Below are positions 1 through 64,000 of a stretch of DNA of 64,000 nucleotides, piece after piece (the first letter of the stretch is position 1; each line of letters starts with the position of its first letter). The stretch is from a virus, in IMG/VR virus record IMGVR_UViG_3300042946_000263, positions 2,330 through 66,329 of that record. The stretch is one strand, 5' to 3'. A program made the translations under genes and the position numbers. Under the pieces are notes generated by a model. That model saw nothing but the letters and a program-made list of their open reading frames with translations. It did no database searches and was not told the origin of the DNA.

Positions 1-63
1 GATCATTGAATTACGATGGTTGTAATGCCTGTGGCGAAGAAGGCAAATATTGGGAGCCTAGAG

Positions 64-297
64 ATGTTTGAACCGACTGAAAAATTGATTCTTGGTAGCG
101 TATTCTTTGGATTGGTTGTGCTTATTGGTGGTGCTATCTGGTTAGATAGTGGTCATCGAGAACAGGTAAATCAAGAGTCTATTCGCTGCGCAGAGGCTGG
201 TGGTGTATATCTCGAGAGAACTTATACTGTCGGCAAGAATCAAACAGGCCATCTATATACCTGTGTATCTAGAGACGTAATCATTAAGGATTTTTAA
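64..297 (+). CDS. small membrane-anchored hypothetical protein
   Basis: ORF 16..297; likely start MFEPTEK at 64; N-terminal hydrophobic helix and two Cys. Confidence 0.6.
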   Translation: MFEPTEKLILGSVFFGLVVLIGGAIWLDSGHREQVNQESIRCAEAGGVYLERTYTVGKNQTGHLYTCVSRDVIIKDF

Positions 298-414
298 TAT
301 GACACACGAAGATGCAATTTTTATTATCTCATCACTGCATTATATTGAGACAGTGCTGACATCTATTTGGTTGTTTGTTGGAGTAATCATGATCATGATT
401 GCATGGAAGAGCTG

Positions 415-639
415 ATGCCTGCTAAGATCACTAAGACCAGTCCATTTACCAACATCACTCGCACGATGCAGTTTGAACGCTACGATCAGGATGAGTTTGA
501 CTCACGCCTATTAGCATGGCGCCGAGGCGAGAAACTTATTCAAGAGGCATTCCCGGAACTGTCTGCTAACGCTCGCGAGTTCATTAAGAACGGTATTACT
601 ACAGAGGAATGGGACAAGTATATGGGCGGAGACGACTGA
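415..639 (+). CDS. conserved phage hypothetical protein
   Basis: MPAKITKTSPFT...LIQEAFPELSANAREFIKNGITTEEWD resembles a widespread small phage family; start at 415 preferred over TTG 367. Confidence 0.65.
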   Translation: MPAKITKTSPFTNITRTMQFERYDQDEFDSRLLAWRRGEKLIQEAFPELSANAREFIKNGITTEEWDKYMGGDD

Positions 640-740
640 CCTGTGATGTGACCAACTCGCTGACCAACTTAATGACCAACGAGTTGACCTATCGTCTGAC
701 CTAAGTGATTACCTATCGGTTGACCAACAATTATTACCTA
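637..740 (+). repeat. 12-bp-period direct repeat array, core TGACC(A/T)A
   Basis: TGACC/TTACC at 637, 649, 661, 673, 685, 697, 709, 721 (exact 12-nt spacing), with a ninth copy at 734. Confidence 0.9.
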
Positions 741-1014
741 CGCCAAGAGCAGCGGCGACTCGGGCAACTACCGATGCTTTATTCCCACCAATGTGCCATT
801 CATAATCATATACAGGCGTAGTCGGCATTTTCCAGTCATATATGGTAGCGACTTCGCCGTCGGCAAACTTAATAATCCATTCTGAATTAGTCTTATCGCC
901 GCCATTAAGCGGCTTACCAAACGCCTCGACCAGATCAGCGTAGGTCGTATTAACATAACCAACCAGACCAGTCATATAGGCGTCGTCATAGTTATTCGTA
1001 ACGGTATACTTCAT
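709..1014 (-). CDS. conserved early phage hypothetical protein
   Basis: 101 aa ORF with AGGAG RBS; motif TYADLVEAFGKP...DKT..EW...ATIYDWK...WHIGG typical of a phage family. Confidence 0.8.
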   Translation of the reverse strand: MKYTVTNNYDDAYMTGLVGYVNTTYADLVEAFGKPLNGGDKTNSEWIIKFADGEVATIYDWKMPTTPVYDYEWHIGGNKASVVARVAAALGVGNNCWSTDR

Positions 1015-1044
1015 GACCTATCTCCTGACCTATGGGTTGACCTA
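1014..1044 (+). repeat. second TGACCTA array (3 copies, 12-nt period)
   Basis: TGACCTA at 1014, 1026, 1038, spanning the stop codon, RBS and start codon of adjacent minus-strand genes. Confidence 0.85.
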
Positions 1045-1263
1045 GAACTCAGCTACCAACTTACCATTCTCAATAGAGATATAGATATTAGCAGTTTCAA
1101 TCTCGCCATCTAGATTCTCGTAGTCGATAGTATACACAATCGTACCGAGAGATGACTTATTATAAGAGGCAGAGATTATATCATCACCACCATAACCCGA
1201 TTCGGTTAATAAGTCAACCACATTTTCCGTAGTTAATTTAGTAAAGTCGGTGTTAATAAGCAT
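1042..1263 (-). CDS. acidic hypothetical protein
   Basis: 73 aa ORF, AGGAGAG RBS, promoter directly upstream. Confidence 0.75.
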   Translation of the reverse strand: MLINTDFTKLTTENVVDLLTESGYGGDDIISASYNKSSLGTIVYTIDYENLDGEIETANIYISIENGKLVAEF

Positions 1264-1287
1264 GTGTTCTCTCCTATGGTATAGTAT

Positions 1288-1315
1288 ATTATACCTTAAT
1301 TCCGGTAAAAGTCAA
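1288..1315 (-). promoter_or_regulatory. sigma70-type early promoter
   Basis: minus strand TTGAC-N17-TATAAT. Confidence 0.8.
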
Positions 1316-1318
1316 GCG

Positions 1319-1337
1319 TGACCTAGACCATGACCTA
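1319..1337 (+). repeat. third TGACCTA array (2 copies, 12-nt period)
   Basis: TGACCTA at 1319 and 1331, directly upstream of the -35 of the leftward promoter. Confidence 0.75.
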
Positions 1338-1598
1338 GTATGACTCCGATGCCTTAGTATCGATCAATCCGGCGTATAACTCATTATAAGGATTATCCCG
1401 ACGAATTAACTCCGCCTCGGCCAATTTGGTTTCCGGCATAATATAAGCGCCAGAAACACCAAAATTCCAGTAAATCAAATAGTGTAATTGATCGTCAGTA
1501 AACCGATCAATAGTAATTCTCCCCTGTTCTAATTTGTCGGCCATTTCATCAGTAATAGCCAACCAATTCTCGTTAATATCATCAGAGGTAGTAATCAT
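1335..1598 (-). CDS. hypothetical protein
   Basis: 87 aa ORF with AAGGAG RBS. Confidence 0.75.
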   Translation of the reverse strand: MITTSDDINENWLAITDEMADKLEQGRITIDRFTDDQLHYLIYWNFGVSGAYIMPETKLAEAELIRRDNPYNELYAGLIDTKASESY

Positions 1599-1621
1599 TA
1601 TAATTCTCCTTATTAACTAGA

Positions 1622-1858
1622 TTAGGCGAGTTGTTTAAGCGTATACATTTGACCGCCGTATATATCTTCGCCGTGAACGATATTAATCATATCGCCGTCT
1701 AGGACGATAGTAAACTCGTCGTAATAGCCGATAAGCGGATCGGCGGACTCACAACCGGCAAAGGCATCCCAGTCATATTTGTCGAACGGCTTAAACTCAG
1801 TCTTAGCCATAACAGAGAATAGCTCAGCTTGAGTCGGGTAGGTAAACGAAGCGGTCAT
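1622..1858 (-). CDS. hypothetical protein
   Basis: ORF 1622..1885; start MTASF at 1858 follows a GGGAG RBS. Confidence 0.7.
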   Translation of the reverse strand: MTASFTYPTQAELFSVMAKTEFKPFDKYDWDAFAGCESADPLIGYYDEFTIVLDGDMINIVHGEDIYGGQMYTLKQLA

Positions 1859-1891
1859 AGAGTCAACTCCCTTATCAATCATCATATTATT

Positions 1892-2051
1892 ATATTACCC
1901 CGATCCCCGAAAAAAGTCAACCATAGTAAAAACAACGACTTAGGAATAAGTCTAATGAAATCAGTCTCTTAGCACAGGAAATATTTTTAAAATAATTTTC
2001 TCCCCGTATGGCTCAGCTGGCGCTTGCTATTTTTGAGGTTTCGGGTATAAT
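1892..2051. promoter_or_regulatory. divergent early promoter pair with IHF-like site
   Basis: leftward TTGAC...TAATAT (1920-1892); rightward TTGCT-N17-TATAAT (2024-2051); AATCAGTCTCTTA matches IHF consensus WATCARNNNNTTR. Confidence 0.65.
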
Positions 2052-2076
2052 AAGAATATAACCTAAGGAGAAAACT

Positions 2077-2244
2077 ATGTCTTTCCGCGAATCCCTTATA
2101 AACTCTTTAAACGGTTTTTGCCTTAATTCCCCGTCGGACGGTTATGATTGGGGCGAATTATTTGATAAGCCGTTCGCCGAATTAAGCGAAGAAGAATTAA
2201 TTGAATTGAATATTCACTATTTAAACTACTTAAAGGGGGAATAA
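2077..2244 (+). CDS. small hypothetical protein (55 aa, below ORF-track cutoff)
   Basis: AAGGAG RBS; MSFRESLINS...YLKGE; first gene after the promoter. Confidence 0.65.
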   Translation: MSFRESLINSLNGFCLNSPSDGYDWGELFDKPFAELSEEELIELNIHYLNYLKGE

Positions 2245-2248
2245 TAAA

Positions 2249-2437
2249 ATGAATAAGCGGATTACTATAGAAAAGTATGGCGAATATTATAGAATAATCG
2301 CCGCTTTATATAATCCTGACGACTATTATCCGGTAAGGGTAGAGGAGATTGTTGAGGGAAAGGTATTAAGCGAGATTAAGGGAATACTATTCGAATTACT
2401 ACCGGATTGGAAAGATGTAGTAATAGAGGGGGAATAA
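2249..2437 (+). CDS. hypothetical protein, tandem paralog 1
   Basis: 62 aa; highly similar to the next ORF. Confidence 0.8.
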   Translation: MNKRITIEKYGEYYRIIAALYNPDDYYPVRVEEIVEGKVLSEIKGILFELLPDWKDVVIEGE

Positions 2438-2438
2438 A

Positions 2439-2621
2439 ATGACTAAGCGGATTACTATAGAAAAGAACGGCGAATATTATAGGATTATTGCCGCCCATTA
2501 TAATAATATAGAGCCAGTTTACATAGAGGAAATAGTAGAGGGTAAGGTATTAAAAGAAATTAAAGGCATATTATTCCAATTACTCCCGGATTGGAAGAAT
2601 ATTAAGATTGAAGGAGAATAA
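2439..2621 (+). CDS. hypothetical protein, tandem paralog 2
   Basis: 60 aa; shares KRITIEK.GEYYRIIAA...EEIVEGKVL.EIKGILF.LLPDWK. Confidence 0.8.
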   Translation: MTKRITIEKNGEYYRIIAAHYNNIEPVYIEEIVEGKVLKEIKGILFQLLPDWKNIKIEGE

Positions 2622-2622
2622 A

Positions 2623-2775
2623 ATGGTAGCTACCTATATCCTAATAGTATTCTTTAATTACAATCATTCAGGATTCACGGCGGAATTCTATACTAAGGAT
2701 AGTTGCGAGAAAGCGGGTAAAGCTATTATATCAACCGCCTATTCCTTTCCCAATTATATCTGTGTGGAGAAATAA
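2623..2775 (+). CDS. small hypothetical protein (50 aa)
   Basis: AAGGAG RBS; MVATYILIVF...EF.TKDSCEKAG...C pattern common in small phage proteins. Confidence 0.6.
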   Translation: MVATYILIVFFNYNHSGFTAEFYTKDSCEKAGKAIISTAYSFPNYICVEK

Positions 2776-2780
2776 CCCAA

Positions 2781-2987
2781 ATGAATTTATATATAACCGA
2801 CAGCGGCGTAGTAATCACCGTCAAATACATTATTGTAGTAGGCAAAGTAACATATAATGAAACCAGCGAGAAATACTATTTTACGGTAGTATTACACGGA
2901 CTGGATCATCATTATAATATAGATTTTGATACAGAGGAAAAAGCCACTGGCGAGCGTAATCGCCTTATTAGCCTTATGAAGGATTGA
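2781..2987 (+). CDS. hypothetical protein
   Basis: 68 aa ORF in operon, GGAG RBS. Confidence 0.65.
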   Translation: MNLYITDSGVVITVKYIIVVGKVTYNETSEKYYFTVVLHGLDHHYNIDFDTEEKATGERNRLISLMKD

Positions 2988-2988
2988 A

Positions 2989-3186
2989 ATGATTCTATAT
3001 CTATACGCAACTGGTATACTATTATCAATAATTACGCTGTTTATTATATTTGCTGAAGATAGGGGATTAGAATTAAAATGGTATAATTACTGGATTACTC
3101 TATTCTGGCCTATATTCACCCCACTGATATTCCTATATTTTGTCTTTCTAATATACGAGGAAAAGAAACTAAAGGAGTTCAAATGA
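2989..3186 (+). CDS. small membrane protein
   Basis: two hydrophobic segments, LFWP motif. Confidence 0.65.
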   Translation: MILYLYATGILLSIITLFIIFAEDRGLELKWYNYWITLFWPIFTPLIFLYFVFLIYEEKKLKEFK

Positions 3187-3395
3187 CTAATAAAGCCGAA
3201 CAAATAAATGATATAGAATTAGCAATTGACGCTACAATAGGTCAATTGTATTACCATTTATATCAATTACGCCAATTAGGAGAATACCAAAAGGAATATG
3301 ATATACTAGGAACGCTATCCCATATGCTAATTGAGGATAGGCAATTCCTAAGGGAGAAATATAGGGAGCATTTGGGGAATTATAATGACCTATAA
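3183..3395 (+). CDS. hypothetical protein
   Basis: 70 aa, AAGGAG RBS, ATGA overlap. Confidence 0.7.
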   Translation: MTNKAEQINDIELAIDATIGQLYYHLYQLRQLGEYQKEYDILGTLSHMLIEDRQFLREKYREHLGNYNDL

Positions 3396-3736
3396 TATCA
3401 AATTACCGAAGCGGATCGTATCCGTTCCTCCTATTCCTATTCCCCTATTACCTATACTAATACCGGAGTCGCTGGCGTTAATTATAATTACGGTTGGCTT
3501 GGCCGTGTATATTGGGGTAATTCACTTAAAATTAAAGGGGAATTAAAATCCTAATAATTAAATCGTAGCGAGGATTGGTCTGCGAAATTGCGAATTGCTG
3601 GGTCTGGCTTGGCCTTACTATTAACTATTATATAACGACTGACATACCAGCCCTTAATATTATTTAAAGGCTGATATACCAACCGCCAATTAAATTAGTA
3701 ATTCACTTTAATTCTCAGTGAATTGCTTTATTAGTA

Positions 3737-3931
3737 TTATTCTACCATTTCTATTATATTCGGGTCGCCGTTATAAAAAACGGTTATATCTAATAAATCG
3801 ACCATTTCAATATTCGGGTTATTTAATAAATCGCTAACAATTTTATAAGCCTCATCAATATTATTAACCTTATATTCTAATTCAAAATTAGAATAATAGA
3901 TTTCAAGTTTATTAGCGTTTTTCATTTTCAT
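3737..3931 (-). CDS. hypothetical protein
   Basis: start at 3931/3925 after GAGGAG RBS; promoter TTGCT...TATAAT upstream. Confidence 0.65.
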   Translation of the reverse strand: MKMKNANKLEIYYSNFELEYKVNNIDEAYKIVSDLLNNPNIEMVDLLDITVFYNGDPNIIEMVE

Positions 3932-4188
3932 TCTCCTCTTATATACTATTATTATATTATAATATTTGGCCCCAAATAGCAAGCTCTGGCTTGGCCATAG
4001 CAGCCAATTATTTTTTTCTTAGTTTACGTTCGTTGGGGGTTGACTTTTTCGCAAAAAGGGAGTACACTCTAGGGAGTGGTTTGTTGAGGTGGGCTGGCTC
4101 CCCAGAATGTTTACTATCGAATATAAACGAGCGGCGCGAGCCGTCCGAACGTAAACGAAAAAAAACGACAGTATGGCAGAGCTCCCGC

Positions 4189-4216
4189 TTGACATTTCTG
4201 CGGGATAGGGTATACT
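4189..4216 (+). promoter_or_regulatory. sigma70-type early promoter
   Basis: TTGAC-N17-TATACT; similar promoters at 4040, 4394, 4937, 6081, 6563. Confidence 0.8.
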
Positions 4217-4240
4217 GAGAATATAAGCTGAGGTGATGAA

Positions 4241-4390
4241 ATGAAAATATGGCTGATTGAGATCTCCGGGACTGCTATTCGTGGCTTCTCTACTAAGGCT
4301 AGAGCTGAGCAATACGCCCAGTGTATGCTCGAGGAAGATATGTACCTGCCTCATGAAATTGAAGTTTATTCTATCGAAGTCGACGAATAG
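4241..4390 (+). CDS. small hypothetical protein (49 aa)
   Basis: GAGG RBS after promoter; MKIWLIE...GFSTKARAEQY...IEVYSIEVDE. Confidence 0.6.
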   Translation: MKIWLIEISGTAIRGFSTKARAEQYAQCMLEEDMYLPHEIEVYSIEVDE

Positions 4391-4559
4391 GGGTTGACTT
4401 TCCACAGGAATACGGTATAATCATATATGAGAGGATGATGATATGACGAATCTTGAGATGCAGAACCTGATTGGTATGATGCTGGTGATTACTGGCTTGG
4501 CACTGTTTGTTGTTCTTACTCAAATCCTGGATGTAATCCAATAATCATCGGAGATGATA

Positions 4560-4721
4560 ATGACAGTATACGTAGTATTCTCTAATCATCCGGACTATAT
4601 CCAACCAATGTTTCGAATGATCTTTGCTAGCGAGGAAGATGCTGCGGAGTGTGTAAGAAAACGTAGTCAACATGCTGGTGATCAGGTATCCTATTGGTAT
4701 GAAGCCGAAGAGGTGATGTAA
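4560..4721 (+). CDS. small hypothetical protein (53 aa)
   Basis: GGAG RBS; MTVYVVF...IFASEEDA...YEAEEV. Confidence 0.6.
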   Translation: MTVYVVFSNHPDYIQPMFRMIFASEEDAAECVRKRSQHAGDQVSYWYEAEEVM

Positions 4722-4996
4722 TGATTAATACGTATGATCTCGCAGTGTTCTTCGATGGGTATAGCAGAGAATATCATAATATATCCATTGTGGCAGTCAA
4801 GCGGTATATTACCTATCATCGTGACACCAACAGCGATTATAAGGGTGCTGTATACATGATTCGCTGACAAGTCACTGATATCCCTAGAGGTGATGAAAAA
4901 AGTAATAGTAAACGAGAAAAAAGTCGTCCAGAGGGGTTGACAAATACCGGGATCCGGGGTAATATTAGAATATAAGATGAGAAACGGAGAAAACTG

Positions 4997-5488
4997 ATGT
5001 CTAAGCGTTCTGATGCTATCGAAATTATGAAGGCCAATGCTAAGCTCCCGATGACCGATGTGGTTAAGCTGATCGCCGACCGTATCGGTGTGACGGATGC
5101 TAACGCTAAGTCCTATTACCGCTATATCGTTCAGCATAACCTTGGCCCTGGCACGGTCGAGAAGTCCACTCGTGCCCCGAAGGCTAAGTCTGCTACGCCG
5201 AAGAGCTCTAAGCCCAAGCTCATCAAGGCCAAGCCGATCAAGCTGACGGATAAGCCCAAGGTTACGGACAAGACCGTGGAAGAATTGGCCGATATCCGTG
5301 CCAAGAACCTTCAGCGTCTCAAGACTGTCCACAAGAAGTACGCCAAGGGACAATATGCTGATGGTGCCAGTGGTCGTGAGCATACGGACGAGGAAGCCCG
5401 TGCAGAGGTGACTAACCTGGAGAACGAGCTAGATTCGTTTAAAGCCCCTAAATTTCTGAATATGTCAGACGTTCGGGCGCTTGTTTAA
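4997..5488 (+). CDS. putative HTH DNA-binding protein with Lys/Pro/Ala-rich linker
   Basis: own promoter (4937-4965) and GGAG RBS; N-terminal helical HTH-like segment (VVKLIADRIGVTDANAKSYY) then KAKSATPKSSKPK tract; biased codon usage. Confidence 0.7.
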   Translation: MSKRSDAIEIMKANAKLPMTDVVKLIADRIGVTDANAKSYYRYIVQHNLGPGTVEKSTRAPKAKSATPKSSKPKLIKAKPIKLTDKPKVTDKTVEELADIRAKNLQRLKTVHKKYAKGQYADGASGREHTDEEARAEVTNLENELDSFKAPKFLNMSDVRALV

Positions 5489-5795
5489 TCTTGTTGCCTC
5501 CAAGACGGTTCTTGTTGCCTATCTTGGAGGCGGCCATCTTGGCTCTCATCTCTGCCTTACGTGCGATCCAGGCAGGGTCTTGTTCTCGACGGATCATTGC
5601 TGCTCTTAGGTTGGCTTTGTGCTGTTCTGATGGTTTGGCACCACGTCTGTTCTTGATGGTGTAGCGATTGCCCTTGTTGGGTGATGTGATGCCCTTGGAT
5701 GTTGGAGGATGCTCTTCGAGTAGTTGTTTGATCGTGGGTTGATCAGTGGATGGTGCAATGCCTAGAGCGTGGGCAAATGGATCGTCTATATACAT
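5448..5795 (-). CDS. NUMOD3-motif protein, homing-endonuclease-like remnant
   Basis: SPNKG..., PSEQHKANLRAA, RAKMAASKIGNKN motifs; no nuclease domain visible; upstream CTAAATA late promoter and GAGG RBS. Confidence 0.6.
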   Translation of the reverse strand: MYIDDPFAHALGIAPSTDQPTIKQLLEEHPPTSKGITSPNKGNRYTIKNRRGAKPSEQHKANLRAAMIRREQDPAWIARKAEMRAKMAASKIGNKNRLGGNKIKQAPERLTYSEI

Positions 5796-5944
5796 GGGCT
5801 GATACCTCTCTATTAGGTGTTAGAGTCCATGGAGCTGCAACTCGCGATGGACGCTCTATTTAGTGGAATACTGAGTGCAGGCTCTTGATCCTGTGACTTG
5901 GTTGGGTGGATAGGCATGAAGGTAGGTTGATTGCTTATCCACCC

Positions 5945-5972
5945 ATTATACCTTATTGCGCATACAAGTCAA
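5945..5972 (-). promoter_or_regulatory. sigma70-type early promoter (leftward)
   Basis: TTGAC-N17-TATAAT on minus strand. Confidence 0.7.
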
Positions 5973-5978
5973 TATTTT

Positions 5979-6046
5979 AGTCGTTTACTATTGCTGGATC
6001 GTTGAGTCTGCGGACCTCCAGGTTCCAATAGTAAACGACTTTTTTC
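5979..6046 (+). terminator. long hairpin followed by T-tract
   Basis: 15-bp perfect stem AGTCGTTTACTATTG/CAATAGTAAACGACT then TTTTT. Confidence 0.55.
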
Positions 6047-6131
6047 TTGATTTATTTTCACGTTATGGTTCAGTTGGCGCTTGACATTTCCAGAGAATCA
6101 GGTATACTGAATATAGTTGATGGAGGGAATC

Positions 6132-6338
6132 ATGGAAGTGTACGTTGTTCTCTACGGTGTCCAATATGAGGGCATGGAGTTGCTGGGTGTGTTCTCGGAC
6201 TACGTGAAAGCTCGCGAGTTCGAAGTGTCCTATAAGGCCAAGTATGCGGTTGGCGACGACTGTGAGTGGGTGGAAATCCGTAAGGTCGAGCTCGACAAGG
6301 TCTATGGCCAAATCTTTGACGTGGGAGAGGTGCTGTGA
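6132..6338 (+). CDS. small hypothetical protein
   Basis: promoter 6081-6108, GGAGG RBS; MEVYVV...LLGVFSD..KA...IRKVELD pattern. Confidence 0.75.
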   Translation: MEVYVVLYGVQYEGMELLGVFSDYVKAREFEVSYKAKYAVGDDCEWVEIRKVELDKVYGQIFDVGEVL

Positions 6339-6904
6339 TGACCAACAAACCGCAGAAGATCATATCTGGTGACCTACGCTATGTCCGACGCCTGACCCGT
6401 GAGTGGGTTCATGCTGGTTACAGTATAGTCAAGACCAAGCAATGGTCTGATGGCAAGTACACTGTGGTCTTGGAGCGGAAGTGATGGAGGATCGGTTTCT
6501 TCCACTCTATCGTGCTCTGATGCACGCTCAAGCTCTGGGTGTTTGTACTGAGACGATTTTACTTGACTGTGCGGTCCATTTTTGGTATAATGGAAGCATA
6601 GGTGAATATTACGGTTCAGCTTATGTTCGAAGAAAGGCAAGAGGTGCATGATGGTGGACTTGAATGTGATTGGCAATAGCGTGGCTCTGTTCCTGTTGGG
6701 GTTCGCATACGGGATCATGATCGATCTCTATGTGGACATGGTTCGCTACAGGCGGAAGTGGAAGGATCGTGCATAAAAGTGGTCCTTTAGGAAATTAGGG
6801 AAATTGGGTCGGGTCCCCCGAGGCGTAAGCGGAACGGAAAATCCAAAAATTTCCGTGCAAAAATTTTTACAACTGGAAAGTCGCAACAGGAGCAACAGGA
6901 CACT

Positions 6905-7102
6905 ATGGCATACATTGAAGTTAATCTAAGCGAATTTGAAGACATGGATCTTGTTGACGAACTTCAAGATCGAGGCTTCACAGTCATTAATGGAGAGTTG
7001 GGAGATGTCAAGGAACTTCAAGAACTCTATAAGGATTACAAGACCTATGGATTCAGTGATGACTTTCGTAGGCTTCTAGAGAAATTCTTTGAGGAGATGT
7101 GA
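6905..7102 (+). CDS. hypothetical protein
   Basis: 65 aa; IEVNLSEFEDMDLVDELQDRG motif common in T4-like phages. Confidence 0.75.
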   Translation: MAYIEVNLSEFEDMDLVDELQDRGFTVINGELGDVKELQELYKDYKTYGFSDDFRRLLEKFFEEM

Positions 7103-7103
7103 T

Positions 7104-7334
7104 ATGGCACTACTACCAGTTAAGTGTAAACCCACAGAACTTTATGTAGAGCGAACATTGGCTGGTGAGTTTACATGGCTAGTCTATAATAAAGTCAATG
7201 GTCTTATTGTAGCAGCCACCTACGATCGTAACATGGCCGAGACTATTCTCAGTGGTATTAAAGTCACTCATTATTACAGCGACGACTATGGTATCACCGA
7301 AGTCTGGAAGTCGCCCGAGCCTATGATTGAATAA
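7104..7334 (+). CDS. hypothetical protein
   Basis: ORF 7089..7334, start MALL at 7104 after GAGGAG. Confidence 0.65.
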   Translation: MALLPVKCKPTELYVERTLAGEFTWLVYNKVNGLIVAATYDRNMAETILSGIKVTHYYSDDYGITEVWKSPEPMIE

Positions 7335-7363
7335 ATATTTCTTTACATCAAGAGGTATTATCC

Positions 7364-7660
7364 ATGGCCGAGGTAGAGTCAAAATTAGTCACAATAAGCA
7401 AAGATGCACACAAAGAACTGATTAAAAGATCAGATATGCTTCATGCTCTTATTCAGGTTGGATTGAAGCATTGGGCACATTATCAAGAAGCATTAGATTT
7501 GGTTGGTAATCAAGTTCCTGCTAATATGCCTGCCTATGAGCCAGAGCCTATTGTAGAGCGTGGCCCTCCAGTTGAACCAACGGCAGAGGAAATTGCCGAG
7601 CTTCAACAAGAAGGCGGTATAGCTATGGTTCCTCCATCTGATGTGCCGCCACCAGTGTAA
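7364..7660 (+). CDS. hypothetical protein, Pro/Glu-rich C-terminus
   Basis: 98 aa; GAGG RBS; AATAAATA upstream. Confidence 0.7.
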   Translation: MAEVESKLVTISKDAHKELIKRSDMLHALIQVGLKHWAHYQEALDLVGNQVPANMPAYEPEPIVERGPPVEPTAEEIAELQQEGGIAMVPPSDVPPPV

Positions 7661-7677
7661 AATACGGAGTCTATATT

Positions 7678-7953
7678 ATGCATAATCTTACTATTGTGAT
7701 CAAGAAGGATATTACCTGCAACTTCTCAGCTGATCAGTGGGGTCTACTTACAAATACATTCCCTCGTGATGAGATCGAGGAAGTTGCTAACAAGTTGAAT
7801 AGTCGCCTGAATGATTATGTCAACAATGATTACTCCAAGAAAGATACCCATGATGGGATGTTCAATTATCTTTCTCAGTGGACTCGTTATGGCGCCTTCG
7901 ACTCAGAAGTTCGTGGCTTTCTTGATGTTGTTCTAGAGGAGATCTATAAGTGA
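7678..7953 (+). CDS. hypothetical protein
   Basis: 91 aa, GGAG RBS. Confidence 0.7.
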   Translation: MHNLTIVIKKDITCNFSADQWGLLTNTFPRDEIEEVANKLNSRLNDYVNNDYSKKDTHDGMFNYLSQWTRYGAFDSEVRGFLDVVLEEIYK

Positions 7954-8255
7954 AACCAGAAATTAAGATTTCAATGGAATGGGAAGGCTACGACAAGCTC
8001 TTCCTCGATATGCTTCTTGAAGGTTATGAAACAACCTACTGGGCGTTTAGGGATGCTCAGAATGATATTATGAAAGATCCTGTTAAGTATGACTTTAAGC
8101 GTGAGGATGTGCAAGATAGCTTAAATGTTCTCAGCGCCTTCGAAATTCTTGCTGACCACTATACTTCTCGGGATGACCATGTGCCTTTGCTAAAAGATAT
8201 CCGTGACCGTATGGACGCTAAAGCAAAAATTGCGAAAGGAATGTCAAATGGTTGA
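7950..8255 (+). CDS. hypothetical protein
   Basis: 101 aa, GTGA overlap, GAGGAG RBS. Confidence 0.7.
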   Translation: MKPEIKISMEWEGYDKLFLDMLLEGYETTYWAFRDAQNDIMKDPVKYDFKREDVQDSLNVLSAFEILADHYTSRDDHVPLLKDIRDRMDAKAKIAKGMSNG

Positions 8256-8439
8256 TTTTACGACTAAGACTAATGAAGAGCTCTTGGCTGAATATGATCG
8301 TCTCTGGCGTCGCCATATGTATTATATGGCCGCTGAAGGTAATTGGTCTGCTGAAGCCAAAGAACGTGGTGAGTGCGAAAAAGAATATTGGGCTTGTATT
8401 AAGGAGCTAGATGATCGTGGGCTGGAATATTCTAAGTGA
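8248..8439 (+). CDS. hypothetical protein
   Basis: start MVDF at 8248 within ORF 8203..8439. Confidence 0.6.
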   Translation: MVDFTTKTNEELLAEYDRLWRRHMYYMAAEGNWSAEAKERGECEKEYWACIKELDDRGLEYSK

Positions 8440-8638
8440 TACCAGAGAATACGAAATTGTGACGGAGGATCCGGTGACCCTGTCGGACGGCTTGGCTGTT
8501 TCTCAGTCCGCTTCATTATATATTTCGAAGAACGTCTCTCCCTCTGTTGCTGGTTTAATAAGCCAGTATATGGCTGCTGGGATGATTAAGGTAAAAGTGC
8601 ATAAACTAAAGAAACGTCGTGATTGGGTTAGAGTATGA
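8411..8638 (+). CDS. hypothetical protein
   Basis: 75 aa, AAGGAG RBS. Confidence 0.6.
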   Translation: MIVGWNILSDTREYEIVTEDPVTLSDGLAVSQSASLYISKNVSPSVAGLISQYMAAGMIKVKVHKLKKRRDWVRV

Positions 8639-8844
8639 TTGATCGTAGAACTGGCGAAGTTTGGTTTATGAGCCGTGTGGCTTATAGGAATTTCGCGACG
8701 AAGTCGGTGCTACCTTTGGGGCCAGTCCTACGGTTGCATCGCCATAGTGACTGGGGATGGCTCTGTAGTTATAGGACTTATGCTGCTTATATTAAAATCG
8801 TTAATCGTCGCCGTAGACCGTCTCTTTTAAAGAAGAGGAAATAA
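8635..8844 (+). CDS. basic hypothetical protein
   Basis: 69 aa, ATGA overlap. Confidence 0.55.
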   Translation: MIDRRTGEVWFMSRVAYRNFATKSVLPLGPVLRLHRHSDWGWLCSYRTYAAYIKIVNRRRRPSLLKKRK

Positions 8845-9425
8845 TGCCTCTTATAGAGAAATACGATGCTGTAAATGATTCTTTGTTTAGGAAAGCTAGG
8901 GATATTATTTTTTCTGATAATTTTCCTTGGTATTACGTTGCTGCGACTGCCTATACTGAGAATGTTGACCAGTATGAAACTCTCTATAATGGTAGCTTTT
9001 ACCATCTGGCCAGAAACTCTGAAATTGCTAATACTCTTGAAGATTGTTTATTGGTTGCCGCTGACAGAGCAGGTGTTGCTGTAAACAAAATTCATCGTAT
9101 TCGTATTGGTATGATTCCAATTTGTCCTGTCGTTTCCGTTAATCCTCCGCATGTTGATATGGAATTTCCTCATAATGTTGGGTTGTTGTATATGAACGAC
9201 AGCGATGGCCATACGCATCTCTACAACGAGAAATATGATTGTAATTATGAGAAAAATCACAGCGGGCAGTATTATATCGAAGTACTAAACAAAAAAGTGA
9301 CCATCAAAGAGATAATTCTTCCTGCAGAAAATAAAATGGTATTTTTTGATGGTTTGACTTATCATTCTAGCTCGCCTCCTACGAAGACAAAACGTAGGAT
9401 CGCTGTTAATTATGTTTTCGATTGA
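8844..9425 (+). CDS. 2OG-Fe(II) oxygenase (FPWYY family)
   Basis: FPWYY; PHVD (HxD); LYMNDSDG.T; FDG..YHSS; RIAVN. Confidence 0.85.
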   Translation: MPLIEKYDAVNDSLFRKARDIIFSDNFPWYYVAATAYTENVDQYETLYNGSFYHLARNSEIANTLEDCLLVAADRAGVAVNKIHRIRIGMIPICPVVSVNPPHVDMEFPHNVGLLYMNDSDGHTHLYNEKYDCNYEKNHSGQYYIEVLNKKVTIKEIILPAENKMVFFDGLTYHSSSPPTKTKRRIAVNYVFD

Positions 9426-10010
9426 CTTTTTTACATTTCCAGGGTATTATTAAAATATGATGAAATGAGGGAATGATGGAACTTGAACATATCTATGCCA
9501 AAAAATTGGCTCTTATCATGGAAGAATATATAAAAGGTAATATTGATTCCGAAGAGTACCTAATCGAACTAGAACGGATTGAAGATTGGTATAAGGAAAA
9601 TCTGAATGCTACAAATAGCAGAAATTGACTTTATATGGTTCATGATATATTTGGGCATGATAACAAGTGTATTGACTCTTGGGATCGTATTGTATGAATT
9701 GATTTGGGGCAGTAATGAATCTTAGCGCCGAAGTAAAAAATGTTGGCTCGGGTATACTTTTTGTAGTTTACAATGATGGCAAAAAGATATATACTCACAT
9801 TGTGACTACAGAAATGTTGGAGAAAGCAAATGGGCAAGTTCAAGAAGATGCGCAAAACGATGCGGAAGCTGAGGTATGATTATATCGTGCAGTTAGCAGG
9901 ATGTAAAGAAGTCGATAAGCATATTTTCTTGAAGTCTCGTATCGATCTTTTAGAGCATCTTTTGTTCGAAGCCTCTATGATTGAGTTTACTTCTAAGAAA
10001 GAAAAGAAAA

Positions 10011-10190
10011 ATGGACAATAACATGATCTGGTTTTGGACAAATATGCTTTTGGCATTCGTTAATGCCTATTATGCATTGTCTGGAAACACTCCTTATCCT
10101 CGATTAGCAGCTTTTGCCTTCGGAATTTGCTTTGCAGCAGCGATGTATTCCCTCCATCTCTTCCTAACAGCAGGAGTAACAAATGGCTAA
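10011..10190 (+). CDS. small membrane protein
   Basis: two TM segments within ORF 9981..10190. Confidence 0.55.
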   Translation: MDNNMIWFWTNMLLAFVNAYYALSGNTPYPRLAAFAFGICFAAAMYSLHLFLTAGVTNG

Positions 10191-10371
10191 AGAAAAAAAG
10201 TACACACAGTCTAGACTTTTTGAGTTCAAGCCAGCAGAAAACATCACAGAAGCCGAAATTATTGAGTTATCAGAGTTAATTCGTATTGGAGTAAGCGGAG
10301 AAATACTTGACAAAGCGTCTCCGAGCCTAAAAAAGCACTTTTTTGAGGTAAAAGACAAAAAAGCGGCGTAA
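10183..10371 (+). CDS. hypothetical protein
   Basis: 62 aa, AGGAG RBS, ends in AA. Confidence 0.7.
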   Translation: MAKEKKYTQSRLFEFKPAENITEAEIIELSELIRIGVSGEILDKASPSLKKHFFEVKDKKAA

Positions 10372-10387
10372 TAAAAGGATATATATT

Positions 10388-10540
10388 ATGAAGTTGATTG
10401 CAGCGATTGTTTATATGTGTGTTGCCGGAGTTTGTACCGAACAGCACGTAGAAATTGAGCCGAAGGCGTGCCACATTGGCACTCTTCATGGTAAAGTAAT
10501 GGGCGCTGAAGCTAAATTCGGCGTTAAGTGTCAAGGATGA
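10388..10540 (+). CDS. small Cys-containing exported-type protein (50 aa)
   Basis: MKLIAAIVYMCVAGVC...C...GVKC; AAGGA RBS. Confidence 0.6.
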   Translation: MKLIAAIVYMCVAGVCTEQHVEIEPKACHIGTLHGKVMGAEAKFGVKCQG

Positions 10541-10770
10541 TCGAATATGTTCCAGTTATTCTTATCTGTAATTCTTTATTGTCTCCTATGGAATGCAAAG
10601 AAGGCGGTAGAGACACGACAATTGTTATGGGCGACCTCAAAAACACGCCGATGAGTTGTTTTCAGGAAGGTTACGAACGTTCCGCCAAACTTGCCTTTGC
10701 TCCAAAGGAAGGCGATCATTATTATGTTAAGGTAAAATGTGTTCCAAGGGATATGAGTCGTGAGCGCTGA
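10537..10770 (+). CDS. small Cys-containing protein
   Basis: VILIC...C...P.SC..EG...VKVKC pattern; ATGA overlap. Confidence 0.65.
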   Translation: MIEYVPVILICNSLLSPMECKEGGRDTTIVMGDLKNTPMSCFQEGYERSAKLAFAPKEGDHYYVKVKCVPRDMSRER

Positions 10771-11080
10771 AATTATACCTTTTCCAAAATCTAAAAAACA
10801 ACTAGAATTAGAAACAATGAGAGACTATGTGAGTAAGGCAAAGACTGTCATTGCGAGATCGATTGCTGAAGATATGAAAAGATATGATGTTCCTAATATC
10901 AAAGGAGCTCCTGTTAAACAACCAAAGACAGGAAAACAGTATCTAGATATCGTAAAACAGTTTATCGAACCAGATGATTATATGGATATTCTTTGTGGCA
11001 TCATGGATAAAGATCATTATGATGGCCTAGAGCGTCCCCTCCAAAAGATAATTGACGCTTACTATTCATTCAAAAAATGA
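10760..11080 (+). CDS. hypothetical protein
   Basis: 106 aa, starts SAEIIPFP. Confidence 0.7.
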   Translation: MSAEIIPFPKSKKQLELETMRDYVSKAKTVIARSIAEDMKRYDVPNIKGAPVKQPKTGKQYLDIVKQFIEPDDYMDILCGIMDKDHYDGLERPLQKIIDAYYSFKK

Positions 11081-11222
11081 GTGAAAGAAAAAGATACTTT
11101 CTCGAATTCTTATTCATTTGGGGATTCTTGACAATCCCTTATTTGGATTCAATATATATAACATCAGGTATGAAAGAATCTGGGGCCAGAATGGAGCTCC
11201 AGTGCCAAAATGAACCTAATAA

Positions 11223-11462
11223 ATGCTGGATACAGAAAAGGTCACACAAATGAATGAATGGCAATACACCAATCAATTTTTTGAAGAAGGTCGTGTTCAT
11301 TATTCACAGGGAGGTTTGGTAAAAGATTGTCCATATGATTATATGGACGTTGACCAGGATGATGAAAAGCAGGTACAGAACGAGCTATATCGCCAGAAAG
11401 AATGGCTCGCTGGTTTTCATTTCCAATTTAAAGAGTCTTTACTAGAAGCGAAGACTGCGTAA
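11223..11462 (+). CDS. ribosome modulation factor (RMF/CrpP)-like protein
   Basis: EEG...G...CPY...R..WLAGF resembles RMF G..AG..G...CPY...R..WLGGW. Confidence 0.55.
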   Translation: MLDTEKVTQMNEWQYTNQFFEEGRVHYSQGGLVKDCPYDYMDVDQDDEKQVQNELYRQKEWLAGFHFQFKESLLEAKTA

Positions 11463-11470
11463 TAAACCAT

Positions 11471-11662
11471 ATGGAGTATAAAATGGATGAAGTTGTAATT
11501 AAGTTTGAACTATCTTTTGAAGAAGCAAATGCTGTTATGTTTGCTCTAGGTAAGCTACCTTATGATCAGATCGCTCCTCTGGTCGAGAAGCTACGTCAGC
11601 AGGCTGCTCCTCAGCTGCCATCTCAGGGAGCTCCTGGCCCAGTCCCGGCATCCGCAGAATAA
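11471..11662 (+). CDS. hypothetical protein (paralog of 62311..62490)
   Basis: FELSFEEANAVMFALGKLPYDQ...KLRQQA.PQ pattern. Confidence 0.7.
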   Translation: MEYKMDEVVIKFELSFEEANAVMFALGKLPYDQIAPLVEKLRQQAAPQLPSQGAPGPVPASAE

Positions 11663-11666
11663 GGGC

Positions 11667-11695
11667 TTGACTTTTTTAAAACATTAGGGTATACT
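11667..11695 (+). promoter_or_regulatory. sigma70-type promoter
   Basis: TTGACT-N17-TATACT upstream of DUF932 gene. Confidence 0.75.
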
Positions 11696-11729
11696 ATGTA
11701 TATAATGAAGGTTGTGAAGGAGAACTCTA

Positions 11730-12707
11730 ATGGCTCATGAAATTGAATTCGTCGATGGTGTCGCTCAGATGGCTTATGTTGGAGCCGTTCCGTGGCATGG
11801 TTTGGGTAAGGAAGTCCCTGCGGATCTTACTCCCGAACAGATGCTCCAGGCTGCTGGCTTGGATTGGGAAGTCCGCAAATACCCATCTTTCGCCATCATT
11901 GACGAAAACGATCCGGATAGCGTTGTGGAGACTGGTCAGTCTGCTCTGATTCGTTCGAAGGATCGTAAACTACTTGACGTAGTTTCTGATGACTGGAATC
12001 CCGTCCAGAATCAGGAAGCGTTTGAATTCTTCAACGAATTCGTTATGGCTGGTGACATGGAGATGCATACTGCTGGCTCGTTGAAGGACGGCCAGATTGT
12101 CTGGGGATTGGCAAAGGTTAAGGAGTCGTTCGAACTCTTTAAGGGAGATCAGATTGATTCTTATCTTCTGTTCTCTAATTTCCACAAGTATGGCTTCTCG
12201 ACTGACGTTCGGTTCACCCCGATCCGTGTTGTCTGTAATAACACTCTTACTCTTTCTCTCTCGTCGACTGTAGAGCGTATGGTCAAGATTTCCCACCGTA
12301 AGCAGTTTAATCCTGCTAACGTGAAGGATATGCTTGGTATCGCTACTGACAAGCTCCAGAAGTACAAGGAGATGGCTCAGTTCCTTGGCTCTAAGAAGGC
12401 CAAGACTGAGTCTATCGTTGAATACTTCGAGCGTGTGTTCCCGCTGGCTGGTGCTACTCCGGAAGATAAGGCAGAGGGCAAGCGTTCTCGTAATGCAAAC
12501 ATCGCTCTTGGTGTTATTGACACTCAGCCTGGTGCTGAATACGCTCAGGGTAGCTGGTGGCAGCCATTCAATGCTGTTACCTTCATGACTGATCACGTTA
12601 TTGGTCGTTCGGCTGATACTCGCCTGACTTCCGCTTGGTACGGTTATAATAAGAACCTGAAGACCAAGGCTCTCGAGCTTGCTGTCGAAATGGCAGAAGC
12701 TGCCTAA
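11730..12707 (+). CDS. DUF932 / TIGR03299 phage-plasmid protein
   Basis: MAHE...PWHGLG...AAGLDWEV...PVQN.EAF.FF...TAGSL.DG...TPIRVVCNNTL. Confidence 0.9.
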   Translation: MAHEIEFVDGVAQMAYVGAVPWHGLGKEVPADLTPEQMLQAAGLDWEVRKYPSFAIIDENDPDSVVETGQSALIRSKDRKLLDVVSDDWNPVQNQEAFEFFNEFVMAGDMEMHTAGSLKDGQIVWGLAKVKESFELFKGDQIDSYLLFSNFHKYGFSTDVRFTPIRVVCNNTLTLSLSSTVERMVKISHRKQFNPANVKDMLGIATDKLQKYKEMAQFLGSKKAKTESIVEYFERVFPLAGATPEDKAEGKRSRNANIALGVIDTQPGAEYAQGSWWQPFNAVTFMTDHVIGRSADTRLTSAWYGYNKNLKTKALELAVEMAEAA

Positions 12708-12715
12708 TAAAAGAA

Positions 12716-12750
12716 TTGACATCCTACTTGAAATATAGTAGGATGTCTTT
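12716..12750 (+). promoter_or_regulatory. 11-bp inverted repeat acting as terminator and containing a promoter
   Basis: GACATCCTACT/AGTAGGATGTC then TTTT; TTGACA (12716)-N17-TAGGAT (12739). Confidence 0.65.
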
Positions 12751-12822
12751 TGTTGATACCGAAGCACATCGTGTGCCAGGATCAACAGTGTACGGGCAAT
12801 AGTCCAAACCTAGGAGAATATT

Positions 12823-14184
12823 ATGAATACGTATATTGACAAGAAGACCATCCGTCAGCTTATCGATCTGGCTTTGAACGGAAAACTTAATCCGGATCCT
12901 ATTTCTCAGCGTCCTGCTACCTCGTCTGGTCCTAAAAAGTCTCAAGAAATTGTTGAAGCTGTCCGCAGCGGCATTGGCGTTGGTATGATTACCGTTCGCG
13001 ATATTTCTAAAGATCCTGCTATGCAGGAAGTGTATCCAGGCGTCCATTATCTTGTGATCGATGGCGGTCATCGCATTCGTGCGTTCGCAGAGTTTTATAC
13101 CAACAAAATTAAGGTCAACGGTAAGTATTATACCGAATTTGAAGATACAAGTTTTCTATCTACTCAAATTGCCTTCGAAGTGATTACTTGCACTTCCGAA
13201 GAAGCTACTAAGATTTTCCGTACACGTAACAAGACTACGGCTGTTAACTTCATGGAGATGATTATGTGCGACGATGAGTCCGCTATTTGTCGTGAAGTTC
13301 GCAGTCGCACGAAGTATTATCGTGAATATAAGAACGACGTTCATCCTGTGTTCGAAGCCAAGCGTAATGCTAAGGGCGAGTGGACTCCGGAATGCTTTGA
13401 TAGCGATGTTAATCCTCGCCGTAAGTGGGACGAATACGTTTTTATTGCCATTCTAAAGGCAATTGGTGGCGGTAACGTCGATGCTGGCCAGCGAGAGATT
13501 GAAGCTCTTGTTCATGGAGAGTATGACGGGAAGAATCCTGTTACAAAGAATGTTCTAAAAACAGTTGATCGTTTCTTCAACGACGTTCATGACTTTAAAT
13601 ATCGTCGTGGTAAGAAACTAAACGGAGATATCTTCGCAGCTTTCCAGCTTGTCTGGTTTGCTCTCTACGAACAGAATCGCGATTTTACTTTCAATGATCG
13701 TTTTCTGTTCAAAGAACGTTTTATGGATGCTTATTCCAGGCTTACTGGAACAGGTAACAGCCTCTATAATGATAAGACTATCAATGTTGGAACTGAAGAT
13801 GAACCTGAATACGTTTTCGTGAAGGAATTCGTCCGTTGTAATACGAAGAATTTTTCGAACAGCGTTGTTCAGCGTCAGTGCGCTAAGATTATTCTTGACG
13901 AAATGGGTATCGATATTGGTATCACTTTCCGTGAAGCCAAGCGTTCTCTATCAACTGCTCAGCGAGAAGAAATGCTGGCCATTCAGGGATACAAGTGTGC
14001 GATTGATGGCGAGCCTTTGGAACTTGCCGATAGTGTTTGGGGTCATGATACTGCTTGGGCTAAAGGTGGGGAATTGAAGGATGGCGCTGTTATCCGTAAG
14101 TCTCACAATCGCGATATGGGAACTACTACTCTTGTTGAATATCGCATGATCCTAGATCTGCGTAAGAACAGAAAAGTAGCTTGA
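12823..14184 (+). CDS. DUF262 (ParB/Srx-fold) + HNH protein, GmrSD-like nuclease
   Basis: PISQR, VIDGGHR and IFRTRN match DUF262 QR/DGQQR/FxxxN motifs; C-terminal C...GHD.AWAKGG...HN HNH-like domain. Confidence 0.75.
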   Translation: MNTYIDKKTIRQLIDLALNGKLNPDPISQRPATSSGPKKSQEIVEAVRSGIGVGMITVRDISKDPAMQEVYPGVHYLVIDGGHRIRAFAEFYTNKIKVNGKYYTEFEDTSFLSTQIAFEVITCTSEEATKIFRTRNKTTAVNFMEMIMCDDESAICREVRSRTKYYREYKNDVHPVFEAKRNAKGEWTPECFDSDVNPRRKWDEYVFIAILKAIGGGNVDAGQREIEALVHGEYDGKNPVTKNVLKTVDRFFNDVHDFKYRRGKKLNGDIFAAFQLVWFALYEQNRDFTFNDRFLFKERFMDAYSRLTGTGNSLYNDKTINVGTEDEPEYVFVKEFVRCNTKNFSNSVVQRQCAKIILDEMGIDIGITFREAKRSLSTAQREEMLAIQGYKCAIDGEPLELADSVWGHDTAWAKGGELKDGAVIRKSHNRDMGTTTLVEYRMILDLRKNRKVA

Positions 14185-14231
14185 CAAACAATCAAACGAG
14201 TAGTATAATATAAAAATAATAGGAGAAAACA

Positions 14232-15371
14232 ATGGCTCGTCGTCCAGGACTTATTAAACGTAAACCTAAGACTATTCGTGTTACGAAGTCAGAGGCATAT
14301 ATTGTTAATAAGAAGCATCTGGGCGACGAGCCTATTTTCACAGACAAATCTACTAATGCAGATTATATGAATGGTCTGAATTGGTATAATTATATGGCCA
14401 GTAATTCGGAGGCCAAGGAGTATCTCAGCGATTACCTCAAGAACATAGGTAGGGTTGCTGAGGCAAAGAAGATCAAGCGTATCAGCGACTCTGATATTCC
14501 TACCACTGCCGCTTGGTCGGTGCGTATGATCAGTCGTGGTTATAAACCAAACGAATTTACTAGAAATTTTATTGACGAGAAGATCAAAGCTGCCCTCAAC
14601 AAGATAAATACTGAAGAACCAACAGAAGAATCTAATAAACCTGTTGTTTCTATTCAAGATCGCATGCGTGAGCGTGCACACGATATTCTTGGTGAAATTG
14701 AGGGCATGATAGACGATTACATCTACGACAATGTAGAGTTCTCATTATACGAATGGCTGCAGGCGAATAACATTCCTGCCGCTTACGCTACTTCTATCAT
14801 CGCTAAAATGACCCCAGTACTTGATGAATTGCTTGAAGCATATGAGGGGAAATGTGAACAACTCAAAGAAGGCTACCGCCATTACAAAAAAGCGGATATC
14901 AAACGCCTTGTATCGTTCTACAACACGCTTATCGAGGATGCGGAGAGATACTCTTCGAACACGAAAAAAGTTAATAAAGCTCGCAAGCCAAGAACGATAT
15001 CGGTCGAAAAGAAAATCAAAAATCTCAAGTACCAGAAGGAAGATGCAACTTACAAGATTGCATCAGTGTCTCCGGAGAAAATCATCGGCGCACTGGAGCT
15101 CTGGACTTTCAATACGAAGTATAAGACGATTACGAGGCTTACAGCGATTGATCGTGGTGGGCTCCAGGTCAAGGGCACTAGCATTACGAACTTTGACGAA
15201 AGTAGTTCTGTTACGATGTCCGTTGGAAGAAAAGATCCGAACGAGTTTCTCAAGCGCATACTTGAGGGTGGCAAACTTGTCCTACGAAAAGTCTTTGATG
15301 AGATCAAGACGCAGAAGCCTCTTGCGTATCGTATCAACGAAAACACGATTCTATTGAGGGTAGTTACATGA
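14232..15371 (+). CDS. conserved T4-like phage hypothetical protein
   Basis: own promoter (14181-14209); LNWYNY, SIQDRM, QLKEGY, IIGA.ELW.FNTKY, RINENTILL motifs as in aquatic T4-like phages. Confidence 0.8.
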   Translation: MARRPGLIKRKPKTIRVTKSEAYIVNKKHLGDEPIFTDKSTNADYMNGLNWYNYMASNSEAKEYLSDYLKNIGRVAEAKKIKRISDSDIPTTAAWSVRMISRGYKPNEFTRNFIDEKIKAALNKINTEEPTEESNKPVVSIQDRMRERAHDILGEIEGMIDDYIYDNVEFSLYEWLQANNIPAAYATSIIAKMTPVLDELLEAYEGKCEQLKEGYRHYKKADIKRLVSFYNTLIEDAERYSSNTKKVNKARKPRTISVEKKIKNLKYQKEDATYKIASVSPEKIIGALELWTFNTKYKTITRLTAIDRGGLQVKGTSITNFDESSSVTMSVGRKDPNEFLKRILEGGKLVLRKVFDEIKTQKPLAYRINENTILLRVVT

Positions 15372-15547
15372 ATGAATTAAAGGATCAAAATGCACTTGAC
15401 GTTAACATGCTAATCAAGTATGTTATGTGGTCTAGGGATAAGATTGCTGGTGGAGTCAGTAAAGAAAACGCTATTGAAGCGTTATCTCGTCTGATTGATT
15501 ATGACGTAACTCTAATGAAGTCAATTTCTGGTGTAGACAAAGAATAA

Positions 15548-16141
15548 ATGTATATATCAGACATTATTCCAGTTTCTTATCAAGACGAAATCGAGAGAAT
15601 AATTAACGCTAACGACTTCCCTTGGTTTTATACTCATGATATATCTCCAGGAAGTTTGGTGGATGATAGAATAACAGAAGCTTCTGCAATTTGTCATACA
15701 CTTTATAGTACAGAACGTGGTATAAATTCAGACTATTTCCATTCGTTCAAGCCAATAATGTATTTCTTAGAAGAAAAGACTGGTATAACTTGTGCTCGTT
15801 TTCTGAGAATTAGAATAAGAAGATCATTTCCTGTTCCTGGCCACTGTCTGTCAAAGTATAATAGGCCACATATTGATCTTCCGGAGATTATACCGTTCAC
15901 AACGTTGGTTTATTATACGGAAGATAGCGATGGTGATACTATTCTGTTTAAGGAAGAATATTATCCAGGATTAGATCCAGATAAAGTTGATGTTTGCAGC
16001 TTAACAGAAACAGATAGGTTCGTACCAAAGAAAGGAGCAGGATTGGTATTTAATGGTTATAGGTATCATGCAGGTAACAATCCAGTAAACTTTAAAAAAC
16101 GAACCATCATAAATTTTGACTTTGTAGAAAGAGAGAAGTGA
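15548..16141 (+). CDS. 2OG-Fe(II) oxygenase (FPWFY family)
   Basis: FPWFY; PHID; YY.EDSDGDT; YHAG; RTIINF. Confidence 0.85.
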   Translation: MYISDIIPVSYQDEIERIINANDFPWFYTHDISPGSLVDDRITEASAICHTLYSTERGINSDYFHSFKPIMYFLEEKTGITCARFLRIRIRRSFPVPGHCLSKYNRPHIDLPEIIPFTTLVYYTEDSDGDTILFKEEYYPGLDPDKVDVCSLTETDRFVPKKGAGLVFNGYRYHAGNNPVNFKKRTIINFDFVEREK

Positions 16142-16142
16142 T

Positions 16143-16508
16143 ATGTCCAGAACTAAAGAATGTTTTATTGCCATTTTCTTTTTTGTGCTTGGCTTTCTAG
16201 TCGTGCATAATATGGCCAAGGCAGATGATGTATTAAAGTGCTATCCTAATGCCGAGTTTATGAAGATGATTGATGAGAAAGCTCTTGTCACTCTTTATAA
16301 TGGCGAAAAGAACGGTAAGATTAACGAAGTAATGATGACTAAAGATCGTCATCTATATATTGTAGAATACGATAAGGCAGCAGACGGTAACGCTCTTCAG
16401 GCCAAGCAGTACTGTGTTAGTGGTATTCTAAATGATGTAACATTCAATGATTCAGCTATTGAGTTTCTATCAAAGCTACTTGATAAGTATAAAGGACAAA
16501 AGACATGA
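16143..16508 (+). CDS. exported/membrane hypothetical protein
   Basis: N-terminal signal/TM segment, Cys pair. Confidence 0.7.
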   Translation: MSRTKECFIAIFFFVLGFLVVHNMAKADDVLKCYPNAEFMKMIDEKALVTLYNGEKNGKINEVMMTKDRHLYIVEYDKAADGNALQAKQYCVSGILNDVTFNDSAIEFLSKLLDKYKGQKT

Positions 16509-16798
16509 GTATTCTTGGACCAGATGGTGCAACAGCAGGAGTTAGTTTTCCTACAGGCGGATTACAGAAGAAGAAGCCAATTGCTGATATTCGTATGGTA
16601 ATGTTTCCTAAGATGATGGTTCATCCAGAAACAAAGCAGATGGTAATGGTTCCAATGCAGGATCTTCAATATCAGCGTGAAGGTTCGAACGAATGGTTTT
16701 CTGTTGCTATTCACGAAACTGAAAAGCACGACTTTAACCCGGAGGAAAAGAATGAAGAAGTATCTAGTACTAGCCCTAGTGGGGTTATCCTTTCTTAG
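16505..16798 (+). CDS. hypothetical protein
   Basis: 97 aa, ATGA overlap. Confidence 0.65.
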   Translation: MSILGPDGATAGVSFPTGGLQKKKPIADIRMVMFPKMMVHPETKQMVMVPMQDLQYQREGSNEWFSVAIHETEKHDFNPEEKNEEVSSTSPSGVILS

Positions 16799-16877
16799 TT
16801 TGTCTGCTTGTAATAGGGATGACGCTAAATTCGCCGAATGTCTCTTCAGAGACCGCACGTCAAATCCGTGCAATTAA
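16752..16877 (+). CDS. small lipoprotein
   Basis: GGAGG RBS; MKKYLVLALVGLSFLSLSAC lipobox. Confidence 0.6.
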   Translation: MKKYLVLALVGLSFLSLSACNRDDAKFAECLFRDRTSNPCN

Positions 16878-16944
16878 AGAAGATAAAGTAACTGCTCCTT
16901 GGATTGAGGAGTTTGAAAATCAGATACAAACACAATAAATAGGT

Positions 16945-17256
16945 TTGCCGAGGTCGTTGAGAGACGAAAAATAGGTTTCTTGGACGTGGGTGCGATTCCC
17001 ACCGCCTCCACCATGGATACATAGATCGGAAGTGGATGAAAAAGGATACACACACCCGATTATGCAGTTGCCTTTTACCTGCAACTATGTATCTTTGATG
17101 GGGGCGATTCAGGTTCGACAGGATTCAGTAAGGTCGTAAGGAGACCAAAGGCGAAACGTAGATGCAAACGATAATGATGCATCATTTGGAGTTTATGCTC
17201 TAGCGGCATAATCCATTGGGTTTGGCAACTGCACCTAGAAACAGAAGCATGTTGCA
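16945..17256 (+). ncRNA. ssrA: circularly permuted (two-piece) tmRNA, alphaproteobacterial type
   Basis: T-arm + CGCCTCC-A-CCA ending 17013; hairpin intervening segment 17014-17099; 5' acceptor GGGGGCG at 17100 gives G3:U70; tag ORF 17164-17211 ANDNDASFGVYALAA*; outer ends approximate. Confidence 0.93.
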
Positions 17257-17264
17257 TTTTCTAA

Positions 17265-18038
17265 TTGGAGTATATTATGTTTTCATTTTTTCATAGAAGT
17301 TCTGTTTTAGATGTTGATTGTTTCACATCTAATACTAGTGTTTATAAGACAACGCCAATTGTTAATTCTTATAAAGCTAAACCCGAATGGATGGATAATG
17401 TTCCTAAGACTCGTCATGAGTATGCATATAATCCGTTAGGAAACATTTACAATAATTCTTTCAGAAGCGTTAGATCTTGTATTGGATTCTTGGACTTATA
17501 TAAACGTGGATTCATTCTAGAGTCTTGGGCTGATTTTGCTATTGATGTAAGAAACGAAACTTTCTCTTACAACTATACGACTGGCCCAGAGCCAAAGATT
17601 CCTCCGGATAGTATGTTTAATCCTGGTTTTATAGATTATCATATGTTCAAGTTGACTAGTCCTTGGCTGATCACCACCAAAGAGCGTGTTCCATTTATTT
17701 GTTTTGGGACTGAATGGTCTTTAGAAAACATCGATGCTCGTATTATTCCTGGGTCTATTACTTTTCATGATGTTTCGTTCACTAATGTGTTTATGGCTTT
17801 TAAGAAAGCAAAACAGGGCGAACAGTATTTGATGAAGATCCCCATGGGCGAAGCTCTTATGCAATTCGTTCCATTGACTGAAAAGAAGGTTAAGATACAT
17901 AATCATCTAATTAGCGATCAAGAGATGAATCAAAAGAGCCTAACTCCTAGTACCAGTATATATGGATGGAGAAAGACTTTTTCTTTACTACGTCGAAACG
18001 AAAAGCGTGAAAAGAAATGTCCATTTGACTTTTCGTGA
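17265..18038 (+). CDS. conserved phage hypothetical protein (beta-rich)
   Basis: 257 aa; PEW...C.GF.D...GF.L..W.D...KL.SPW...PG...G..L.Q.VP pattern common in aquatic T4-like phages; start may be 17277. Confidence 0.75.
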   Translation: MEYIMFSFFHRSSVLDVDCFTSNTSVYKTTPIVNSYKAKPEWMDNVPKTRHEYAYNPLGNIYNNSFRSVRSCIGFLDLYKRGFILESWADFAIDVRNETFSYNYTTGPEPKIPPDSMFNPGFIDYHMFKLTSPWLITTKERVPFICFGTEWSLENIDARIIPGSITFHDVSFTNVFMAFKKAKQGEQYLMKIPMGEALMQFVPLTEKKVKIHNHLISDQEMNQKSLTPSTSIYGWRKTFSLLRRNEKREKKCPFDFS

Positions 18039-18053
18039 AATATGTAGTATAAT
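18025..18053 (+). promoter_or_regulatory. sigma70-type promoter for tRNA
   Basis: TTGACT-N17-TATAAT about 10 nt upstream of the tRNA. Confidence 0.75.
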
Positions 18054-18062
18054 ACTAATAAT

Positions 18063-18139
18063 GGTCCCCTAGCTCAGCTGGATAGAGCAACGGATTTCTA
18101 CTCCGTGGGTCGAGGGTTCGAATCCTTCGGGGACCGCCA
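18063..18139 (+). tRNA. tRNA-Arg (anticodon TCT)
   Basis: acceptor GGTCCCC/GGGGACC, D arm GCTC/GAGC, anticodon stem ACGGA/TCCGT with loop TTTCTAC, T loop TTCGAAT, encoded CCA. Confidence 0.95.
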
Positions 18140-18151
18140 TTTCTCGAGGTT

Positions 18152-18709
18152 GTGATGGAAATTATTGACAATTTTCTAGACAAAGCTATTAGCGATGATC
18201 TAGAACAAACATTATCCGGAAGCGACTTCCCTTGGTATTACAGCGACTTCACCACACACTCAAAACAATACACCACTGATAAGACTCGAGATTGCAGTCA
18301 ATTTACTCATGTATTCTTTTTACATGATAATATTAATTCAGGTTATTATCCATTAATTCAACCAATCATCGAAGCCTCTGGTAGATCTACTGAAAAGTTA
18401 GTAAGAGCCAAGGCTAATCTGATTTACAGGCATTCTGATTGGCCTGTTGGCGTTTACAATCTTCCTCACGCCGACCATACGAAAGAAGTTGACGCAGAGT
18501 CATTATTATATTATGTTAATGACAGCGATGGGTGCACTGTAATATTCGAAGAAAAAGAACCGATAAATAAGCATGAATTGACAATAAAACAAAAAATTAA
18601 ACCTATGAGAAATAGGTTAATTGCCTTTGATTCTATGTTATTGCATGCTAGCACTCCTCCATCTTCTCATGAATTGAGAATGGTGATCAATCTAGTTTTC
18701 ACAAAATAA
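18152..18709 (+). CDS. 2OG-Fe(II) oxygenase (FPWYY family)
   Basis: IIDNFL; FPWYY; PHAD; LYYVNDSDG.T; FD...HAS; RMVIN. Confidence 0.85.
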   Translation: MMEIIDNFLDKAISDDLEQTLSGSDFPWYYSDFTTHSKQYTTDKTRDCSQFTHVFFLHDNINSGYYPLIQPIIEASGRSTEKLVRAKANLIYRHSDWPVGVYNLPHADHTKEVDAESLLYYVNDSDGCTVIFEEKEPINKHELTIKQKIKPMRNRLIAFDSMLLHASTPPSSHELRMVINLVFTK

Positions 18710-18841
18710 AGGTGTTCAGATGTCAAGAAACAATCACTGGTTCTGGAACAGTTTTGTCGTTAACAAATTCCAACAATCACTACTAGACCTATCATCATGG
18801 ATTTGGCGTAAACAGTCAGGTCGCTAACTGGAGTATATATT

Positions 18842-19048
18842 ATGGCGCTTTATCATGGGCACAAAGAATACGGTACAGGTTATTATCTTACGCTAATCGC
18901 AATCTGGCTCGTTTTTGCCGTAGGTTGGGTTATGAATATTATTGCTATCTGGAACACGATCGATAATCCTGTAACAGCTAAGTTTATTCTTCGCTGTATT
19001 GGTGTTTTCGTTGGTCCCGTCGGCGCTATCTTGGGGTATGTATCGTGA
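18842..19048 (+). CDS. small membrane protein
   Basis: GWVMNI...R.IGVFV.P.GAILGY motif. Confidence 0.75.
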   Translation: MALYHGHKEYGTGYYLTLIAIWLVFAVGWVMNIIAIWNTIDNPVTAKFILRCIGVFVGPVGAILGYVS

Positions 19049-19443
19049 ATAAACTATTGATTGCTGCAGCAGTTCTATTCTCAACTTCTGCTCTAGCAGA
19101 TTATGATGTGGTAGTTTCTAAACGTAATCAGACAATGACAGTTTATGAAGATGGAGAGTTAATCGAACAGTGGCCAGTTTCTACCGCACGTAGAGGCTAC
19201 GTAACACCATCAGGAACTTTCCATCCTTATTCTTATCAACTAATGCACTACTCAAAGAAGTTCGACAATGCCCCGATGCCTCATTCTATCTTTTTTAGCG
19301 GTGGTTATGCAATTCACGCTACTCCTCATGTTGGTGCTTTGGGTCGACCCGCTTCTCACGGCTGCGTTCGCCTTTCTCCAAGCAATGCTGCTACTCTTTA
19401 CAGTATGACTAGAGGCGTTCCAACTACGATCACGATTAAATGA
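19045..19443 (+). CDS. L,D-transpeptidase (YkuD/ErfK family), exported
   Basis: signal peptide; WPVSTAR..Y.TP.G; MP.SIFF.GGYAIH; LGRPASHGCVRL catalytic motif. Confidence 0.92.
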   Translation: MNKLLIAAAVLFSTSALADYDVVVSKRNQTMTVYEDGELIEQWPVSTARRGYVTPSGTFHPYSYQLMHYSKKFDNAPMPHSIFFSGGYAIHATPHVGALGRPASHGCVRLSPSNAATLYSMTRGVPTTITIK

Positions 19444-19928
19444 TATTCATTTTTGATAATGTAATATCTAAAGAACGTTGTGAGAATTATTGTAAGTATA
19501 TTCAAACAACATACGACGAAAGGCTTGCATTAGGAATGAATCCTATGAGTTTTGCTACAAGGCTCATAGATTTGGATGATCCTCTTATTCAAGAGGTACA
19601 AGATTATCTAGAATCAAAAATCAGATATAAATTAAACCACCGATGGACTCAGTTACAGATATGGCCTGTCGACAGTTATACTGTCAGACATATTCATGAT
19701 GATCCTAGGGCTGGTGATGCTAATTTCAACAGTATGTTATATCTGAACGACGATTTCGAAAGTGGAAAATTCTTTACTGACGACATAATCATCCAGCCAA
19801 AACCTGGAAGATTAACGCTGTTCAACGGTCAAGAAGTATATCATGGTATTGACCCCGTACAAAAGTCTAACAGATATTCTATCATTTTTTGGTGGAACAT
19901 CGATTTAAGTAAAGGAACAAACTCATGA
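19440..19928 (+). CDS. 2OG-Fe(II) oxygenase, prolyl-4-hydroxylase-like
   Basis: HIHDD; LYLNDDFE.G; PKPG.L.LF; YHG; R. Confidence 0.85.
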   Translation: MIFIFDNVISKERCENYCKYIQTTYDERLALGMNPMSFATRLIDLDDPLIQEVQDYLESKIRYKLNHRWTQLQIWPVDSYTVRHIHDDPRAGDANFNSMLYLNDDFESGKFFTDDIIIQPKPGRLTLFNGQEVYHGIDPVQKSNRYSIIFWWNIDLSKGTNS

Positions 19929-20107
19929 CGTCAAAATCTTCATATTCTTACTCGCATGCTTCCACTATAAAGTGGGCTCTTGAAATGGAACTGAACCGAT
20001 TAAAGTGTGTGAGGGTGAATAACGAAGAAGTCATGGTTTTCCTTAAGAAGAGAATTGAAGAACTGAAGGAACATGAAAAAGAATGCTTAAAAATTCAGGC
20101 TTCGTAG
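19925..20107 (+). CDS. hypothetical protein
   Basis: 60 aa, overlaps neighbours. Confidence 0.55.
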   Translation: MTSKSSYSYSHASTIKWALEMELNRLKCVRVNNEEVMVFLKKRIEELKEHEKECLKIQAS

Positions 20108-20301
20108 AAGAAGTAGAAAAACTCTGTCGAGAAAAGAACATCGAATATATTGATGCCATCGTTTTCTGGTGTCAGAAAAACAACCTGGAAGTGGAAACGG
20201 CTGCATACTGGATCAAAAAAGACCCAGTTATGAAGTCCAAGATCCAAGTAGAGGCTGAAAATCTCAATATCCTCAAACGTGGAGCCAGACTTCCCATATA
20301 A
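20083..20301 (+). CDS. gp33: late promoter transcription co-activator
   Basis: F..EVEK...IEYIDAIV.WC..N.LE.E...KI..EA..LN.L....LP matches T4-like gp33. Confidence 0.88.
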   Translation: MLKNSGFVEEVEKLCREKNIEYIDAIVFWCQKNNLEVETAAYWIKKDPVMKSKIQVEAENLNILKRGARLPI

Positions 20302-20304
20302 ATA
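20297..20304 (+). promoter_or_regulatory. T4-type late promoter TATAAATA
   Basis: exact consensus; also at 21370, 44353, 50167 and on minus strand at 27032-27039. Confidence 0.75.
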
Positions 20305-20332
20305 TTAGGTTCAACCATTGTTGGAGGCGTTT

Positions 20333-20902
20333 ATGCGTATAAAAACAATAGGTCGACCATCGCACGTATCTTCGAAAATAATCAAAAAAGCGGCATATTT
20401 TTATGGTAAATATCTGATCGGAGGCGGAAAACTCTTTAATAATATCCATTTGACTATCCAGTTTGAAAAAGTTACTAACGATGATGGTGATTACGCATAC
20501 TGCGATTGGACAGACGGTAACGATAGTTGTAGAGAGTTTTTAATAGGTATTGATCGTGCTCTCAGCAAGAAGGAAACCCTGCTTGCTCTTGCTCACGAGA
20601 TGGTCCATCTTAAACAATACGCCAAAGGCGAAATGAAAGACATTTGGCGTCCAGTGCGGATGGTTAAATGGCAAGGCGAAAGATATTTGCACGAAGAAAT
20701 GGACTATTGGGAATGTCCATGGGAAATTGAAGCGTATGGCCGAGAAAAAGGTCTTTACTTCAAATTTTTGACTTATCTACAGTATGGAGAACCTGAGGAA
20801 TTATGTCGGCGTTCGAAGCATATAAAGAGTACGTTGCCCTCAAAAATCACTTTACCAAAACCGATTACGACTATATCAAATACAACGGAAAAACCGGATT
20901 AA
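20333..20902 (+). CDS. SprT-like zinc metallopeptidase
   Basis: LAHEMVHLKQY (HExxH) and PWEIEAY; start MRIK at 20333 after GGAGG. Confidence 0.82.
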   Translation: MRIKTIGRPSHVSSKIIKKAAYFYGKYLIGGGKLFNNIHLTIQFEKVTNDDGDYAYCDWTDGNDSCREFLIGIDRALSKKETLLALAHEMVHLKQYAKGEMKDIWRPVRMVKWQGERYLHEEMDYWECPWEIEAYGREKGLYFKFLTYLQYGEPEELCRRSKHIKSTLPSKITLPKPITTISNTTEKPD

Positions 20903-21369
20903 AGCACGCATCGTTTGATAAGCGTAAGGATAAGGTGTTCTTTGAGAAATTATCTAAAATTGAAAATGTATGCGAGTTTCTCATTGCTAATTTTATTGTT
21001 GATCCAAAACTATGGATCCGTGATCTCGCATATTCAGAGACTGCTCAAGTAGTTTATCAGAACTGGAAGAAACGTAATCAGTCTCTTACATATAATTTCA
21101 AAAACGACTTCAAGAAAATTCTACAAGAACCAAAAGGGCAGCAACACCCAGCTGCCCTGAGGTTATATCTTGGTAACCAGATCAGCTTAGAGTCCCTTTG
21201 TATTTTTGTTAAAATGACAAAAGCATTAGAACAGTGGGACTCTAAACTGGAATATGACCCGATATGGGATGACGTCCGATTGAAGGTTGTGAAGTATACT
21301 CCATTTATAAAATGCGATTATGAGAAGGTGAAGCAAATAATGCTTGACATTATGAGCGATATGGAGTAA
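20803..21369 (+). CDS. gp59: helicase loader
   Basis: AY..YVALKNHF...YDY.KY.GK....SF.KRKD..FF.KL; position upstream of gp32. Confidence 0.9.
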   Translation: MSAFEAYKEYVALKNHFTKTDYDYIKYNGKTGLKHASFDKRKDKVFFEKLSKIENVCEFLIANFIVDPKLWIRDLAYSETAQVVYQNWKKRNQSLTYNFKNDFKKILQEPKGQQHPAALRLYLGNQISLESLCIFVKMTKALEQWDSKLEYDPIWDDVRLKVVKYTPFIKCDYEKVKQIMLDIMSDME

Positions 21370-21437
21370 TATAAATAATGATGGCGATACAAATGCCATT
21401 CATACAATTGTTATACACTGTAATACGGAGATTATAC

Positions 21438-22346
21438 ATGGTAGATTTTAAGTCCCTCAAAGCAGCTTCAGGTAAGAAGTCTCTCGAATCCCTAACATCA
21501 GAACTCAATAAGCTATCAGGCGGCGAAGGAAAAGGTTCCGACGATCGTTTCTGGTCGCCAACAGTCGATAAGGCTGGTAATGGTTATGCTGTTATTCGTT
21601 TCCTTCCTCCGCCACAGAATGAAGACGTTCCTTTCGTTCGTATCTTCGATCATGGTTTCCAGGGTCCAGGTGGTTGGTATATTGAAAACTCCCTGACAAC
21701 TATTGGTAAGAACGATCCAGTTTCAGAGTATAACTCTAAGCTATGGAACTCTGGTATTGAAGCCAATAAGGAAATTGCTCGTAAGCAGAAGCGTCGTCTT
21801 CACTTCATCAGCAATATCTACGTTGTCAGCGATCAGGGTAATCCTGCAAACGAAGGTAAAGTTTTCCTTTACAAGTACGGAAAGAAGATTTTCGACAAGC
21901 TGAAGGAAGCAATGGAACCACAGTTTGCTGACGAGGAAGCAATCAATCCATTCGATATGTGGGCTGGCGCTTCATTCAAGCTAAAGATTCGTAATCTTGA
22001 AGGTTATCGTAATTATGATAAGTCAGAGTTTGATAAGCCAGGTCCACTACTAAAGGACGATGAAGAGCTAGAAAAGGTTTGGAAGAGCGAACATTCTCTT
22101 CAGGAATTTCTTGCTCCATCTAACTTCAAGTCAGAAGAAGAACTACGTGCTCGACTAGCAAAGGTTCTTGCTGAAGACTCTGCTCCGGCCAAGCGTGCTA
22201 AGGCAGAAAATACTGAAGTTCCATGGGATGATGCTGAGGAATCAACTGCTCCATCATTCAAGGCAACTCATGCGCCGAAGTATTCTGGTGATGATGAAGA
22301 TGAAGATGAGACAATTAAGTTCTTTAAGAAACTAGCTAACGACTAA
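21438..22346 (+). CDS. gp32: single-stranded DNA-binding protein
   Basis: DDRFW...DKAGNGYAVIRFLP, HGFQGPGGWYIENS, YGKKIFDK, acidic tail; start MVDF at 21438 after GGAG. Confidence 0.97.
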   Translation: MVDFKSLKAASGKKSLESLTSELNKLSGGEGKGSDDRFWSPTVDKAGNGYAVIRFLPPPQNEDVPFVRIFDHGFQGPGGWYIENSLTTIGKNDPVSEYNSKLWNSGIEANKEIARKQKRRLHFISNIYVVSDQGNPANEGKVFLYKYGKKIFDKLKEAMEPQFADEEAINPFDMWAGASFKLKIRNLEGYRNYDKSEFDKPGPLLKDDEELEKVWKSEHSLQEFLAPSNFKSEEELRARLAKVLAEDSAPAKRAKAENTEVPWDDAEESTAPSFKATHAPKYSGDDEDEDETIKFFKKLAND

Positions 22347-22349
22347 AAG

Positions 22350-22373
22350 AAAGGGAGCTTGGCTCCCTTTTTA
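22350..22373. terminator. bidirectional intrinsic terminator
   Basis: AAAGGGAGC-TTG-GCTCCCTTTT between convergent genes. Confidence 0.85.
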
Positions 22374-24392
22374 TTATCCCCACATATTCTTCTTATAGTG
22401 TTTCATTTCTTCCCAATGATTACCGCCAATCATAGCAGCCCAATCTGGCCAACCAATATCATCTGGTGTATTATAAGCGTATCCTGAATTATCAGCAGCA
22501 GACATTGGACTTGCCCCTCCAGTCATAGAAGGAGTATTAGTAGGAGTTACAGTCTGTTGTTGTGCAGATTCTTCCATTGCCTGTGACTGAACAGCCGCCT
22601 GACTTACAGTTCTAGCATTCATAGAAGCCATAGAAGGAGAAGGAGTTAATTCTGCAGAGATCGCTGAAGCTATCATTGGAAGTAGTCCTCCAATCATCCC
22701 ACCAAACCCTCCAGGTATAAAGCCGCCTAACATTCCCATAAGCTGTCCTGTCATGTCCCCACCCATTGGAGCGCCCATCATACCAGTAGTCATTGGCGCT
22801 TGCTGTATTGGTTCTGCTACAGGAGCAGCCATTGGTGCTGCAGAAGGAGCAGTTGTTGATGGAGTAGCTGCATAAGGAGTTGCTCCCTGTGCAGCTCTTT
22901 GTTCTGGCGTTCCTGCCATTTGATATGTGTCTGGAACTGCTGGAGCGCCACCTTTTCTGAGCTCAGCATGTAGATGGTCATTATGACCAGCAGCGCCATA
23001 TGGCCCAGATTCTCTCCAGAAAACCTTATAACCGAGTCTAGTTAATTGATCAGCTAGATGATCAAACTTTGCTCCGAGAACAGGATTTGTCGCTTCTGTA
23101 TTACCCTTACCAATATTAATATCAATCGCTCTTCCTTCATAATGGGCTCTACCTTTATGAACTCCTGCGACGCCACCAAAAGAAGGATGTTCAGAAATTC
23201 TCATTCCCATTTTTTCTAGAGCATGGCCAAGAGCAACAATATCACCAGAAGGTAATGCAGCAGAAGTTTCTACTTTTTCTCCGTGAGCTTGTCCTTCATG
23301 CATAGCACCACTGATAGGGCCATGGCCGCCTTCTTTACCAATTGTTTCAGTTCTTGGGGAAGTAGCAGAAGGTACAGCTTCTGGCTTAGAAACTGGTGTA
23401 GCAGTTGGCGTTGTTGAGGGTGTAGTTGCTGCAGATGTTACTGGCGTAGCAGTTTCGCCGCCTTTAGAACTTGTTAGTCTTTCTGCATTAGCTATTCTTT
23501 TTGATCTATGTTCGCCAGAAGATCTTTCATAAAATTCGTCAACCTTTGCAGCAGCATCAGCTGCAGATTTAGCCATTTTAAGAATATTGCCTGCTTTGGC
23601 TTCACTATTTTTTAATTCCCAGTCAACGAAAGCAAGTTGGTCTTGGAATGTAGAACCAATTAATGGTTTTCCCATTATTTGTTGGAATCTTGCCTGCCTA
23701 TCAGGATGCCATTGTGCTATACCAACAGCTGTGCCTCCATCGCCCTTTTTCTTTCCGCTTATTACAGCAGAAGAAAAATTCTCAGATTCCACTTGAAGAT
23801 TGCCAACAATACCAGCTGACTGTTCTTTTGACCAACCTTTTGACTGGAAAAATGACATAGCTTCAGAGGAACTACCATTTGGTTGCATTGCCGTGGCTCC
23901 ACCACCACCGCCACCCATGCCGCCAGCGACATAACCTACTGCTCCACCAACTGCAGCGGCACCGATTTTTTCAACAACGCTTCCTAAACCAGTAGTAAGA
24001 GAACTAAGAATATTACCAGTGCCAGATCCAACCAAATTATTGGAAAGGTTGGTATTCATACTTTCAACGTTTCTATTCAATATTCTAATGTTTTTAGAAA
24101 TATCGCTTAGATAACCTTGCATAGTTGTTTGGATACTGGCCGTTTCTTGGAATATTCTGATTAGGCCATCTATCTTATCATTAGTTTGTTCTGTAGCATA
24201 TTGACCTTCCTGAATACTATTGTGAAGGTCGTTAATATCTTTTCTTTGTGCAGAAAAAGTAGTAGCAATATCTTTGACTATTTTAGAAAGATTGGCTGCT
24301 GAAGCGTTTGCAGCTTGTCTGAATTGACCAGCAGATTCTCCCATTGCTGATCTTATACTTCTGGATACTTCTGCTAATTCTGCCGTTGCCAT
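22374..24392 (-). CDS. tape-measure/baseplate-hub-like protein with tail lysozyme and M15-like peptidase domains
   Basis: N-terminal coiled coil; GWSKEQSAGIVGNLQVES...GIAQW...R (Phage_lysozyme2); HYEGRAID...HNDHLH (LAS peptidase); position next to gp51. Confidence 0.75.
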   Translation of the reverse strand: MATAELAEVSRSIRSAMGESAGQFRQAANASAANLSKIVKDIATTFSAQRKDINDLHNSIQEGQYATEQTNDKIDGLIRIFQETASIQTTMQGYLSDISKNIRILNRNVESMNTNLSNNLVGSGTGNILSSLTTGLGSVVEKIGAAAVGGAVGYVAGGMGGGGGGATAMQPNGSSSEAMSFFQSKGWSKEQSAGIVGNLQVESENFSSAVISGKKKGDGGTAVGIAQWHPDRQARFQQIMGKPLIGSTFQDQLAFVDWELKNSEAKAGNILKMAKSAADAAAKVDEFYERSSGEHRSKRIANAERLTSSKGGETATPVTSAATTPSTTPTATPVSKPEAVPSATSPRTETIGKEGGHGPISGAMHEGQAHGEKVETSAALPSGDIVALGHALEKMGMRISEHPSFGGVAGVHKGRAHYEGRAIDINIGKGNTEATNPVLGAKFDHLADQLTRLGYKVFWRESGPYGAAGHNDHLHAELRKGGAPAVPDTYQMAGTPEQRAAQGATPYAATPSTTAPSAAPMAAPVAEPIQQAPMTTGMMGAPMGGDMTGQLMGMLGGFIPGGFGGMIGGLLPMIASAISAELTPSPSMASMNARTVSQAAVQSQAMEESAQQQTVTPTNTPSMTGGASPMSAADNSGYAYNTPDDIGWPDWAAMIGGNHWEEMKHYKKNMWG

Positions 24393-24395
24393 TTC

Positions 24396-24581
24396 TTACC
24401 TATTTGCTTGTTGTCTTTTTGCTTCTTCTACTTCTTTGATATAATTCACCAACATTTGCACATAGATATCTCGTTCAAATGGTATAAGATTTTCTACATC
24501 AGATATTGAATATTTATGGTGCTGAACCAACGAAAATATAGTAGAGTAATAATTACCCAGATCAGTATGGCTCAGCGCCAC
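24396..24581 (-). CDS. gp51: baseplate hub assembly catalyst
   Basis: L.NYY...F.L.QHHKYS...ENLIPFERDIY. Confidence 0.85.
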   Translation of the reverse strand: MALSHTDLGNYYSTIFSLVQHHKYSISDVENLIPFERDIYVQMLVNYIKEVEEAKRQQANR

Positions 24582-25285
24582 GTAAAAAAATCGTTTAACG
24601 AAGTCAGAACTATTTCTCTGTCATGACCCAGATCGTTTTGATATAAAATCTTGTATTCCATCTTAGGGACATTCAACAGGAATTCCTGGATCTTTTCGAA
24701 CACCTTGATATTAAGGTTTTCTAAGAATTCGTTCAGTTCTTCCTTCTTATAATCTTTGGCCTCGAAAATCTGCTCTTCAAAATAGATAGAATCTATACAA
24801 CGAAGAATCAACTCAAACATATAATCTTTGTCTAAGGCCAAAAAGTCTGCATCATCATATAATGCAGCGGAAGGATATTTCATTATAACGCCAGACTTAG
24901 GCGTAATTTTAATATTGTTATCAAGGTTCTCTGGATACTTGACCTTAACATCGTCAAGATTAATTTCAAAATCGTATACTTTATTATCTTCTGAATCTTT
25001 GTATGATGCTTTAATAACATTATCAACAGAGATAGCTCTTAATCTAAGGAAAATATACTCAATATCAAACAGAGCCAGTTTGCTAATATCCAACTTGGAA
25101 TCAATAGAGCAGTTGTTTACGATTTGTTTAATAGCCGAAAGCACGTCCGCTGGGTTTTCGCTTTCTTTAGCCATCAACAATAGTTTTTCTTCTTTGACCA
25201 AAAACGGTCTAAATTGATAGTCTTTTTTCAAAGAAGGTATATTAATTTTATAAACTGGGTAATCAATCTTAGGTAACTTAGACAT
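24572..25285 (-). CDS. gp26: baseplate hub subunit
   Basis: LPKI..P.Y...PS...FRPFLVKEEK.LL.A; FD.EY.FL.LRA.SV. Confidence 0.92.
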   Translation of the reverse strand: MSKLPKIDYPVYKINIPSLKKDYQFRPFLVKEEKLLLMAKESENPADVLSAIKQIVNNCSIDSKLDISKLALFDIEYIFLRLRAISVDNVIKASYKDSEDNKVYDFEINLDDVKVKYPENLDNNIKITPKSGVIMKYPSAALYDDADFLALDKDYMFELILRCIDSIYFEEQIFEAKDYKKEELNEFLENLNIKVFEKIQEFLLNVPKMEYKILYQNDLGHDREIVLTSLNDFFTWR

Positions 25286-25301
25286 TATTTAAACTCCATA
25301 A

Positions 25302-25970
25302 TTAACTTGATATTGTTTCTCTTGTATAGCCTGTCATTACTGATCTGTTTTTATCTTCTAGATTAGATTTCTCTAAAGTCGAATTTTCTATTGTGTATTC
25401 AGTGTAAGCTATTTGTACGTTAATCTTCATGAGATTCGAATCCCCCCAAGAAAGAGGAAATTCTCTAATAGCTGTTGGAAAGGCTTCGAAAAGGTTTATT
25501 TTTTGGATGATGTTACCATAATGGTCGTATATGAATATGATTATGGTAGAAGAATAATTTTCTTTATACTCAGCCGTATAGTTTGGAGCCCAATTTCCAG
25601 CTGTTGAACCGTTAAACTGAAACACAGCTCTAGTCCATTGATACCAGTACTGCCAAAATTCACAATAATGATCGCCCAGAACGGAAATATTAATTTCTTG
25701 GAACTGAGCGCTGAATGGTTGTTTCTGTGTTGGGCCGATACCATATCTATTGATGTCTGTGGTAACAATAGATATACCAGGAGCCTTTACTTGATCTATT
25801 CTAAATTCCATATTTTCTGCTATTTTATAAACAGCAGTTGGCGTTCCTTGATTGCTGAGACTGGCTCCAGTCATAACCTTTGGAGTCTGGACCAAGACCG
25901 AGAACGAATTGTTGTCAATATACCCAAAATCTCGGATATTAGTTTGGAATTTGTTTATGTCAAATGGCAT
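25302..25970 (-). CDS. gp54: tail tube initiator / tail-tube-like protein
   Basis: gp19/gp54-like motifs (PG...YG.GP..K.P; LFEAFP...LSW) and synteny. Confidence 0.7.
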   Translation of the reverse strand: MPFDINKFQTNIRDFGYIDNNSFSVLVQTPKVMTGASLSNQGTPTAVYKIAENMEFRIDQVKAPGISIVTTDINRYGIGPTQKQPFSAQFQEINISVLGDHYCEFWQYWYQWTRAVFQFNGSTAGNWAPNYTAEYKENYSSTIIIFIYDHYGNIIQKINLFEAFPTAIREFPLSWGDSNLMKINVQIAYTEYTIENSTLEKSNLEDKNRSVMTGYTRETISS

Positions 25971-25978
25971 CTTTGTTC

Positions 25979-26542
25979 CTAATAAGGCGGCGAACCGCTA
26001 TATCTCTTGTTTGGGTTAACTTTCCATCTTTGTAGTGGTAATATAATCGCCTTACCCCAATAATATGGATACACCTCATGAAACGAACTTCTTACATGCC
26101 CATACAGATATCTCTTGACGCAACTCTCAAAACCTTTGAATTGGTTTGCATATCTACTCAATAATTCATAAGATATGTTCAATTTGGTTGTTTCATTATA
26201 TTTATTATTGTTTGTGATAGATTGTAGGGCAGACATCAATTGTGTACGTTGCATATACGGAAGATAATGCAGATTGATGCCCAGAATGCCATCGATGTAA
26301 AATTCTATAGGGAAAACTAAAGGGAAAGCGTCATAGAATGGTAGTTTATCTTTGTGCTTTGGGTCGTAGGCGAACAGATACATTCTGCCTACCTTTGGCA
26401 TAGAATCCTTGGTAAATGGCTTGGATTTGGGTTTCTTTACGTCATCGATCGTATCATAAAACCAATCAAGAGCCGCTTTCGAATCATTCGAAAGAGCTTT
26501 GCCAGCATTCCTTACAATCTTGGAAAAATCGTCTTCGGCCAT
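25979..26542 (-). CDS. gp2: DNA end protector protein
   Basis: G.MY.F.YDPKHK..LP.YD.FPLVF...GINLHYLP...CVKRYL..HV. Confidence 0.9.
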   Translation of the reverse strand: MAEDDFSKIVRNAGKALSNDSKAALDWFYDTIDDVKKPKSKPFTKDSMPKVGRMYLFAYDPKHKDKLPFYDAFPLVFPIEFYIDGILGINLHYLPYMQRTQLMSALQSITNNNKYNETTKLNISYELLSRYANQFKGFESCVKRYLYGHVRSSFHEVYPYYWGKAIILPLQRWKVNPNKRYSGSPPY

Positions 26543-26997
26543 TAGTATCCTTTTGGTATTCCTAATTCTTTTTCTGTCATAATCTTAAACTCAAAACCTC
26601 GGTCTCTGCAGTATTCTCTGGCAGCCTTCCATTTGGCCGAATTTACTCCCCAAGTCATCACTTCTTGTATATATCTTTTTGACTTCTTCTTACTTTCTTG
26701 GAGCGCTGGTGGTATTGTCTGCGCATAAGGTTTGACCTCAATGAGAACCGTTTTTGACTTACCGTCAATGGTATTTAACCTTGCAGTAAAATCCACATAA
26801 TATCTATGAATACGGTTGTCCACTGGGGATCTGTATGGTATAACAGTTTCCTCAGAGGACCACCATATTACCTGGGGGTCAGCGTCAAATCGGCTCATTA
26901 CTAACAATTCCCATCTGGAGCGGTATACAATATTAGTAGGGTCGCCTTTATATTTTTGTGGATTTCTTGGTTTGAAGAATCCTTTATAAGTAGCCAT
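26542..26997 (-). CDS. gp4: head completion nuclease
   Basis: YKG.FKP.NP.KYKGD...I.YRS.WE; WSSEE..IPY.SP.D...HRY..DF; IEVKP; start MATY at 26997. Confidence 0.95.
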   Translation of the reverse strand: MATYKGFFKPRNPQKYKGDPTNIVYRSRWELLVMSRFDADPQVIWWSSEETVIPYRSPVDNRIHRYYVDFTARLNTIDGKSKTVLIEVKPYAQTIPPALQESKKKSKRYIQEVMTWGVNSAKWKAAREYCRDRGFEFKIMTEKELGIPKGY

Positions 26998-27010
26998 CGT
27001 TGTTTTTTGT

Positions 27011-27039
27011 AATAAATAAATGAAGTAACTATATTTATA
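27011..27039. promoter_or_regulatory. opposed late promoters for gp48 and gp4
   Basis: AATAAATA (+, 27011-27018) and TATAAATA (-, 27039-27032). Confidence 0.7.
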
Positions 27040-27056
27040 CCCAAAACAGGAACTCA

Positions 27057-27791
27057 ATGGCCCGTACAATTAATTTTCCACAGCCACCTGGCAGAAACCA
27101 GAAAACTAATGATACTTTCCCCAATGACTTGGAGCAAAGTAATAGAAAATTTTTTACGAAATTGACGTTTTCTGAATACAATTACAGTTTTACTGGAGGC
27201 GCTGGAGCTATAATGCTCGGAAACAGCGTCACTTTGCCATTCCCAAGAAGATTGAATGATAGTGAAGTCATTATATGGGAAGAATGGTCAGGAACAGCTG
27301 CCATAGGTCAGGGTCTGCAGGCTGTTGGGCAATATATTCCCGGCGCTGGCCAGATCGGTCAACTAGCTTCTCAATTGGCCTCTGGGTTGGATATGGCAGG
27401 AACCTTTAGCAGCCAGTCAGTTAATCCATTCCAGTTCATGATGTTCAAAAGACCAAACTTTAAAGAACACACTTTACAGTGGTCATTGGCTCCGAACACA
27501 GAACAAGAGTCAGAAACTCTCAAAAGAATTATCAATACTTGTAAAAGAGCTGCTTTGCCTTCTGGTGGCAGAACAGACTTGATGATGAGATATCCAAATA
27601 TTTGTAATGTTTCTTTTACTCCCGATGATTATCTTTTTAAGATCAAACCTTGTGCTATAGTTTCAGTTCAAGTAGATTATACTGGTGCTGGTATGCCTTC
27701 GTTTTTTAAAACTGGCGCCCCAACTATCGTAAATTTGTCTCTTCAGCTAAAAGAAATCGAGCTGTGGAGCAAAGACAACTATCAAGAGTAA
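27057..27791 (+). CDS. gp48: baseplate tail tube cap
   Basis: VNP....F..P..K.H...W.L.P....E; YP; C.I.S.QVDY...G; G.P..V.L.L...EIE. Confidence 0.85.
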   Translation: MARTINFPQPPGRNQKTNDTFPNDLEQSNRKFFTKLTFSEYNYSFTGGAGAIMLGNSVTLPFPRRLNDSEVIIWEEWSGTAAIGQGLQAVGQYIPGAGQIGQLASQLASGLDMAGTFSSQSVNPFQFMMFKRPNFKEHTLQWSLAPNTEQESETLKRIINTCKRAALPSGGRTDLMMRYPNICNVSFTPDDYLFKIKPCAIVSVQVDYTGAGMPSFFKTGAPTIVNLSLQLKEIELWSKDNYQE

Positions 27792-27794
27792 CCA

Positions 27795-28676
27795 ATGGCT
27801 CAGAGATATTTCGACAAATTTCCTGTAATAACTTATGCCAATACAGAGGCTATAGATATTACCAGACGTGTAGCAGTTTTAGATAAAATTGCAACAGAAC
27901 CTTATTTGTTTTATCCATACGAAATTACAGATAACGAAAGAGCTGATCAGTTTTCTGCAAGATATTACGACGACCAATACAAAAGTTGGATAGTTTATGT
28001 TGTCAATAAGATTGTTGATCCATATTATGAATGGTATCTCGGCGAAAGAGAAATGCAAGAATTCATTACTTTAAAATATGGGTCTTATTATAATGCTCAG
28101 ACCAAAATAAGTCATTACACTAACAATTGGGTTGGTCAAGATGATATTGGCGTCAGCGCTTATAACGCTCTTACTGCTGGGCAGCAGAAATATTGGGAAC
28201 CCATCTTTGGTAGTTATAACAAAATTATGTCATACAAAAGAAGACAAGTAGAGTGGAAAACAAACACAAACGAAATAATGGAGTATGTTGTTAATACTAA
28301 TTCTCCTTCTTATGTAATTGACGAAATTTGTGATATTCATTTTGATCAATTTTATTATGGCAAAGGTCAGATTATGGCAGTATCAGGAAATACTGTGACT
28401 GTTAAACACACTAATGGTTATGTCAAAACCGGAGAAGATTTTGATATTGTTTCTACTAGTTATATCTATGGCAGAGAAAGCGAAGCCAATAATGTGTTTG
28501 TTTCAGAAAGAACCGTTGCAGTAAACATACCAGCAGACGAGCAAGTTTATTGGAAACCTGTGACTTTGTTAGAAGAAGAAATAGAAAAGAACGAATATAA
28601 CAAAACAATTAGAGTGTTGGACAGTAGCTTGAAACAAGTTGCTGTTGATAATCTAACTGATCTATTGAAGGAATAA
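27795..28676 (+). CDS. gp53: baseplate wedge subunit
   Basis: YF..FP.I.Y; Y.I.D.ERAD.....YY.D....W.V...N.I.DP..EW; E...NE....I. Confidence 0.88.
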   Translation: MAQRYFDKFPVITYANTEAIDITRRVAVLDKIATEPYLFYPYEITDNERADQFSARYYDDQYKSWIVYVVNKIVDPYYEWYLGEREMQEFITLKYGSYYNAQTKISHYTNNWVGQDDIGVSAYNALTAGQQKYWEPIFGSYNKIMSYKRRQVEWKTNTNEIMEYVVNTNSPSYVIDEICDIHFDQFYYGKGQIMAVSGNTVTVKHTNGYVKTGEDFDIVSTSYIYGRESEANNVFVSERTVAVNIPADEQVYWKPVTLLEEEIEKNEYNKTIRVLDSSLKQVAVDNLTDLLKE

Positions 28677-28677
28677 T

Positions 28678-29934
28678 ATGGCTGCTGGAGACATTAAAGT
28701 TTCGTCAATTAAAGTTGGCAATATGGATCTTGTAAAAACTGGGGAGGCATCAATAGTTGGTTTCAATATCTATGAAGATATATTGAACCCATACGGTCCA
28801 GTCGCAGAATTACGAGTTATAGATCCAACAGACGCTCTTAGCAAAAATAAAATTAATGGTTCTTTTGACCAGGAAGTCGAGATAAGATTCTCCGGAGACG
28901 ATAACATTCTAAGTTCTGGGGGCGGCGGTAATTTTAAATTCAAAATGTTCCAGAACAAAAACCTTAACGACCAATCAAGAAATAATGTAGGTTCTGGTCA
29001 CAACAAACAATATGACATTAGATGTGTTTCTCCTGAGTTTTTGAACGCTCAAGGTAACCACATAGAAAAAAGTTTCAACGGCAAAACAAGCGAAGTTGTA
29101 GAACATGTGCTCAAAGAAGGTTTCAAATCCAAAAGAAAAATGGATATTGGAACTACCAAAGGAAACCGTAGAATTGTTATATCAAAAATGCATCCATTAG
29201 ATGCGTTAAAGAAAATGAATACAGAACATGTTTCCGAAAAGTATCAGTCTTCAACTTTTGCTCTTTTCCAACAAGGAGACGAACAGGGCGAACACAAATA
29301 TGTCTTCAAAACCTTTGAAGAATTATTCGAAAGCCAGCCAACTGTAAAGCTAAAACAGTCAACAAATTTAAATTTTGATTCAAAAGATCAAAACGCTAGA
29401 CAAAATTCTATTATGTGGTTCAGACCTTCCAAGAATTTTGATTCTGGTCCAAGAGCTTTGGATAAAACAGAAGAATATACTGTCGATTTAACTTCTCACA
29501 AGGTTGTGGCCACAAATAGTCAAAAACAAAACAAGTTTAAATTTGCTGACAGTCAAGGAGTTTACGATCAATCTCCTTCATACGCTAAGTCATTGCCCGT
29601 TAGATATATACATGATAAAGCTAACAATAAAGACAAACATACAACATCAGAAGCCAAAACAAAAAGAGCTGCCTTTCTTGCTCACTTAGCTCAAAATTCC
29701 GCAGAATTAGAAACATATTATAATCCTAATATTAAACTTGGTTCTATGATTGAGTTGGATATTCCTAAAAAAGCGAACAGCGATACGCAAGAAGGCGAAG
29801 GTCAATTCAATGGCAAATGTTTAGTTGTGGCGATAAGAACAAAATATAGAATTTCTGCAGAACCGCCACATTGTACAATGGTTCTGAGAGTTGTAAAGGC
29901 GTCATTTAAGCGTGGCGGTGGAGGTCAAGGATAA
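28678..29934 (+). CDS. baseplate hub protein (gp27-like)
   Basis: IYEDI..P...A...V.D; C.S.E; synteny between gp53 and gp5. Confidence 0.7.
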   Translation: MAAGDIKVSSIKVGNMDLVKTGEASIVGFNIYEDILNPYGPVAELRVIDPTDALSKNKINGSFDQEVEIRFSGDDNILSSGGGGNFKFKMFQNKNLNDQSRNNVGSGHNKQYDIRCVSPEFLNAQGNHIEKSFNGKTSEVVEHVLKEGFKSKRKMDIGTTKGNRRIVISKMHPLDALKKMNTEHVSEKYQSSTFALFQQGDEQGEHKYVFKTFEELFESQPTVKLKQSTNLNFDSKDQNARQNSIMWFRPSKNFDSGPRALDKTEEYTVDLTSHKVVATNSQKQNKFKFADSQGVYDQSPSYAKSLPVRYIHDKANNKDKHTTSEAKTKRAAFLAHLAQNSAELETYYNPNIKLGSMIELDIPKKANSDTQEGEGQFNGKCLVVAIRTKYRISAEPPHCTMVLRVVKASFKRGGGGQG

Positions 29935-30338
29935 TGTTTTATATTGCTGAAGTAAGAAATTTTGAAGACGATCCAACCAAATCAGGACGTGTGAAGGTAA
30001 GAATCTATAATGAACATAACGACGAACAAGCTATTAAAGATGATGCATTGCCTTGGGCGATGGTAGTTCAACCTAGCACATCTGCTGCTACTGCTAAACT
30101 TGGTCATGCGCCGCATGGCTTGAGAGTTGGTTCTAGAGTTCTTGTTACTTTCTTGCCTCATGATCATGCTATGCAATATCCTATTGTTCTTGGTTCTTTA
30201 CCAAGAGGAGATATGCCTGAAGGCCATGAGGACAGCAATGGTGGAATTGGTAGGGATACACAAGAAGCTCAGAAAAATTCTGGTGGTTCAATAAGAGTTA
30301 AGGGTGTAGATAACCCTGCAGTTTCGAAGGACGATTAA
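29934..30338 (+). CDS. gp5 N-terminal OB-fold domain (stand-alone)
   Basis: DP...GRVKVRI...H......D.LPWA.V.QP; G..V...F......P.VLGS. Confidence 0.85.
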   Translation: MFYIAEVRNFEDDPTKSGRVKVRIYNEHNDEQAIKDDALPWAMVVQPSTSAATAKLGHAPHGLRVGSRVLVTFLPHDHAMQYPIVLGSLPRGDMPEGHEDSNGGIGRDTQEAQKNSGGSIRVKGVDNPAVSKDD

Positions 30339-30340
30339 TT

Positions 30341-31762
30341 ATGGCAAAAAAAGCATTCGATCAAGGAAAGTCTGTTTTTCATCGTAAACAACAACCCAAA
30401 ATTCTTAAAGGCGAAGTAAAATATGCTGACGCTCCAAGAGTTAAAGGTAAAGACGCTGAGAAACTCTCTGACGTTAGAGACGAACATGCTAAAAACGCTG
30501 ACAAACCAACTACAGCTTCTGGAGAGATTGGTAGTAAAGATTTACCCCAAATAATCCAAATGGTCGATGGAAGCGGACATGGTCAGGTTATGCCGCAACT
30601 TTACCAACAGATGCAACAGATAACTTCTTTGTTGGCTATAGGTTCTGGCGCTTCTATGAGTAATCCTCAACAGCCGTATAGCGGAGTTCCTTCTGGGCCA
30701 TCTGTGATTCTTAATGATTCGTTTACTGGAGCTCTCTGTATTCTAACTAAAAAACACAATTTCGAATCAGTTATTGCTTTGTTCGTTGATGTTCTTGATC
30801 AAAATGGTTTGGAAGAAATAAATTCTTTATACAGAGATATTGTGAAAAATTCTTTGGCTAATCTGATTAGGTTGGCTTTGTATTTCGGACCGCTTAGTAT
30901 ACCTGTATCAAAATATGATGACACCGTATTTGGAGATATTGTTCCTTCTCCTGTTATATTGATAGACGCTGTTCCTGACAATTATGTAAAAAGATATTAT
31001 ACCATAGATAATGACCCTTATCCTGGTTACGATCAATGGGTGTCTCCTGATGGAACAACTAAGGTTTATGTAAAGAAGGCGCCAAAATCGTATCATTTTA
31101 GCACATCAAGCGAAGAAGTATTTTCTGTTTCTGAAACAACCATAGCAAACGAAATAGACAAATACTTTGAGTTAGACACAAACAACAAACCAATTAGATT
31201 TCTTACAGCAAGCAAACTTAACGATATTCTTTATGATCAAATGGTAACAATAGAATCTAACACTATGGATTTGGGCGCTGGTAAAAATTCTAACAAGTCT
31301 AGTGGTATGGGTGGTATGCTCGGCGGGCAATTACAATCATTAATTGGTATGTTAACCACGCAAACAAGTTTACCAAATTCTGCTATTCAGGGCGGTAATA
31401 TACAGAATGTAATGCAACAATTTCAGAAAGATATGGGTTTGAATAACCAAATATTCCAGATAGGCAAACAAGCTCTAGGAGGAGGTTCTCCGTTAGGAGC
31501 TCTTGGAGGCATGGGAGGTTTAAGTAATATCATGGGAGGTTTTGGTGTTGGCGGAGGAGGATTAGGCGGAGTTCTAGGAGGAATGGGATTACCTTCTCAG
31601 TTAGGCGGTTTTGGTTCTTTTGGTGGTAATTCTGGCGGTGGTGGCGGAGCAGCTGGTTCTGGGTTTGGAAGTTATTCTGGAGGAAGTTATTCTGGCGGCG
31701 ATATTTCAACGACTGGTTTAACCAAAGTATCAAGCATGTTAACAATATTAGGAATTTCGTAA
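30341..31762 (+). CDS. hypothetical protein between the gp5 halves, Gly-rich C-terminus
   Basis: 473 aa; no lysozyme motif recognised. Confidence 0.7.
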   Translation: MAKKAFDQGKSVFHRKQQPKILKGEVKYADAPRVKGKDAEKLSDVRDEHAKNADKPTTASGEIGSKDLPQIIQMVDGSGHGQVMPQLYQQMQQITSLLAIGSGASMSNPQQPYSGVPSGPSVILNDSFTGALCILTKKHNFESVIALFVDVLDQNGLEEINSLYRDIVKNSLANLIRLALYFGPLSIPVSKYDDTVFGDIVPSPVILIDAVPDNYVKRYYTIDNDPYPGYDQWVSPDGTTKVYVKKAPKSYHFSTSSEEVFSVSETTIANEIDKYFELDTNNKPIRFLTASKLNDILYDQMVTIESNTMDLGAGKNSNKSSGMGGMLGGQLQSLIGMLTTQTSLPNSAIQGGNIQNVMQQFQKDMGLNNQIFQIGKQALGGGSPLGALGGMGGLSNIMGGFGVGGGGLGGVLGGMGLPSQLGGFGSFGGNSGGGGGAAGSGFGSYSGGSYSGGDISTTGLTKVSSMLTILGIS

Positions 31763-32574
31763 TGGTTGATGACAATAAAAAACTACCAAAAGACGGCGTT
31801 TCTGAACAAGACATTGAACCAAAATATGGATTCATTACTGGAGAATGGAGAGAGTGTGGCGGAAGTAGATGGCATTACGAGTACAAAGAAGAAAAAGATA
31901 AAACATATTCTCAGAAAACTCACCCTTCTGGCGCATACGATACAATAGAAAATAATGATAAGAAAAAAGAAATTAATACTAGCCTAAGATCCGGCGAAGT
32001 AAGGCATTATGTAGCTGGCGGAAAATCAACGCATGTTGACGGTCATCATGATATTAATGTAGAATCCACTCAAAGAACAGAAGTTGCTGGAGATATTGGG
32101 CAAGCTGGCGGTAAGAATTATTATCGTGGTACCAAAAATAAAGAAGTAAAAATATCAGGAGATACAGCCAAGATCAAAACAGGTTCAGAGGCTGTAAGTT
32201 CTAGAGGATATTCTGGTACAGTAAGAAACTCATACGACAAAGATTATTTTAATCATGTTCAAGGCGATATTGTCAGTATGGGCGAAAAGAATAAAGCCAC
32301 TGTTGTTAAAGAAGATTATGCTATCAATGCTGGTCAGAACATGGACACTTATATTAAGCAGAAAGGTAAGATCGAAACTGGTAGTACCATGTTTATTCAG
32401 ACAGGTTCTACAGCTACAATCAATTCTGCTTCTGATGTTCAAGTAAATGCAGCTTCTGAAGTAATGATTAATGCTAGTTCTAAGATAACATTAAAAGTAG
32501 GAAGCTCTAAGATAGAAATAAGTTCAGGGTCTATTACAATTACTTCGCCATCTATCGAATTTAAGCAAGGGTAA
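31762..32574 (+). CDS. gp5 C-terminal beta-helix spike domain
   Basis: HPSG motif; V.G repeats; ITLKVG.S.I.I....ITI....I (VgrG/gp5 tip); followed by PAAR. Confidence 0.8.
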   Translation: MVDDNKKLPKDGVSEQDIEPKYGFITGEWRECGGSRWHYEYKEEKDKTYSQKTHPSGAYDTIENNDKKKEINTSLRSGEVRHYVAGGKSTHVDGHHDINVESTQRTEVAGDIGQAGGKNYYRGTKNKEVKISGDTAKIKTGSEAVSSRGYSGTVRNSYDKDYFNHVQGDIVSMGEKNKATVVKEDYAINAGQNMDTYIKQKGKIETGSTMFIQTGSTATINSASDVQVNAASEVMINASSKITLKVGSSKIEISSGSITITSPSIEFKQG

Positions 32575-32579
32575 ATATA

Positions 32580-32867
32580 ATGGCAGAGGCACATGTAAAC
32601 AACCAACAAAGATCATGTGGAGCTACTACTATAGTTTCTGGGCAGTCTTTTGTTAAAATAGATGGTCAATTGTGGGCTGTCGAAAACGACCAAAATAGTC
32701 ACGGTCAAGGTGGGTTGATTGCTTCGAAAACTTATGTAAAGATTAACGGTAAATCTGTTATTGTAAAGGGTGATAGTGCGCAACAAGATAGTTTGTGTCC
32801 TTCTCTAGGAGGAGAACACTGTAATCCCAAAGCCCAAGAGGGCAAAAGTTTCGTAAAGGTAAGCTAA
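32580..32867 (+). CDS. PAAR-like spike tip protein (gp5.4-like)
   Basis: CGA...GQS.V.I.G...AV..D..SHG...V.ING..V...GD...D..C....HC.P. Confidence 0.85.
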   Translation: MAEAHVNNQQRSCGATTIVSGQSFVKIDGQLWAVENDQNSHGQGGLIASKTYVKINGKSVIVKGDSAQQDSLCPSLGGEHCNPKAQEGKSFVKVS

Positions 32868-33301
32868 TGGCAACCAAACCAACAAGAGCAGATACTTTCA
32901 CTGGAGCAAAAAGACAAGTTGATTTTTTCTCCGATTTTATGACAAGTTTTGCTAAAACTCCATTGGGAGGTCAATTAGCTAAAGTTTCTAATGAAGATTC
33001 TGTTACACAATCTTTAAAAAATCTTATGAGAACCAATTTAGGAGAAAGATTATTTCAACCTACTGTTGGTTCAGACGTTTCGGCTGCACTGTTTGAACTT
33101 AATACGACAGATGCTCTTGGGACTATAAAAATGTATATAGAGAATACAATAGAAAACAACGAGCCAAGAGTAAACCTTCTACAGACCTTAGTAACTTCTG
33201 TACCCAGCGACGAAAATTCTATTGAAATAACATTGATTTATAATCTAATAAATAATCCAGAAGAATTTACTCTTACGATGCTACTAAAAAGAGTTCGATA
33301 A
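32867..33301 (+). CDS. gp25: baseplate wedge subunit
   Basis: NE.SV.QSLKNL..T..GER.F.P..GS....LFE; I.N.EPRV. Confidence 0.92.
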   Translation: MATKPTRADTFTGAKRQVDFFSDFMTSFAKTPLGGQLAKVSNEDSVTQSLKNLMRTNLGERLFQPTVGSDVSAALFELNTTDALGTIKMYIENTIENNEPRVNLLQTLVTSVPSDENSIEITLIYNLINNPEEFTLTMLLKRVR

Positions 33302-35122
33302 ATGGCAAACAGTTCAATAAATCTCGCTTCCTTAGACTTTGATACTCTCAAGCAGAATTTCAAAGATTATCTAAAAGCCCAGTCAACCTTCAAAGATTAT
33401 AACTTTGATGGTTCAAACATGAGCGTTCTTTTGGACGTTATGGCTTATAATTCTTATTTGAATTCTTTCTACCTTAACATGGTAGCTTCAGAGATGTTTT
33501 TGGATTCAGCCCAAAAAATTGATTCTGTTATTTCTCACGCTAAAGAGCTGAATTATATTCCAAGAAGCTCTCATGCTGCAGCAGCAAATGTAAGTTTTAC
33601 TGTTGACACATCCGGATTTACTACCAATAAACTTACTATCCCAAAAGGAACTAGGTTTTCTGGATATAATTCTAATGGAACATATACTTTCGTAACAGAT
33701 CAGTCTCTTACGTTCACATCAAGTAATAGTACGTTTTCTGTAGAAAACATACAAATAAGCGAAGGCGACTATTTCAATGATAGCTTTGTTGTAGATTATG
33801 ACATAGAAGATCAAAGATTTATATTGTCAAATCAGAACATCGACATCAATACTATAACAGTCAATGTTGTTGAAAATTCTGGCTTATCTAACACTCAATT
33901 TGTTTTTGCTGCTTCCCTATTTGGTCTAAAGGGAGGATCTGAGGTGTATTTCGTGCAGGCTGTAGAAGGCGGTAGATATGAGATATTGTTCGGCGATGGA
34001 TTGTTTGGCAGAAAGCCTCTTAATGGGGCGTCAGTTCAAGTAAATTATATTGTCACTGATGGTTCTGATGGTAATGGTGTTGATAATTTTACTCTAACAG
34101 ATAATATTGGGCCATCTAACGGAGGAACTGCAACAGCTTCTGCTATCACAGTTATAACTCCTTCTGTGTATGGCGCCAATCAAGAAAACATAGAAAACAT
34201 AAGATTCAATGCTCCTAGATATTATGCTACACAACAGAGAGCTGTTTCAGTAGACGATTATGCTTCTCTTGTGTATGCTAAATTTGGCGGCGCTGTTGAC
34301 GACGTTATTGTGTATGGTGGTCAAGACTTAGAACCAAAACTTTATGGTAGAGTAGTCGTTTCCATCAAACCAACAGCTTCTACAATAGCTTCTTCTTTGT
34401 TGAAGAACAGTATTGTTAATTACCTTCAAGATTATATTGCTTTGCCTAACAGAGTTATTGTTACTGATCCTGAGTATTTCTATATTAAGATTAATTCAAT
34501 CGTTCAATATAATTCTAAACTTACTACAAAATATGCTTCAGAAGTAAGAAGTATTATTCTTAATGATATTTTAGAGTTTAGTTCTGCTCATCTAGAAAAG
34601 TTTGGTAACGATTTTAGATATAGTAGATTCGTCACTCATATCGATGACGCAGACACAAGTATTACCAGTAACGACACTCATGTAAAGATTGTTAAAAGAA
34701 TAAATCCCAAACTAAATTATGCCACTTCTTACAGTATAGCATTTAATAATCCTGCTGAATTAGAAGGCGTGTATGGAGGAGTTGCGTATCCAGACGAAAG
34801 AGTTTTCAACAGCTCTTCGTTTTCTTACATTGACGAAAAGGATAATATAATTCCTAACTGTTATATGGAAGATGACGCTCTTGGTAGTATTCTTGTTTAT
34901 ACTTATGTTAGAGGCGTAAAAACTACTGTCAATCCAAATATTGGAGTTATAGATTACGAATCTGGAATTGTTTCCCTAAGTAATCTAAAATCTTCTTACT
35001 ATGGCAACTATCTGCTTCTGGAACTAAAGACAAGAAATAAAGATATTATTGCGACAAAGAACATGGTTCTGGTTATAGAACCTGAAGACGTAACAATCGA
35101 CGTAATAGAAACAATTAGATAA
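33302..35122 (+). CDS. gp6: baseplate wedge subunit
   Basis: LDFD.LK..FK.YL..Q..F.DY.F.GS..S.LLD..AYN; E.FLDSA; Q.RAV...DY. Confidence 0.95.
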   Translation: MANSSINLASLDFDTLKQNFKDYLKAQSTFKDYNFDGSNMSVLLDVMAYNSYLNSFYLNMVASEMFLDSAQKIDSVISHAKELNYIPRSSHAAAANVSFTVDTSGFTTNKLTIPKGTRFSGYNSNGTYTFVTDQSLTFTSSNSTFSVENIQISEGDYFNDSFVVDYDIEDQRFILSNQNIDINTITVNVVENSGLSNTQFVFAASLFGLKGGSEVYFVQAVEGGRYEILFGDGLFGRKPLNGASVQVNYIVTDGSDGNGVDNFTLTDNIGPSNGGTATASAITVITPSVYGANQENIENIRFNAPRYYATQQRAVSVDDYASLVYAKFGGAVDDVIVYGGQDLEPKLYGRVVVSIKPTASTIASSLLKNSIVNYLQDYIALPNRVIVTDPEYFYIKINSIVQYNSKLTTKYASEVRSIILNDILEFSSAHLEKFGNDFRYSRFVTHIDDADTSITSNDTHVKIVKRINPKLNYATSYSIAFNNPAELEGVYGGVAYPDERVFNSSSFSYIDEKDNIIPNCYMEDDALGSILVYTYVRGVKTTVNPNIGVIDYESGIVSLSNLKSSYYGNYLLLELKTRNKDIIATKNMVLVIEPEDVTIDVIETIR

Positions 35123-35123
35123 A

Positions 35124-38100
35124 ATGGAATTTAAAGTAGAAAAAACAATATCTAATTTTGTAGAGAGCCAGTTCCCTCAATTCTACCAAGAAGAGGGTCC
35201 AAAGTTCATACAATTCGTCAGAGCTTATTATGAATGGCTAGAATCCGCAGGTCCCGTCAAAGCAGATGGTAATGGCGGACCCATTCACGAAGCCAGAGAA
35301 TTAACAGATTACAGAGATATTGATACTACTGTTGAAAGATTTCTGGAATATTTCCAGAAAAAATATCTTTATGGTATTCCATTCAATATTATTGCTAATA
35401 AAAGATTCCTCCTTAAACATATTTTGGACGTGTACCGTTCAAAAACAACCATTCAAGGTTATAAACTTCTATTCAGATTAATCTACGACGAAGACGTTGA
35501 CATTTATCTTCCTGGTAAAGACGTACTGAGAGTATCAGACGGTAAATGGGTTGATCCACGATATCTAGAAGTAACATACACAGAGAATCTAGAATCTCTT
35601 ATTGGTAAATCCATTATGGGCGTTTCTTCAAAGACAACAGCTGTTGTTGAGAAGGTTGTTAGGGAACGTGTTAATAAAGACATAGTTTATATGGCGTACA
35701 TTACCAGCGTTGAGCCTAAAGGCGGCGATTTCGACGTTGGTGAAAGAATTGTTGACTACAGATACAGAACAGATTCTGCAGTAATTGGTGCATCGCCAGT
35801 CATCCTAGGATCATTAGATACTCTTGATGTTTTCAACAGCGGTAATTCATTCAACGTCGGAGATATTCTTAAAATTGCATACAAAGATCCAGATACCAAC
35901 GAAATTGATTCTTTTGGTATTGAAGGTCTTGTTATCGTTAAATCCCTTTTTCGTGGATATGGTTCTCTTAACTTCAACATCGTTAATGGCGGGTTTGGGT
36001 TCCTAGCCAATTCAGCAATATTTTTATACAAAAACATTGCCGATCAAACTGGTAGCGGAGCGAGCTTTAACATCAAACTTTCTGACACCAGAAGATTGAC
36101 ATACAACACAGACTGGATCCAGGATTTTATTGACTTACCTATTAATGAAACTTCATATGGATTTTTGGGAAATGCCAGCGCCAATTTAAGTACGAATATC
36201 GAAGACACGTTTACATACGAGAGCGGCGTATTCGGTAAAATCGCCTATCTAACAAACGTTCTTGCTGGTAATGCTTATATTGCCCCTGCTAATGTTTTCA
36301 TTAGATCAACTTATAGATCAAAAAACCTTCCTGGCAAACTTTGGTATTATAACACCAACACATTTATTAACGCTTATTCTTCAGGCGTATATGTAAATAC
36401 TTCATTCATAGATGGTAATGTTGTTCTTATAGCTAATGCTAATAAACATTTCGATTTGAATAGCTATGTAGATTACTTGGCTCCAGAAGGCTATAGCGCC
36501 ATTACTGGATTGCAATCTAACACAAGATATTATGTAAAAACTACAAACACGTCAGGAATTACTCTTAGCGAAACTCCTGGTGGAGCAACATTAGCGATCA
36601 GCACAACTAATGTTTCTAGTAATGTAGTGAAACACGTTTTCACTACAAAAGCTCTTACAAAGAGCTTTTTGGCAAACGCTTCTTATATCAACAACGTAAG
36701 TCATTCTATATTAGTTTCTAATGCCAATACATACTTCTTTGTTGACGATTATGTGTATTATTATGTTCCAACAGGAAATGTTGCAATTACTGGTCTGAAA
36801 GGAAACACTTATTATTATGTGGAATCTTCTAACGATTCTGCGTTAACTCTTTCTATGTCAGTAGGCGGAGATCCTATTGAGGTATTTTCTGGTAACTACG
36901 GGGCGGCGGCAGAAACTCATTATCTATTGAATGATACCACCAGAGCTCAAGTTCCCTATGTCAACGCTTATTCAGAAGATTTTTATTCTAATACAACTTC
37001 TGTAAATAATTCAAATTATTCTATCCTATTGGCCAATGCTGACATATATTTGCAAGCTGGTGATTCTATATTCTATGATGTTCCTACAGGATCTTCGGCG
37101 CTTGCAAATCTAACAGCAAATTCTGTTTATTTTGTTAAAACTGTAAATTCCAGCGCTATCACTTTAAGTAATACTGCCGGTGGTGCTACTATACAGATAT
37201 ACACATCTTCTTCTAGTGCTGCTGCTTCTCATCAAATCAAAGGCGCCAAATTCAACAAATATTTTGCGAACAATGATGTTATCTATCTGCAGTCTGATGA
37301 GGCTGATGCAAACACTTTAGAATTGGCTGTTATTAGAGAAATCAAAAGCGATACATCTGTTCAACTTTATGGGTTCACTAACAATACTTCTACTAATTCT
37401 ATGGTATACGGTAGAGCGGTTGTTATCATGCCTTCTCAGTTTGCTAATTCAGAAGTCACAGCAAGAAATAGTAATACTGGTTTAATCGATCAGTTTAGTC
37501 TACTTTCGTATAACAATAATCCAAATAATTATGGCGCTTATGCAAGCATCATGAGAAGATTGGATAATACGATTAATGGCATTAATGATAATATTCTTGC
37601 TCTTAACTCTAGCGGTAATAATATCGTAGAGAAGGTTGCTGCCGTTTCTTCGGGTAGAGCTTACGTAGAGGGCGAATCTGTTCATGCTTACAGATATGGT
37701 ATTTTAGAAGTTCCTGTTGTTGTTAAAGGCGGTTTTGGTTACGTAAACAATGATACTTTAATCTTTACTGGAGGGTTTACCGAATATCCAGCCAGAGGTT
37801 CAGTCATAACCAACAACCAAGGTCACATTACAGCTGTTAACACACAGCTTGGAGCTTGGTATAGTGGATCTGGATATAACACTATTCCAGAAATTTCTAT
37901 TAGATCTGCAAACAGCAGAGCCTATGGCGCAGTGTTGACCACAAACTTCATTCCTTTCGATACAGCCAGTGAAATTAGAGGTATTGTCAGAAAGGCTGGT
38001 GTTGGTAAGGGTGTTGGTTATTGGGCAACAACTGATGGACTATTAAACTCCGATAAGGTCATTCAAGACAGTTATTATTATCAAGATTATTCTTATGAAA

Positions 38101-38462
38101 TTAGAGCTGCTATCAGTATTGAAAACTACAAAGAAGTTTTCTATTCAACTTTCCACCCTGCTGGTACAGAACTATTCGGTAAGTATGAATTGCAGCCATT
38201 TGTGGTCCAAAGCGAGATAGACCTAGTATATGATACAAACGCCAATACTGCTTGGCCGCTATGGTTGACATGCGATATTTCAGACCCAAGAATTCGCTGC
38301 GACGTTCTTGTGGAAGAACTTCCTGACGGCAGACTGCTACCAAATACATATCTAACGGTCGATCAATTCACTTTCGCTAACAATTATCTGGGAGTAGACA
38401 TAAATACTATATTCTGTAGTAATGCCACTCTCAGAGTAGATAGAATATCTGAAGATTCATAA
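35124..38462 (+). CDS. gp7: baseplate wedge initiator
   Basis: SQFP.FY.E....F..F..AYYEW; L..SDGKW; IQDSYYYQDYSY; HPAG...FG. Confidence 0.88.
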   Translation: MEFKVEKTISNFVESQFPQFYQEEGPKFIQFVRAYYEWLESAGPVKADGNGGPIHEARELTDYRDIDTTVERFLEYFQKKYLYGIPFNIIANKRFLLKHILDVYRSKTTIQGYKLLFRLIYDEDVDIYLPGKDVLRVSDGKWVDPRYLEVTYTENLESLIGKSIMGVSSKTTAVVEKVVRERVNKDIVYMAYITSVEPKGGDFDVGERIVDYRYRTDSAVIGASPVILGSLDTLDVFNSGNSFNVGDILKIAYKDPDTNEIDSFGIEGLVIVKSLFRGYGSLNFNIVNGGFGFLANSAIFLYKNIADQTGSGASFNIKLSDTRRLTYNTDWIQDFIDLPINETSYGFLGNASANLSTNIEDTFTYESGVFGKIAYLTNVLAGNAYIAPANVFIRSTYRSKNLPGKLWYYNTNTFINAYSSGVYVNTSFIDGNVVLIANANKHFDLNSYVDYLAPEGYSAITGLQSNTRYYVKTTNTSGITLSETPGGATLAISTTNVSSNVVKHVFTTKALTKSFLANASYINNVSHSILVSNANTYFFVDDYVYYYVPTGNVAITGLKGNTYYYVESSNDSALTLSMSVGGDPIEVFSGNYGAAAETHYLLNDTTRAQVPYVNAYSEDFYSNTTSVNNSNYSILLANADIYLQAGDSIFYDVPTGSSALANLTANSVYFVKTVNSSAITLSNTAGGATIQIYTSSSSAAASHQIKGAKFNKYFANNDVIYLQSDEADANTLELAVIREIKSDTSVQLYGFTNNTSTNSMVYGRAVVIMPSQFANSEVTARNSNTGLIDQFSLLSYNNNPNNYGAYASIMRRLDNTINGINDNILALNSSGNNIVEKVAAVSSGRAYVEGESVHAYRYGILEVPVVVKGGFGYVNNDTLIFTGGFTEYPARGSVITNNQGHITAVNTQLGAWYSGSGYNTIPEISIRSANSRAYGAVLTTNFIPFDTASEIRGIVRKAGVGKGVGYWATTDGLLNSDKVIQDSYYYQDYSYEIRAAISIENYKEVFYSTFHPAGTELFGKYELQPFVVQSEIDLVYDTNANTAWPLWLTCDISDPRIRCDVLVEELPDGRLLPNTYLTVDQFTFANNYLGVDINTIFCSNATLRVDRISEDS

Positions 38463-38473
38463 GGGGAACTAAA

Positions 38474-39064
38474 TTGACAATACAAACAGCCAATATTGGC
38501 GCAAGCCCAAACGACGGAACTGGCACTCCTCTGAGAGATGCCGTTGATCTGTTCAATCAAAATTTTATTCAGCTGAGTACTAACTCTGTTGTAAACACCA
38601 GTATTACTGTAGGAAATACAGCGACTGGAAACGTCTTTGTTAATTCTTCTTTGATTTATGTGCAAAATAATGCTGCTTACGTTAGAATTGGTAACAGCGC
38701 ATCAGTGAACGTAATAGCAAACAGTTCTGTTATCCAGACAGCTGGTCTGGTAAATACAGGAACTCTTTCTGTTACATCAAATACTTTGAACCTTGGAACT
38801 ACCTCTTCTGCTGGAGCTAATGGTTATACCTACCTACCAAACGGTCTAAAAATGAATTGGGGTTGGGTGTATTGTAATAGTACAATTGGAAATGCTATCT
38901 TTACTTCTGCTTATACATCAGAGTGTTATGTTGTTACTGTTACCGGTAATACAGCTAACGCTTCTTTTGCTCCTTTTGTGCCTGAACAGAATACAACTGC
39001 AGCTGTTATCAGAACAAACGATAATACAGCTATCAACGTTCATTTTATTGCGCTTGGTAAGTAA
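38474..39064 (+). CDS. gp9/gp10-like baseplate-fibre connector
   Basis: NIG..PNDGTG.PLRDA....N.NF N-terminal motif; C-terminal GY.YLPNGL...WG. Confidence 0.7.
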   Translation: MTIQTANIGASPNDGTGTPLRDAVDLFNQNFIQLSTNSVVNTSITVGNTATGNVFVNSSLIYVQNNAAYVRIGNSASVNVIANSSVIQTAGLVNTGTLSVTSNTLNLGTTSSAGANGYTYLPNGLKMNWGWVYCNSTIGNAIFTSAYTSECYVVTVTGNTANASFAPFVPEQNTTAAVIRTNDNTAINVHFIALGK

Positions 39065-39073
39065 GGTTTAAAA

Positions 39074-40609
39074 ATGGCTGGAATTATTCAATCTGCATAC
39101 AAAAAGTCTTTAATTGATGAGATGTTGTATAATATCAGCACAAACACGTCTTATTATTACGCATTTGCATCTAACCCTGTAGCGTATAGTGGAGCTGTTC
39201 CTAATACTTCACCAAAAGACTATTCTACTGAATTTGAGAACGATTGGTTGATGTTATTTGGCAAGAAATTATCTATTTCTAATTTCGCCCCGTTGATTCA
39301 GAATAATATATGGGACGCTAACACAATATACAGAAAATATGATAATAGCGATCCCGAGCTTTATTCCAATAATTTGTTTTATGCTATTTGCGAGCCTGAA
39401 TATGACGGTGGCACTTATAATGTATATAAGTGTTTGGACAATGGCAACGATTCCCCTTCTTCTGTCAAGCCAACAATGGTTCAAACAACTTCTTTTGCTA
39501 CTTCTGATGGTTATGTTTGGAAATATGTAACTTCTATTCCATTCAGACTATACAGAATGTTTGCGACCGAAGAATATGCTCCATTATACGCAAACGCTAT
39601 TACATCAATTTATGCCAATGTTTATGCTGGTGTAGAAAAAGTTGTTATTGAAAACGGCGGAACAGGTTATTCTACATATCATGAAGGCACTATTCTATCT
39701 GCTAATACTACTGTTATCCAGATTGAAAACGAAGCCAGTATCCAGAGCGGTTATTACACAGGAAGCGCCATCTATATTTACAATACTACAGCTACAACTT
39801 CTCAGATATTCAACATAACTGAATACGTAGCAAACAGTGTTGGTAAATGGATTTATTTGGATAAAGAAGCTAATACTGACAATATCTTGCCACAGGCCAC
39901 AAGATACAAAATTTCTCCTAGCGTTCATTTCGTTACAGACGGTGGAACTCAACCTATTGCTTATACTACTATAAACCCAGAAGCAAACTCTATTTCTGAT
40001 GTAGTAATTCTAGAAACTGGGGCGGATATATCTTGGGCTAACGTGACGATTAATGCTTTGGTTGGTCAAAATGCTAATGTTTATGCTATCGTACCACCAG
40101 CTGGCGGACATGGTAGTGACGCTCTTTCGGAATTGAATATCAAGGCTCTGGGTGTAAACTTTCATTTTGCTAATACTGAAGGCGACAATATTCCTACTTG
40201 GATTCAATATAACAAGATAGGTATTATTAAAAATCCATACCAATTATATGCAAATGGCGCCAAAAGTAATACTCAATTTACTGGGGCTGTTTTCAGTCAG
40301 GTTATGGAATGCGATGTCTCTAATCCAGTCGTATATACTATTGGAGACAGGGTTTATGGTAATACCAGCAACGCTTATGGTATTGTTGCCTATTCAAATA
40401 CAACTAAATTGTATGTCACAGGCGACAAAACATTTATAGATGGAGAATATGTTTTCTCTAGTAATGGCGTTCTCAACACAGAAGTTGATATTGTTTCAAA
40501 GGGCGATATATACGCTAAGAGTTTGAAGCCTCTTTACGTACAGAATATAAATAATGTTAATAGGTCTAACACCCAAACCGAATCTTTTAAACTGATTATC
40601 CAGATATAA
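39074..40609 (+). CDS. gp8: baseplate wedge subunit
   Basis: VYKCLDN.....S...P; T.DGY.WKY; P..GHG.D...EL; R...QTE..K.I. Confidence 0.9.
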   Translation: MAGIIQSAYKKSLIDEMLYNISTNTSYYYAFASNPVAYSGAVPNTSPKDYSTEFENDWLMLFGKKLSISNFAPLIQNNIWDANTIYRKYDNSDPELYSNNLFYAICEPEYDGGTYNVYKCLDNGNDSPSSVKPTMVQTTSFATSDGYVWKYVTSIPFRLYRMFATEEYAPLYANAITSIYANVYAGVEKVVIENGGTGYSTYHEGTILSANTTVIQIENEASIQSGYYTGSAIYIYNTTATTSQIFNITEYVANSVGKWIYLDKEANTDNILPQATRYKISPSVHFVTDGGTQPIAYTTINPEANSISDVVILETGADISWANVTINALVGQNANVYAIVPPAGGHGSDALSELNIKALGVNFHFANTEGDNIPTWIQYNKIGIIKNPYQLYANGAKSNTQFTGAVFSQVMECDVSNPVVYTIGDRVYGNTSNAYGIVAYSNTTKLYVTGDKTFIDGEYVFSSNGVLNTEVDIVSKGDIYAKSLKPLYVQNINNVNRSNTQTESFKLIIQI

Positions 40610-40622
40610 TAAGGCACCAATA

Positions 40623-43600
40623 ATGGCTCTAAAGACAGATTTCAACGTTGCTCCATATTTCGACGATTATGATGAGTTTAAAGACTATTATCGAATCCTT
40701 TTTAGACCTGGTACAGCAGTTCAGGCAAGAGAACTAACACAGATCCAGACAATTATCCAGAAACAGATCGAAAGATTTGGTAACTGGGCGTTTAATAACG
40801 GCGATATTGTTTATGGTTGTCAGATTTTCGACATGCCTTCGGTTCCGTATGTTCGCCTTATGGATTTCGCATCGAACGGTACAGCAAACTCAGCCACTCT
40901 AGACGTAAGAGATTATGTTAATGCAGTGGCCACTAGCGCCACAAGCAATCTAAAAGCTCAGGTCATTTACGCTAATGCAGGATTCAGCACCAATTATCCT
41001 GACACAAACATTCTGTATCTAAAGTACATCAACACTGGAACAGGCGGGGAAACTATATTCTCCAACAACGAATTGTTGACTTTCCAGCAAGTTTCTGTTG
41101 CAGGTAATACTGATCTAGCAAATGTTTATAGTTGGTCTAACACTCCTATCGATACTGTAACAACAGGTAATTCTCACGGCGTAAGCGTAACAGAAGGCGT
41201 TGTTTTCATTGGAGGCGAATTCGTTAGAGTAGCAAATTCTACATTTGGCCTTGTTAACAATTTTGGTACTTACGCTGGTAATAATGTTATTGGATTTGAC
41301 CTTATTGAACAGATTGTTACAGAAAACCAAGATACAAGTCTTCTAGATAACGCTCTTGGATATACCAACGAAAACGCTCCTGGCGCTCATCGTTTGAAAC
41401 TTACTCCTATAATCATTTCTCTTACTACAGAAGAAGCATCCCTTAGAGAGAAATTCAATCCTATCGGAATTTATAATTATGGTAGTTTGGTTTCTAAAGT
41501 TTTACCAGCAGCAAACGTCTATTCTGTTGTTGGTGACGTTCTAGCAAAAAGAACATTCGAAGAATCTGGCAATTATGTCGTAAACCCTTTTATTGTTGAT
41601 ACTGTAACAACCATTCCAGGTTCTGATGTAAGCGCATCTGATGCTAACAGCGTTCTAGGGCGTGTCAGCACAGGTATCGGTTATGTTCAGGGTAACAGAG
41701 TAGAAATCCAAAAAACTGCATATATCAACATGCGTCGTGGCGTTGATACCCAGACAAACCGTTCACAAGAAATCAATTTCAATTATGGCAATTATTTTAT
41801 TGTAAATGAATACGCTGGATCATTCAGATCCGATTTGATAGCTAGCGTCAATTTTTATGACCAGCCACAAAAAGCTGTTACCAACAGAACATATTCTGGA
41901 ACTGGTTTGGTTGGTAATTTGATAGGTACAGCCAATATTAGATGTGTAACATTAGTTTCCGGCACTCCCGGCACATCTACTGCTAATTATTACATTCACA
42001 TTTTCAATACTAGTATGTCTGGAAATTACACACCAAGCCAGATAAAATCTATCGTATTTACTGGTCCAAACAAAGGTATTGCTGACGTTGTATCTACTGG
42101 TATTGTATCTTCGCAGAACAAAAAACAACTATTCAGTTTTGGCGTAACTGGTATTAAGAATCTTAGAGATCAGAACAACAATGTTGTTACAGATTACTAT
42201 TACAGAGCAAGTAATACTACTGCTATTATGGACACCAGTGGTAACATTGACACAAGAATAGCTTCTTCAGTTACAGGCGGAACTGATATTCTACCATTCG
42301 TTGCAGGTACAACATTAACAGATTCGGCTGCAGCTGACATTATAGTTGTTTCTAAAACTAATGCAGATTCAGCTGCTATAACTGGGTCAGTTTCAGTAAG
42401 CACATCTTCTACTATTGTAACAGGTTCTTCTACTGTATTTACTTCTATATTTACATCTGGAGATTTGGTAAAGGTCGATGGCGCAGTAAGAACAATTGTA
42501 TCAGTTGCAAACAACACTTATATGGTTGTTGATGCTCCGTTCGCTTACTCTAATTCTGGAACAAACTGTTATAAGAGATATGTGAATGGTAAAGTAATTT
42601 CCACAACAAAGGGTATTACTGGTCCTTCTCCATATGTAACAATAGATACTAGCACAGGGTTCACAATTCATTCAGGGCAGATTCCATCAGTTCCTTTGGA
42701 CGTTGACGTTTCTTATATCGTAAAAAGAACTGTTACTGTTCCTGCTAAAAAGGAAATCAGAAAGAAGAGATTTGTTAAGATCAACACTTCTTCAAACCCA
42801 AAAGGTCCATGGTGCCTTGGGTTGGGAGACGTACATAAGATCAATAAAATTTACGGAACTGCTAATGGCGTTTATACTGTTAATGGTGTCGATCTAACAA
42901 GTAATTTCTCTCTTGACACAGGCCAAAAAGATACTCATTATAACTTAGCATATATTTACGCTAAACCTGGTTATACAGCTACTTCTTTCCCAAATGTTTT
43001 GGTGGACTTAGATTATTTTGCTGTTAATACATCGCCAGGAGTTGGTTATTTTACAGTCGAATCTTATCCTGTTGACGACGCTAATACTGCTAGTGTTACC
43101 GCCATTCAGACAAAAGATATTCCTCTTTATGTTGATGACACTGGAGCCAAATTACCACTAAGAGATTATGTGGACTTCAGAGTTCCATGTATTAATACTG
43201 CTAACGACAGCGGTTTTTACGATTGGTCTAACGGAGCTCAAACTAATACTGCAATTTCATATGCTACGTTGAATCCATCAAGCACTCTATCGTTTGATGT
43301 TCCAATCACAGGAATGAATTCTCCTGCTTATGGTAAATCTCTAGAGGCAGATTATACTTTCTATCTGGGTAGAAAAGATCTGGTTATGATCACCCCTGAC
43401 AATGTTCTCAAGGTAAAGGAGGGTGTGCCTAGCATTACACCACAATCTCCTCTATTCCCAGAGAATGCTATGCCATTGGCTACTCTCAATATACCTCCAT
43501 ATCCTTCTCTATCTTCTGAGCAGGTCGATGACTTCTTGACTATCAACCAGAGCGCCATAAACCTTATAAGAGACACTTCTCTTTCAATATCTGGTTCTTC

Positions 43601-44357
43601 TTTGACTAATAGAAGATATACTATGAAAGACATAGGTTCTATTGATCAGAGAGTTACAAATCTAGAATATTACACTCAGTTGTCATTGCTAGAGAAAAAG
43701 GCAAAAGACTTAACAGTTACTGACGAAAACGGTCTTGATAGATTCAAGAATGGTATTTTCGTTGATCCTATGACTTCTTTTTCTCTTTGCGATATTTCTA
43801 ATCCAGAATTCAGTATAGCAATTGATTCTTCGAAGGGCGTCGCTAGACCAAAAATTGTTAGAGAAACTATCACTATCAATTTCAGTAGCACTGCTTCTTC
43901 TAATGTTGTCAAGACAGGCAGACTTATTACACTAAACTATACTGAAGTTCCTTTCTTGGTTCAGCAATATGCTACAAAGTATAGATCTTCAGCTTTGGTT
44001 GCTTATGCTTGGAATGGTCATCTTACTCTTATTCCGACATACGATAATGGCGTTAATGAAGGTAAAACTGGTTCTGCAGAAATCTATATTGATTCAGCTG
44101 CTCCATGGAAAGAATTCGCTTCTAGCCCATTCGGCGTTACATGGGGCGATTGGAGAACTACAACTTCTACTGAGGTTGAGACTATTCTTACTGGAGAAGT
44201 TAGAAACAAAGTATATGACTTCAGAGGAAATCTTGTCAGCGATAGACCTGCTGCTGTTCAGCCTGTTGCCAATCCTCCATCTGTAAACGATCTTCTCGTG
44301 CAAGCTGGTTGGAATGGCGGCGTAGACTTATTGACAACTCTCTTAAGAGGTTTATAA
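40623..44357 (+). CDS. VrlC/DUF4815 virion structural protein, N-terminal part
   Basis: FNV.PY.DD....K.YYR.LF.PG.AVQARELTQ.Q; APGA.R; RRYTM.DI..I..RV..LEYYT.LSLLE; RFKNG..VD. Confidence 0.88.
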   Translation: MALKTDFNVAPYFDDYDEFKDYYRILFRPGTAVQARELTQIQTIIQKQIERFGNWAFNNGDIVYGCQIFDMPSVPYVRLMDFASNGTANSATLDVRDYVNAVATSATSNLKAQVIYANAGFSTNYPDTNILYLKYINTGTGGETIFSNNELLTFQQVSVAGNTDLANVYSWSNTPIDTVTTGNSHGVSVTEGVVFIGGEFVRVANSTFGLVNNFGTYAGNNVIGFDLIEQIVTENQDTSLLDNALGYTNENAPGAHRLKLTPIIISLTTEEASLREKFNPIGIYNYGSLVSKVLPAANVYSVVGDVLAKRTFEESGNYVVNPFIVDTVTTIPGSDVSASDANSVLGRVSTGIGYVQGNRVEIQKTAYINMRRGVDTQTNRSQEINFNYGNYFIVNEYAGSFRSDLIASVNFYDQPQKAVTNRTYSGTGLVGNLIGTANIRCVTLVSGTPGTSTANYYIHIFNTSMSGNYTPSQIKSIVFTGPNKGIADVVSTGIVSSQNKKQLFSFGVTGIKNLRDQNNNVVTDYYYRASNTTAIMDTSGNIDTRIASSVTGGTDILPFVAGTTLTDSAAADIIVVSKTNADSAAITGSVSVSTSSTIVTGSSTVFTSIFTSGDLVKVDGAVRTIVSVANNTYMVVDAPFAYSNSGTNCYKRYVNGKVISTTKGITGPSPYVTIDTSTGFTIHSGQIPSVPLDVDVSYIVKRTVTVPAKKEIRKKRFVKINTSSNPKGPWCLGLGDVHKINKIYGTANGVYTVNGVDLTSNFSLDTGQKDTHYNLAYIYAKPGYTATSFPNVLVDLDYFAVNTSPGVGYFTVESYPVDDANTASVTAIQTKDIPLYVDDTGAKLPLRDYVDFRVPCINTANDSGFYDWSNGAQTNTAISYATLNPSSTLSFDVPITGMNSPAYGKSLEADYTFYLGRKDLVMITPDNVLKVKEGVPSITPQSPLFPENAMPLATLNIPPYPSLSSEQVDDFLTINQSAINLIRDTSLSISGSSLTNRRYTMKDIGSIDQRVTNLEYYTQLSLLEKKAKDLTVTDENGLDRFKNGIFVDPMTSFSLCDISNPEFSIAIDSSKGVARPKIVRETITINFSSTASSNVVKTGRLITLNYTEVPFLVQQYATKYRSSALVAYAWNGHLTLIPTYDNGVNEGKTGSAEIYIDSAAPWKEFASSPFGVTWGDWRTTTSTEVETILTGEVRNKVYDFRGNLVSDRPAAVQPVANPPSVNDLLVQAGWNGGVDLLTTLLRGL

Positions 44358-44387
44358 ATATACAAAATGGAATTTAGGAGATAAAAA

Positions 44388-47102
44388 TTGGCTGTTACAA
44401 ATACTACTAGTATTACAAGCACTACCATTGGTATCCGCGAAGGTACGCAATTACAAGTTACTGAAAACAAGAATTCAAAAACTGTCGGAAATTATGTTAC
44501 CGACATTTCTATTCAGCCGTACATTAAAAACAGAATTGTCTCCTTTTTTGCATACAACATGCGCCCTGATCGAAGAGTTCATATTTTCTTCGATAGTGTT
44601 AACGTAGACGAACATTGTGCTCCTGGTTCAAGAGATGGTAACAACACATATGTTGTTCCAACAGACGGTGGAAATTACCAATCAGTTTCTAGAGTTGGCA
44701 ATTGGGGTTCTCCTGTTTATACAGATAAAAATGGTAGAGTAACAGGTCAGTTCAATCTTCCTGCAGGCACATTCAAAACTGGCGAAAGAGCTCTGCAGAT
44801 ATGTGACGTAGATAGCCTTGTATATGGTAACGATGCTATCACCACAGTTTCTTCTGCTATGTTTACTGCTTCTAACATAACAGTTTCTAGAGATACATTA
44901 ACTCTCACAACAGTTACACCAGAATTAAATTTTATACCTGTTTCTAATACATTCGTAAATACTGATACAACAGTTCTTACTTCTGTCATTGAAGATAACG
45001 TAACTATTTTACCCCCTCCGCCTCCACCTCAGCCTTTCCCATTTTGGTTGTTTCTTGAACCTGTAGCTCAAGCTCTTACTATCAACACCCCAAATGGAGA
45101 ATCAGGAATTTATGCTACATCTATAGATTTGTTCTTCAAACAAAAATCTTTAGTATCCGAAAGAGGCGTTAATGTTTACATTTGTGAAACTCAGAATGGA
45201 TATCCTAACGGTAAAGTCATATTACCTTTCTCCAAAGTTCACAAAACCTACAGCGAAGTAAATATAAGCGAAAACGGTACTGTAGCAACAAGATTTACGT
45301 TCGAAGCTCCTGTTTTCTTGGCAAACAAACAAACTTATGCATTCGTTGTAAGACCAGACAACAATGACCAGGATTATCAGGTATGGACTGCAGAGCTTGG
45401 CGACACAGACGTTAATACTGGATATCAAGTATTCAGTCAGCCAGTAGTCGGAACAGCTTTTTATGGTGCTACACAAGAACAGTGGACAGCCTTGCAAACA
45501 GAATATGTTAAATTTACTCTCAATAGAGCTAGATTTAACACACAAAAAGGTCAGGCTATTTTCATTAACACGAATACAGATTTTATTTCAGTATATAACG
45601 TAGGATATAGTAATTCTTCTTCTACAATTCTTGCAGGAGATTATGTTTATCAGTCTGACAATTCGACTCCTTCTACAGCTAATCTTAGCGTTAGTGGTAT
45701 TGTCAATTTCTATGACGATAACAAAAATATTCTATACGTTGATAATTCTACTGGTAATTTTTCTACCAATAAGTATGTACAGATTCATAGATTTGCTAAC
45801 TCTTCTGTAGTTTCTTCGCCGAACAACTCGACTATAGTTGCTTATGCTAATACAGGTTCCTTGTATAATCCTGTAGTTGATGCTCTAGTCCCTCAATTGG
45901 CGTACATTACTCCTCCAGGAACTTCTGTTGAATATTTCTATACGGGAACAACAAACAGTTATAGCATCGAAAGCAAAGAAACCAAGGTTATTCCTGGTTA
46001 CGAAAAGGAGATGTATGATTACGAGCGTATCGTAGCAAGTCGTACCAACGAACTTAACAGTATGTCTGGTAAATCTTTGTATCTCAAGGGAGTTATGTAT
46101 TCTGATTCGGAATTCTTGTCTCCTGCTATCGACACTGTAAGAAATCAACAGCTTGTCATTAAGAACGATATTGATCCTCTAGGTTTTGACTACGACGAAT
46201 ATTTCAATAACGGCAACGCCAGATCTAAGTACGTTTCTAAGATCATTACTCTTGCTGATGGTCAAGATGCTGAAGATCTTCAGATCATTCTAACTGCATT
46301 TAGACCAATTGGTTCTGACGTAGAAGTATGGGTCAAGTTCTTAAACGGCGAAGACACTGAATCTATCAATCAGAAAACTTGGTCTCCTTTGTATAATGTT
46401 GGTTACGGATTATATTCAGATCCTTCTGATCCTACAGACATGAAAGAATATGTTTATACAGTTCCTTCGTATTATGTTCCAGTTATAACTTCTGGTACAG
46501 TAACAGTATCAGGCACAACTGTCACTGGCACAGGAACTTCATTTTTGTCTGAATTGCAGCCAGGATGGTTTGTTACTTTCCTAGTTCCAAGTACAGCAGG
46601 TTATACAGAACAAAAGAGAAAAATTGTAAGTATTGCTAGCGATAGTTCTCTGACAGTATCTTCTAACTTTATTGGAACTTATACATCTGCAACAAGAATG
46701 TATCTTGCTCCTCCCCCAACAACTGCTTGGGTAGGTAAAGACGATAGAGTTGCTTTGACAGGAACTGTTTCTTCTTATACTACTAACAATTCTATTGTTG
46801 GTTCTGGTACATCTTTCACGACACAACTTTCAGTTGGTTCTGTTATAAGCGTTGGCTCAGATCAACAAGTAATTGTTTCCATTGCTAACAACACTCTATT
46901 GAGCGTTGGAACTCCTTGGTCAAGTGCTACTAGCGGAGCAACTGCTTATAGAGTGTCAAAACCAGGCCTTTCATACTATAACAGTTCAACTAACTTCTTT
47001 ACTTCGTTTAAGCAATTCCAGATTAAGATTGTTCTAAAATCAAACGATACTTCTAAGGTTCCGATTATAGACGATCTTAGAGCTCTAGCAATGCAGTTGT
47101 AA
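44388..47102 (+). CDS. VrlC/DUF4815 virion structural protein, C-terminal part
   Basis: TTG start with AGGAG; I.PY...R...F.A....P..R...FFD; P.AQ; F..F.IKIV.......P...DLRA.A. Confidence 0.85.
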   Translation: MAVTNTTSITSTTIGIREGTQLQVTENKNSKTVGNYVTDISIQPYIKNRIVSFFAYNMRPDRRVHIFFDSVNVDEHCAPGSRDGNNTYVVPTDGGNYQSVSRVGNWGSPVYTDKNGRVTGQFNLPAGTFKTGERALQICDVDSLVYGNDAITTVSSAMFTASNITVSRDTLTLTTVTPELNFIPVSNTFVNTDTTVLTSVIEDNVTILPPPPPPQPFPFWLFLEPVAQALTINTPNGESGIYATSIDLFFKQKSLVSERGVNVYICETQNGYPNGKVILPFSKVHKTYSEVNISENGTVATRFTFEAPVFLANKQTYAFVVRPDNNDQDYQVWTAELGDTDVNTGYQVFSQPVVGTAFYGATQEQWTALQTEYVKFTLNRARFNTQKGQAIFINTNTDFISVYNVGYSNSSSTILAGDYVYQSDNSTPSTANLSVSGIVNFYDDNKNILYVDNSTGNFSTNKYVQIHRFANSSVVSSPNNSTIVAYANTGSLYNPVVDALVPQLAYITPPGTSVEYFYTGTTNSYSIESKETKVIPGYEKEMYDYERIVASRTNELNSMSGKSLYLKGVMYSDSEFLSPAIDTVRNQQLVIKNDIDPLGFDYDEYFNNGNARSKYVSKIITLADGQDAEDLQIILTAFRPIGSDVEVWVKFLNGEDTESINQKTWSPLYNVGYGLYSDPSDPTDMKEYVYTVPSYYVPVITSGTVTVSGTTVTGTGTSFLSELQPGWFVTFLVPSTAGYTEQKRKIVSIASDSSLTVSSNFIGTYTSATRMYLAPPPTTAWVGKDDRVALTGTVSSYTTNNSIVGSGTSFTTQLSVGSVISVGSDQQVIVSIANNTLLSVGTPWSSATSGATAYRVSKPGLSYYNSSTNFFTSFKQFQIKIVLKSNDTSKVPIIDDLRALAMQL

Positions 47103-47104
47103 TC

Positions 47105-47320
47105 ATGGAAAATAAATATTATAAAACAGATTTCGAAGGTTTAATGAAAGACCCTAATAGCGGGGCAGTTCTCAACGTTGATAATACAAAACTGGATGCA
47201 TATAAAAAGAGAAAACAGTTTGTCGAAAGCAACATCAAGAACGTAGAGCGAATCAATAAAGTAGAAAATGACATCCAAGAAATCAAGGACATGCTTAGTC
47301 AACTACTAAAGAGAAATTAA
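47105..47320 (+). CDS. small conserved protein downstream of VrlC
   Basis: L.KD..SGAV.N...Y...; I.EIK.ML..L. Confidence 0.8.
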   Translation: MENKYYKTDFEGLMKDPNSGAVLNVDNTKLDAYKKRKQFVESNIKNVERINKVENDIQEIKDMLSQLLKRN

Positions 47321-47323
47321 TAA

Positions 47324-49558
47324 ATGACAGTTCTTATCGCAAATACCAGTAATAATCAAAACTTTGCTTACTGGCTAAACAGAACTAACGAACTTGCTTA
47401 TGCAATGTCGGTATATGCTGTTACGGCCAATGGCTCTAATGCTGCTGTTGGTAATGCTGGTATTACTGGCATTTTCAGCGCTAATGTTCTGAATTCTGCC
47501 TATAATGCGAACGTAGGAACTTATGTAGTTGTCGGTAATTTCAGTAATCCTGACGCCAACGCTGCATACGTAAACACAACCCATATCCACGTAGGTAACC
47601 AGACTTCTAATTCTACTGTCAACACCAGCACTATGAAGACTTACTCTGTGTTGGTTGGTTCTAATGTCGTTGTTAATACATCACAGATATTCATAGGCGA
47701 TAGTTCTGCTAACACTGTCTTGAATAAGAGCTATATGTATTTCAAGGCAAACGATACTGTTAACTCCACATTTAATTCTAATGGTGTATTGATTACCAAA
47801 GACGCTATTTCAGCGATTCTTTCTTACGATACTTTGTGGGTTGGTAATAGCGTTGTTAATAGCACTATTATAACCACAGCCAATGACATATCTACAGGTT
47901 TCACAGCCAATACAACTTCTATCCGTATTGGTTCTAATACGTTTGCTAATGATACAACTATTGTTACTGGTTATACTTCTACATCAAACATACTTTCGAA
48001 TTCTACATTCGTCGACGTAAGAAGCCCAACAGCTAATGTTAAGATTAATTCTGTATTAATCTCTCTTGCCAATTCTAGTAGCGTAGCAAATCTTACATCA
48101 GACAATCTTAGAATTGGTAATTCGTTTGTCAACAGTACAATTATTACTACTGGTAATGTTACTGTTAATACCACAGCCATTGTTGTTGGTTCTATAGTTT
48201 CTCCTGTTTTGGCCATTACGGCTTATTCTAATAATAATGTCACTATTTACGGTGAATCGAATTCTAATATTGGTGTGTCTGGTAGATCTAATTCTGCCCC
48301 TGGCGTTTATGGTAGATCTATAAGCGGCGTTGGAGCCTTTGGCGATTCAGAAAATTTCTATGGCGTATATGGTTTATCTAACACTTCTTGGGCTGGTTAT
48401 TTCGCTGCAAGAACAGGAAATCCATTATATGTTGGTAACACATCAACAGAATTCTTCAGAGTAGCTTCTAACGGTCATATTGGTATTGGTGGTATTGCAC
48501 CAACTGTGGCTATTGACATACAGTCATCTGTTCCTCAAGTCAGACTACGTGGAACAGGCACAACTTCAGAACTAAGAATTAATCCTGCATATGGCGGAGC
48601 AGCACTTGGTTCTATTGGTACTGTTGACACAACTCCATTTATGTTGTTTACTACCAACGTCGAGCGTGTTCGTGTTCTTGCCAACGGTAATGTAGGTGTT
48701 GGAACTACTTCGCCTGCATATAGATTAGAGGCAAACGGAACTATATGGGCTAATACATTTAACAGCGGTAAGGCTGGTGTTAATACCAGCATCAATTCTA
48801 CTGCTTTCTATGCCTACGCTAACAGTTCGTTCAGCACTCAAATTAATGCTACCGCTATTTCTTCAAACGCCAATATGGACGTTTATGGTAACGTTGTGTT
48901 TGGTGTTTCTCAAGCAGCTGGTACATACGTAAATGTCAAAGGAACTCTGGTTGTTAACGGGGACGTTACTGTTAACGGTAATATCACATACACTGGTAAT
49001 GCTATTGGTGATATTATTCCTTCGTCGAACGATCTTTATCAACTAGGTACAGTTAATAATAGATGGAGAATTAACGGTTCTACGCTTACTCTGTCTAATA
49101 ACGCTACATTATACCAGGCTCTTACTGTCAACACTAGTGTTACCATTGGTAACAATTCAACAACTTCATTTATTACTGTTTCTCCGCCAAATATTACTCA
49201 GAGAAACCACGGTAACACTTATCTAAACGCTAATGGTTTATGGACTGCTCTGCCAATAATTCCAGTGTCAAACAACGTTGTTGTTACTTCAGGCACAGGC
49301 CAGCAGTCAATCGATAGCGTAGCTCTTGGAACTTATGCATATGATTATGTGATCCATGTTGCAGATAGCTCTGGTAACAGAATGGCTACAAAGATTCTAG
49401 TGTCAACCAATTCTACAGCGATTAATTCTTCTGAATACGCTCAAATTGGTAATTTAGGCTCATTTACTACTGATGTAAGTGGCGGGGTTGGATACCTTTA
49501 CTTTACTCCTTCGGTTTCTTCGTCAACAGTAAGATTTACAAAGGTTCAGTCTTCCTAA
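47324..49558 (+). CDS. fibre/beta-helix virion protein
   Basis: F..W..RTNEL N-terminus; NGNVGVGTTSP repeats; Asn/Ser/Thr-rich. Confidence 0.8.
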   Translation: MTVLIANTSNNQNFAYWLNRTNELAYAMSVYAVTANGSNAAVGNAGITGIFSANVLNSAYNANVGTYVVVGNFSNPDANAAYVNTTHIHVGNQTSNSTVNTSTMKTYSVLVGSNVVVNTSQIFIGDSSANTVLNKSYMYFKANDTVNSTFNSNGVLITKDAISAILSYDTLWVGNSVVNSTIITTANDISTGFTANTTSIRIGSNTFANDTTIVTGYTSTSNILSNSTFVDVRSPTANVKINSVLISLANSSSVANLTSDNLRIGNSFVNSTIITTGNVTVNTTAIVVGSIVSPVLAITAYSNNNVTIYGESNSNIGVSGRSNSAPGVYGRSISGVGAFGDSENFYGVYGLSNTSWAGYFAARTGNPLYVGNTSTEFFRVASNGHIGIGGIAPTVAIDIQSSVPQVRLRGTGTTSELRINPAYGGAALGSIGTVDTTPFMLFTTNVERVRVLANGNVGVGTTSPAYRLEANGTIWANTFNSGKAGVNTSINSTAFYAYANSSFSTQINATAISSNANMDVYGNVVFGVSQAAGTYVNVKGTLVVNGDVTVNGNITYTGNAIGDIIPSSNDLYQLGTVNNRWRINGSTLTLSNNATLYQALTVNTSVTIGNNSTTSFITVSPPNITQRNHGNTYLNANGLWTALPIIPVSNNVVVTSGTGQQSIDSVALGTYAYDYVIHVADSSGNRMATKILVSTNSTAINSSEYAQIGNLGSFTTDVSGGVGYLYFTPSVSSSTVRFTKVQSS

Positions 49559-49890
49559 TGGCAACGAAAGCTAATCTCATAATAGATCAAGGTTCCACTT
49601 TTTCAGTGGAGCTTGACCTCACAGATGACAATGGAGATGCCCTTAACTTGGTTGGGTTTTCTGCGAACGCACAGATGAGAAAATGGTACACTTCTACCAA
49701 TGCTACAACTTTTAGCACTTCTGTTAATGTATATTCTGGACAGATATCTCTAACTTTGTCAGCAAATCAGACTGGCGCTTTGACAGCTGGAAGATATGTT
49801 TATGATGTTGAACTGACAGACACATCTTCGAATGCAGTTTCTAGAGTTGTTGAAGGCATTGTAACAGTAACCCCACAGGTAACGAGATAA
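49558..49890 (+). CDS. conserved structural protein (Ig-like)
   Basis: ANL.IDQG.TF...AQMRK.Y.S...GRYVYDVE...RV.EG.V.V.P.VT. Confidence 0.85.
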   Translation: MATKANLIIDQGSTFSVELDLTDDNGDALNLVGFSANAQMRKWYTSTNATTFSTSVNVYSGQISLTLSANQTGALTAGRYVYDVELTDTSSNAVSRVVEGIVTVTPQVTR

Positions 49891-49893
49891 TAC

Positions 49894-50163
49894 ATGGTAA
49901 ATGTTGTTGTTTCGAGAAAAAGAAACGTCAAAGTATCATCAAACGCTACTGGTGGCGTTATCGACACAACAGTTCCTGTGACCCTAAAGAATGCTCCAGT
50001 TTTATCGAGTGGGCTAGACACAATAGATGAATTAAGAGATGTAGGTCTGACTCAAAGATCAGACGGTTCTACATTAATTTATGACGATAGTACAGATACT
50101 TATCAAGTTAAACATTTGAATTTTGTTAATATAGATGGCGACTTAGATGGTGGAGTTTTCTAA
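49894..50163 (+). CDS. small structural protein
   Basis: L.DV......GS.L.YD...; LDGG.F C-terminus. Confidence 0.75.
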   Translation: MVNVVVSRKRNVKVSSNATGGVIDTTVPVTLKNAPVLSSGLDTIDELRDVGLTQRSDGSTLIYDDSTDTYQVKHLNFVNIDGDLDGGVF

Positions 50164-50203
50164 TTTTATAAATATATAAAAAATTCAAAGGAGCGCTATC
50201 TAC

Positions 50204-52048
50204 ATGGCCAATAACAGAATTCAGATCAAAAGATCGGTAGCTAACGCTACAGTTAGCGGTCTTTCAAATGGTGAATTGGCGTTCACCCAAGCTAGTAACA
50301 CCCTTCATATCGGCCTTCCTGACGGCTCTGGCGTACTACGAATTGGTGGCGCTCAATATCCAGGCATTCTGACCAATAACCATGCCCTTGTAGCTAACAC
50401 TTCTGGCGGTATTGATACAGTTATCGTAGATAATGCTATCGTCAAAATGCTTACTGCCAATGGATCTCCGGGTTCGAATGGTCAAGTTCTTGTTACCAAT
50501 GGTTCGGCCATCTATTGGGGAACAGGTACTTCTGGCGCTAACACTCAAATCCAGTTCAATGATTCAGGCGTTGCAAACGCCACAGCTGGTTTCACATTCA
50601 ATAAAGTCAGCAATAACCTTTTCATTGACAACACTGTATTCACAACAACAGTCAATGCCACAACAGTAAACGCTGCTTCTCATACTGTTGGATCCCTATT
50701 AGTCGCCAATTCTACTGGTCTGTGGACTCCAGCTGGTACAGTTAATGCAGCCATCGTAAGCATTGGTACAGATGTTGTTGCAAACGCTTCAGGCGTTTTC
50801 GCAGTCGGAACAGTTAATGCTTCTACAATAAGCGTAGGTTCAGTAGTTGTAGCAAACTCCACAAGACTACAATCTAATGGTCTAGCAGTAAATTCTTCTG
50901 GCGCTTATGTAACTGGTATCGTGAACGCCACAGCCTTTGACGCTGGTTCTATTGGAACAGGCGCTGGCGGTACAGTACAGAATACCACTACTTTCTTCGT
51001 AGGCAACAACACAGTTAATACCAATATTACTTCAGGTGGTATTGTTATTAATGGACTTACAACCGCTAACAACAGTGGTGTGTTTGCTGCAGGTATTGTT
51101 AATGCCTTTGCCCACACTGTTGGTACTGATCTTGTAGCCAACTCTTATGGTTTGTTCGCCGTTGGCGCAGTTAATGCTTCTATTCTTAGCGTTGGTACAG
51201 ATTTTACTGCCAATTCTACAAAGGTTGTATTCTCTGGTTCAAACGTTGACGCTACATCTGCAACTGCAGAATTCTTGAATGTCATCGTCCAGGGTAACAC
51301 CACTCTAGGTAACAGCACTTCAGACGAAATCCATGTTACTGCTCGCGTAACAGGCAACGTAAATCCATCTGCTAATACAGCCTATGATTTAGGTTCTAAC
51401 AGCCTAAGATGGAGAGAAATTCACGCTGCTAACATCCATTCTACATCTGGTTACTTCGATGGTAGCGTTGAAATTGCTGGCGATATTATCGTCTCTGGTA
51501 ACCTGGTAACAACTAACGTATCATCTGTTATCGTTTCTGATCCAATGATCTATCTTGCTGGTAACAACTATTCCAGCGATCTATTAGACATCGGTTTCGC
51601 TGCTAACTATCATGATATTGCAGCTAACACAAACCTACACACTGGTCTGTTCCGTGACGCTTCTGATGGTGGTATATATAAGCTCTTTACAGGTTCACAA
51701 CAAGAGCTATCAGGTAACAACGTTGTTAATACAGCTGCTAACGGTTATACCCTAGCAATTCTACAGACTTTCCTAGAGTCTGGTGCTATTGTATCTAACA
51801 ATACTACATTAACAGTTACTGCAAACTCAACTTGTAATGTTAATATTGTTGCTAATACATTAGCTCTATCTACTGCTCTCGCAGGAACAGAGGGTGGTAC
51901 TGGTTATAAGACGACTATCAATCAAGCATTGCTAGTTGGTAACTCTTCGAACGGCTATAATAGATTGTCTCTTGGAACTAGTGGATTTGTTCTTCAATCA
52001 AACGGAAGTCATCTAGTATACGATTATCTAGATGGAGGTAGCTTCTAA
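50204..52048 (+). CDS. fibre protein with Mtd-like N-terminus
   Basis: IQIKRS...L..GELA; HTGLFRDASDG; LDGGSF end; late promoter at 50167. Confidence 0.8.
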   Translation: MANNRIQIKRSVANATVSGLSNGELAFTQASNTLHIGLPDGSGVLRIGGAQYPGILTNNHALVANTSGGIDTVIVDNAIVKMLTANGSPGSNGQVLVTNGSAIYWGTGTSGANTQIQFNDSGVANATAGFTFNKVSNNLFIDNTVFTTTVNATTVNAASHTVGSLLVANSTGLWTPAGTVNAAIVSIGTDVVANASGVFAVGTVNASTISVGSVVVANSTRLQSNGLAVNSSGAYVTGIVNATAFDAGSIGTGAGGTVQNTTTFFVGNNTVNTNITSGGIVINGLTTANNSGVFAAGIVNAFAHTVGTDLVANSYGLFAVGAVNASILSVGTDFTANSTKVVFSGSNVDATSATAEFLNVIVQGNTTLGNSTSDEIHVTARVTGNVNPSANTAYDLGSNSLRWREIHAANIHSTSGYFDGSVEIAGDIIVSGNLVTTNVSSVIVSDPMIYLAGNNYSSDLLDIGFAANYHDIAANTNLHTGLFRDASDGGIYKLFTGSQQELSGNNVVNTAANGYTLAILQTFLESGAIVSNNTTLTVTANSTCNVNIVANTLALSTALAGTEGGTGYKTTINQALLVGNSSNGYNRLSLGTSGFVLQSNGSHLVYDYLDGGSF

Positions 52049-52065
52049 TTATCTGAGGATATATT

Positions 52066-52656
52066 ATGGAAGAAGAGAAAAACGACCAACAAAACCTCTA
52101 TACACTACATTACATCCAGAAGCAAGAACAATTGCTTCTGGATTTCTTGCGTAAGAACATCGACGCAGAAGTACGCATAGTAGCTCTCAACAACAATATC
52201 AATGAAGCTAATGCTCGCTATGAGGAATCTCAGAAGCAAGTAGCTCTTGGTAACGAATTACTGAATCAAGCAGCTGCTAGCATCGAAACGCTGACAGCTG
52301 AGAATGATCGTATTACTCGTCAGTTAGAAGCATCTAAAACTGATATTTCATCGCTACAAAGTAATTATACTGCTCTTCAACAAAAAAATCAAGAGATTAA
52401 TTCTCAAAAAGAGAGAATTATTAAAGAAGCTCAAGGCGAGAATCAGTTGAAATTAAATGAAGCTGGTATCCGTATTAAACAATTAGAAGATGAATTAAAA
52501 CTATGTAATTCTAGATCCGAAGAATTAAAAACAGAATACCAGCATCAAGTCGAAGAACTAAATAATTTATACACCGAGAATCAAAAGCTGAAAGGCGATG
52601 ATTCAAAAAAGGCAAAAAAGAAAGAACCTCCGGCAACATTGCCAGATGAATTTTAA
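52066..52656 (+). CDS. coiled-coil protein
   Basis: 196 aa, heptad-rich E/Q/K/N/L. Confidence 0.75.
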   Translation: MEEEKNDQQNLYTLHYIQKQEQLLLDFLRKNIDAEVRIVALNNNINEANARYEESQKQVALGNELLNQAAASIETLTAENDRITRQLEASKTDISSLQSNYTALQQKNQEINSQKERIIKEAQGENQLKLNEAGIRIKQLEDELKLCNSRSEELKTEYQHQVEELNNLYTENQKLKGDDSKKAKKKEPPATLPDEF

Positions 52657-52692
52657 TATCTCAGTATATACTGAGTTATAGGAGAGCCTAGA

Positions 52693-55600
52693 ATGGCAAA
52701 TACAGTTTTCAAACTGCGTCGATCATCAGTCGCAGGTAAAGTCCCAAATACATCTACTGTCGCAATCGGCGAATTAGCAATCAACCTTACCGATAAAAAG
52801 CTATTCTCGTCAGACGGTTCGCTAGTATTTGAGATTGGCGCCAATCTAACAGATCTCCAAGTATCAAATAATATCACAACATCAAACATCAATGTAACAG
52901 ACACAGCATTATTTCAGAATGTTGCTGTATTTCATGATGTAGCTATATTCGGCGCTATTAGTGCCAACAGCAGCAACGGCGCAGCAGGACTGGTTCTTAC
53001 TTCAAACGGTTCTGGGGTTTATTGGGCGCCAGCTGGTGGTAGCGCCACAGGTCCAGTGAGACAACAATTTACTGGCGACGGAAACACAACAACATTTGCT
53101 ATATCTGGTGGTTACGAATCTAATACTGTTTCAGTATTCTTGAATGGTGTTATGCTTCATAACGGTCTTGAGGCCAATGTTCAGTCTGGAGTCAACGTTG
53201 TTATTTCTCCTGCTCCTGCAAACGGTGCTTTGATTGACGTTGTTGGTTATTCTGTTATCACATCAACTTCTTATCTGACAATTGGTAATACTAGTATCTC
53301 TGGTAATGTAATATCAATCGGTAATTCTTCTGTTAACACTCAGATTGTTCCAGGAAACGTATATTTAAACGGTTCTACACTAGTCATTGGTAATACATCA
53401 AGCAATATTACCATTGATTCTACTACTATTAGTATTGCTGGTGCGACCATTAACACTTCGTCGTTTAGCGGAACAGCGAACAATACTCTTTATGTTGGGT
53501 CAGTTGCTTCTAATGACGTTGTTTCAAATACGAGCTTGCAAGCTAACCTAACAGTCATACGTTCTGATATAGCAAATTCATATTCTAATTCTGTTAATTA
53601 TACTAGTTTTGCTATAGGAACTGCTAATCTTGCTATGGTAGCGAACGCTGATGCAGCATATTCTAATGCCACCTCATACACTGACTCTAAAATAGCAACA
53701 GCTAACTCTGCTATAGTTGCTAACGCTTCTGCTGCATACAGTAATTCCGTATTTTATACTGACTCTAAGATTGCTACTGCTAATGCTGCCATAGTTGCTA
53801 ACGCTTCTGCAGCCTATTCTAATTCTGTAAGCTATGTTGATACCCAAATAGCAATTGCCAATTCTGCGATAGTCGCTAATGCATCATCAGCCTATTCTAA
53901 CTCTGTAAGCTATGTTGATAGTAAGATTAGCACCGCTAACTCTGCTATAGTTGCTAACGCTTCTGCTGCTTATTCTAATTCTGTGACGTATATTGACAGT
54001 TCTATTGGGGTTGCTAATGCTGGCATAGTTGCTAATGCTTCTGCAGCCTATTCTAATGCTGTGACGTATATTGACAGTTCTATTGGGGTTACTAATGCTG
54101 CCATAGTTGCTAATGCTTCTGCTGCATATTCCAACGCTATTTCGTATACAGATTCTAAGATAGCTACTGCTAATACATCTATGGTAGCCAATGCAGCAGC
54201 TGCTTATTCTAATTCTGTGACTTATACAGATACGAAAATTGCAACAGCTAACGCTGCTATTACTGGTAACGCTGCTACTGCTTATTCGAATGCTACTTCG
54301 TATACAGACTCAAAGATAGCTACTGCTAATGCTGCTATAACAGCTAATGCTTCTGCAGCGTATACTAACGCTACTTCTTATTCTTCTAATGCTTCTAATA
54401 TATCTTCTGGAACAGTAGCAGAAGCTAGATTACCATATAGAATGAACCAAGATGTTCGCAATACAGATAATGTAACATTCGGACAAATGACTTTGACGGG
54501 GAATCTGGTTGTTTCTGGTAATGTTAATATTATCGGCGCTAATAATCTATCGCTAGTCGATAATATGATTTATCTAAATTCTAACAGCACTGTCTCGAAT
54601 CCAGATATTGGTATTGCTGGTAACTATAATGATGGAACATATTATCACACTGGTTTCTTTAGAGATGCCAGCGATGGTATCTGGAAGGTATATGATAATT
54701 ATGCTCCAGAACCTGATGCTAATGTTTGGATTGACACTACAAATACAACATTTCATATAGCAAACTTCCAAGCAAATGCACTATTCCTAGGCAACACAAG
54801 TTCATTCTGGGTTGTTGCTAATACATCTGGTGTTCATGCTCCCGCAGTAAACACAGTTAATGTTGTAATAAGCGGCGGTATTTCTGCCAATGGAACTTAT
54901 GGTTCGGCAGGTCAATCTCTTGTTTCTAACGGAACAGGCGCTTACTGGGCAACTGCTGGCGCTACACTAAACGCTAACAATACAGACAGCTCAACGTATT
55001 ACATTGGTCTTTCTAGTGGTTCGTCAGGAGCTTGGACTAATGCTGTTGTTTCTACCAGCAAGTTGTATTTTGTTCCATCAACTGGTACGCTTACTGTTGG
55101 ATCTGCTACTGTTAATTCGACAAATTATTCTGGAACGTCCAACAACTCCGCTTATCTAGGCGGAACAGCAGCAGCTTCTTACTTGTTATCTTCTACTGCG
55201 TCATCGACTTATCTACCACTTTCTGGTGGTACAATTACAGGAACAACTACTGTTAATGGCGATGTTCGTATTTTCAAAAACGGCGCAGATTCTATTAATA
55301 GTCATTTATACTTTGCCAGTGCTGGTAACTCACAAGCATGGAACTGGCAGCTGGATTCAAGTGGTAATGCTGCTCTTTGGGGATATCCTAACAGCGCCGC
55401 ATGGTCTAAAGTTTGTTATTTTACTCCCACAGGAAATCTTTTCGCATCTAATGATATAAGTTGCGGTTCAAGATTTCACTTCACCGCAGCAGGAGCATGG
55501 ACAGGTGGCAGTTACGGCTTGATAGGAATGAACTGGGGCGGCGCAGCTGGTACATATAAAAACTTTGCTGTTTTTGATTATCCAAACGGTAGAGCCATGT

Positions 55601-57918
55601 TCACCGTTAACGGTCAGACTAGAGATGTTGAAATTTTTGGTATCTCATATGCATATGGTAGCTCTAGATCGCCAATCTTCTATGATTCAGATAATACTGG
55701 TTATTATGTAGATCCTAATAATACATCAAACCTCAACGGTTTAAATATTGGTGGTTTTCCTGCTTGGAAGTATTCAACAACATACACAACATCCACTGAC
55801 TGGAATACTATACTTCCTGCGGCTTATTCAATCAGACTTGATGAAATTCAAAATGGCACCGGATGGTCAAATGGTCCAAGCAGTGCATATGCATATGGTG
55901 CTCTTTTCTCTTGGGCTGCGGCGAACCATGCGCTTCAGTTGTATGTACCTCATACCGCTTCAGGATCTAACAATGGTATGTGGTATAGAACTGCATGGGT
56001 TCCAGGAACCACATGGAACAATGGTTATGCTTGGGCCAGAATCCTAGATTCTGCTAACTATTCTTCATACTGTAACTTTGGTACAAACAACGTATATGGT
56101 GCTATTTACTATGATGGAAATGATACAGGATATTACTGTAATCCAAACGGTATATCTTCTCTATGGTCAGTGAATATTAGAGGTGATGCCAATTCTACTA
56201 ATTACCAGAACCAGATACATTTCTGGGGTTCAACCAGCACCACAACTTCCGCTATTGGTTTTAAATCAAACGGAGGATCCTTTACTAATCCGACTGGTAA
56301 CGGCGACGGTTATAATACATATTTCACAATGGACTCAGATGGAAGAGGATGGGTGTTCCGTCGAGGCACCGGTGGTAACGATTTCAGTGCTGCTTATACA
56401 TCTGGTTGGATTCTTAATAATGGTGTTTGGCAGTCTAATGCCAGTATGCGTTCACCAATCTTTTATGATTCCAATGATACTGCTTACTATTGTAATCCTA
56501 ATAGCTTATCAGTTCTATCAGGAATAGAAGTAGGCGGATTAGGAAGATCAAGTTCACATTGTATCGGCTCAAATCTTTCCGGTGGTATTGCTTGGAATAA
56601 TTCTCAACTCGAAATAAGAAATACAAATGGTGGCAATGTTGGTATAGCGTTCCATAGAGCAGGTTATACTTCTGTGCCGCTATATCATGACGGAGGATCG
56701 CAATTACGTTGTGGTGGAAATCTAATCGGCGATAGTGATATAAGAGCGCCAATCTTCTATGATTTAAACGACACTGCATATTATGTAAATCCAAATGATG
56801 TTTCATACATGGTCGAACCAAGAATGGCATGGCGATCACTGATCGGTAACCAGAACTACGACGGCTGTTTGTATGATGGAGGATATGATTATAGACCTGG
56901 TATCACTATTAGAGGTAACTATCCTCATCTGAATCTAGTTTCTTCCGGAATCAATAACACATCTCATGGACCAACACTAAGATTTATGGCTTATGATACC
57001 GCCGGAGCGACATCAGGAAACTATAAGCATTGGGTTATAGGTACATCGGGCACAAATGCTGTCAGACTTTCAATTGGTTATGCTTCTAACAATGCTAACC
57101 CACATGAAGGTATCTATGGTTGGGGTTCTGTTGCTATGTGGTTTGAAAATGATAGTAACGTCTACTGTAATGCAAGTATTCGTCCTACTATCATGTATGA
57201 TAGAAATGATACTGGTTATTATTGTGATCCTAATGGAACATCTTTCTTGAACGTAGTTGGATTGGGGACAACTGGATACGAAGGTCGTTTCCAGGTTTAT
57301 AATGGTGGTACTGTAGCAGCATCCTTTATGGGCGGTTGGGGTCAGTATGGTAAGGTCATTCAATTAAGAACTGACGGCGCTGGTGGTCAAGATGGTCCAA
57401 TGCTATGGTTCCACAAAGCTGGCGCCAAACACTGGGCTTGTGGTATTAGACCATATTCCGGAGACAACAGTTTCTGGATTTCTGAAGATTCTTATAACGG
57501 TTCTTGGGGTTCAGAGAGACTTAGACTCGAACCAGGCGGAAACCTATTGGTTACAGGTAACGTAACTGCCTACTGGTCAGATCGTCGTCTGAAAAAGAAC
57601 GTCGAAACCCTTGAAAACTCTATCGATGTTGTTAAGAAGTTAAGAGGTGTTATTTTCCAGTGGAACGAAACTGGTAAAGGTATCTTCAATGGTTCTGATG
57701 AACCAGAAACTGGATTTATTGCACAGGAAGTCCAGGAACATATTCCTTCTGCTGTAAGAGAAAACAAACTAGCTAAAGCAGAAGATGGTTCTCACTACCT
57801 AACAATCGACCAAGACAAGATCGTTCCTTATCTTGTTGAGGCAATCAAAGAACAGCAAGAAATGATTGAGACTATGAAACAAGAAATGAGCGATTTGAAA
57901 AAACTGATAAATAGTTAA
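52693..57918 (+). CDS. long tail fibre with C-terminal Peptidase_S74 intramolecular chaperone
   Basis: KLRRSSV.GK.P...GELA.N..D; 26-aa YTD repeats; SPIFYD..NT.YY.DP repeats; WSDRRLKKN...GFIAQEV...LVEAIKE. Confidence 0.9.
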   Translation: MANTVFKLRRSSVAGKVPNTSTVAIGELAINLTDKKLFSSDGSLVFEIGANLTDLQVSNNITTSNINVTDTALFQNVAVFHDVAIFGAISANSSNGAAGLVLTSNGSGVYWAPAGGSATGPVRQQFTGDGNTTTFAISGGYESNTVSVFLNGVMLHNGLEANVQSGVNVVISPAPANGALIDVVGYSVITSTSYLTIGNTSISGNVISIGNSSVNTQIVPGNVYLNGSTLVIGNTSSNITIDSTTISIAGATINTSSFSGTANNTLYVGSVASNDVVSNTSLQANLTVIRSDIANSYSNSVNYTSFAIGTANLAMVANADAAYSNATSYTDSKIATANSAIVANASAAYSNSVFYTDSKIATANAAIVANASAAYSNSVSYVDTQIAIANSAIVANASSAYSNSVSYVDSKISTANSAIVANASAAYSNSVTYIDSSIGVANAGIVANASAAYSNAVTYIDSSIGVTNAAIVANASAAYSNAISYTDSKIATANTSMVANAAAAYSNSVTYTDTKIATANAAITGNAATAYSNATSYTDSKIATANAAITANASAAYTNATSYSSNASNISSGTVAEARLPYRMNQDVRNTDNVTFGQMTLTGNLVVSGNVNIIGANNLSLVDNMIYLNSNSTVSNPDIGIAGNYNDGTYYHTGFFRDASDGIWKVYDNYAPEPDANVWIDTTNTTFHIANFQANALFLGNTSSFWVVANTSGVHAPAVNTVNVVISGGISANGTYGSAGQSLVSNGTGAYWATAGATLNANNTDSSTYYIGLSSGSSGAWTNAVVSTSKLYFVPSTGTLTVGSATVNSTNYSGTSNNSAYLGGTAAASYLLSSTASSTYLPLSGGTITGTTTVNGDVRIFKNGADSINSHLYFASAGNSQAWNWQLDSSGNAALWGYPNSAAWSKVCYFTPTGNLFASNDISCGSRFHFTAAGAWTGGSYGLIGMNWGGAAGTYKNFAVFDYPNGRAMFTVNGQTRDVEIFGISYAYGSSRSPIFYDSDNTGYYVDPNNTSNLNGLNIGGFPAWKYSTTYTTSTDWNTILPAAYSIRLDEIQNGTGWSNGPSSAYAYGALFSWAAANHALQLYVPHTASGSNNGMWYRTAWVPGTTWNNGYAWARILDSANYSSYCNFGTNNVYGAIYYDGNDTGYYCNPNGISSLWSVNIRGDANSTNYQNQIHFWGSTSTTTSAIGFKSNGGSFTNPTGNGDGYNTYFTMDSDGRGWVFRRGTGGNDFSAAYTSGWILNNGVWQSNASMRSPIFYDSNDTAYYCNPNSLSVLSGIEVGGLGRSSSHCIGSNLSGGIAWNNSQLEIRNTNGGNVGIAFHRAGYTSVPLYHDGGSQLRCGGNLIGDSDIRAPIFYDLNDTAYYVNPNDVSYMVEPRMAWRSLIGNQNYDGCLYDGGYDYRPGITIRGNYPHLNLVSSGINNTSHGPTLRFMAYDTAGATSGNYKHWVIGTSGTNAVRLSIGYASNNANPHEGIYGWGSVAMWFENDSNVYCNASIRPTIMYDRNDTGYYCDPNGTSFLNVVGLGTTGYEGRFQVYNGGTVAASFMGGWGQYGKVIQLRTDGAGGQDGPMLWFHKAGAKHWACGIRPYSGDNSFWISEDSYNGSWGSERLRLEPGGNLLVTGNVTAYWSDRRLKKNVETLENSIDVVKKLRGVIFQWNETGKGIFNGSDEPETGFIAQEVQEHIPSAVRENKLAKAEDGSHYLTIDQDKIVPYLVEAIKEQQEMIETMKQEMSDLKKLINS
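53590..54380 (+). repeat. in-frame 78-nt (26-aa) tandem repeats
   Basis: about 10 copies of SYTDSKIATANSAIVANASAAYSNSV-like units. Confidence 0.85.
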
Positions 57919-57941
57919 AAAACAAATAATAAAGGCAAAAA

Positions 57942-60900
57942 ATGGCTCAGAATAGAGAAATTGGCGAACTTGGTCAAGTTGTAACAGTCAATACAGCTGC
58001 AGAAAGCGTTAGCGTTGGTAACACTGTTATCCATACTATCGGAATAACTGTAGGTAATACTTCCATTCATAGTAATGGTATTACTATTTCTGGCCAGTCT
58101 ATGAACAACACTTCATATCCAGGCACAGCAAATAACACTCTTTATGTCGGGTCAGTAACGGCTAATGATGTTGTTTCTAATACAGACCTTCAAGCTAATT
58201 TAGTTGTCATTAGATCAGATATAGCCAACTCCTATTCTAATACAGTTTCATATATCAGTAGTTCTATAGAAACTGCTAACGCTGCAATGGTTGCTAATGC
58301 TGCAGCAGCCTATTCTAACTCTGTAACATATACTGATACCAAGATATTCACGGCTAATGCTGCTATAGTTGCTAATGCTTCTGCTGCATATTCTAACGCT
58401 GTGAGTTATACGGATAATGCATATTCCAATGCAGTATCATATATCAACAGTTCTATTGGAACTTCTAATGCTGCTATAGTTGCTAATGCTTCTGCTGCAT
58501 ATTCTAACGCTGTTACATATACAGATACTAAGATTGGAACAGCTAACCTAGCAATTGCTGATGCATACTCTAACTCCGTTTCTTATACTGATTCTAAGAT
58601 AGCAACAGCTAACCTAGCAATCGCTAACGCATATTCTAATGCAATTTCTTATGCAGACTCAAAGATAGCTACTGCTAACTCTGCTATAACAGCTAATGCG
58701 TCAGCTGCATATTCTAATGCAGTTTCGTATACTGATTCTAAAATTGCTACTGCGAATCTAGCGATTGCTGACGCATATTCGAATTCGGTCAGTTATACAG
58801 ATTCAAAGATAACTACCGCTAATTCAGCCATAACAGCTAATGCGTCAGCAGCGTATAGCAACTCCGTTTCTTACACAGATTCAAAGATAGCTACTGCTAA
58901 TGCCGCTATCTCTAGTGCATACTCCAACTCCGTTTCTTACACAGATTCAAAGATAGCTATCGCCAATTCAGCCATAACAGCTAATGCTTCTGCAGCATAT
59001 TCTAATGCCACAACATACGCATCAAACGCTTCTAATATTTCTTCCGGAACTGTAGCTGAAGCTAGACTTCCATACAGAATGGATCAGAATGTCAGAACTT
59101 CTGATTCTGTAGAATTTAAAGGTATGACCCTAACTGGAAACCTTGTTGTTTCTGGTAATGTTAACATTGTTGGTGCGAATAATCTTTCGCTAGTCGATAA
59201 TATGATTTACCTAAATTCTAACAGCACTGTTTCCAATCCAGATCTTGGATTTGCTGGTAATTATAACGATGGTACTTATCGCCATACTGGGTTTTTCAGA
59301 GACGCCAGCGATGGTATCTGGAAAGTTTTTGACAATTATGGACCAGAACCAGATGCTAGTCCTTATATAGACACTTCAAATACAACTTTCCATCTAGCTA
59401 ATTTTCAAGCGAACAACTATTTCGCAGGTAACACAACATCTAACTGGTTTGTTGCTAACAATTCTGGCGCATATGCTACTAAATTCTATGACATCAATAA
59501 TACTGCTTATTATCTAGACCCTGCTTCTACCTCTTTGTTGAACGGGTTGATAGTAGGATATGGAGGAACATCATCAACTATCACAATGTATGATAGTGAT
59601 AATGGTAATAGATTCATTCATGCCAATTCTGGTAGATTAGGATTCTTAAATCTTGCTGCTGATGGTTGGTGGGCATGGAACGATGACAGTGGTAACTGGT
59701 TTTCTGCAACTTCTAGTAGATCACCAATCTTCTATGATTCGGACAATACTGCTTATTATATTGATGCCGCATCAACCTCTGTTTTAAATGCTGCGATCAT
59801 TGGTGGTCATACATATTCATCTTACAATACCAGTAACATTCAGATAAACACCGCAGGAAATAGTTCTGTAGGATTGTTGATGAAAAACTCTGGTGGTACT
59901 TTTGGTTTCCAATTGTATGGTGGATCCGGAACCGAATATGGGTTCCTTGGATCTTCTTGGGGCAATTGGGATATGCAGAAAACCGTTGGCGGTAATCTAT
60001 ATCTAAATAACAATACAAATTATTATCTGAACCCACCAAGTGCGTCGTTACTAAGCACACTAACTCTCAATGGCGGAACGAGCAATCCATTAAACGTCAG
60101 AACTTCTTCTGCTGGGCCATGGGCTATCCACTTAACTCGTGATGATTTGTCAAATTCTGTTAGTGTTTACAACGCAGGTGGTTATTGGTATTTCAGCTCT
60201 TATGTTGCTTCTGGTGGTTCTTTCCGTGCTCCGATCTTCTATGATTCTGATAATACTGCATACTACATCGATCCGAATAATACATCGAGCGTGTTAGGTA
60301 TCACACTCAACGGTAAAATTAATTTTCCATCAGGTTCAGGCGGTGGTACTACTTTCTCTGCCAATCATTACAGTATGGGCGAAGATATTGCTGATGGTGG
60401 ATGGTCACATCCCCATTACTCAGATTTGATTATTGGTTATCATACTGGTATTCGTATTGGCGCATCATATTCTGGCATAAGATTCTATAATAATTCACCA
60501 ACAACAGATGCTAATAACGATGGTAATGGTGACGGTGGTGAAGCATTACTTATGACTGTTGGTGGCCATGCTGGTGGATTTGTTACCGCTCACGAATCAA
60601 TACGTTCTCCAATTTTTTATGATTCTAATAATACTGCTTATTATGTTGATCCTAACTCCACAACATCACTAAGAACTGTTGGTAGTTGGAGAGCAGATTC
60701 ATCATCATGGGACGGCGAGTATTCTGGTAAAATTCAATATCACGGTAGTAACTGGTATTTTCAAGCTGCAAGCGAATGGATTTTCAGAAATTCCGGTGGC
60801 TCCAATGTATTTTATGTCAATCAATCTGGAACAATATATGCGCCATTTTGGTATGATTCTAATAATACCGCAAGATATGTTGATCCTAACTCCACAACTC

Positions 60901-61709
60901 TACTCGAAGATTGTAGAGCAAGCATCTTCTATGATATTTATGATACAAACTATTATGTTCAAGCAAGATCGATTTCATATCTAAATGATATTAGACCTAA
61001 CATCATCTATGATCGTAATGATACTTATTACTACAATGATCTTAATGCGGGTAGAAGATTTGCTGGAAGAACATACATTCATGAGTGGATCGAGTTCGTA
61101 AACTTCACTGGACTATATTCACCAAACAATGGCGCCCATTTTCATCCAAATGATTTGTCTTATGGGTCGTGGCGTTCAAGAGGATCTAGAAATGGTTGGG
61201 CAGGTATCGAATTTGATGCGTCACAGAATATTTCATTGATGATCAATACTGCTGGCACCGTTCAAGGATTTCATAACAATGCTGTGGGATGGAGACTTTA
61301 TATCGAAAACGGAACAGGCCACTTCCCAGGAAACGTTATTGCTTATTGGTCAGATAGAAGACTCAAAGAAAATTTGAGACCAATTGGTAACGAGGCAACT
61401 CAAATATTGTCTAAACTGACAGCCTATAGATTTAACTGGAATAATAAGGTAAAAGATTTCCATGCTGAAATCGAACCAGGTAAAGAAGAAATCGGTCTTA
61501 TCGCACAGGAAGTTCAGGCCGCCATTCCGGACGCTGTTGTCATTAATAGATCAGCTAATAAAGCACACATCGATGGAACAGAATCAGAATCAGAATATCT
61601 AACAATCAATTGGAACAAGATCACTCCATTGTTGGTTCAGGCCTTAAATGATACAACAAAAGAACTTAATGAATTGAAACAACTTCTAAAAGATAAGGGA
61701 ATACTATGA
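57942..61709 (+). CDS. second tail fibre with Peptidase_S74 chaperone
   Basis: shares repeat stalk and DNMIYLN..HTGFFRDASDG domain with upstream fibre; WSDRRLKEN...GLIAQEV. Confidence 0.9.
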   Translation: MAQNREIGELGQVVTVNTAAESVSVGNTVIHTIGITVGNTSIHSNGITISGQSMNNTSYPGTANNTLYVGSVTANDVVSNTDLQANLVVIRSDIANSYSNTVSYISSSIETANAAMVANAAAAYSNSVTYTDTKIFTANAAIVANASAAYSNAVSYTDNAYSNAVSYINSSIGTSNAAIVANASAAYSNAVTYTDTKIGTANLAIADAYSNSVSYTDSKIATANLAIANAYSNAISYADSKIATANSAITANASAAYSNAVSYTDSKIATANLAIADAYSNSVSYTDSKITTANSAITANASAAYSNSVSYTDSKIATANAAISSAYSNSVSYTDSKIAIANSAITANASAAYSNATTYASNASNISSGTVAEARLPYRMDQNVRTSDSVEFKGMTLTGNLVVSGNVNIVGANNLSLVDNMIYLNSNSTVSNPDLGFAGNYNDGTYRHTGFFRDASDGIWKVFDNYGPEPDASPYIDTSNTTFHLANFQANNYFAGNTTSNWFVANNSGAYATKFYDINNTAYYLDPASTSLLNGLIVGYGGTSSTITMYDSDNGNRFIHANSGRLGFLNLAADGWWAWNDDSGNWFSATSSRSPIFYDSDNTAYYIDAASTSVLNAAIIGGHTYSSYNTSNIQINTAGNSSVGLLMKNSGGTFGFQLYGGSGTEYGFLGSSWGNWDMQKTVGGNLYLNNNTNYYLNPPSASLLSTLTLNGGTSNPLNVRTSSAGPWAIHLTRDDLSNSVSVYNAGGYWYFSSYVASGGSFRAPIFYDSDNTAYYIDPNNTSSVLGITLNGKINFPSGSGGGTTFSANHYSMGEDIADGGWSHPHYSDLIIGYHTGIRIGASYSGIRFYNNSPTTDANNDGNGDGGEALLMTVGGHAGGFVTAHESIRSPIFYDSNNTAYYVDPNSTTSLRTVGSWRADSSSWDGEYSGKIQYHGSNWYFQAASEWIFRNSGGSNVFYVNQSGTIYAPFWYDSNNTARYVDPNSTTLLEDCRASIFYDIYDTNYYVQARSISYLNDIRPNIIYDRNDTYYYNDLNAGRRFAGRTYIHEWIEFVNFTGLYSPNNGAHFHPNDLSYGSWRSRGSRNGWAGIEFDASQNISLMINTAGTVQGFHNNAVGWRLYIENGTGHFPGNVIAYWSDRRLKENLRPIGNEATQILSKLTAYRFNWNNKVKDFHAEIEPGKEEIGLIAQEVQAAIPDAVVINRSANKAHIDGTESESEYLTINWNKITPLLVQALNDTTKELNELKQLLKDKGIL
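58250..59020 (+). repeat. in-frame 26-aa/22-aa tandem repeats
   Basis: mixed SYTDSKIATANSAITANASAAYSN.. and SYTDSKIATANLAIADAYSN.. units. Confidence 0.85.
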
Positions 61710-61864
61710 CAAAAGAAGAATATATCGTAGCAATTAAAGAAGCGGAAACAACAATAAATAATCTAGTTAGAGAAGCTAGATCGAATAATATTGTTGTTGA
61801 TTTAACCGTGACAATCGAGGCTCCGATGAGCACTGTCAGTCTAGTATCCGTAATAGTAAAATAA
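61706..61864 (+). CDS. small hypothetical protein (52 aa)
   Basis: AAGGGA RBS, ATGA overlap; MTKEEYIVAIKEAE... Confidence 0.55.
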   Translation: MTKEEYIVAIKEAETTINNLVREARSNNIVVDLTVTIEAPMSTVSLVSVIVK

Positions 61865-61891
61865 CTAAATATAAGGTTAAGGAGATAAAAA

Positions 61892-62296
61892 ATGGCAGTA
61901 ACATATACTTGGGAAGTAACAGGTCTTAAGACAACAACAGTAGCTAACACTTCTGATGTTGTCGTTCAGACATACTGGAAGAAAAAGGGAACCGATGAAA
62001 GCGGTAATGTTGGCGAGTTTAGTGGAGCAACTCCGTTCTCTGCCAATAGCATGCCAGCAAACACAACTTTCGTTCCATTCTCTGATCTAACAGAATCAGA
62101 CGTTCTATCATGGATTAAAGCCGTTGTTGTTGGTAATTACGAAGAACATGTAAACGGCCAGATCCAGAAACAGATTGATGATAAGAAGAACCCAGTCGTA
62201 GAGAACGTTCTACCTTGGGCTCCAGTAACAAATACTTCACCATCAACACCAGAACCATCAGTAAACACATCAAATAGTTCAACTAGCAACACTTAA
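61892..62296 (+). CDS. fibre-associated small protein, paralog 1
   Basis: YTW.V..L....DVV....W...G....F.P...LTE..V..W...LPW. Confidence 0.8.
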   Translation: MAVTYTWEVTGLKTTTVANTSDVVVQTYWKKKGTDESGNVGEFSGATPFSANSMPANTTFVPFSDLTESDVLSWIKAVVVGNYEEHVNGQIQKQIDDKKNPVVENVLPWAPVTNTSPSTPEPSVNTSNSSTSNT

Positions 62297-62310
62297 TAGG
62301 AGAAAATAAT

Positions 62311-62490
62311 ATGGATAAGAATGTAACTCTTGAATTGACTGTAGATCACCTTAACGTAATTCTACACGCTCTTTCTAAGCAGCCTCTTGAGGCAGTTATC
62401 ATGACTTTCACTGAAATCCAGAAGCAGGCAGATCCTCAGGTAAGAGGAGCTAGACCAGAAGGTCCACTTTCAGATAAAGTGTTAAACTAA
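62311..62490 (+). CDS. small protein (59 aa), paralog of 11471..11662
   Basis: AGGAG RBS; LELTVDHLNVILHALSKQP...IQKQADPQ. Confidence 0.7.
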   Translation: MDKNVTLELTVDHLNVILHALSKQPLEAVIMTFTEIQKQADPQVRGARPEGPLSDKVLN

Positions 62491-62503
62491 AAAAGGTTAA
62501 CCA

Positions 62504-62833
62504 ATGGCTATTGTCTACGAATGGGTCGTTTCTCAAATGGAATGTCACTCAGAAAAAAACAAAAAGAAACAAGTCGTTTCCCTTGTGTATTGGAGATATG
62601 CAGCTAGGGATGGCGAATATTACGCTGATGTTTATGGGTCTCAGCATTTGGATACAGACAACTTAAAAGGTTTTGTTCCATATGCGAACCTAACTAAAGA
62701 ACAAGTCATTGGTTGGCTCGAAACTACTATGGGCGAAAAGAAAATCGCAGATTTTCAGGCATCTCTGAAGGCTGCGATTGAAGAAATGAAAGAGCCTAAA
62801 GTGGTTACGCCTCCACTGCCATGGTCGAATTAA
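62504..62833 (+). CDS. fibre-associated small protein, paralog 2
   Basis: YEW.V......VV..V.W...F.PY..LT.EQV..W...LPW. Confidence 0.8.
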   Translation: MAIVYEWVVSQMECHSEKNKKKQVVSLVYWRYAARDGEYYADVYGSQHLDTDNLKGFVPYANLTKEQVIGWLETTMGEKKIADFQASLKAAIEEMKEPKVVTPPLPWSN

Positions 62834-62844
62834 GGAGTCATTAA

Positions 62845-63195
62845 ATGTCAGTATCATATAAATGGGCTGTAAAAAATATTAAGTGCAAAAAGAACGATAA
62901 AGACGAAGATGTTGTTGCAGAAATTTACTGGAGCAAGGTCGGTAAAGATTCTTCTACTGGCGCCGAAGGCTATTTTGAAGGAATTGTTCATGCTGACAAT
63001 ATTCCTGTTGTTGAAGGCAAGCCATCGAAATTCGTTGCTTATAATAAACTAAAAGAATCAGACGTTCTTAATTGGGTTAAAAAGGTTGTTGGTTCTCATG
63101 AGAGTCAAATAGACCTTTCAATTCAGAAACAAATTGATGAACAGAATAATGTGTTAATTGATACTCCTTTGCCATGGGTTAAACCAGAAAAATAA
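62845..63195 (+). CDS. fibre-associated small protein, paralog 3
   Basis: YKW.V.....DVV..I.W...F..Y..L.E..V..W...LPW. Confidence 0.8.
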   Translation: MSVSYKWAVKNIKCKKNDKDEDVVAEIYWSKVGKDSSTGAEGYFEGIVHADNIPVVEGKPSKFVAYNKLKESDVLNWVKKVVGSHESQIDLSIQKQIDEQNNVLIDTPLPWVKPEK

Positions 63196-63234
63196 TCTAA
63201 ATATCAAAAATAACTCCATAGGGGATAGGGAACC

Positions 63235-64000
63235 ATGGCGTCAGTAGACTTTAAAGTAAAAAACGGTTTAGTAACCGGAGCAAACAATACATCACTAGGA
63301 ACAGCTGTTACAGTCTTAATTGGTGGTAACGTTGGTATTGGTGATACAAATCCAAGTTACAAACTATCTGTTTCGGGTTCGTTAAATGCTACTGGTGCCA
63401 TTACCCAAGCTGGTAATCAGGTACTTCATGCCTCTAACTATAACAGCTATGTTCCAACATTCTCAGGAACTGGTGCTACTGGCACTTGGGGCATTAATAT
63501 TACAGGAAATGCTGTTACTGCAGGTGGTCTTGCTGTTTCATCTGCTCAAGCTGCATCTACAATTGTAGCTAGAGATGCAAGCGGTTATGCGTTCTTTAGT
63601 TATATCAACAGTGCTTCTCCAAACAACGAAAATCCAACCATATCTCAGATTGTTGTTACTACCGGCTCCGATGGTTATTATCGTAAATCTTCAATAGCTT
63701 CATTGACTTCAGCTGTCCAGAGCAACGCTTCTGGTAACTGGAACATCAATTCATATAACATAACACAGTATCCTCTTAATCAGAGTGTTCTTACAACTGC
63801 AGCCCCAACCTTTGCTGGCCTAACATCAACAAGTAATTTGACAGTGGCTGGAGGAGACCTTTATTCTTATAGGTCAGGAGGAACTACTGGCGTATTGTTT
63901 TTAAACAGCTCTGGAAGTAGATACCTTTATTGGGATAATACAACTTATAATTTGAATGGAGCAGAATTAAACATTAATGGGCAGCGTGCTCTTAATGCTG
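63235..64000 (+). CDS. further tail fibre protein (truncated by window end)
   Basis: open frame MASVDFKVKNGL...GNVGIG.T.P...G.GATGTW.I.I.G; absent from ORF track because no stop in window. Confidence 0.8.
   Translation, partial: MASVDFKVKNGLVTGANNTSLGTAVTVLIGGNVGIGDTNPSYKLSVSGSLNATGAITQAGNQVLHASNYNSYVPTFSGTGATGTWGINITGNAVTAGGLAVSSAQAASTIVARDASGYAFFSYINSASPNNENPTISQIVVTTGSDGYYRKSSIASLTSAVQSNASGNWNINSYNITQYPLNQSVLTTAAPTFAGLTSTSNLTVAGGDLYSYRSGGTTGVLFLNSSGSRYLYWDNTTYNLNGAELNINGQRALNA

Follow-up and report, generated by a model that had tools for sequence, protein, structure and literature searches.

In the window (the whole 64,000-nt stretch analysed here), which derives from an uncultured freshwater T4-like myovirus, a block of early genes is almost free of CA dinucleotides on the mRNA-like strand, and it is kept so in related phages, which points to selection against an agent that recognises CA on one strand. 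Our analysis shows that the avoidance is strand-specific, independent of reading frame, cistron-specific and evolutionarily maintained. The block is a conserved island of 13 small genes (709-3931) in divergent operons with sigma-70-like promoters; Pfam and PHROG searches matched none of these genes. Its elements are listed below, with the number of sense-strand CA given against the number expected.

709-1014, minus strand: g1 (101 aa), which closes the leftward early operon; CA-poor, 6 against 15.0 (synonymous resampling), C|A:T|A 2:18
1042-1263, minus strand: g2, 73 aa, acidic; CA-poor, 2 against 9.9 (codon junctions, 1 against 5.4); own promoter-like site, TTGACT-16-TATAAT, at 1315-1288
1335-1598, minus strand: g3, 87 aa; CA-poor, 7 against 14.1; orthologs in relatives L031, L033 and L037
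1622-1885, minus strand: g4 (87 aa), which opens the leftward operon; 5 against 15.1 (z = -3.9)
1886-2076, between the two operons: divergent promoter region, with promoter-like sites at 1920-1892 (minus, serving g4) and 2024-2051 (plus)
2077-2244, plus strand: g5, nearly CA-free, 1 against 5.4
2249-2437, plus strand: g6, 0 against 4.9
2439-3395, plus strand: g7, g8, g9, g10 and g11; 5, 6, 12, 5 and 11 against 8.0, 8.7, 11.0, 7.0 and 14.5
3385-3546, plus strand: g12, 53 aa, hydrophobic; CA-poor, 2 against 8.9
3547-3640, plus strand: 3' untranslated stretch of the rightward operon; 0 against 4.5
3737-3931, minus strand: g13, 64 aa, AT-rich (GC ~0.25); 0 against 7.1

The CA avoidance is real. 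The 13 genes together contain 62 sense-strand CA where resampling of synonymous codons at genome-wide usage predicts 129.7, so the depletion outlasts control for amino acid composition and codon usage, and C|A is found at 21 codon junctions against 54.9 expected from codon-order shuffling. A sequence-only reading had reported by hand count that CA is lost from the mRNA-like strand in both gene orientations, and every count was exact on recount. On the plus strand, 2041-2495 contains 61 C and a single CA (mean of mononucleotide shuffles 21.9, with none of 2000 reaching so low a count), 2041-2460 contains 55 C and one CA (shuffle mean 19.7) and 3401-3642 one CA (12.8). The pattern flips where genes run leftward: the plus strand has no TG in 3726-3966 (shuffle mean 8.3) and 19 TG in 1080-1920 (43.0), CA being normal in the latter interval (53 against 58.2). 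In the rest of the window (4400-64000), none of 1183 segments of 455 nt has fewer than 6 CA. The abundance of TA and CG noted in the same reading was likewise recovered (o/e 1.26 and 1.45 on the island coding strand).

Its boundaries needed correction. Avoidance had been placed at 1042-3990, but the island begins at ~700, since the gene at 709-1014 belongs to it, and depletion within it is uneven, the genes of 2439-3395 being weakly depleted or not depleted at all (the gene at 2781-2987 has 12 CA, o/e 1.0). Nor does the bias simply stop near 4.2 kb, as had been thought, for CA-poor genes also occur further on:

4241-4390, plus strand: extra CA-poor early gene; CA 3 against 8.1, C|A:T|A 0:7, NCA 0/10
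7950-8844, plus strand: four CA-poor genes that abut or overlap, forming a second cluster; o/e 0.66, 0.30, 0.48 and 0.34

CA status is a property of the cistron and is conserved among orthologs, even within one operon. Within the rightward operon of the island, genes differ in o/e from 0 to 1.0. The gene just before the second cluster (7678-7953) has a CA o/e of 1.04, the one at 8252-8410 has 0.30, no promoter-like site was found on the plus strand between 6591 and 9247, and the orthologs of the second cluster in relatives keep the same CA status. Early expression is not supported as a sufficient condition, since CA is normal in many nearby genes that also follow sigma-70-like promoters.

The nature of the avoided motif was examined by codon phase and context. 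CA is low in all three phases (0.68, 0.46 and 0.34 in the island; 1.00, 1.22 and 1.13 in the background), which speaks against ribosome- or tRNA-based causes. In NNY codons of the island, P(C) is 0.13 when A follows, against 0.42, 0.51 and 0.41 when the next base is C, G or T (background, for A, C, G and T in turn, 0.33, 0.24, 0.31 and 0.21), so that a final C is strongly avoided before A relative to other bases (OR 0.17, P = 1.6e-14, Fisher). There is no symmetry between CA and TG: avoidance of T|G is weak (OR 0.69, P = 0.12, Fisher), and sense TG inside codons is somewhat low (positions 2-3, 0.77 in the island, 1.20 in the background). NCA makes up 16/159 of the four-fold Ala, Pro, Thr and Ser codons, against 1588/4965 in the background (P = 1.7e-10), and His plus Gln are also used less (25/908 against 966/20016, P = 0.003). 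With all three phases low and the synonymous base being the one that changes, this indicates that selection acts on the CA dinucleotide rather than through a single mutation type. The avoidance behaves like selection against a site, as the sequence-only reading had supposed, following the mRNA-like strand and disregarding reading frame. A MazF-type avoidance of ACA is not borne out, however. The depletion does lie on the RNA-sense strand, but every NCA and CAN context is low (island/background ratios: ACA 0.25, CAG 0.25, GCA 0.36, CAA 0.42, CAT 0.49, CCA 0.56, TCA 0.60 and CAC 0.67), CAG as low as ACA. TGCA is absent (Markov expectation 1.9), and the dinucleotide deficit accounts for its absence.

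Codon usage in the island is odd in other respects, ATA, AGG, CGG, CCG and TTA being favoured. AGA is avoided although the phage carries a tRNA-Arg(TCT). This usage would suit tuning of expression or mRNA lifetime, in which UpA, CpG and rare codons keep possibly toxic takeover proteins brief or low and low CA is a by-product; so would the junction values T|A 1.39 and C|G 1.47, which run opposite to those of the background (0.93 and 1.05). However, C|A alone falls (0.34), the A|A and G|A junctions being unchanged (1.00 and 0.91); NCN codons gain C and G alike, each about two-fold, while A is down; and the preference for C|G is weak, P(C) before G exceeding the ~0.41 before C or T only slightly. 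These patterns identify CA itself as the target and its loss, not a preference for or gain of TA and CG, as the primary signal, and we consider tuning an improbable origin of the bias.

Strand-biased, context-dependent mutation, whereby transcription-associated deamination or other lesions on the exposed non-template strand would turn CA into TA, is less probable again. The bias does track the non-template strand in both orientations, the genes do lie behind strong promoter-like sites and TA is enriched, but C is not lost in other contexts (CC 1.35, CG 1.45, CT 1.08) and the A of CA changes too, NCA giving way to NCC or NCG. The island does not show the signature of deamination, a general loss of C with C>T changes only. 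Moreover, an equal effect across the transcription unit is not seen, abutting genes of 7678-8844 spanning 1.04 to 0.30, and this difference between cistrons of one operon is kept among orthologs; the spacers between leftward cistrons are not poor in CA. CpA>TpA deamination, which had been offered as a possible cause, lacks support as sole cause on two counts: replacement of NCA by NCC and NCG, and the difference between genes of the same operon.

The bias is maintained in relatives. Syntenic islands in four related phages (L031, L033, L034 and L037), which are not independent samples of evolution, show the same avoidance (OR 0.12-0.18, all P < 1e-7), whereas the genes downstream of these islands do not (OR 1.02-1.23), and this despite dS between island orthologs of 0.95-2.6 or saturated. 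Across 16 gene families, CA o/e is correlated between orthologs (Spearman 0.90, P = 1.5e-6); restricted to the island genes, this agreement is weak (rho 0.27, P = 0.10). Among individual genes, g4 is CA-poor in all four phages that have it (o/e 0.34 here; 0.30, 0.37 and 0.35 in relatives), orthologs of g5/g6 have o/e 0.13 (L033) and 0.14 (L031), and g13, whose CG o/e is 2.9, has an L033 ortholog at 0.14. A paralog of g6, g7 (proteins 76% identical), carries CCA where g6 and the L031 ortholog read CCG. Orthologs of g1 in the four relatives have CA o/e of 0.28-0.88; in other phages its homologs are mostly not CA-poor (0.87-1.80 at 25/26 loci), so that CA poverty is not a property of the protein family. 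The sequence-only reading put the island ORFs forward as anti-defence candidates; AF2 models gave no clear PDB match for g1 (pLDDT 94.5) and no clear match to a solved fold for g4 (pLDDT 85).

The organisation of the region raises the question of origin by recombination. The promoter cassette at 2006-2071 has a second copy at 4171-4236 (76%) and a third, inverted one at 3974-3999 (81%), which serves g13; small ORFs thus lie between repeated early-promoter cassettes in a variable region whose gene content differs among relatives, and we take them to be modular early-gene cassettes of T4-type phages. CA poverty might then be a compositional relic of a CA-poor donor, its cassettes having spread by recombination at these promoters. 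Consistent with this are the codon usage and GC content of the island, unlike those of the rest of the contig, the three copies of the cassette around the rightward block and g13, and joints at such cassettes in lake-sample contigs. Against it, the syntenic orthologs are still CA-poor at dS of ~1 or more, genome signatures are normally strand-symmetric and this bias is not, and each g1 homolog carries the signature local to its phage. Nor did the negative controls reveal a CA-poor donor: CA-poor ORFs number 0/121 among small ORFs in unrelated phage loci and 0/81 in T4 (first 50 kb). A relic is accordingly quite unlikely.

We tentatively favour selection acting on the transcript, cistron by cistron, probably against a candidate CA-preferring single-strand nuclease active on RNA, a step that we infer; this is plausible rather than probable. 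CA has been purged from the sense strand of most island cistrons and several other early ones through whichever base is free, NNC becoming NNT before A and NCA becoming NCC, NCG or NCT, with His and Gln used less; on this reading, purifying selection on each transcript would continue. The agent would most likely be a CA-preferring, single-strand-specific endonuclease, made by the host for defence or by the phage as a shut-off RNase, and at work during the time when the CA-poor genes must be expressed; CA-rich RNA would be cut and a CA-poor cistron would stay intact. Selection on the transcript is suggested by the CA-free 3' untranslated stretch, which ends at ~3640 (the next 96 nt, 3641-3736, have 6 CA against 6.1 expected) and includes a weak terminator-like hairpin at 3597-3613. 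Circumstantially, the phage encodes a tmRNA and, 2.3 kb upstream of the island, a PNKP-type end-healing phosphatase, both tools against cleaved RNA. The tmRNA, which is of the alphaproteobacterial permuted type and the only hint at the host, is itself not CA-poor (o/e 1.28), which counts against this reading. In predicted mRNA folds, the CA that remain are paired no more often than other dinucleotides (0.463 against 0.435 unpaired), and the low sense TG inside codons is not explained by a purely RNA-level, CA-specific agent. The CA-normal neighbours in the early region, finally, mean that the nuclease hypothesis needs cistrons to differ in timing or need.

Avoidance of sense CA is equally avoidance of TG on the template strand. 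If the clade oxidised and further modified T in TG after replication, genes transcribed immediately from the incoming modified DNA might keep a template free of modification; we regard this main rival as unlikely, though less so than tuning, biased mutation or a relic. It would account for the strand asymmetry, since the template would be the strand of greater consequence. Base J (glucosylated hydroxymethyl-U) stops RNA polymerase II in Leishmania. A Tet_JBP dioxygenase is present in both near-complete relatives, G001 (86% complete, E = 2e-25) and G002 (98% complete, E = 2e-24); in the latter its neighbours are a glutamine amidotransferase, a PRA-PH protein and a weak amidoligase match, P-loop nucleotide kinase 3 is encoded close by, and a scan of 124 ORFs found no C5-methyltransferase. 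Phage T-dioxygenases are described as post-replicative and sequence-specific, those of clade C1 being linked to GATases and P-loop kinases, and for one representative, 5mYOX176, the preferred context appears to be NTG, followed by NTA (PMC13229309, in the sections consulted). TA, the second choice of that enzyme, is nonetheless enriched in the island rather than avoided. The contig of the window itself (40% complete) shows no Tet_JBP, and neither do five phages with CA-normal g1 homologs, all of them fragments (15-82% complete) too incomplete for its absence to carry weight; no ParB partner was detected, and the TG specificity of the clade's enzyme is an assumption of this explanation. Furthermore, CA-poor cistrons lie downstream of CA-normal ones with no predicted promoter between, so that the polymerase would meet roadblocks anyway, and a CA-free 3' untranslated stretch is not required. 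An extension of the idea concerns a repeated element of the leftward operon:

637-727, plus strand: TGACC(A/T)A array with 12-nt spacing, downstream of g1

Shorter arrays occur at 1014-1044 and 1319-1337, and all are kept at the same intergenic places in the four relatives. The sense-strand CA of the leftward operon sit in the array spacers (9 against 3.4 expected in 640-708), and the arrays place template TG between and after the leftward cistrons. Were TG-context hypermodification by TET/JBP to brake the host RNA polymerase, immediate-early cistrons would carry a modification-free template strand and the arrays would act as attenuators or terminators that depend on the modification, the equivalent of base J in a bacterial virus; we hold this to be improbable.

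Transcript selection against a CA-preferring nuclease, the reading we favour, can be set beside several known systems. In ssRNA coliphages ACA is under-represented, which the authors attribute to MazF (PMC12151602); there too an RNA-nuclease target is rare on the RNA strand and is read as interferase escape. That avoidance is of a trinucleotide, genome-wide and modest (relative frequency 0.64-0.92 in the four phages seen in Table 1), whereas here every CA context is affected, at o/e 0-0.4, in a dsDNA phage and in particular early cistrons. Avoidance of restriction palindromes, which the contig also shows (CGCG 8 against 86.7 expected, GTAC 0.43, CCGG 0.46), is similar in that selection strips a defence target from phage DNA, but it is strand-symmetric and genome-wide. 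CA avoidance is sense-strand- and cistron-specific, with CA-poor ORFs numbering 9/227 in the 98%-complete relative, eight of the nine within 151.9-160.6 kb, and does not fit restriction-site avoidance. With the phage T-dioxygenases this clade shares TET/JBP with GATase and P-loop kinase neighbours in close relatives, and the preferred NTG of one enzyme is the complement of the avoided CA; the parts of PMC13229309 consulted describe no effect on transcription or gene composition, and the enzyme here is known from its gene alone. T4, unlike this phage, lacks CA avoidance in its first 50 kb, but its endoribonuclease RegB, which cleaves early mRNAs at GGAG (PMC1702504, in part), sets early-mRNA lifetimes gene by gene in a sequence-specific manner, and a CA-preferring counterpart would fit the pattern; RegB Pfam matches numbered 0/3 in the clade's records, control genomes being equally without a match in the same search. 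Can2, a type III CRISPR ancillary nuclease, is described, in the part of PMC10783487 consulted, as a single-strand DNase/RNase preferring CA dinucleotides. The enzyme studied there is that of Thermoanaerobacter, and its link to the present phage is by motif only; the motif avoided here, a CA dinucleotide on the strand that occurs single-stranded, is nevertheless what the specificity of such cA4-activated nucleases of the Can2/Card1 type would predict.

All of the hand counts of CA and TG on which the sequence-only reading had based its proposal of CA avoidance were exact on recount. The island gene set consisted of longest-ORF calls: four leftward genes (g1, 709–1014; g2, 1042–1263; g3, 1335–1598; g4, 1622–1885), eight rightward genes within 2077–3546 (g5 to g12) and one further leftward gene (g13, 3737–3931). 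Sense-strand CA occurs 62 times in these 13 genes, whereas 136 occurrences are expected from base composition and 129.7 when the proteins are re-encoded with the genome's own codon usage. Across codon junctions C|A was found 21 times against 54.9 expected upon shuffling of codon order, so that the depletion exceeds what amino-acid composition and codon usage account for. The first background set used for the codon-usage and resampling comparisons includes some wrong-strand ORFs in the 4–7 kb region; strand-restricted calls gave the same result. Sense TG is mildly low (148 versus 196 overall; 82 versus 105 at junctions). The choice between NNC and NNT provides the cleanest view of the bias, since both options are synonymous. 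The proportion of island NNY codons ending in C is 21/167 before A, 24/57 before C, 84/166 before G and 39/95 before T, while 1061 of the 3206 NNY codons preceding A end in C in the rest of the contig. The odds ratio (OR) is 0.17 for C|A (P = 1.6e-14) and 0.69 for its mirror image T|G (P = 0.12). Where coding freedom is equal, the bias is thus specific to one strand, and neither composition and codon usage nor a symmetry between the strands explains it away. As for other codons, AGA represents 2 of the 20 Arg codons in the island genes (709–3931) versus 52% in the rest of the contig, despite a phage tRNA-Arg(TCT) gene (18063–18139); AGG and CGG replace it.

The nature of the avoided motif was analysed by codon phase in 49 island genes pooled from five phages. 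CA is low in the three phases (0.68, 0.46 and 0.34, versus 1.00, 1.22 and 1.13 in the background). At third positions preceding a codon that starts with A, A (1.00) and G (0.91) are unaltered; only C drops, with a compensatory rise in T. Within NCN codons, the value for A drops to about 0.1 and those for C and G each rise about 2-fold. The unaltered A|A and G|A, together with the rise of both C and G in NCN codons, argue that the primary signal is loss of CA rather than a preference for TA or CG. Usage of His and Gln is also reduced (25/908 versus 966/20016, P = 0.003). Since all NCA and CAN contexts are depleted, the avoidance does not concern ACA alone. The base of CA that is replaced is whichever is synonymous, first or second, which fits poorly with any single context-specific mutation process. 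Neither did the proposed CpA>TpA deamination survive this comparison: both bases of CA change, CC, CG and CT are normal, and cistrons of one operon differ. The same three observations disfavour transcription-coupled mutation. What stood from the initial interpretation was avoidance of a site on the sense strand.

Relatives were gathered via homologs of the flanking gene 4997–5488, which led to 12 loci. Four of these, from distinct phages (L031, L033, L034 and L037), have the same layout 1–3 kb upstream of the 4997–5488 homolog, in which a leftward and a rightward gene block are accompanied by a single AT-rich leftward gene, and their island genes are orthologous at 35–72% amino-acid identity. 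Each of the four islands displays the same bias (C|A OR 0.12–0.18, all P < 1e-7), which is absent from the downstream genes of these loci (OR 1.02–1.23). Synonymous divergence among orthologs is 0.95–2.6 or saturated; the CA-poor state must therefore have been maintained and not passively inherited. Individual genes keep their CA status across orthologs (Spearman 0.90 over 16 families, P = 1.5e-6); for the island genes by themselves this correlation is weak (0.27, P = 0.10). In G002, a near-complete relative (98%), sense CA observed/expected (o/e) is below 0.5 in 9 of 227 ORFs: 6 are contiguous in the island, 2 lie within 7 kb of it and 1 is located towards the opposite end of the contig. The g1 homologs of other phages, in 26 loci, mostly have normal or high CA (o/e 0.87–1.80 in 25 of them). 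In 13 loci of unrelated phages, none of the 121 small ORFs has a CA o/e below 0.45. The initial 50 kb of the T4 genome, with 81 ORFs, likewise contains none below this value and shows no CA avoidance (the probability of C is 0.19 before A and likewise before other bases).

The bias is distributed unevenly along the contig. Genes g5, g6, g13, g2, g12 and g4 are nearly CA-free, g7, g8, g10 and g11 are intermediate, and CA is normal in g9. Beyond the range originally noted, 4241–4390 and four abutting genes at 7950–8844 are CA-poor; the gene directly upstream of these four (7678–7953) is CA-normal, and no promoter-like site was found between 6591 and 9247. The 94 nt 3' untranslated segment of the rightward operon contains no CA versus 4.5 expected, and the next 96 nt contain 6. 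In the leftward operon, the few CAs of the sense strand are located in intercistronic spacers. There is no positional gradient of CA along genes (0.44–0.54 in each fifth). The tandem paralogs g6 (2249–2437) and 2439–2621, with 76% protein identity, contain 0 and 5 CA, respectively; at a CCG/CCA site that distinguishes them, the L031 ortholog resembles the CA-free copy.

Several kinds of cause can be set aside: (i) tRNA supply and ribosome-dependent toxins are excluded by strand specificity and frame independence, (ii) transcription-coupled mutation is disfavoured as described, (iii) a foreign compositional relic is disfavoured by long-term maintenance and strand asymmetry and (iv) restriction-type avoidance is disfavoured by strand asymmetry and locality, a separate avoidance of CGCG existing in the contig. 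There remains selection, cistron by cistron, against sense-strand CA or, equivalently, template-strand TG. We favour an agent acting at the RNA level, because of the differences between cistrons within operons, the CA-free 3' end and the location of residual CAs in spacers. If each coding sequence needs to stay intact, differences between cistrons of one operon would be expected, and a CA-free 3' end would shield the terminator. A CA-preferring nuclease would be a candidate agent, and enzymes with this specificity exist: Can2, from type III CRISPR systems, is described as a single-strand DNase/RNase that is activated by cA4 and prefers CA (PMC10783487). A shut-off RNase made by the phage, comparable to RegB of T4, would be an equally good fit; the RegB family profile matched nothing in 3 clade records, and control genomes gave no match either. 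A permuted tmRNA of alphaproteobacterial type and, 2.3 kb upstream of the island, a phosphatase gene of PNKP type are consistent with an infection in which RNA is cut, though neither is proof. Three points go against an RNA-level agent: no support was found for sheltering of residual CAs in predicted RNA structure, the tmRNA of the phage (like its tRNA) is not CA-poor, and the nuclease is only postulated.

The main alternative involves a hypermodified T (in TG): with early transcription starting from DNA that is injected in modified form, early genes might avoid such a T in their template strand. Template TG being the complement of sense CA, this would neatly explain the strand asymmetry. A Tet_JBP dioxygenase is encoded in G002 and in G001, a second near-complete relative. 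Phage T-dioxygenases are described as acting post-replication in sequence-specific contexts; one clade is linked to GATases and P-loop kinases, and one enzyme of that clade has an apparent NTG preference (all in a 2026 paper, PMC13229309). In G002 the Tet_JBP gene adjoins a glutamine amidotransferase (GATase) gene and, with PRA-PH and a nearby P-loop nucleotide kinase 3, forms a base-hypermodification cluster; no C5-methyltransferase was found among the 124 ORFs scanned in G002, and no ParB next to the Tet_JBP gene at E ≤ 0.05. However, CA-poor cistrons follow CA-normal ones without an intervening promoter, the 3' untranslated segment is CA-free and TA is enriched; these three observations fit poorly with template TG, and the enzyme was not found in the window's own incomplete contig (66,329 bases, completeness estimate 40%). 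Tet_JBP was found in none of five records with CA-normal g1 homologs, all five being fragments. Glycosyltransferases and a carbamoyltransferase are encoded elsewhere in G002, as is an AmoC/PmoC-family gene (E = 5e-109); the G002 loci concerned are L040:2301–3062, L043:4958–7391 and L043:726–1265. Freshwater phages that infect methanotrophs and carry pmoC have already been described.

The window corresponds to bases 2330–66329 of the contig. Judging by sequence, the virus is a distant T4-like myovirus. Families of gp59, gp32, baseplate and tail-tube proteins were detected in the window, and a gp6-like baseplate wedge protein has ~36% identity to its counterparts in Caulobacter phage Cr30 and cyanomyoviruses. 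The type of the permuted tmRNA (16909–17255; Rfam tmRNA_permuted 94 bits, alpha_tmRNA 75 bits; tag ANDNDASFGVYALAA) hints at an alphaproteobacterial host. No record in the phage collection is nearly identical: megablast searches with the island and with 4241–14000 found no match there. The segment 700–4240 is present nearly verbatim in 20 lake or freshwater DNA runs, and difference-free contigs span it in all 4 runs checked; the island sequence is thus not an assembly artefact. No RNA run carrying it was among the sequencing runs listed. Sigma-70-like promoter sites crowd the left 12 kb (51 versus 33.4 expected), where 7364–7660 also matches the RecBCD-inhibitor family of T7 gp5.9 (E = 3.6e-6, better than the curated cut-off requires); the term 'early region' is therefore reasonable. 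Contig bases 333–773 (locus L051), i.e. −1996 to −1556 relative to the window and beyond it, encode the PNKP-type HAD phosphatase (E = 5e-37). Its gene follows the truncated end of another one, whose L033 counterpart codes for a 279-aa P-loop protein; the synonymous sites of this upstream gene are poor in CA (C|A:T|A 1:11, NCA 0/20). A TnsA-like endonuclease N-terminal domain (26542–27069, − strand, E = 9e-21) lies amid baseplate and tail genes.

The leftward block contains arrays of TGACC(A/T)A with an exact 12-nt spacing:

637–727, + strand, 7 copies, in the spacer after g1
1014–1044, + strand, 3 copies, between g2 and g1
1319–1337, + strand, 2 copies, between g3 and g2

The Shine-Dalgarno sequence and the start codon of g1 flank the copy adjoining that gene. 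L031, L033, L034 and L037 have conserved the arrays at the same places, and locus L032 has an 8-copy array. A promoter cassette, GTATGGC...GCTTGCTA/GACA...TATAAT/TATACT...AAGGAG, occurs three times (2006–2071, 3974–3999 and 4171–4236; one copy inverted), and its copies flank g13 and the rightward block. In lake-run contigs joints occur at these places; together with the repeated cassette, this suggests that early cassettes are shuffled as modules. Just right of the island, a 20-nt inverted repeat (4013–4032/4146–4165; complementarity 90%) lies between two promoter-like sites, its arms separated by 113 nt; an Rfam search of 1–20000 gave nothing in or adjoining the island, this repeat included. 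CGCG is nearly absent outside the island (8 versus 86.7 expected), GTAC (0.43) and CCGG (0.46) are low in the window, and ACGT is missing from the island (0 versus 5.9 by Markov expectation); these deficits probably reflect avoidance of restriction sites.

The island genes encode small proteins, of which several seem acidic on visual inspection. Searches of the 13 proteins against Pfam and PHROG gave no match except two marginal PHROG ones for g8, and IMG/VR scans with g6 and g4 gave no relatives. A large protein collection contains 26 relatives of g4 and 69 of g1, all unnamed or 'hypothetical'; a protein atlas search with g4 gave no usable match. Folds were predicted confidently for g1 (pLDDT 94.5) and g4 (pLDDT 85), and Foldseek returned nothing for them at E ≤ 0.001 and no clear solved-structure match. 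The best VIA-align Z-scores, 7.9 (a mitoribosomal protein) and 4.5, respectively, are in the range typical of models without a true match. On position only, it is a reasonable guess that the island ORFs are anti-defence candidates.

Should selection against sense-strand CA be confirmed, a compositional footprint would expose an unseen agent, be it a CA-preferring nuclease or a strand-sensitive DNA modification, from sequence alone, and would mark the cistrons that must work in its presence. It would thus offer a cheap route for selecting counter-defence and takeover genes in uncultured phages, and it leads to two sharp predictions, either that CA is cleaved or that T in TG is modified. The phage group concerned is an abundant one in lakes, given the 20 runs with a nearly verbatim island. 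In open-access papers and preprints, no earlier description was found of a dsDNA phage that avoids a dinucleotide on the sense strand of particular cistrons. Such avoidance, conserved within a clade, is a new variant of target-site avoidance; the under-representation of ACA in RNA phages, which has been linked to MazF, is a milder precedent (PMC12151602).
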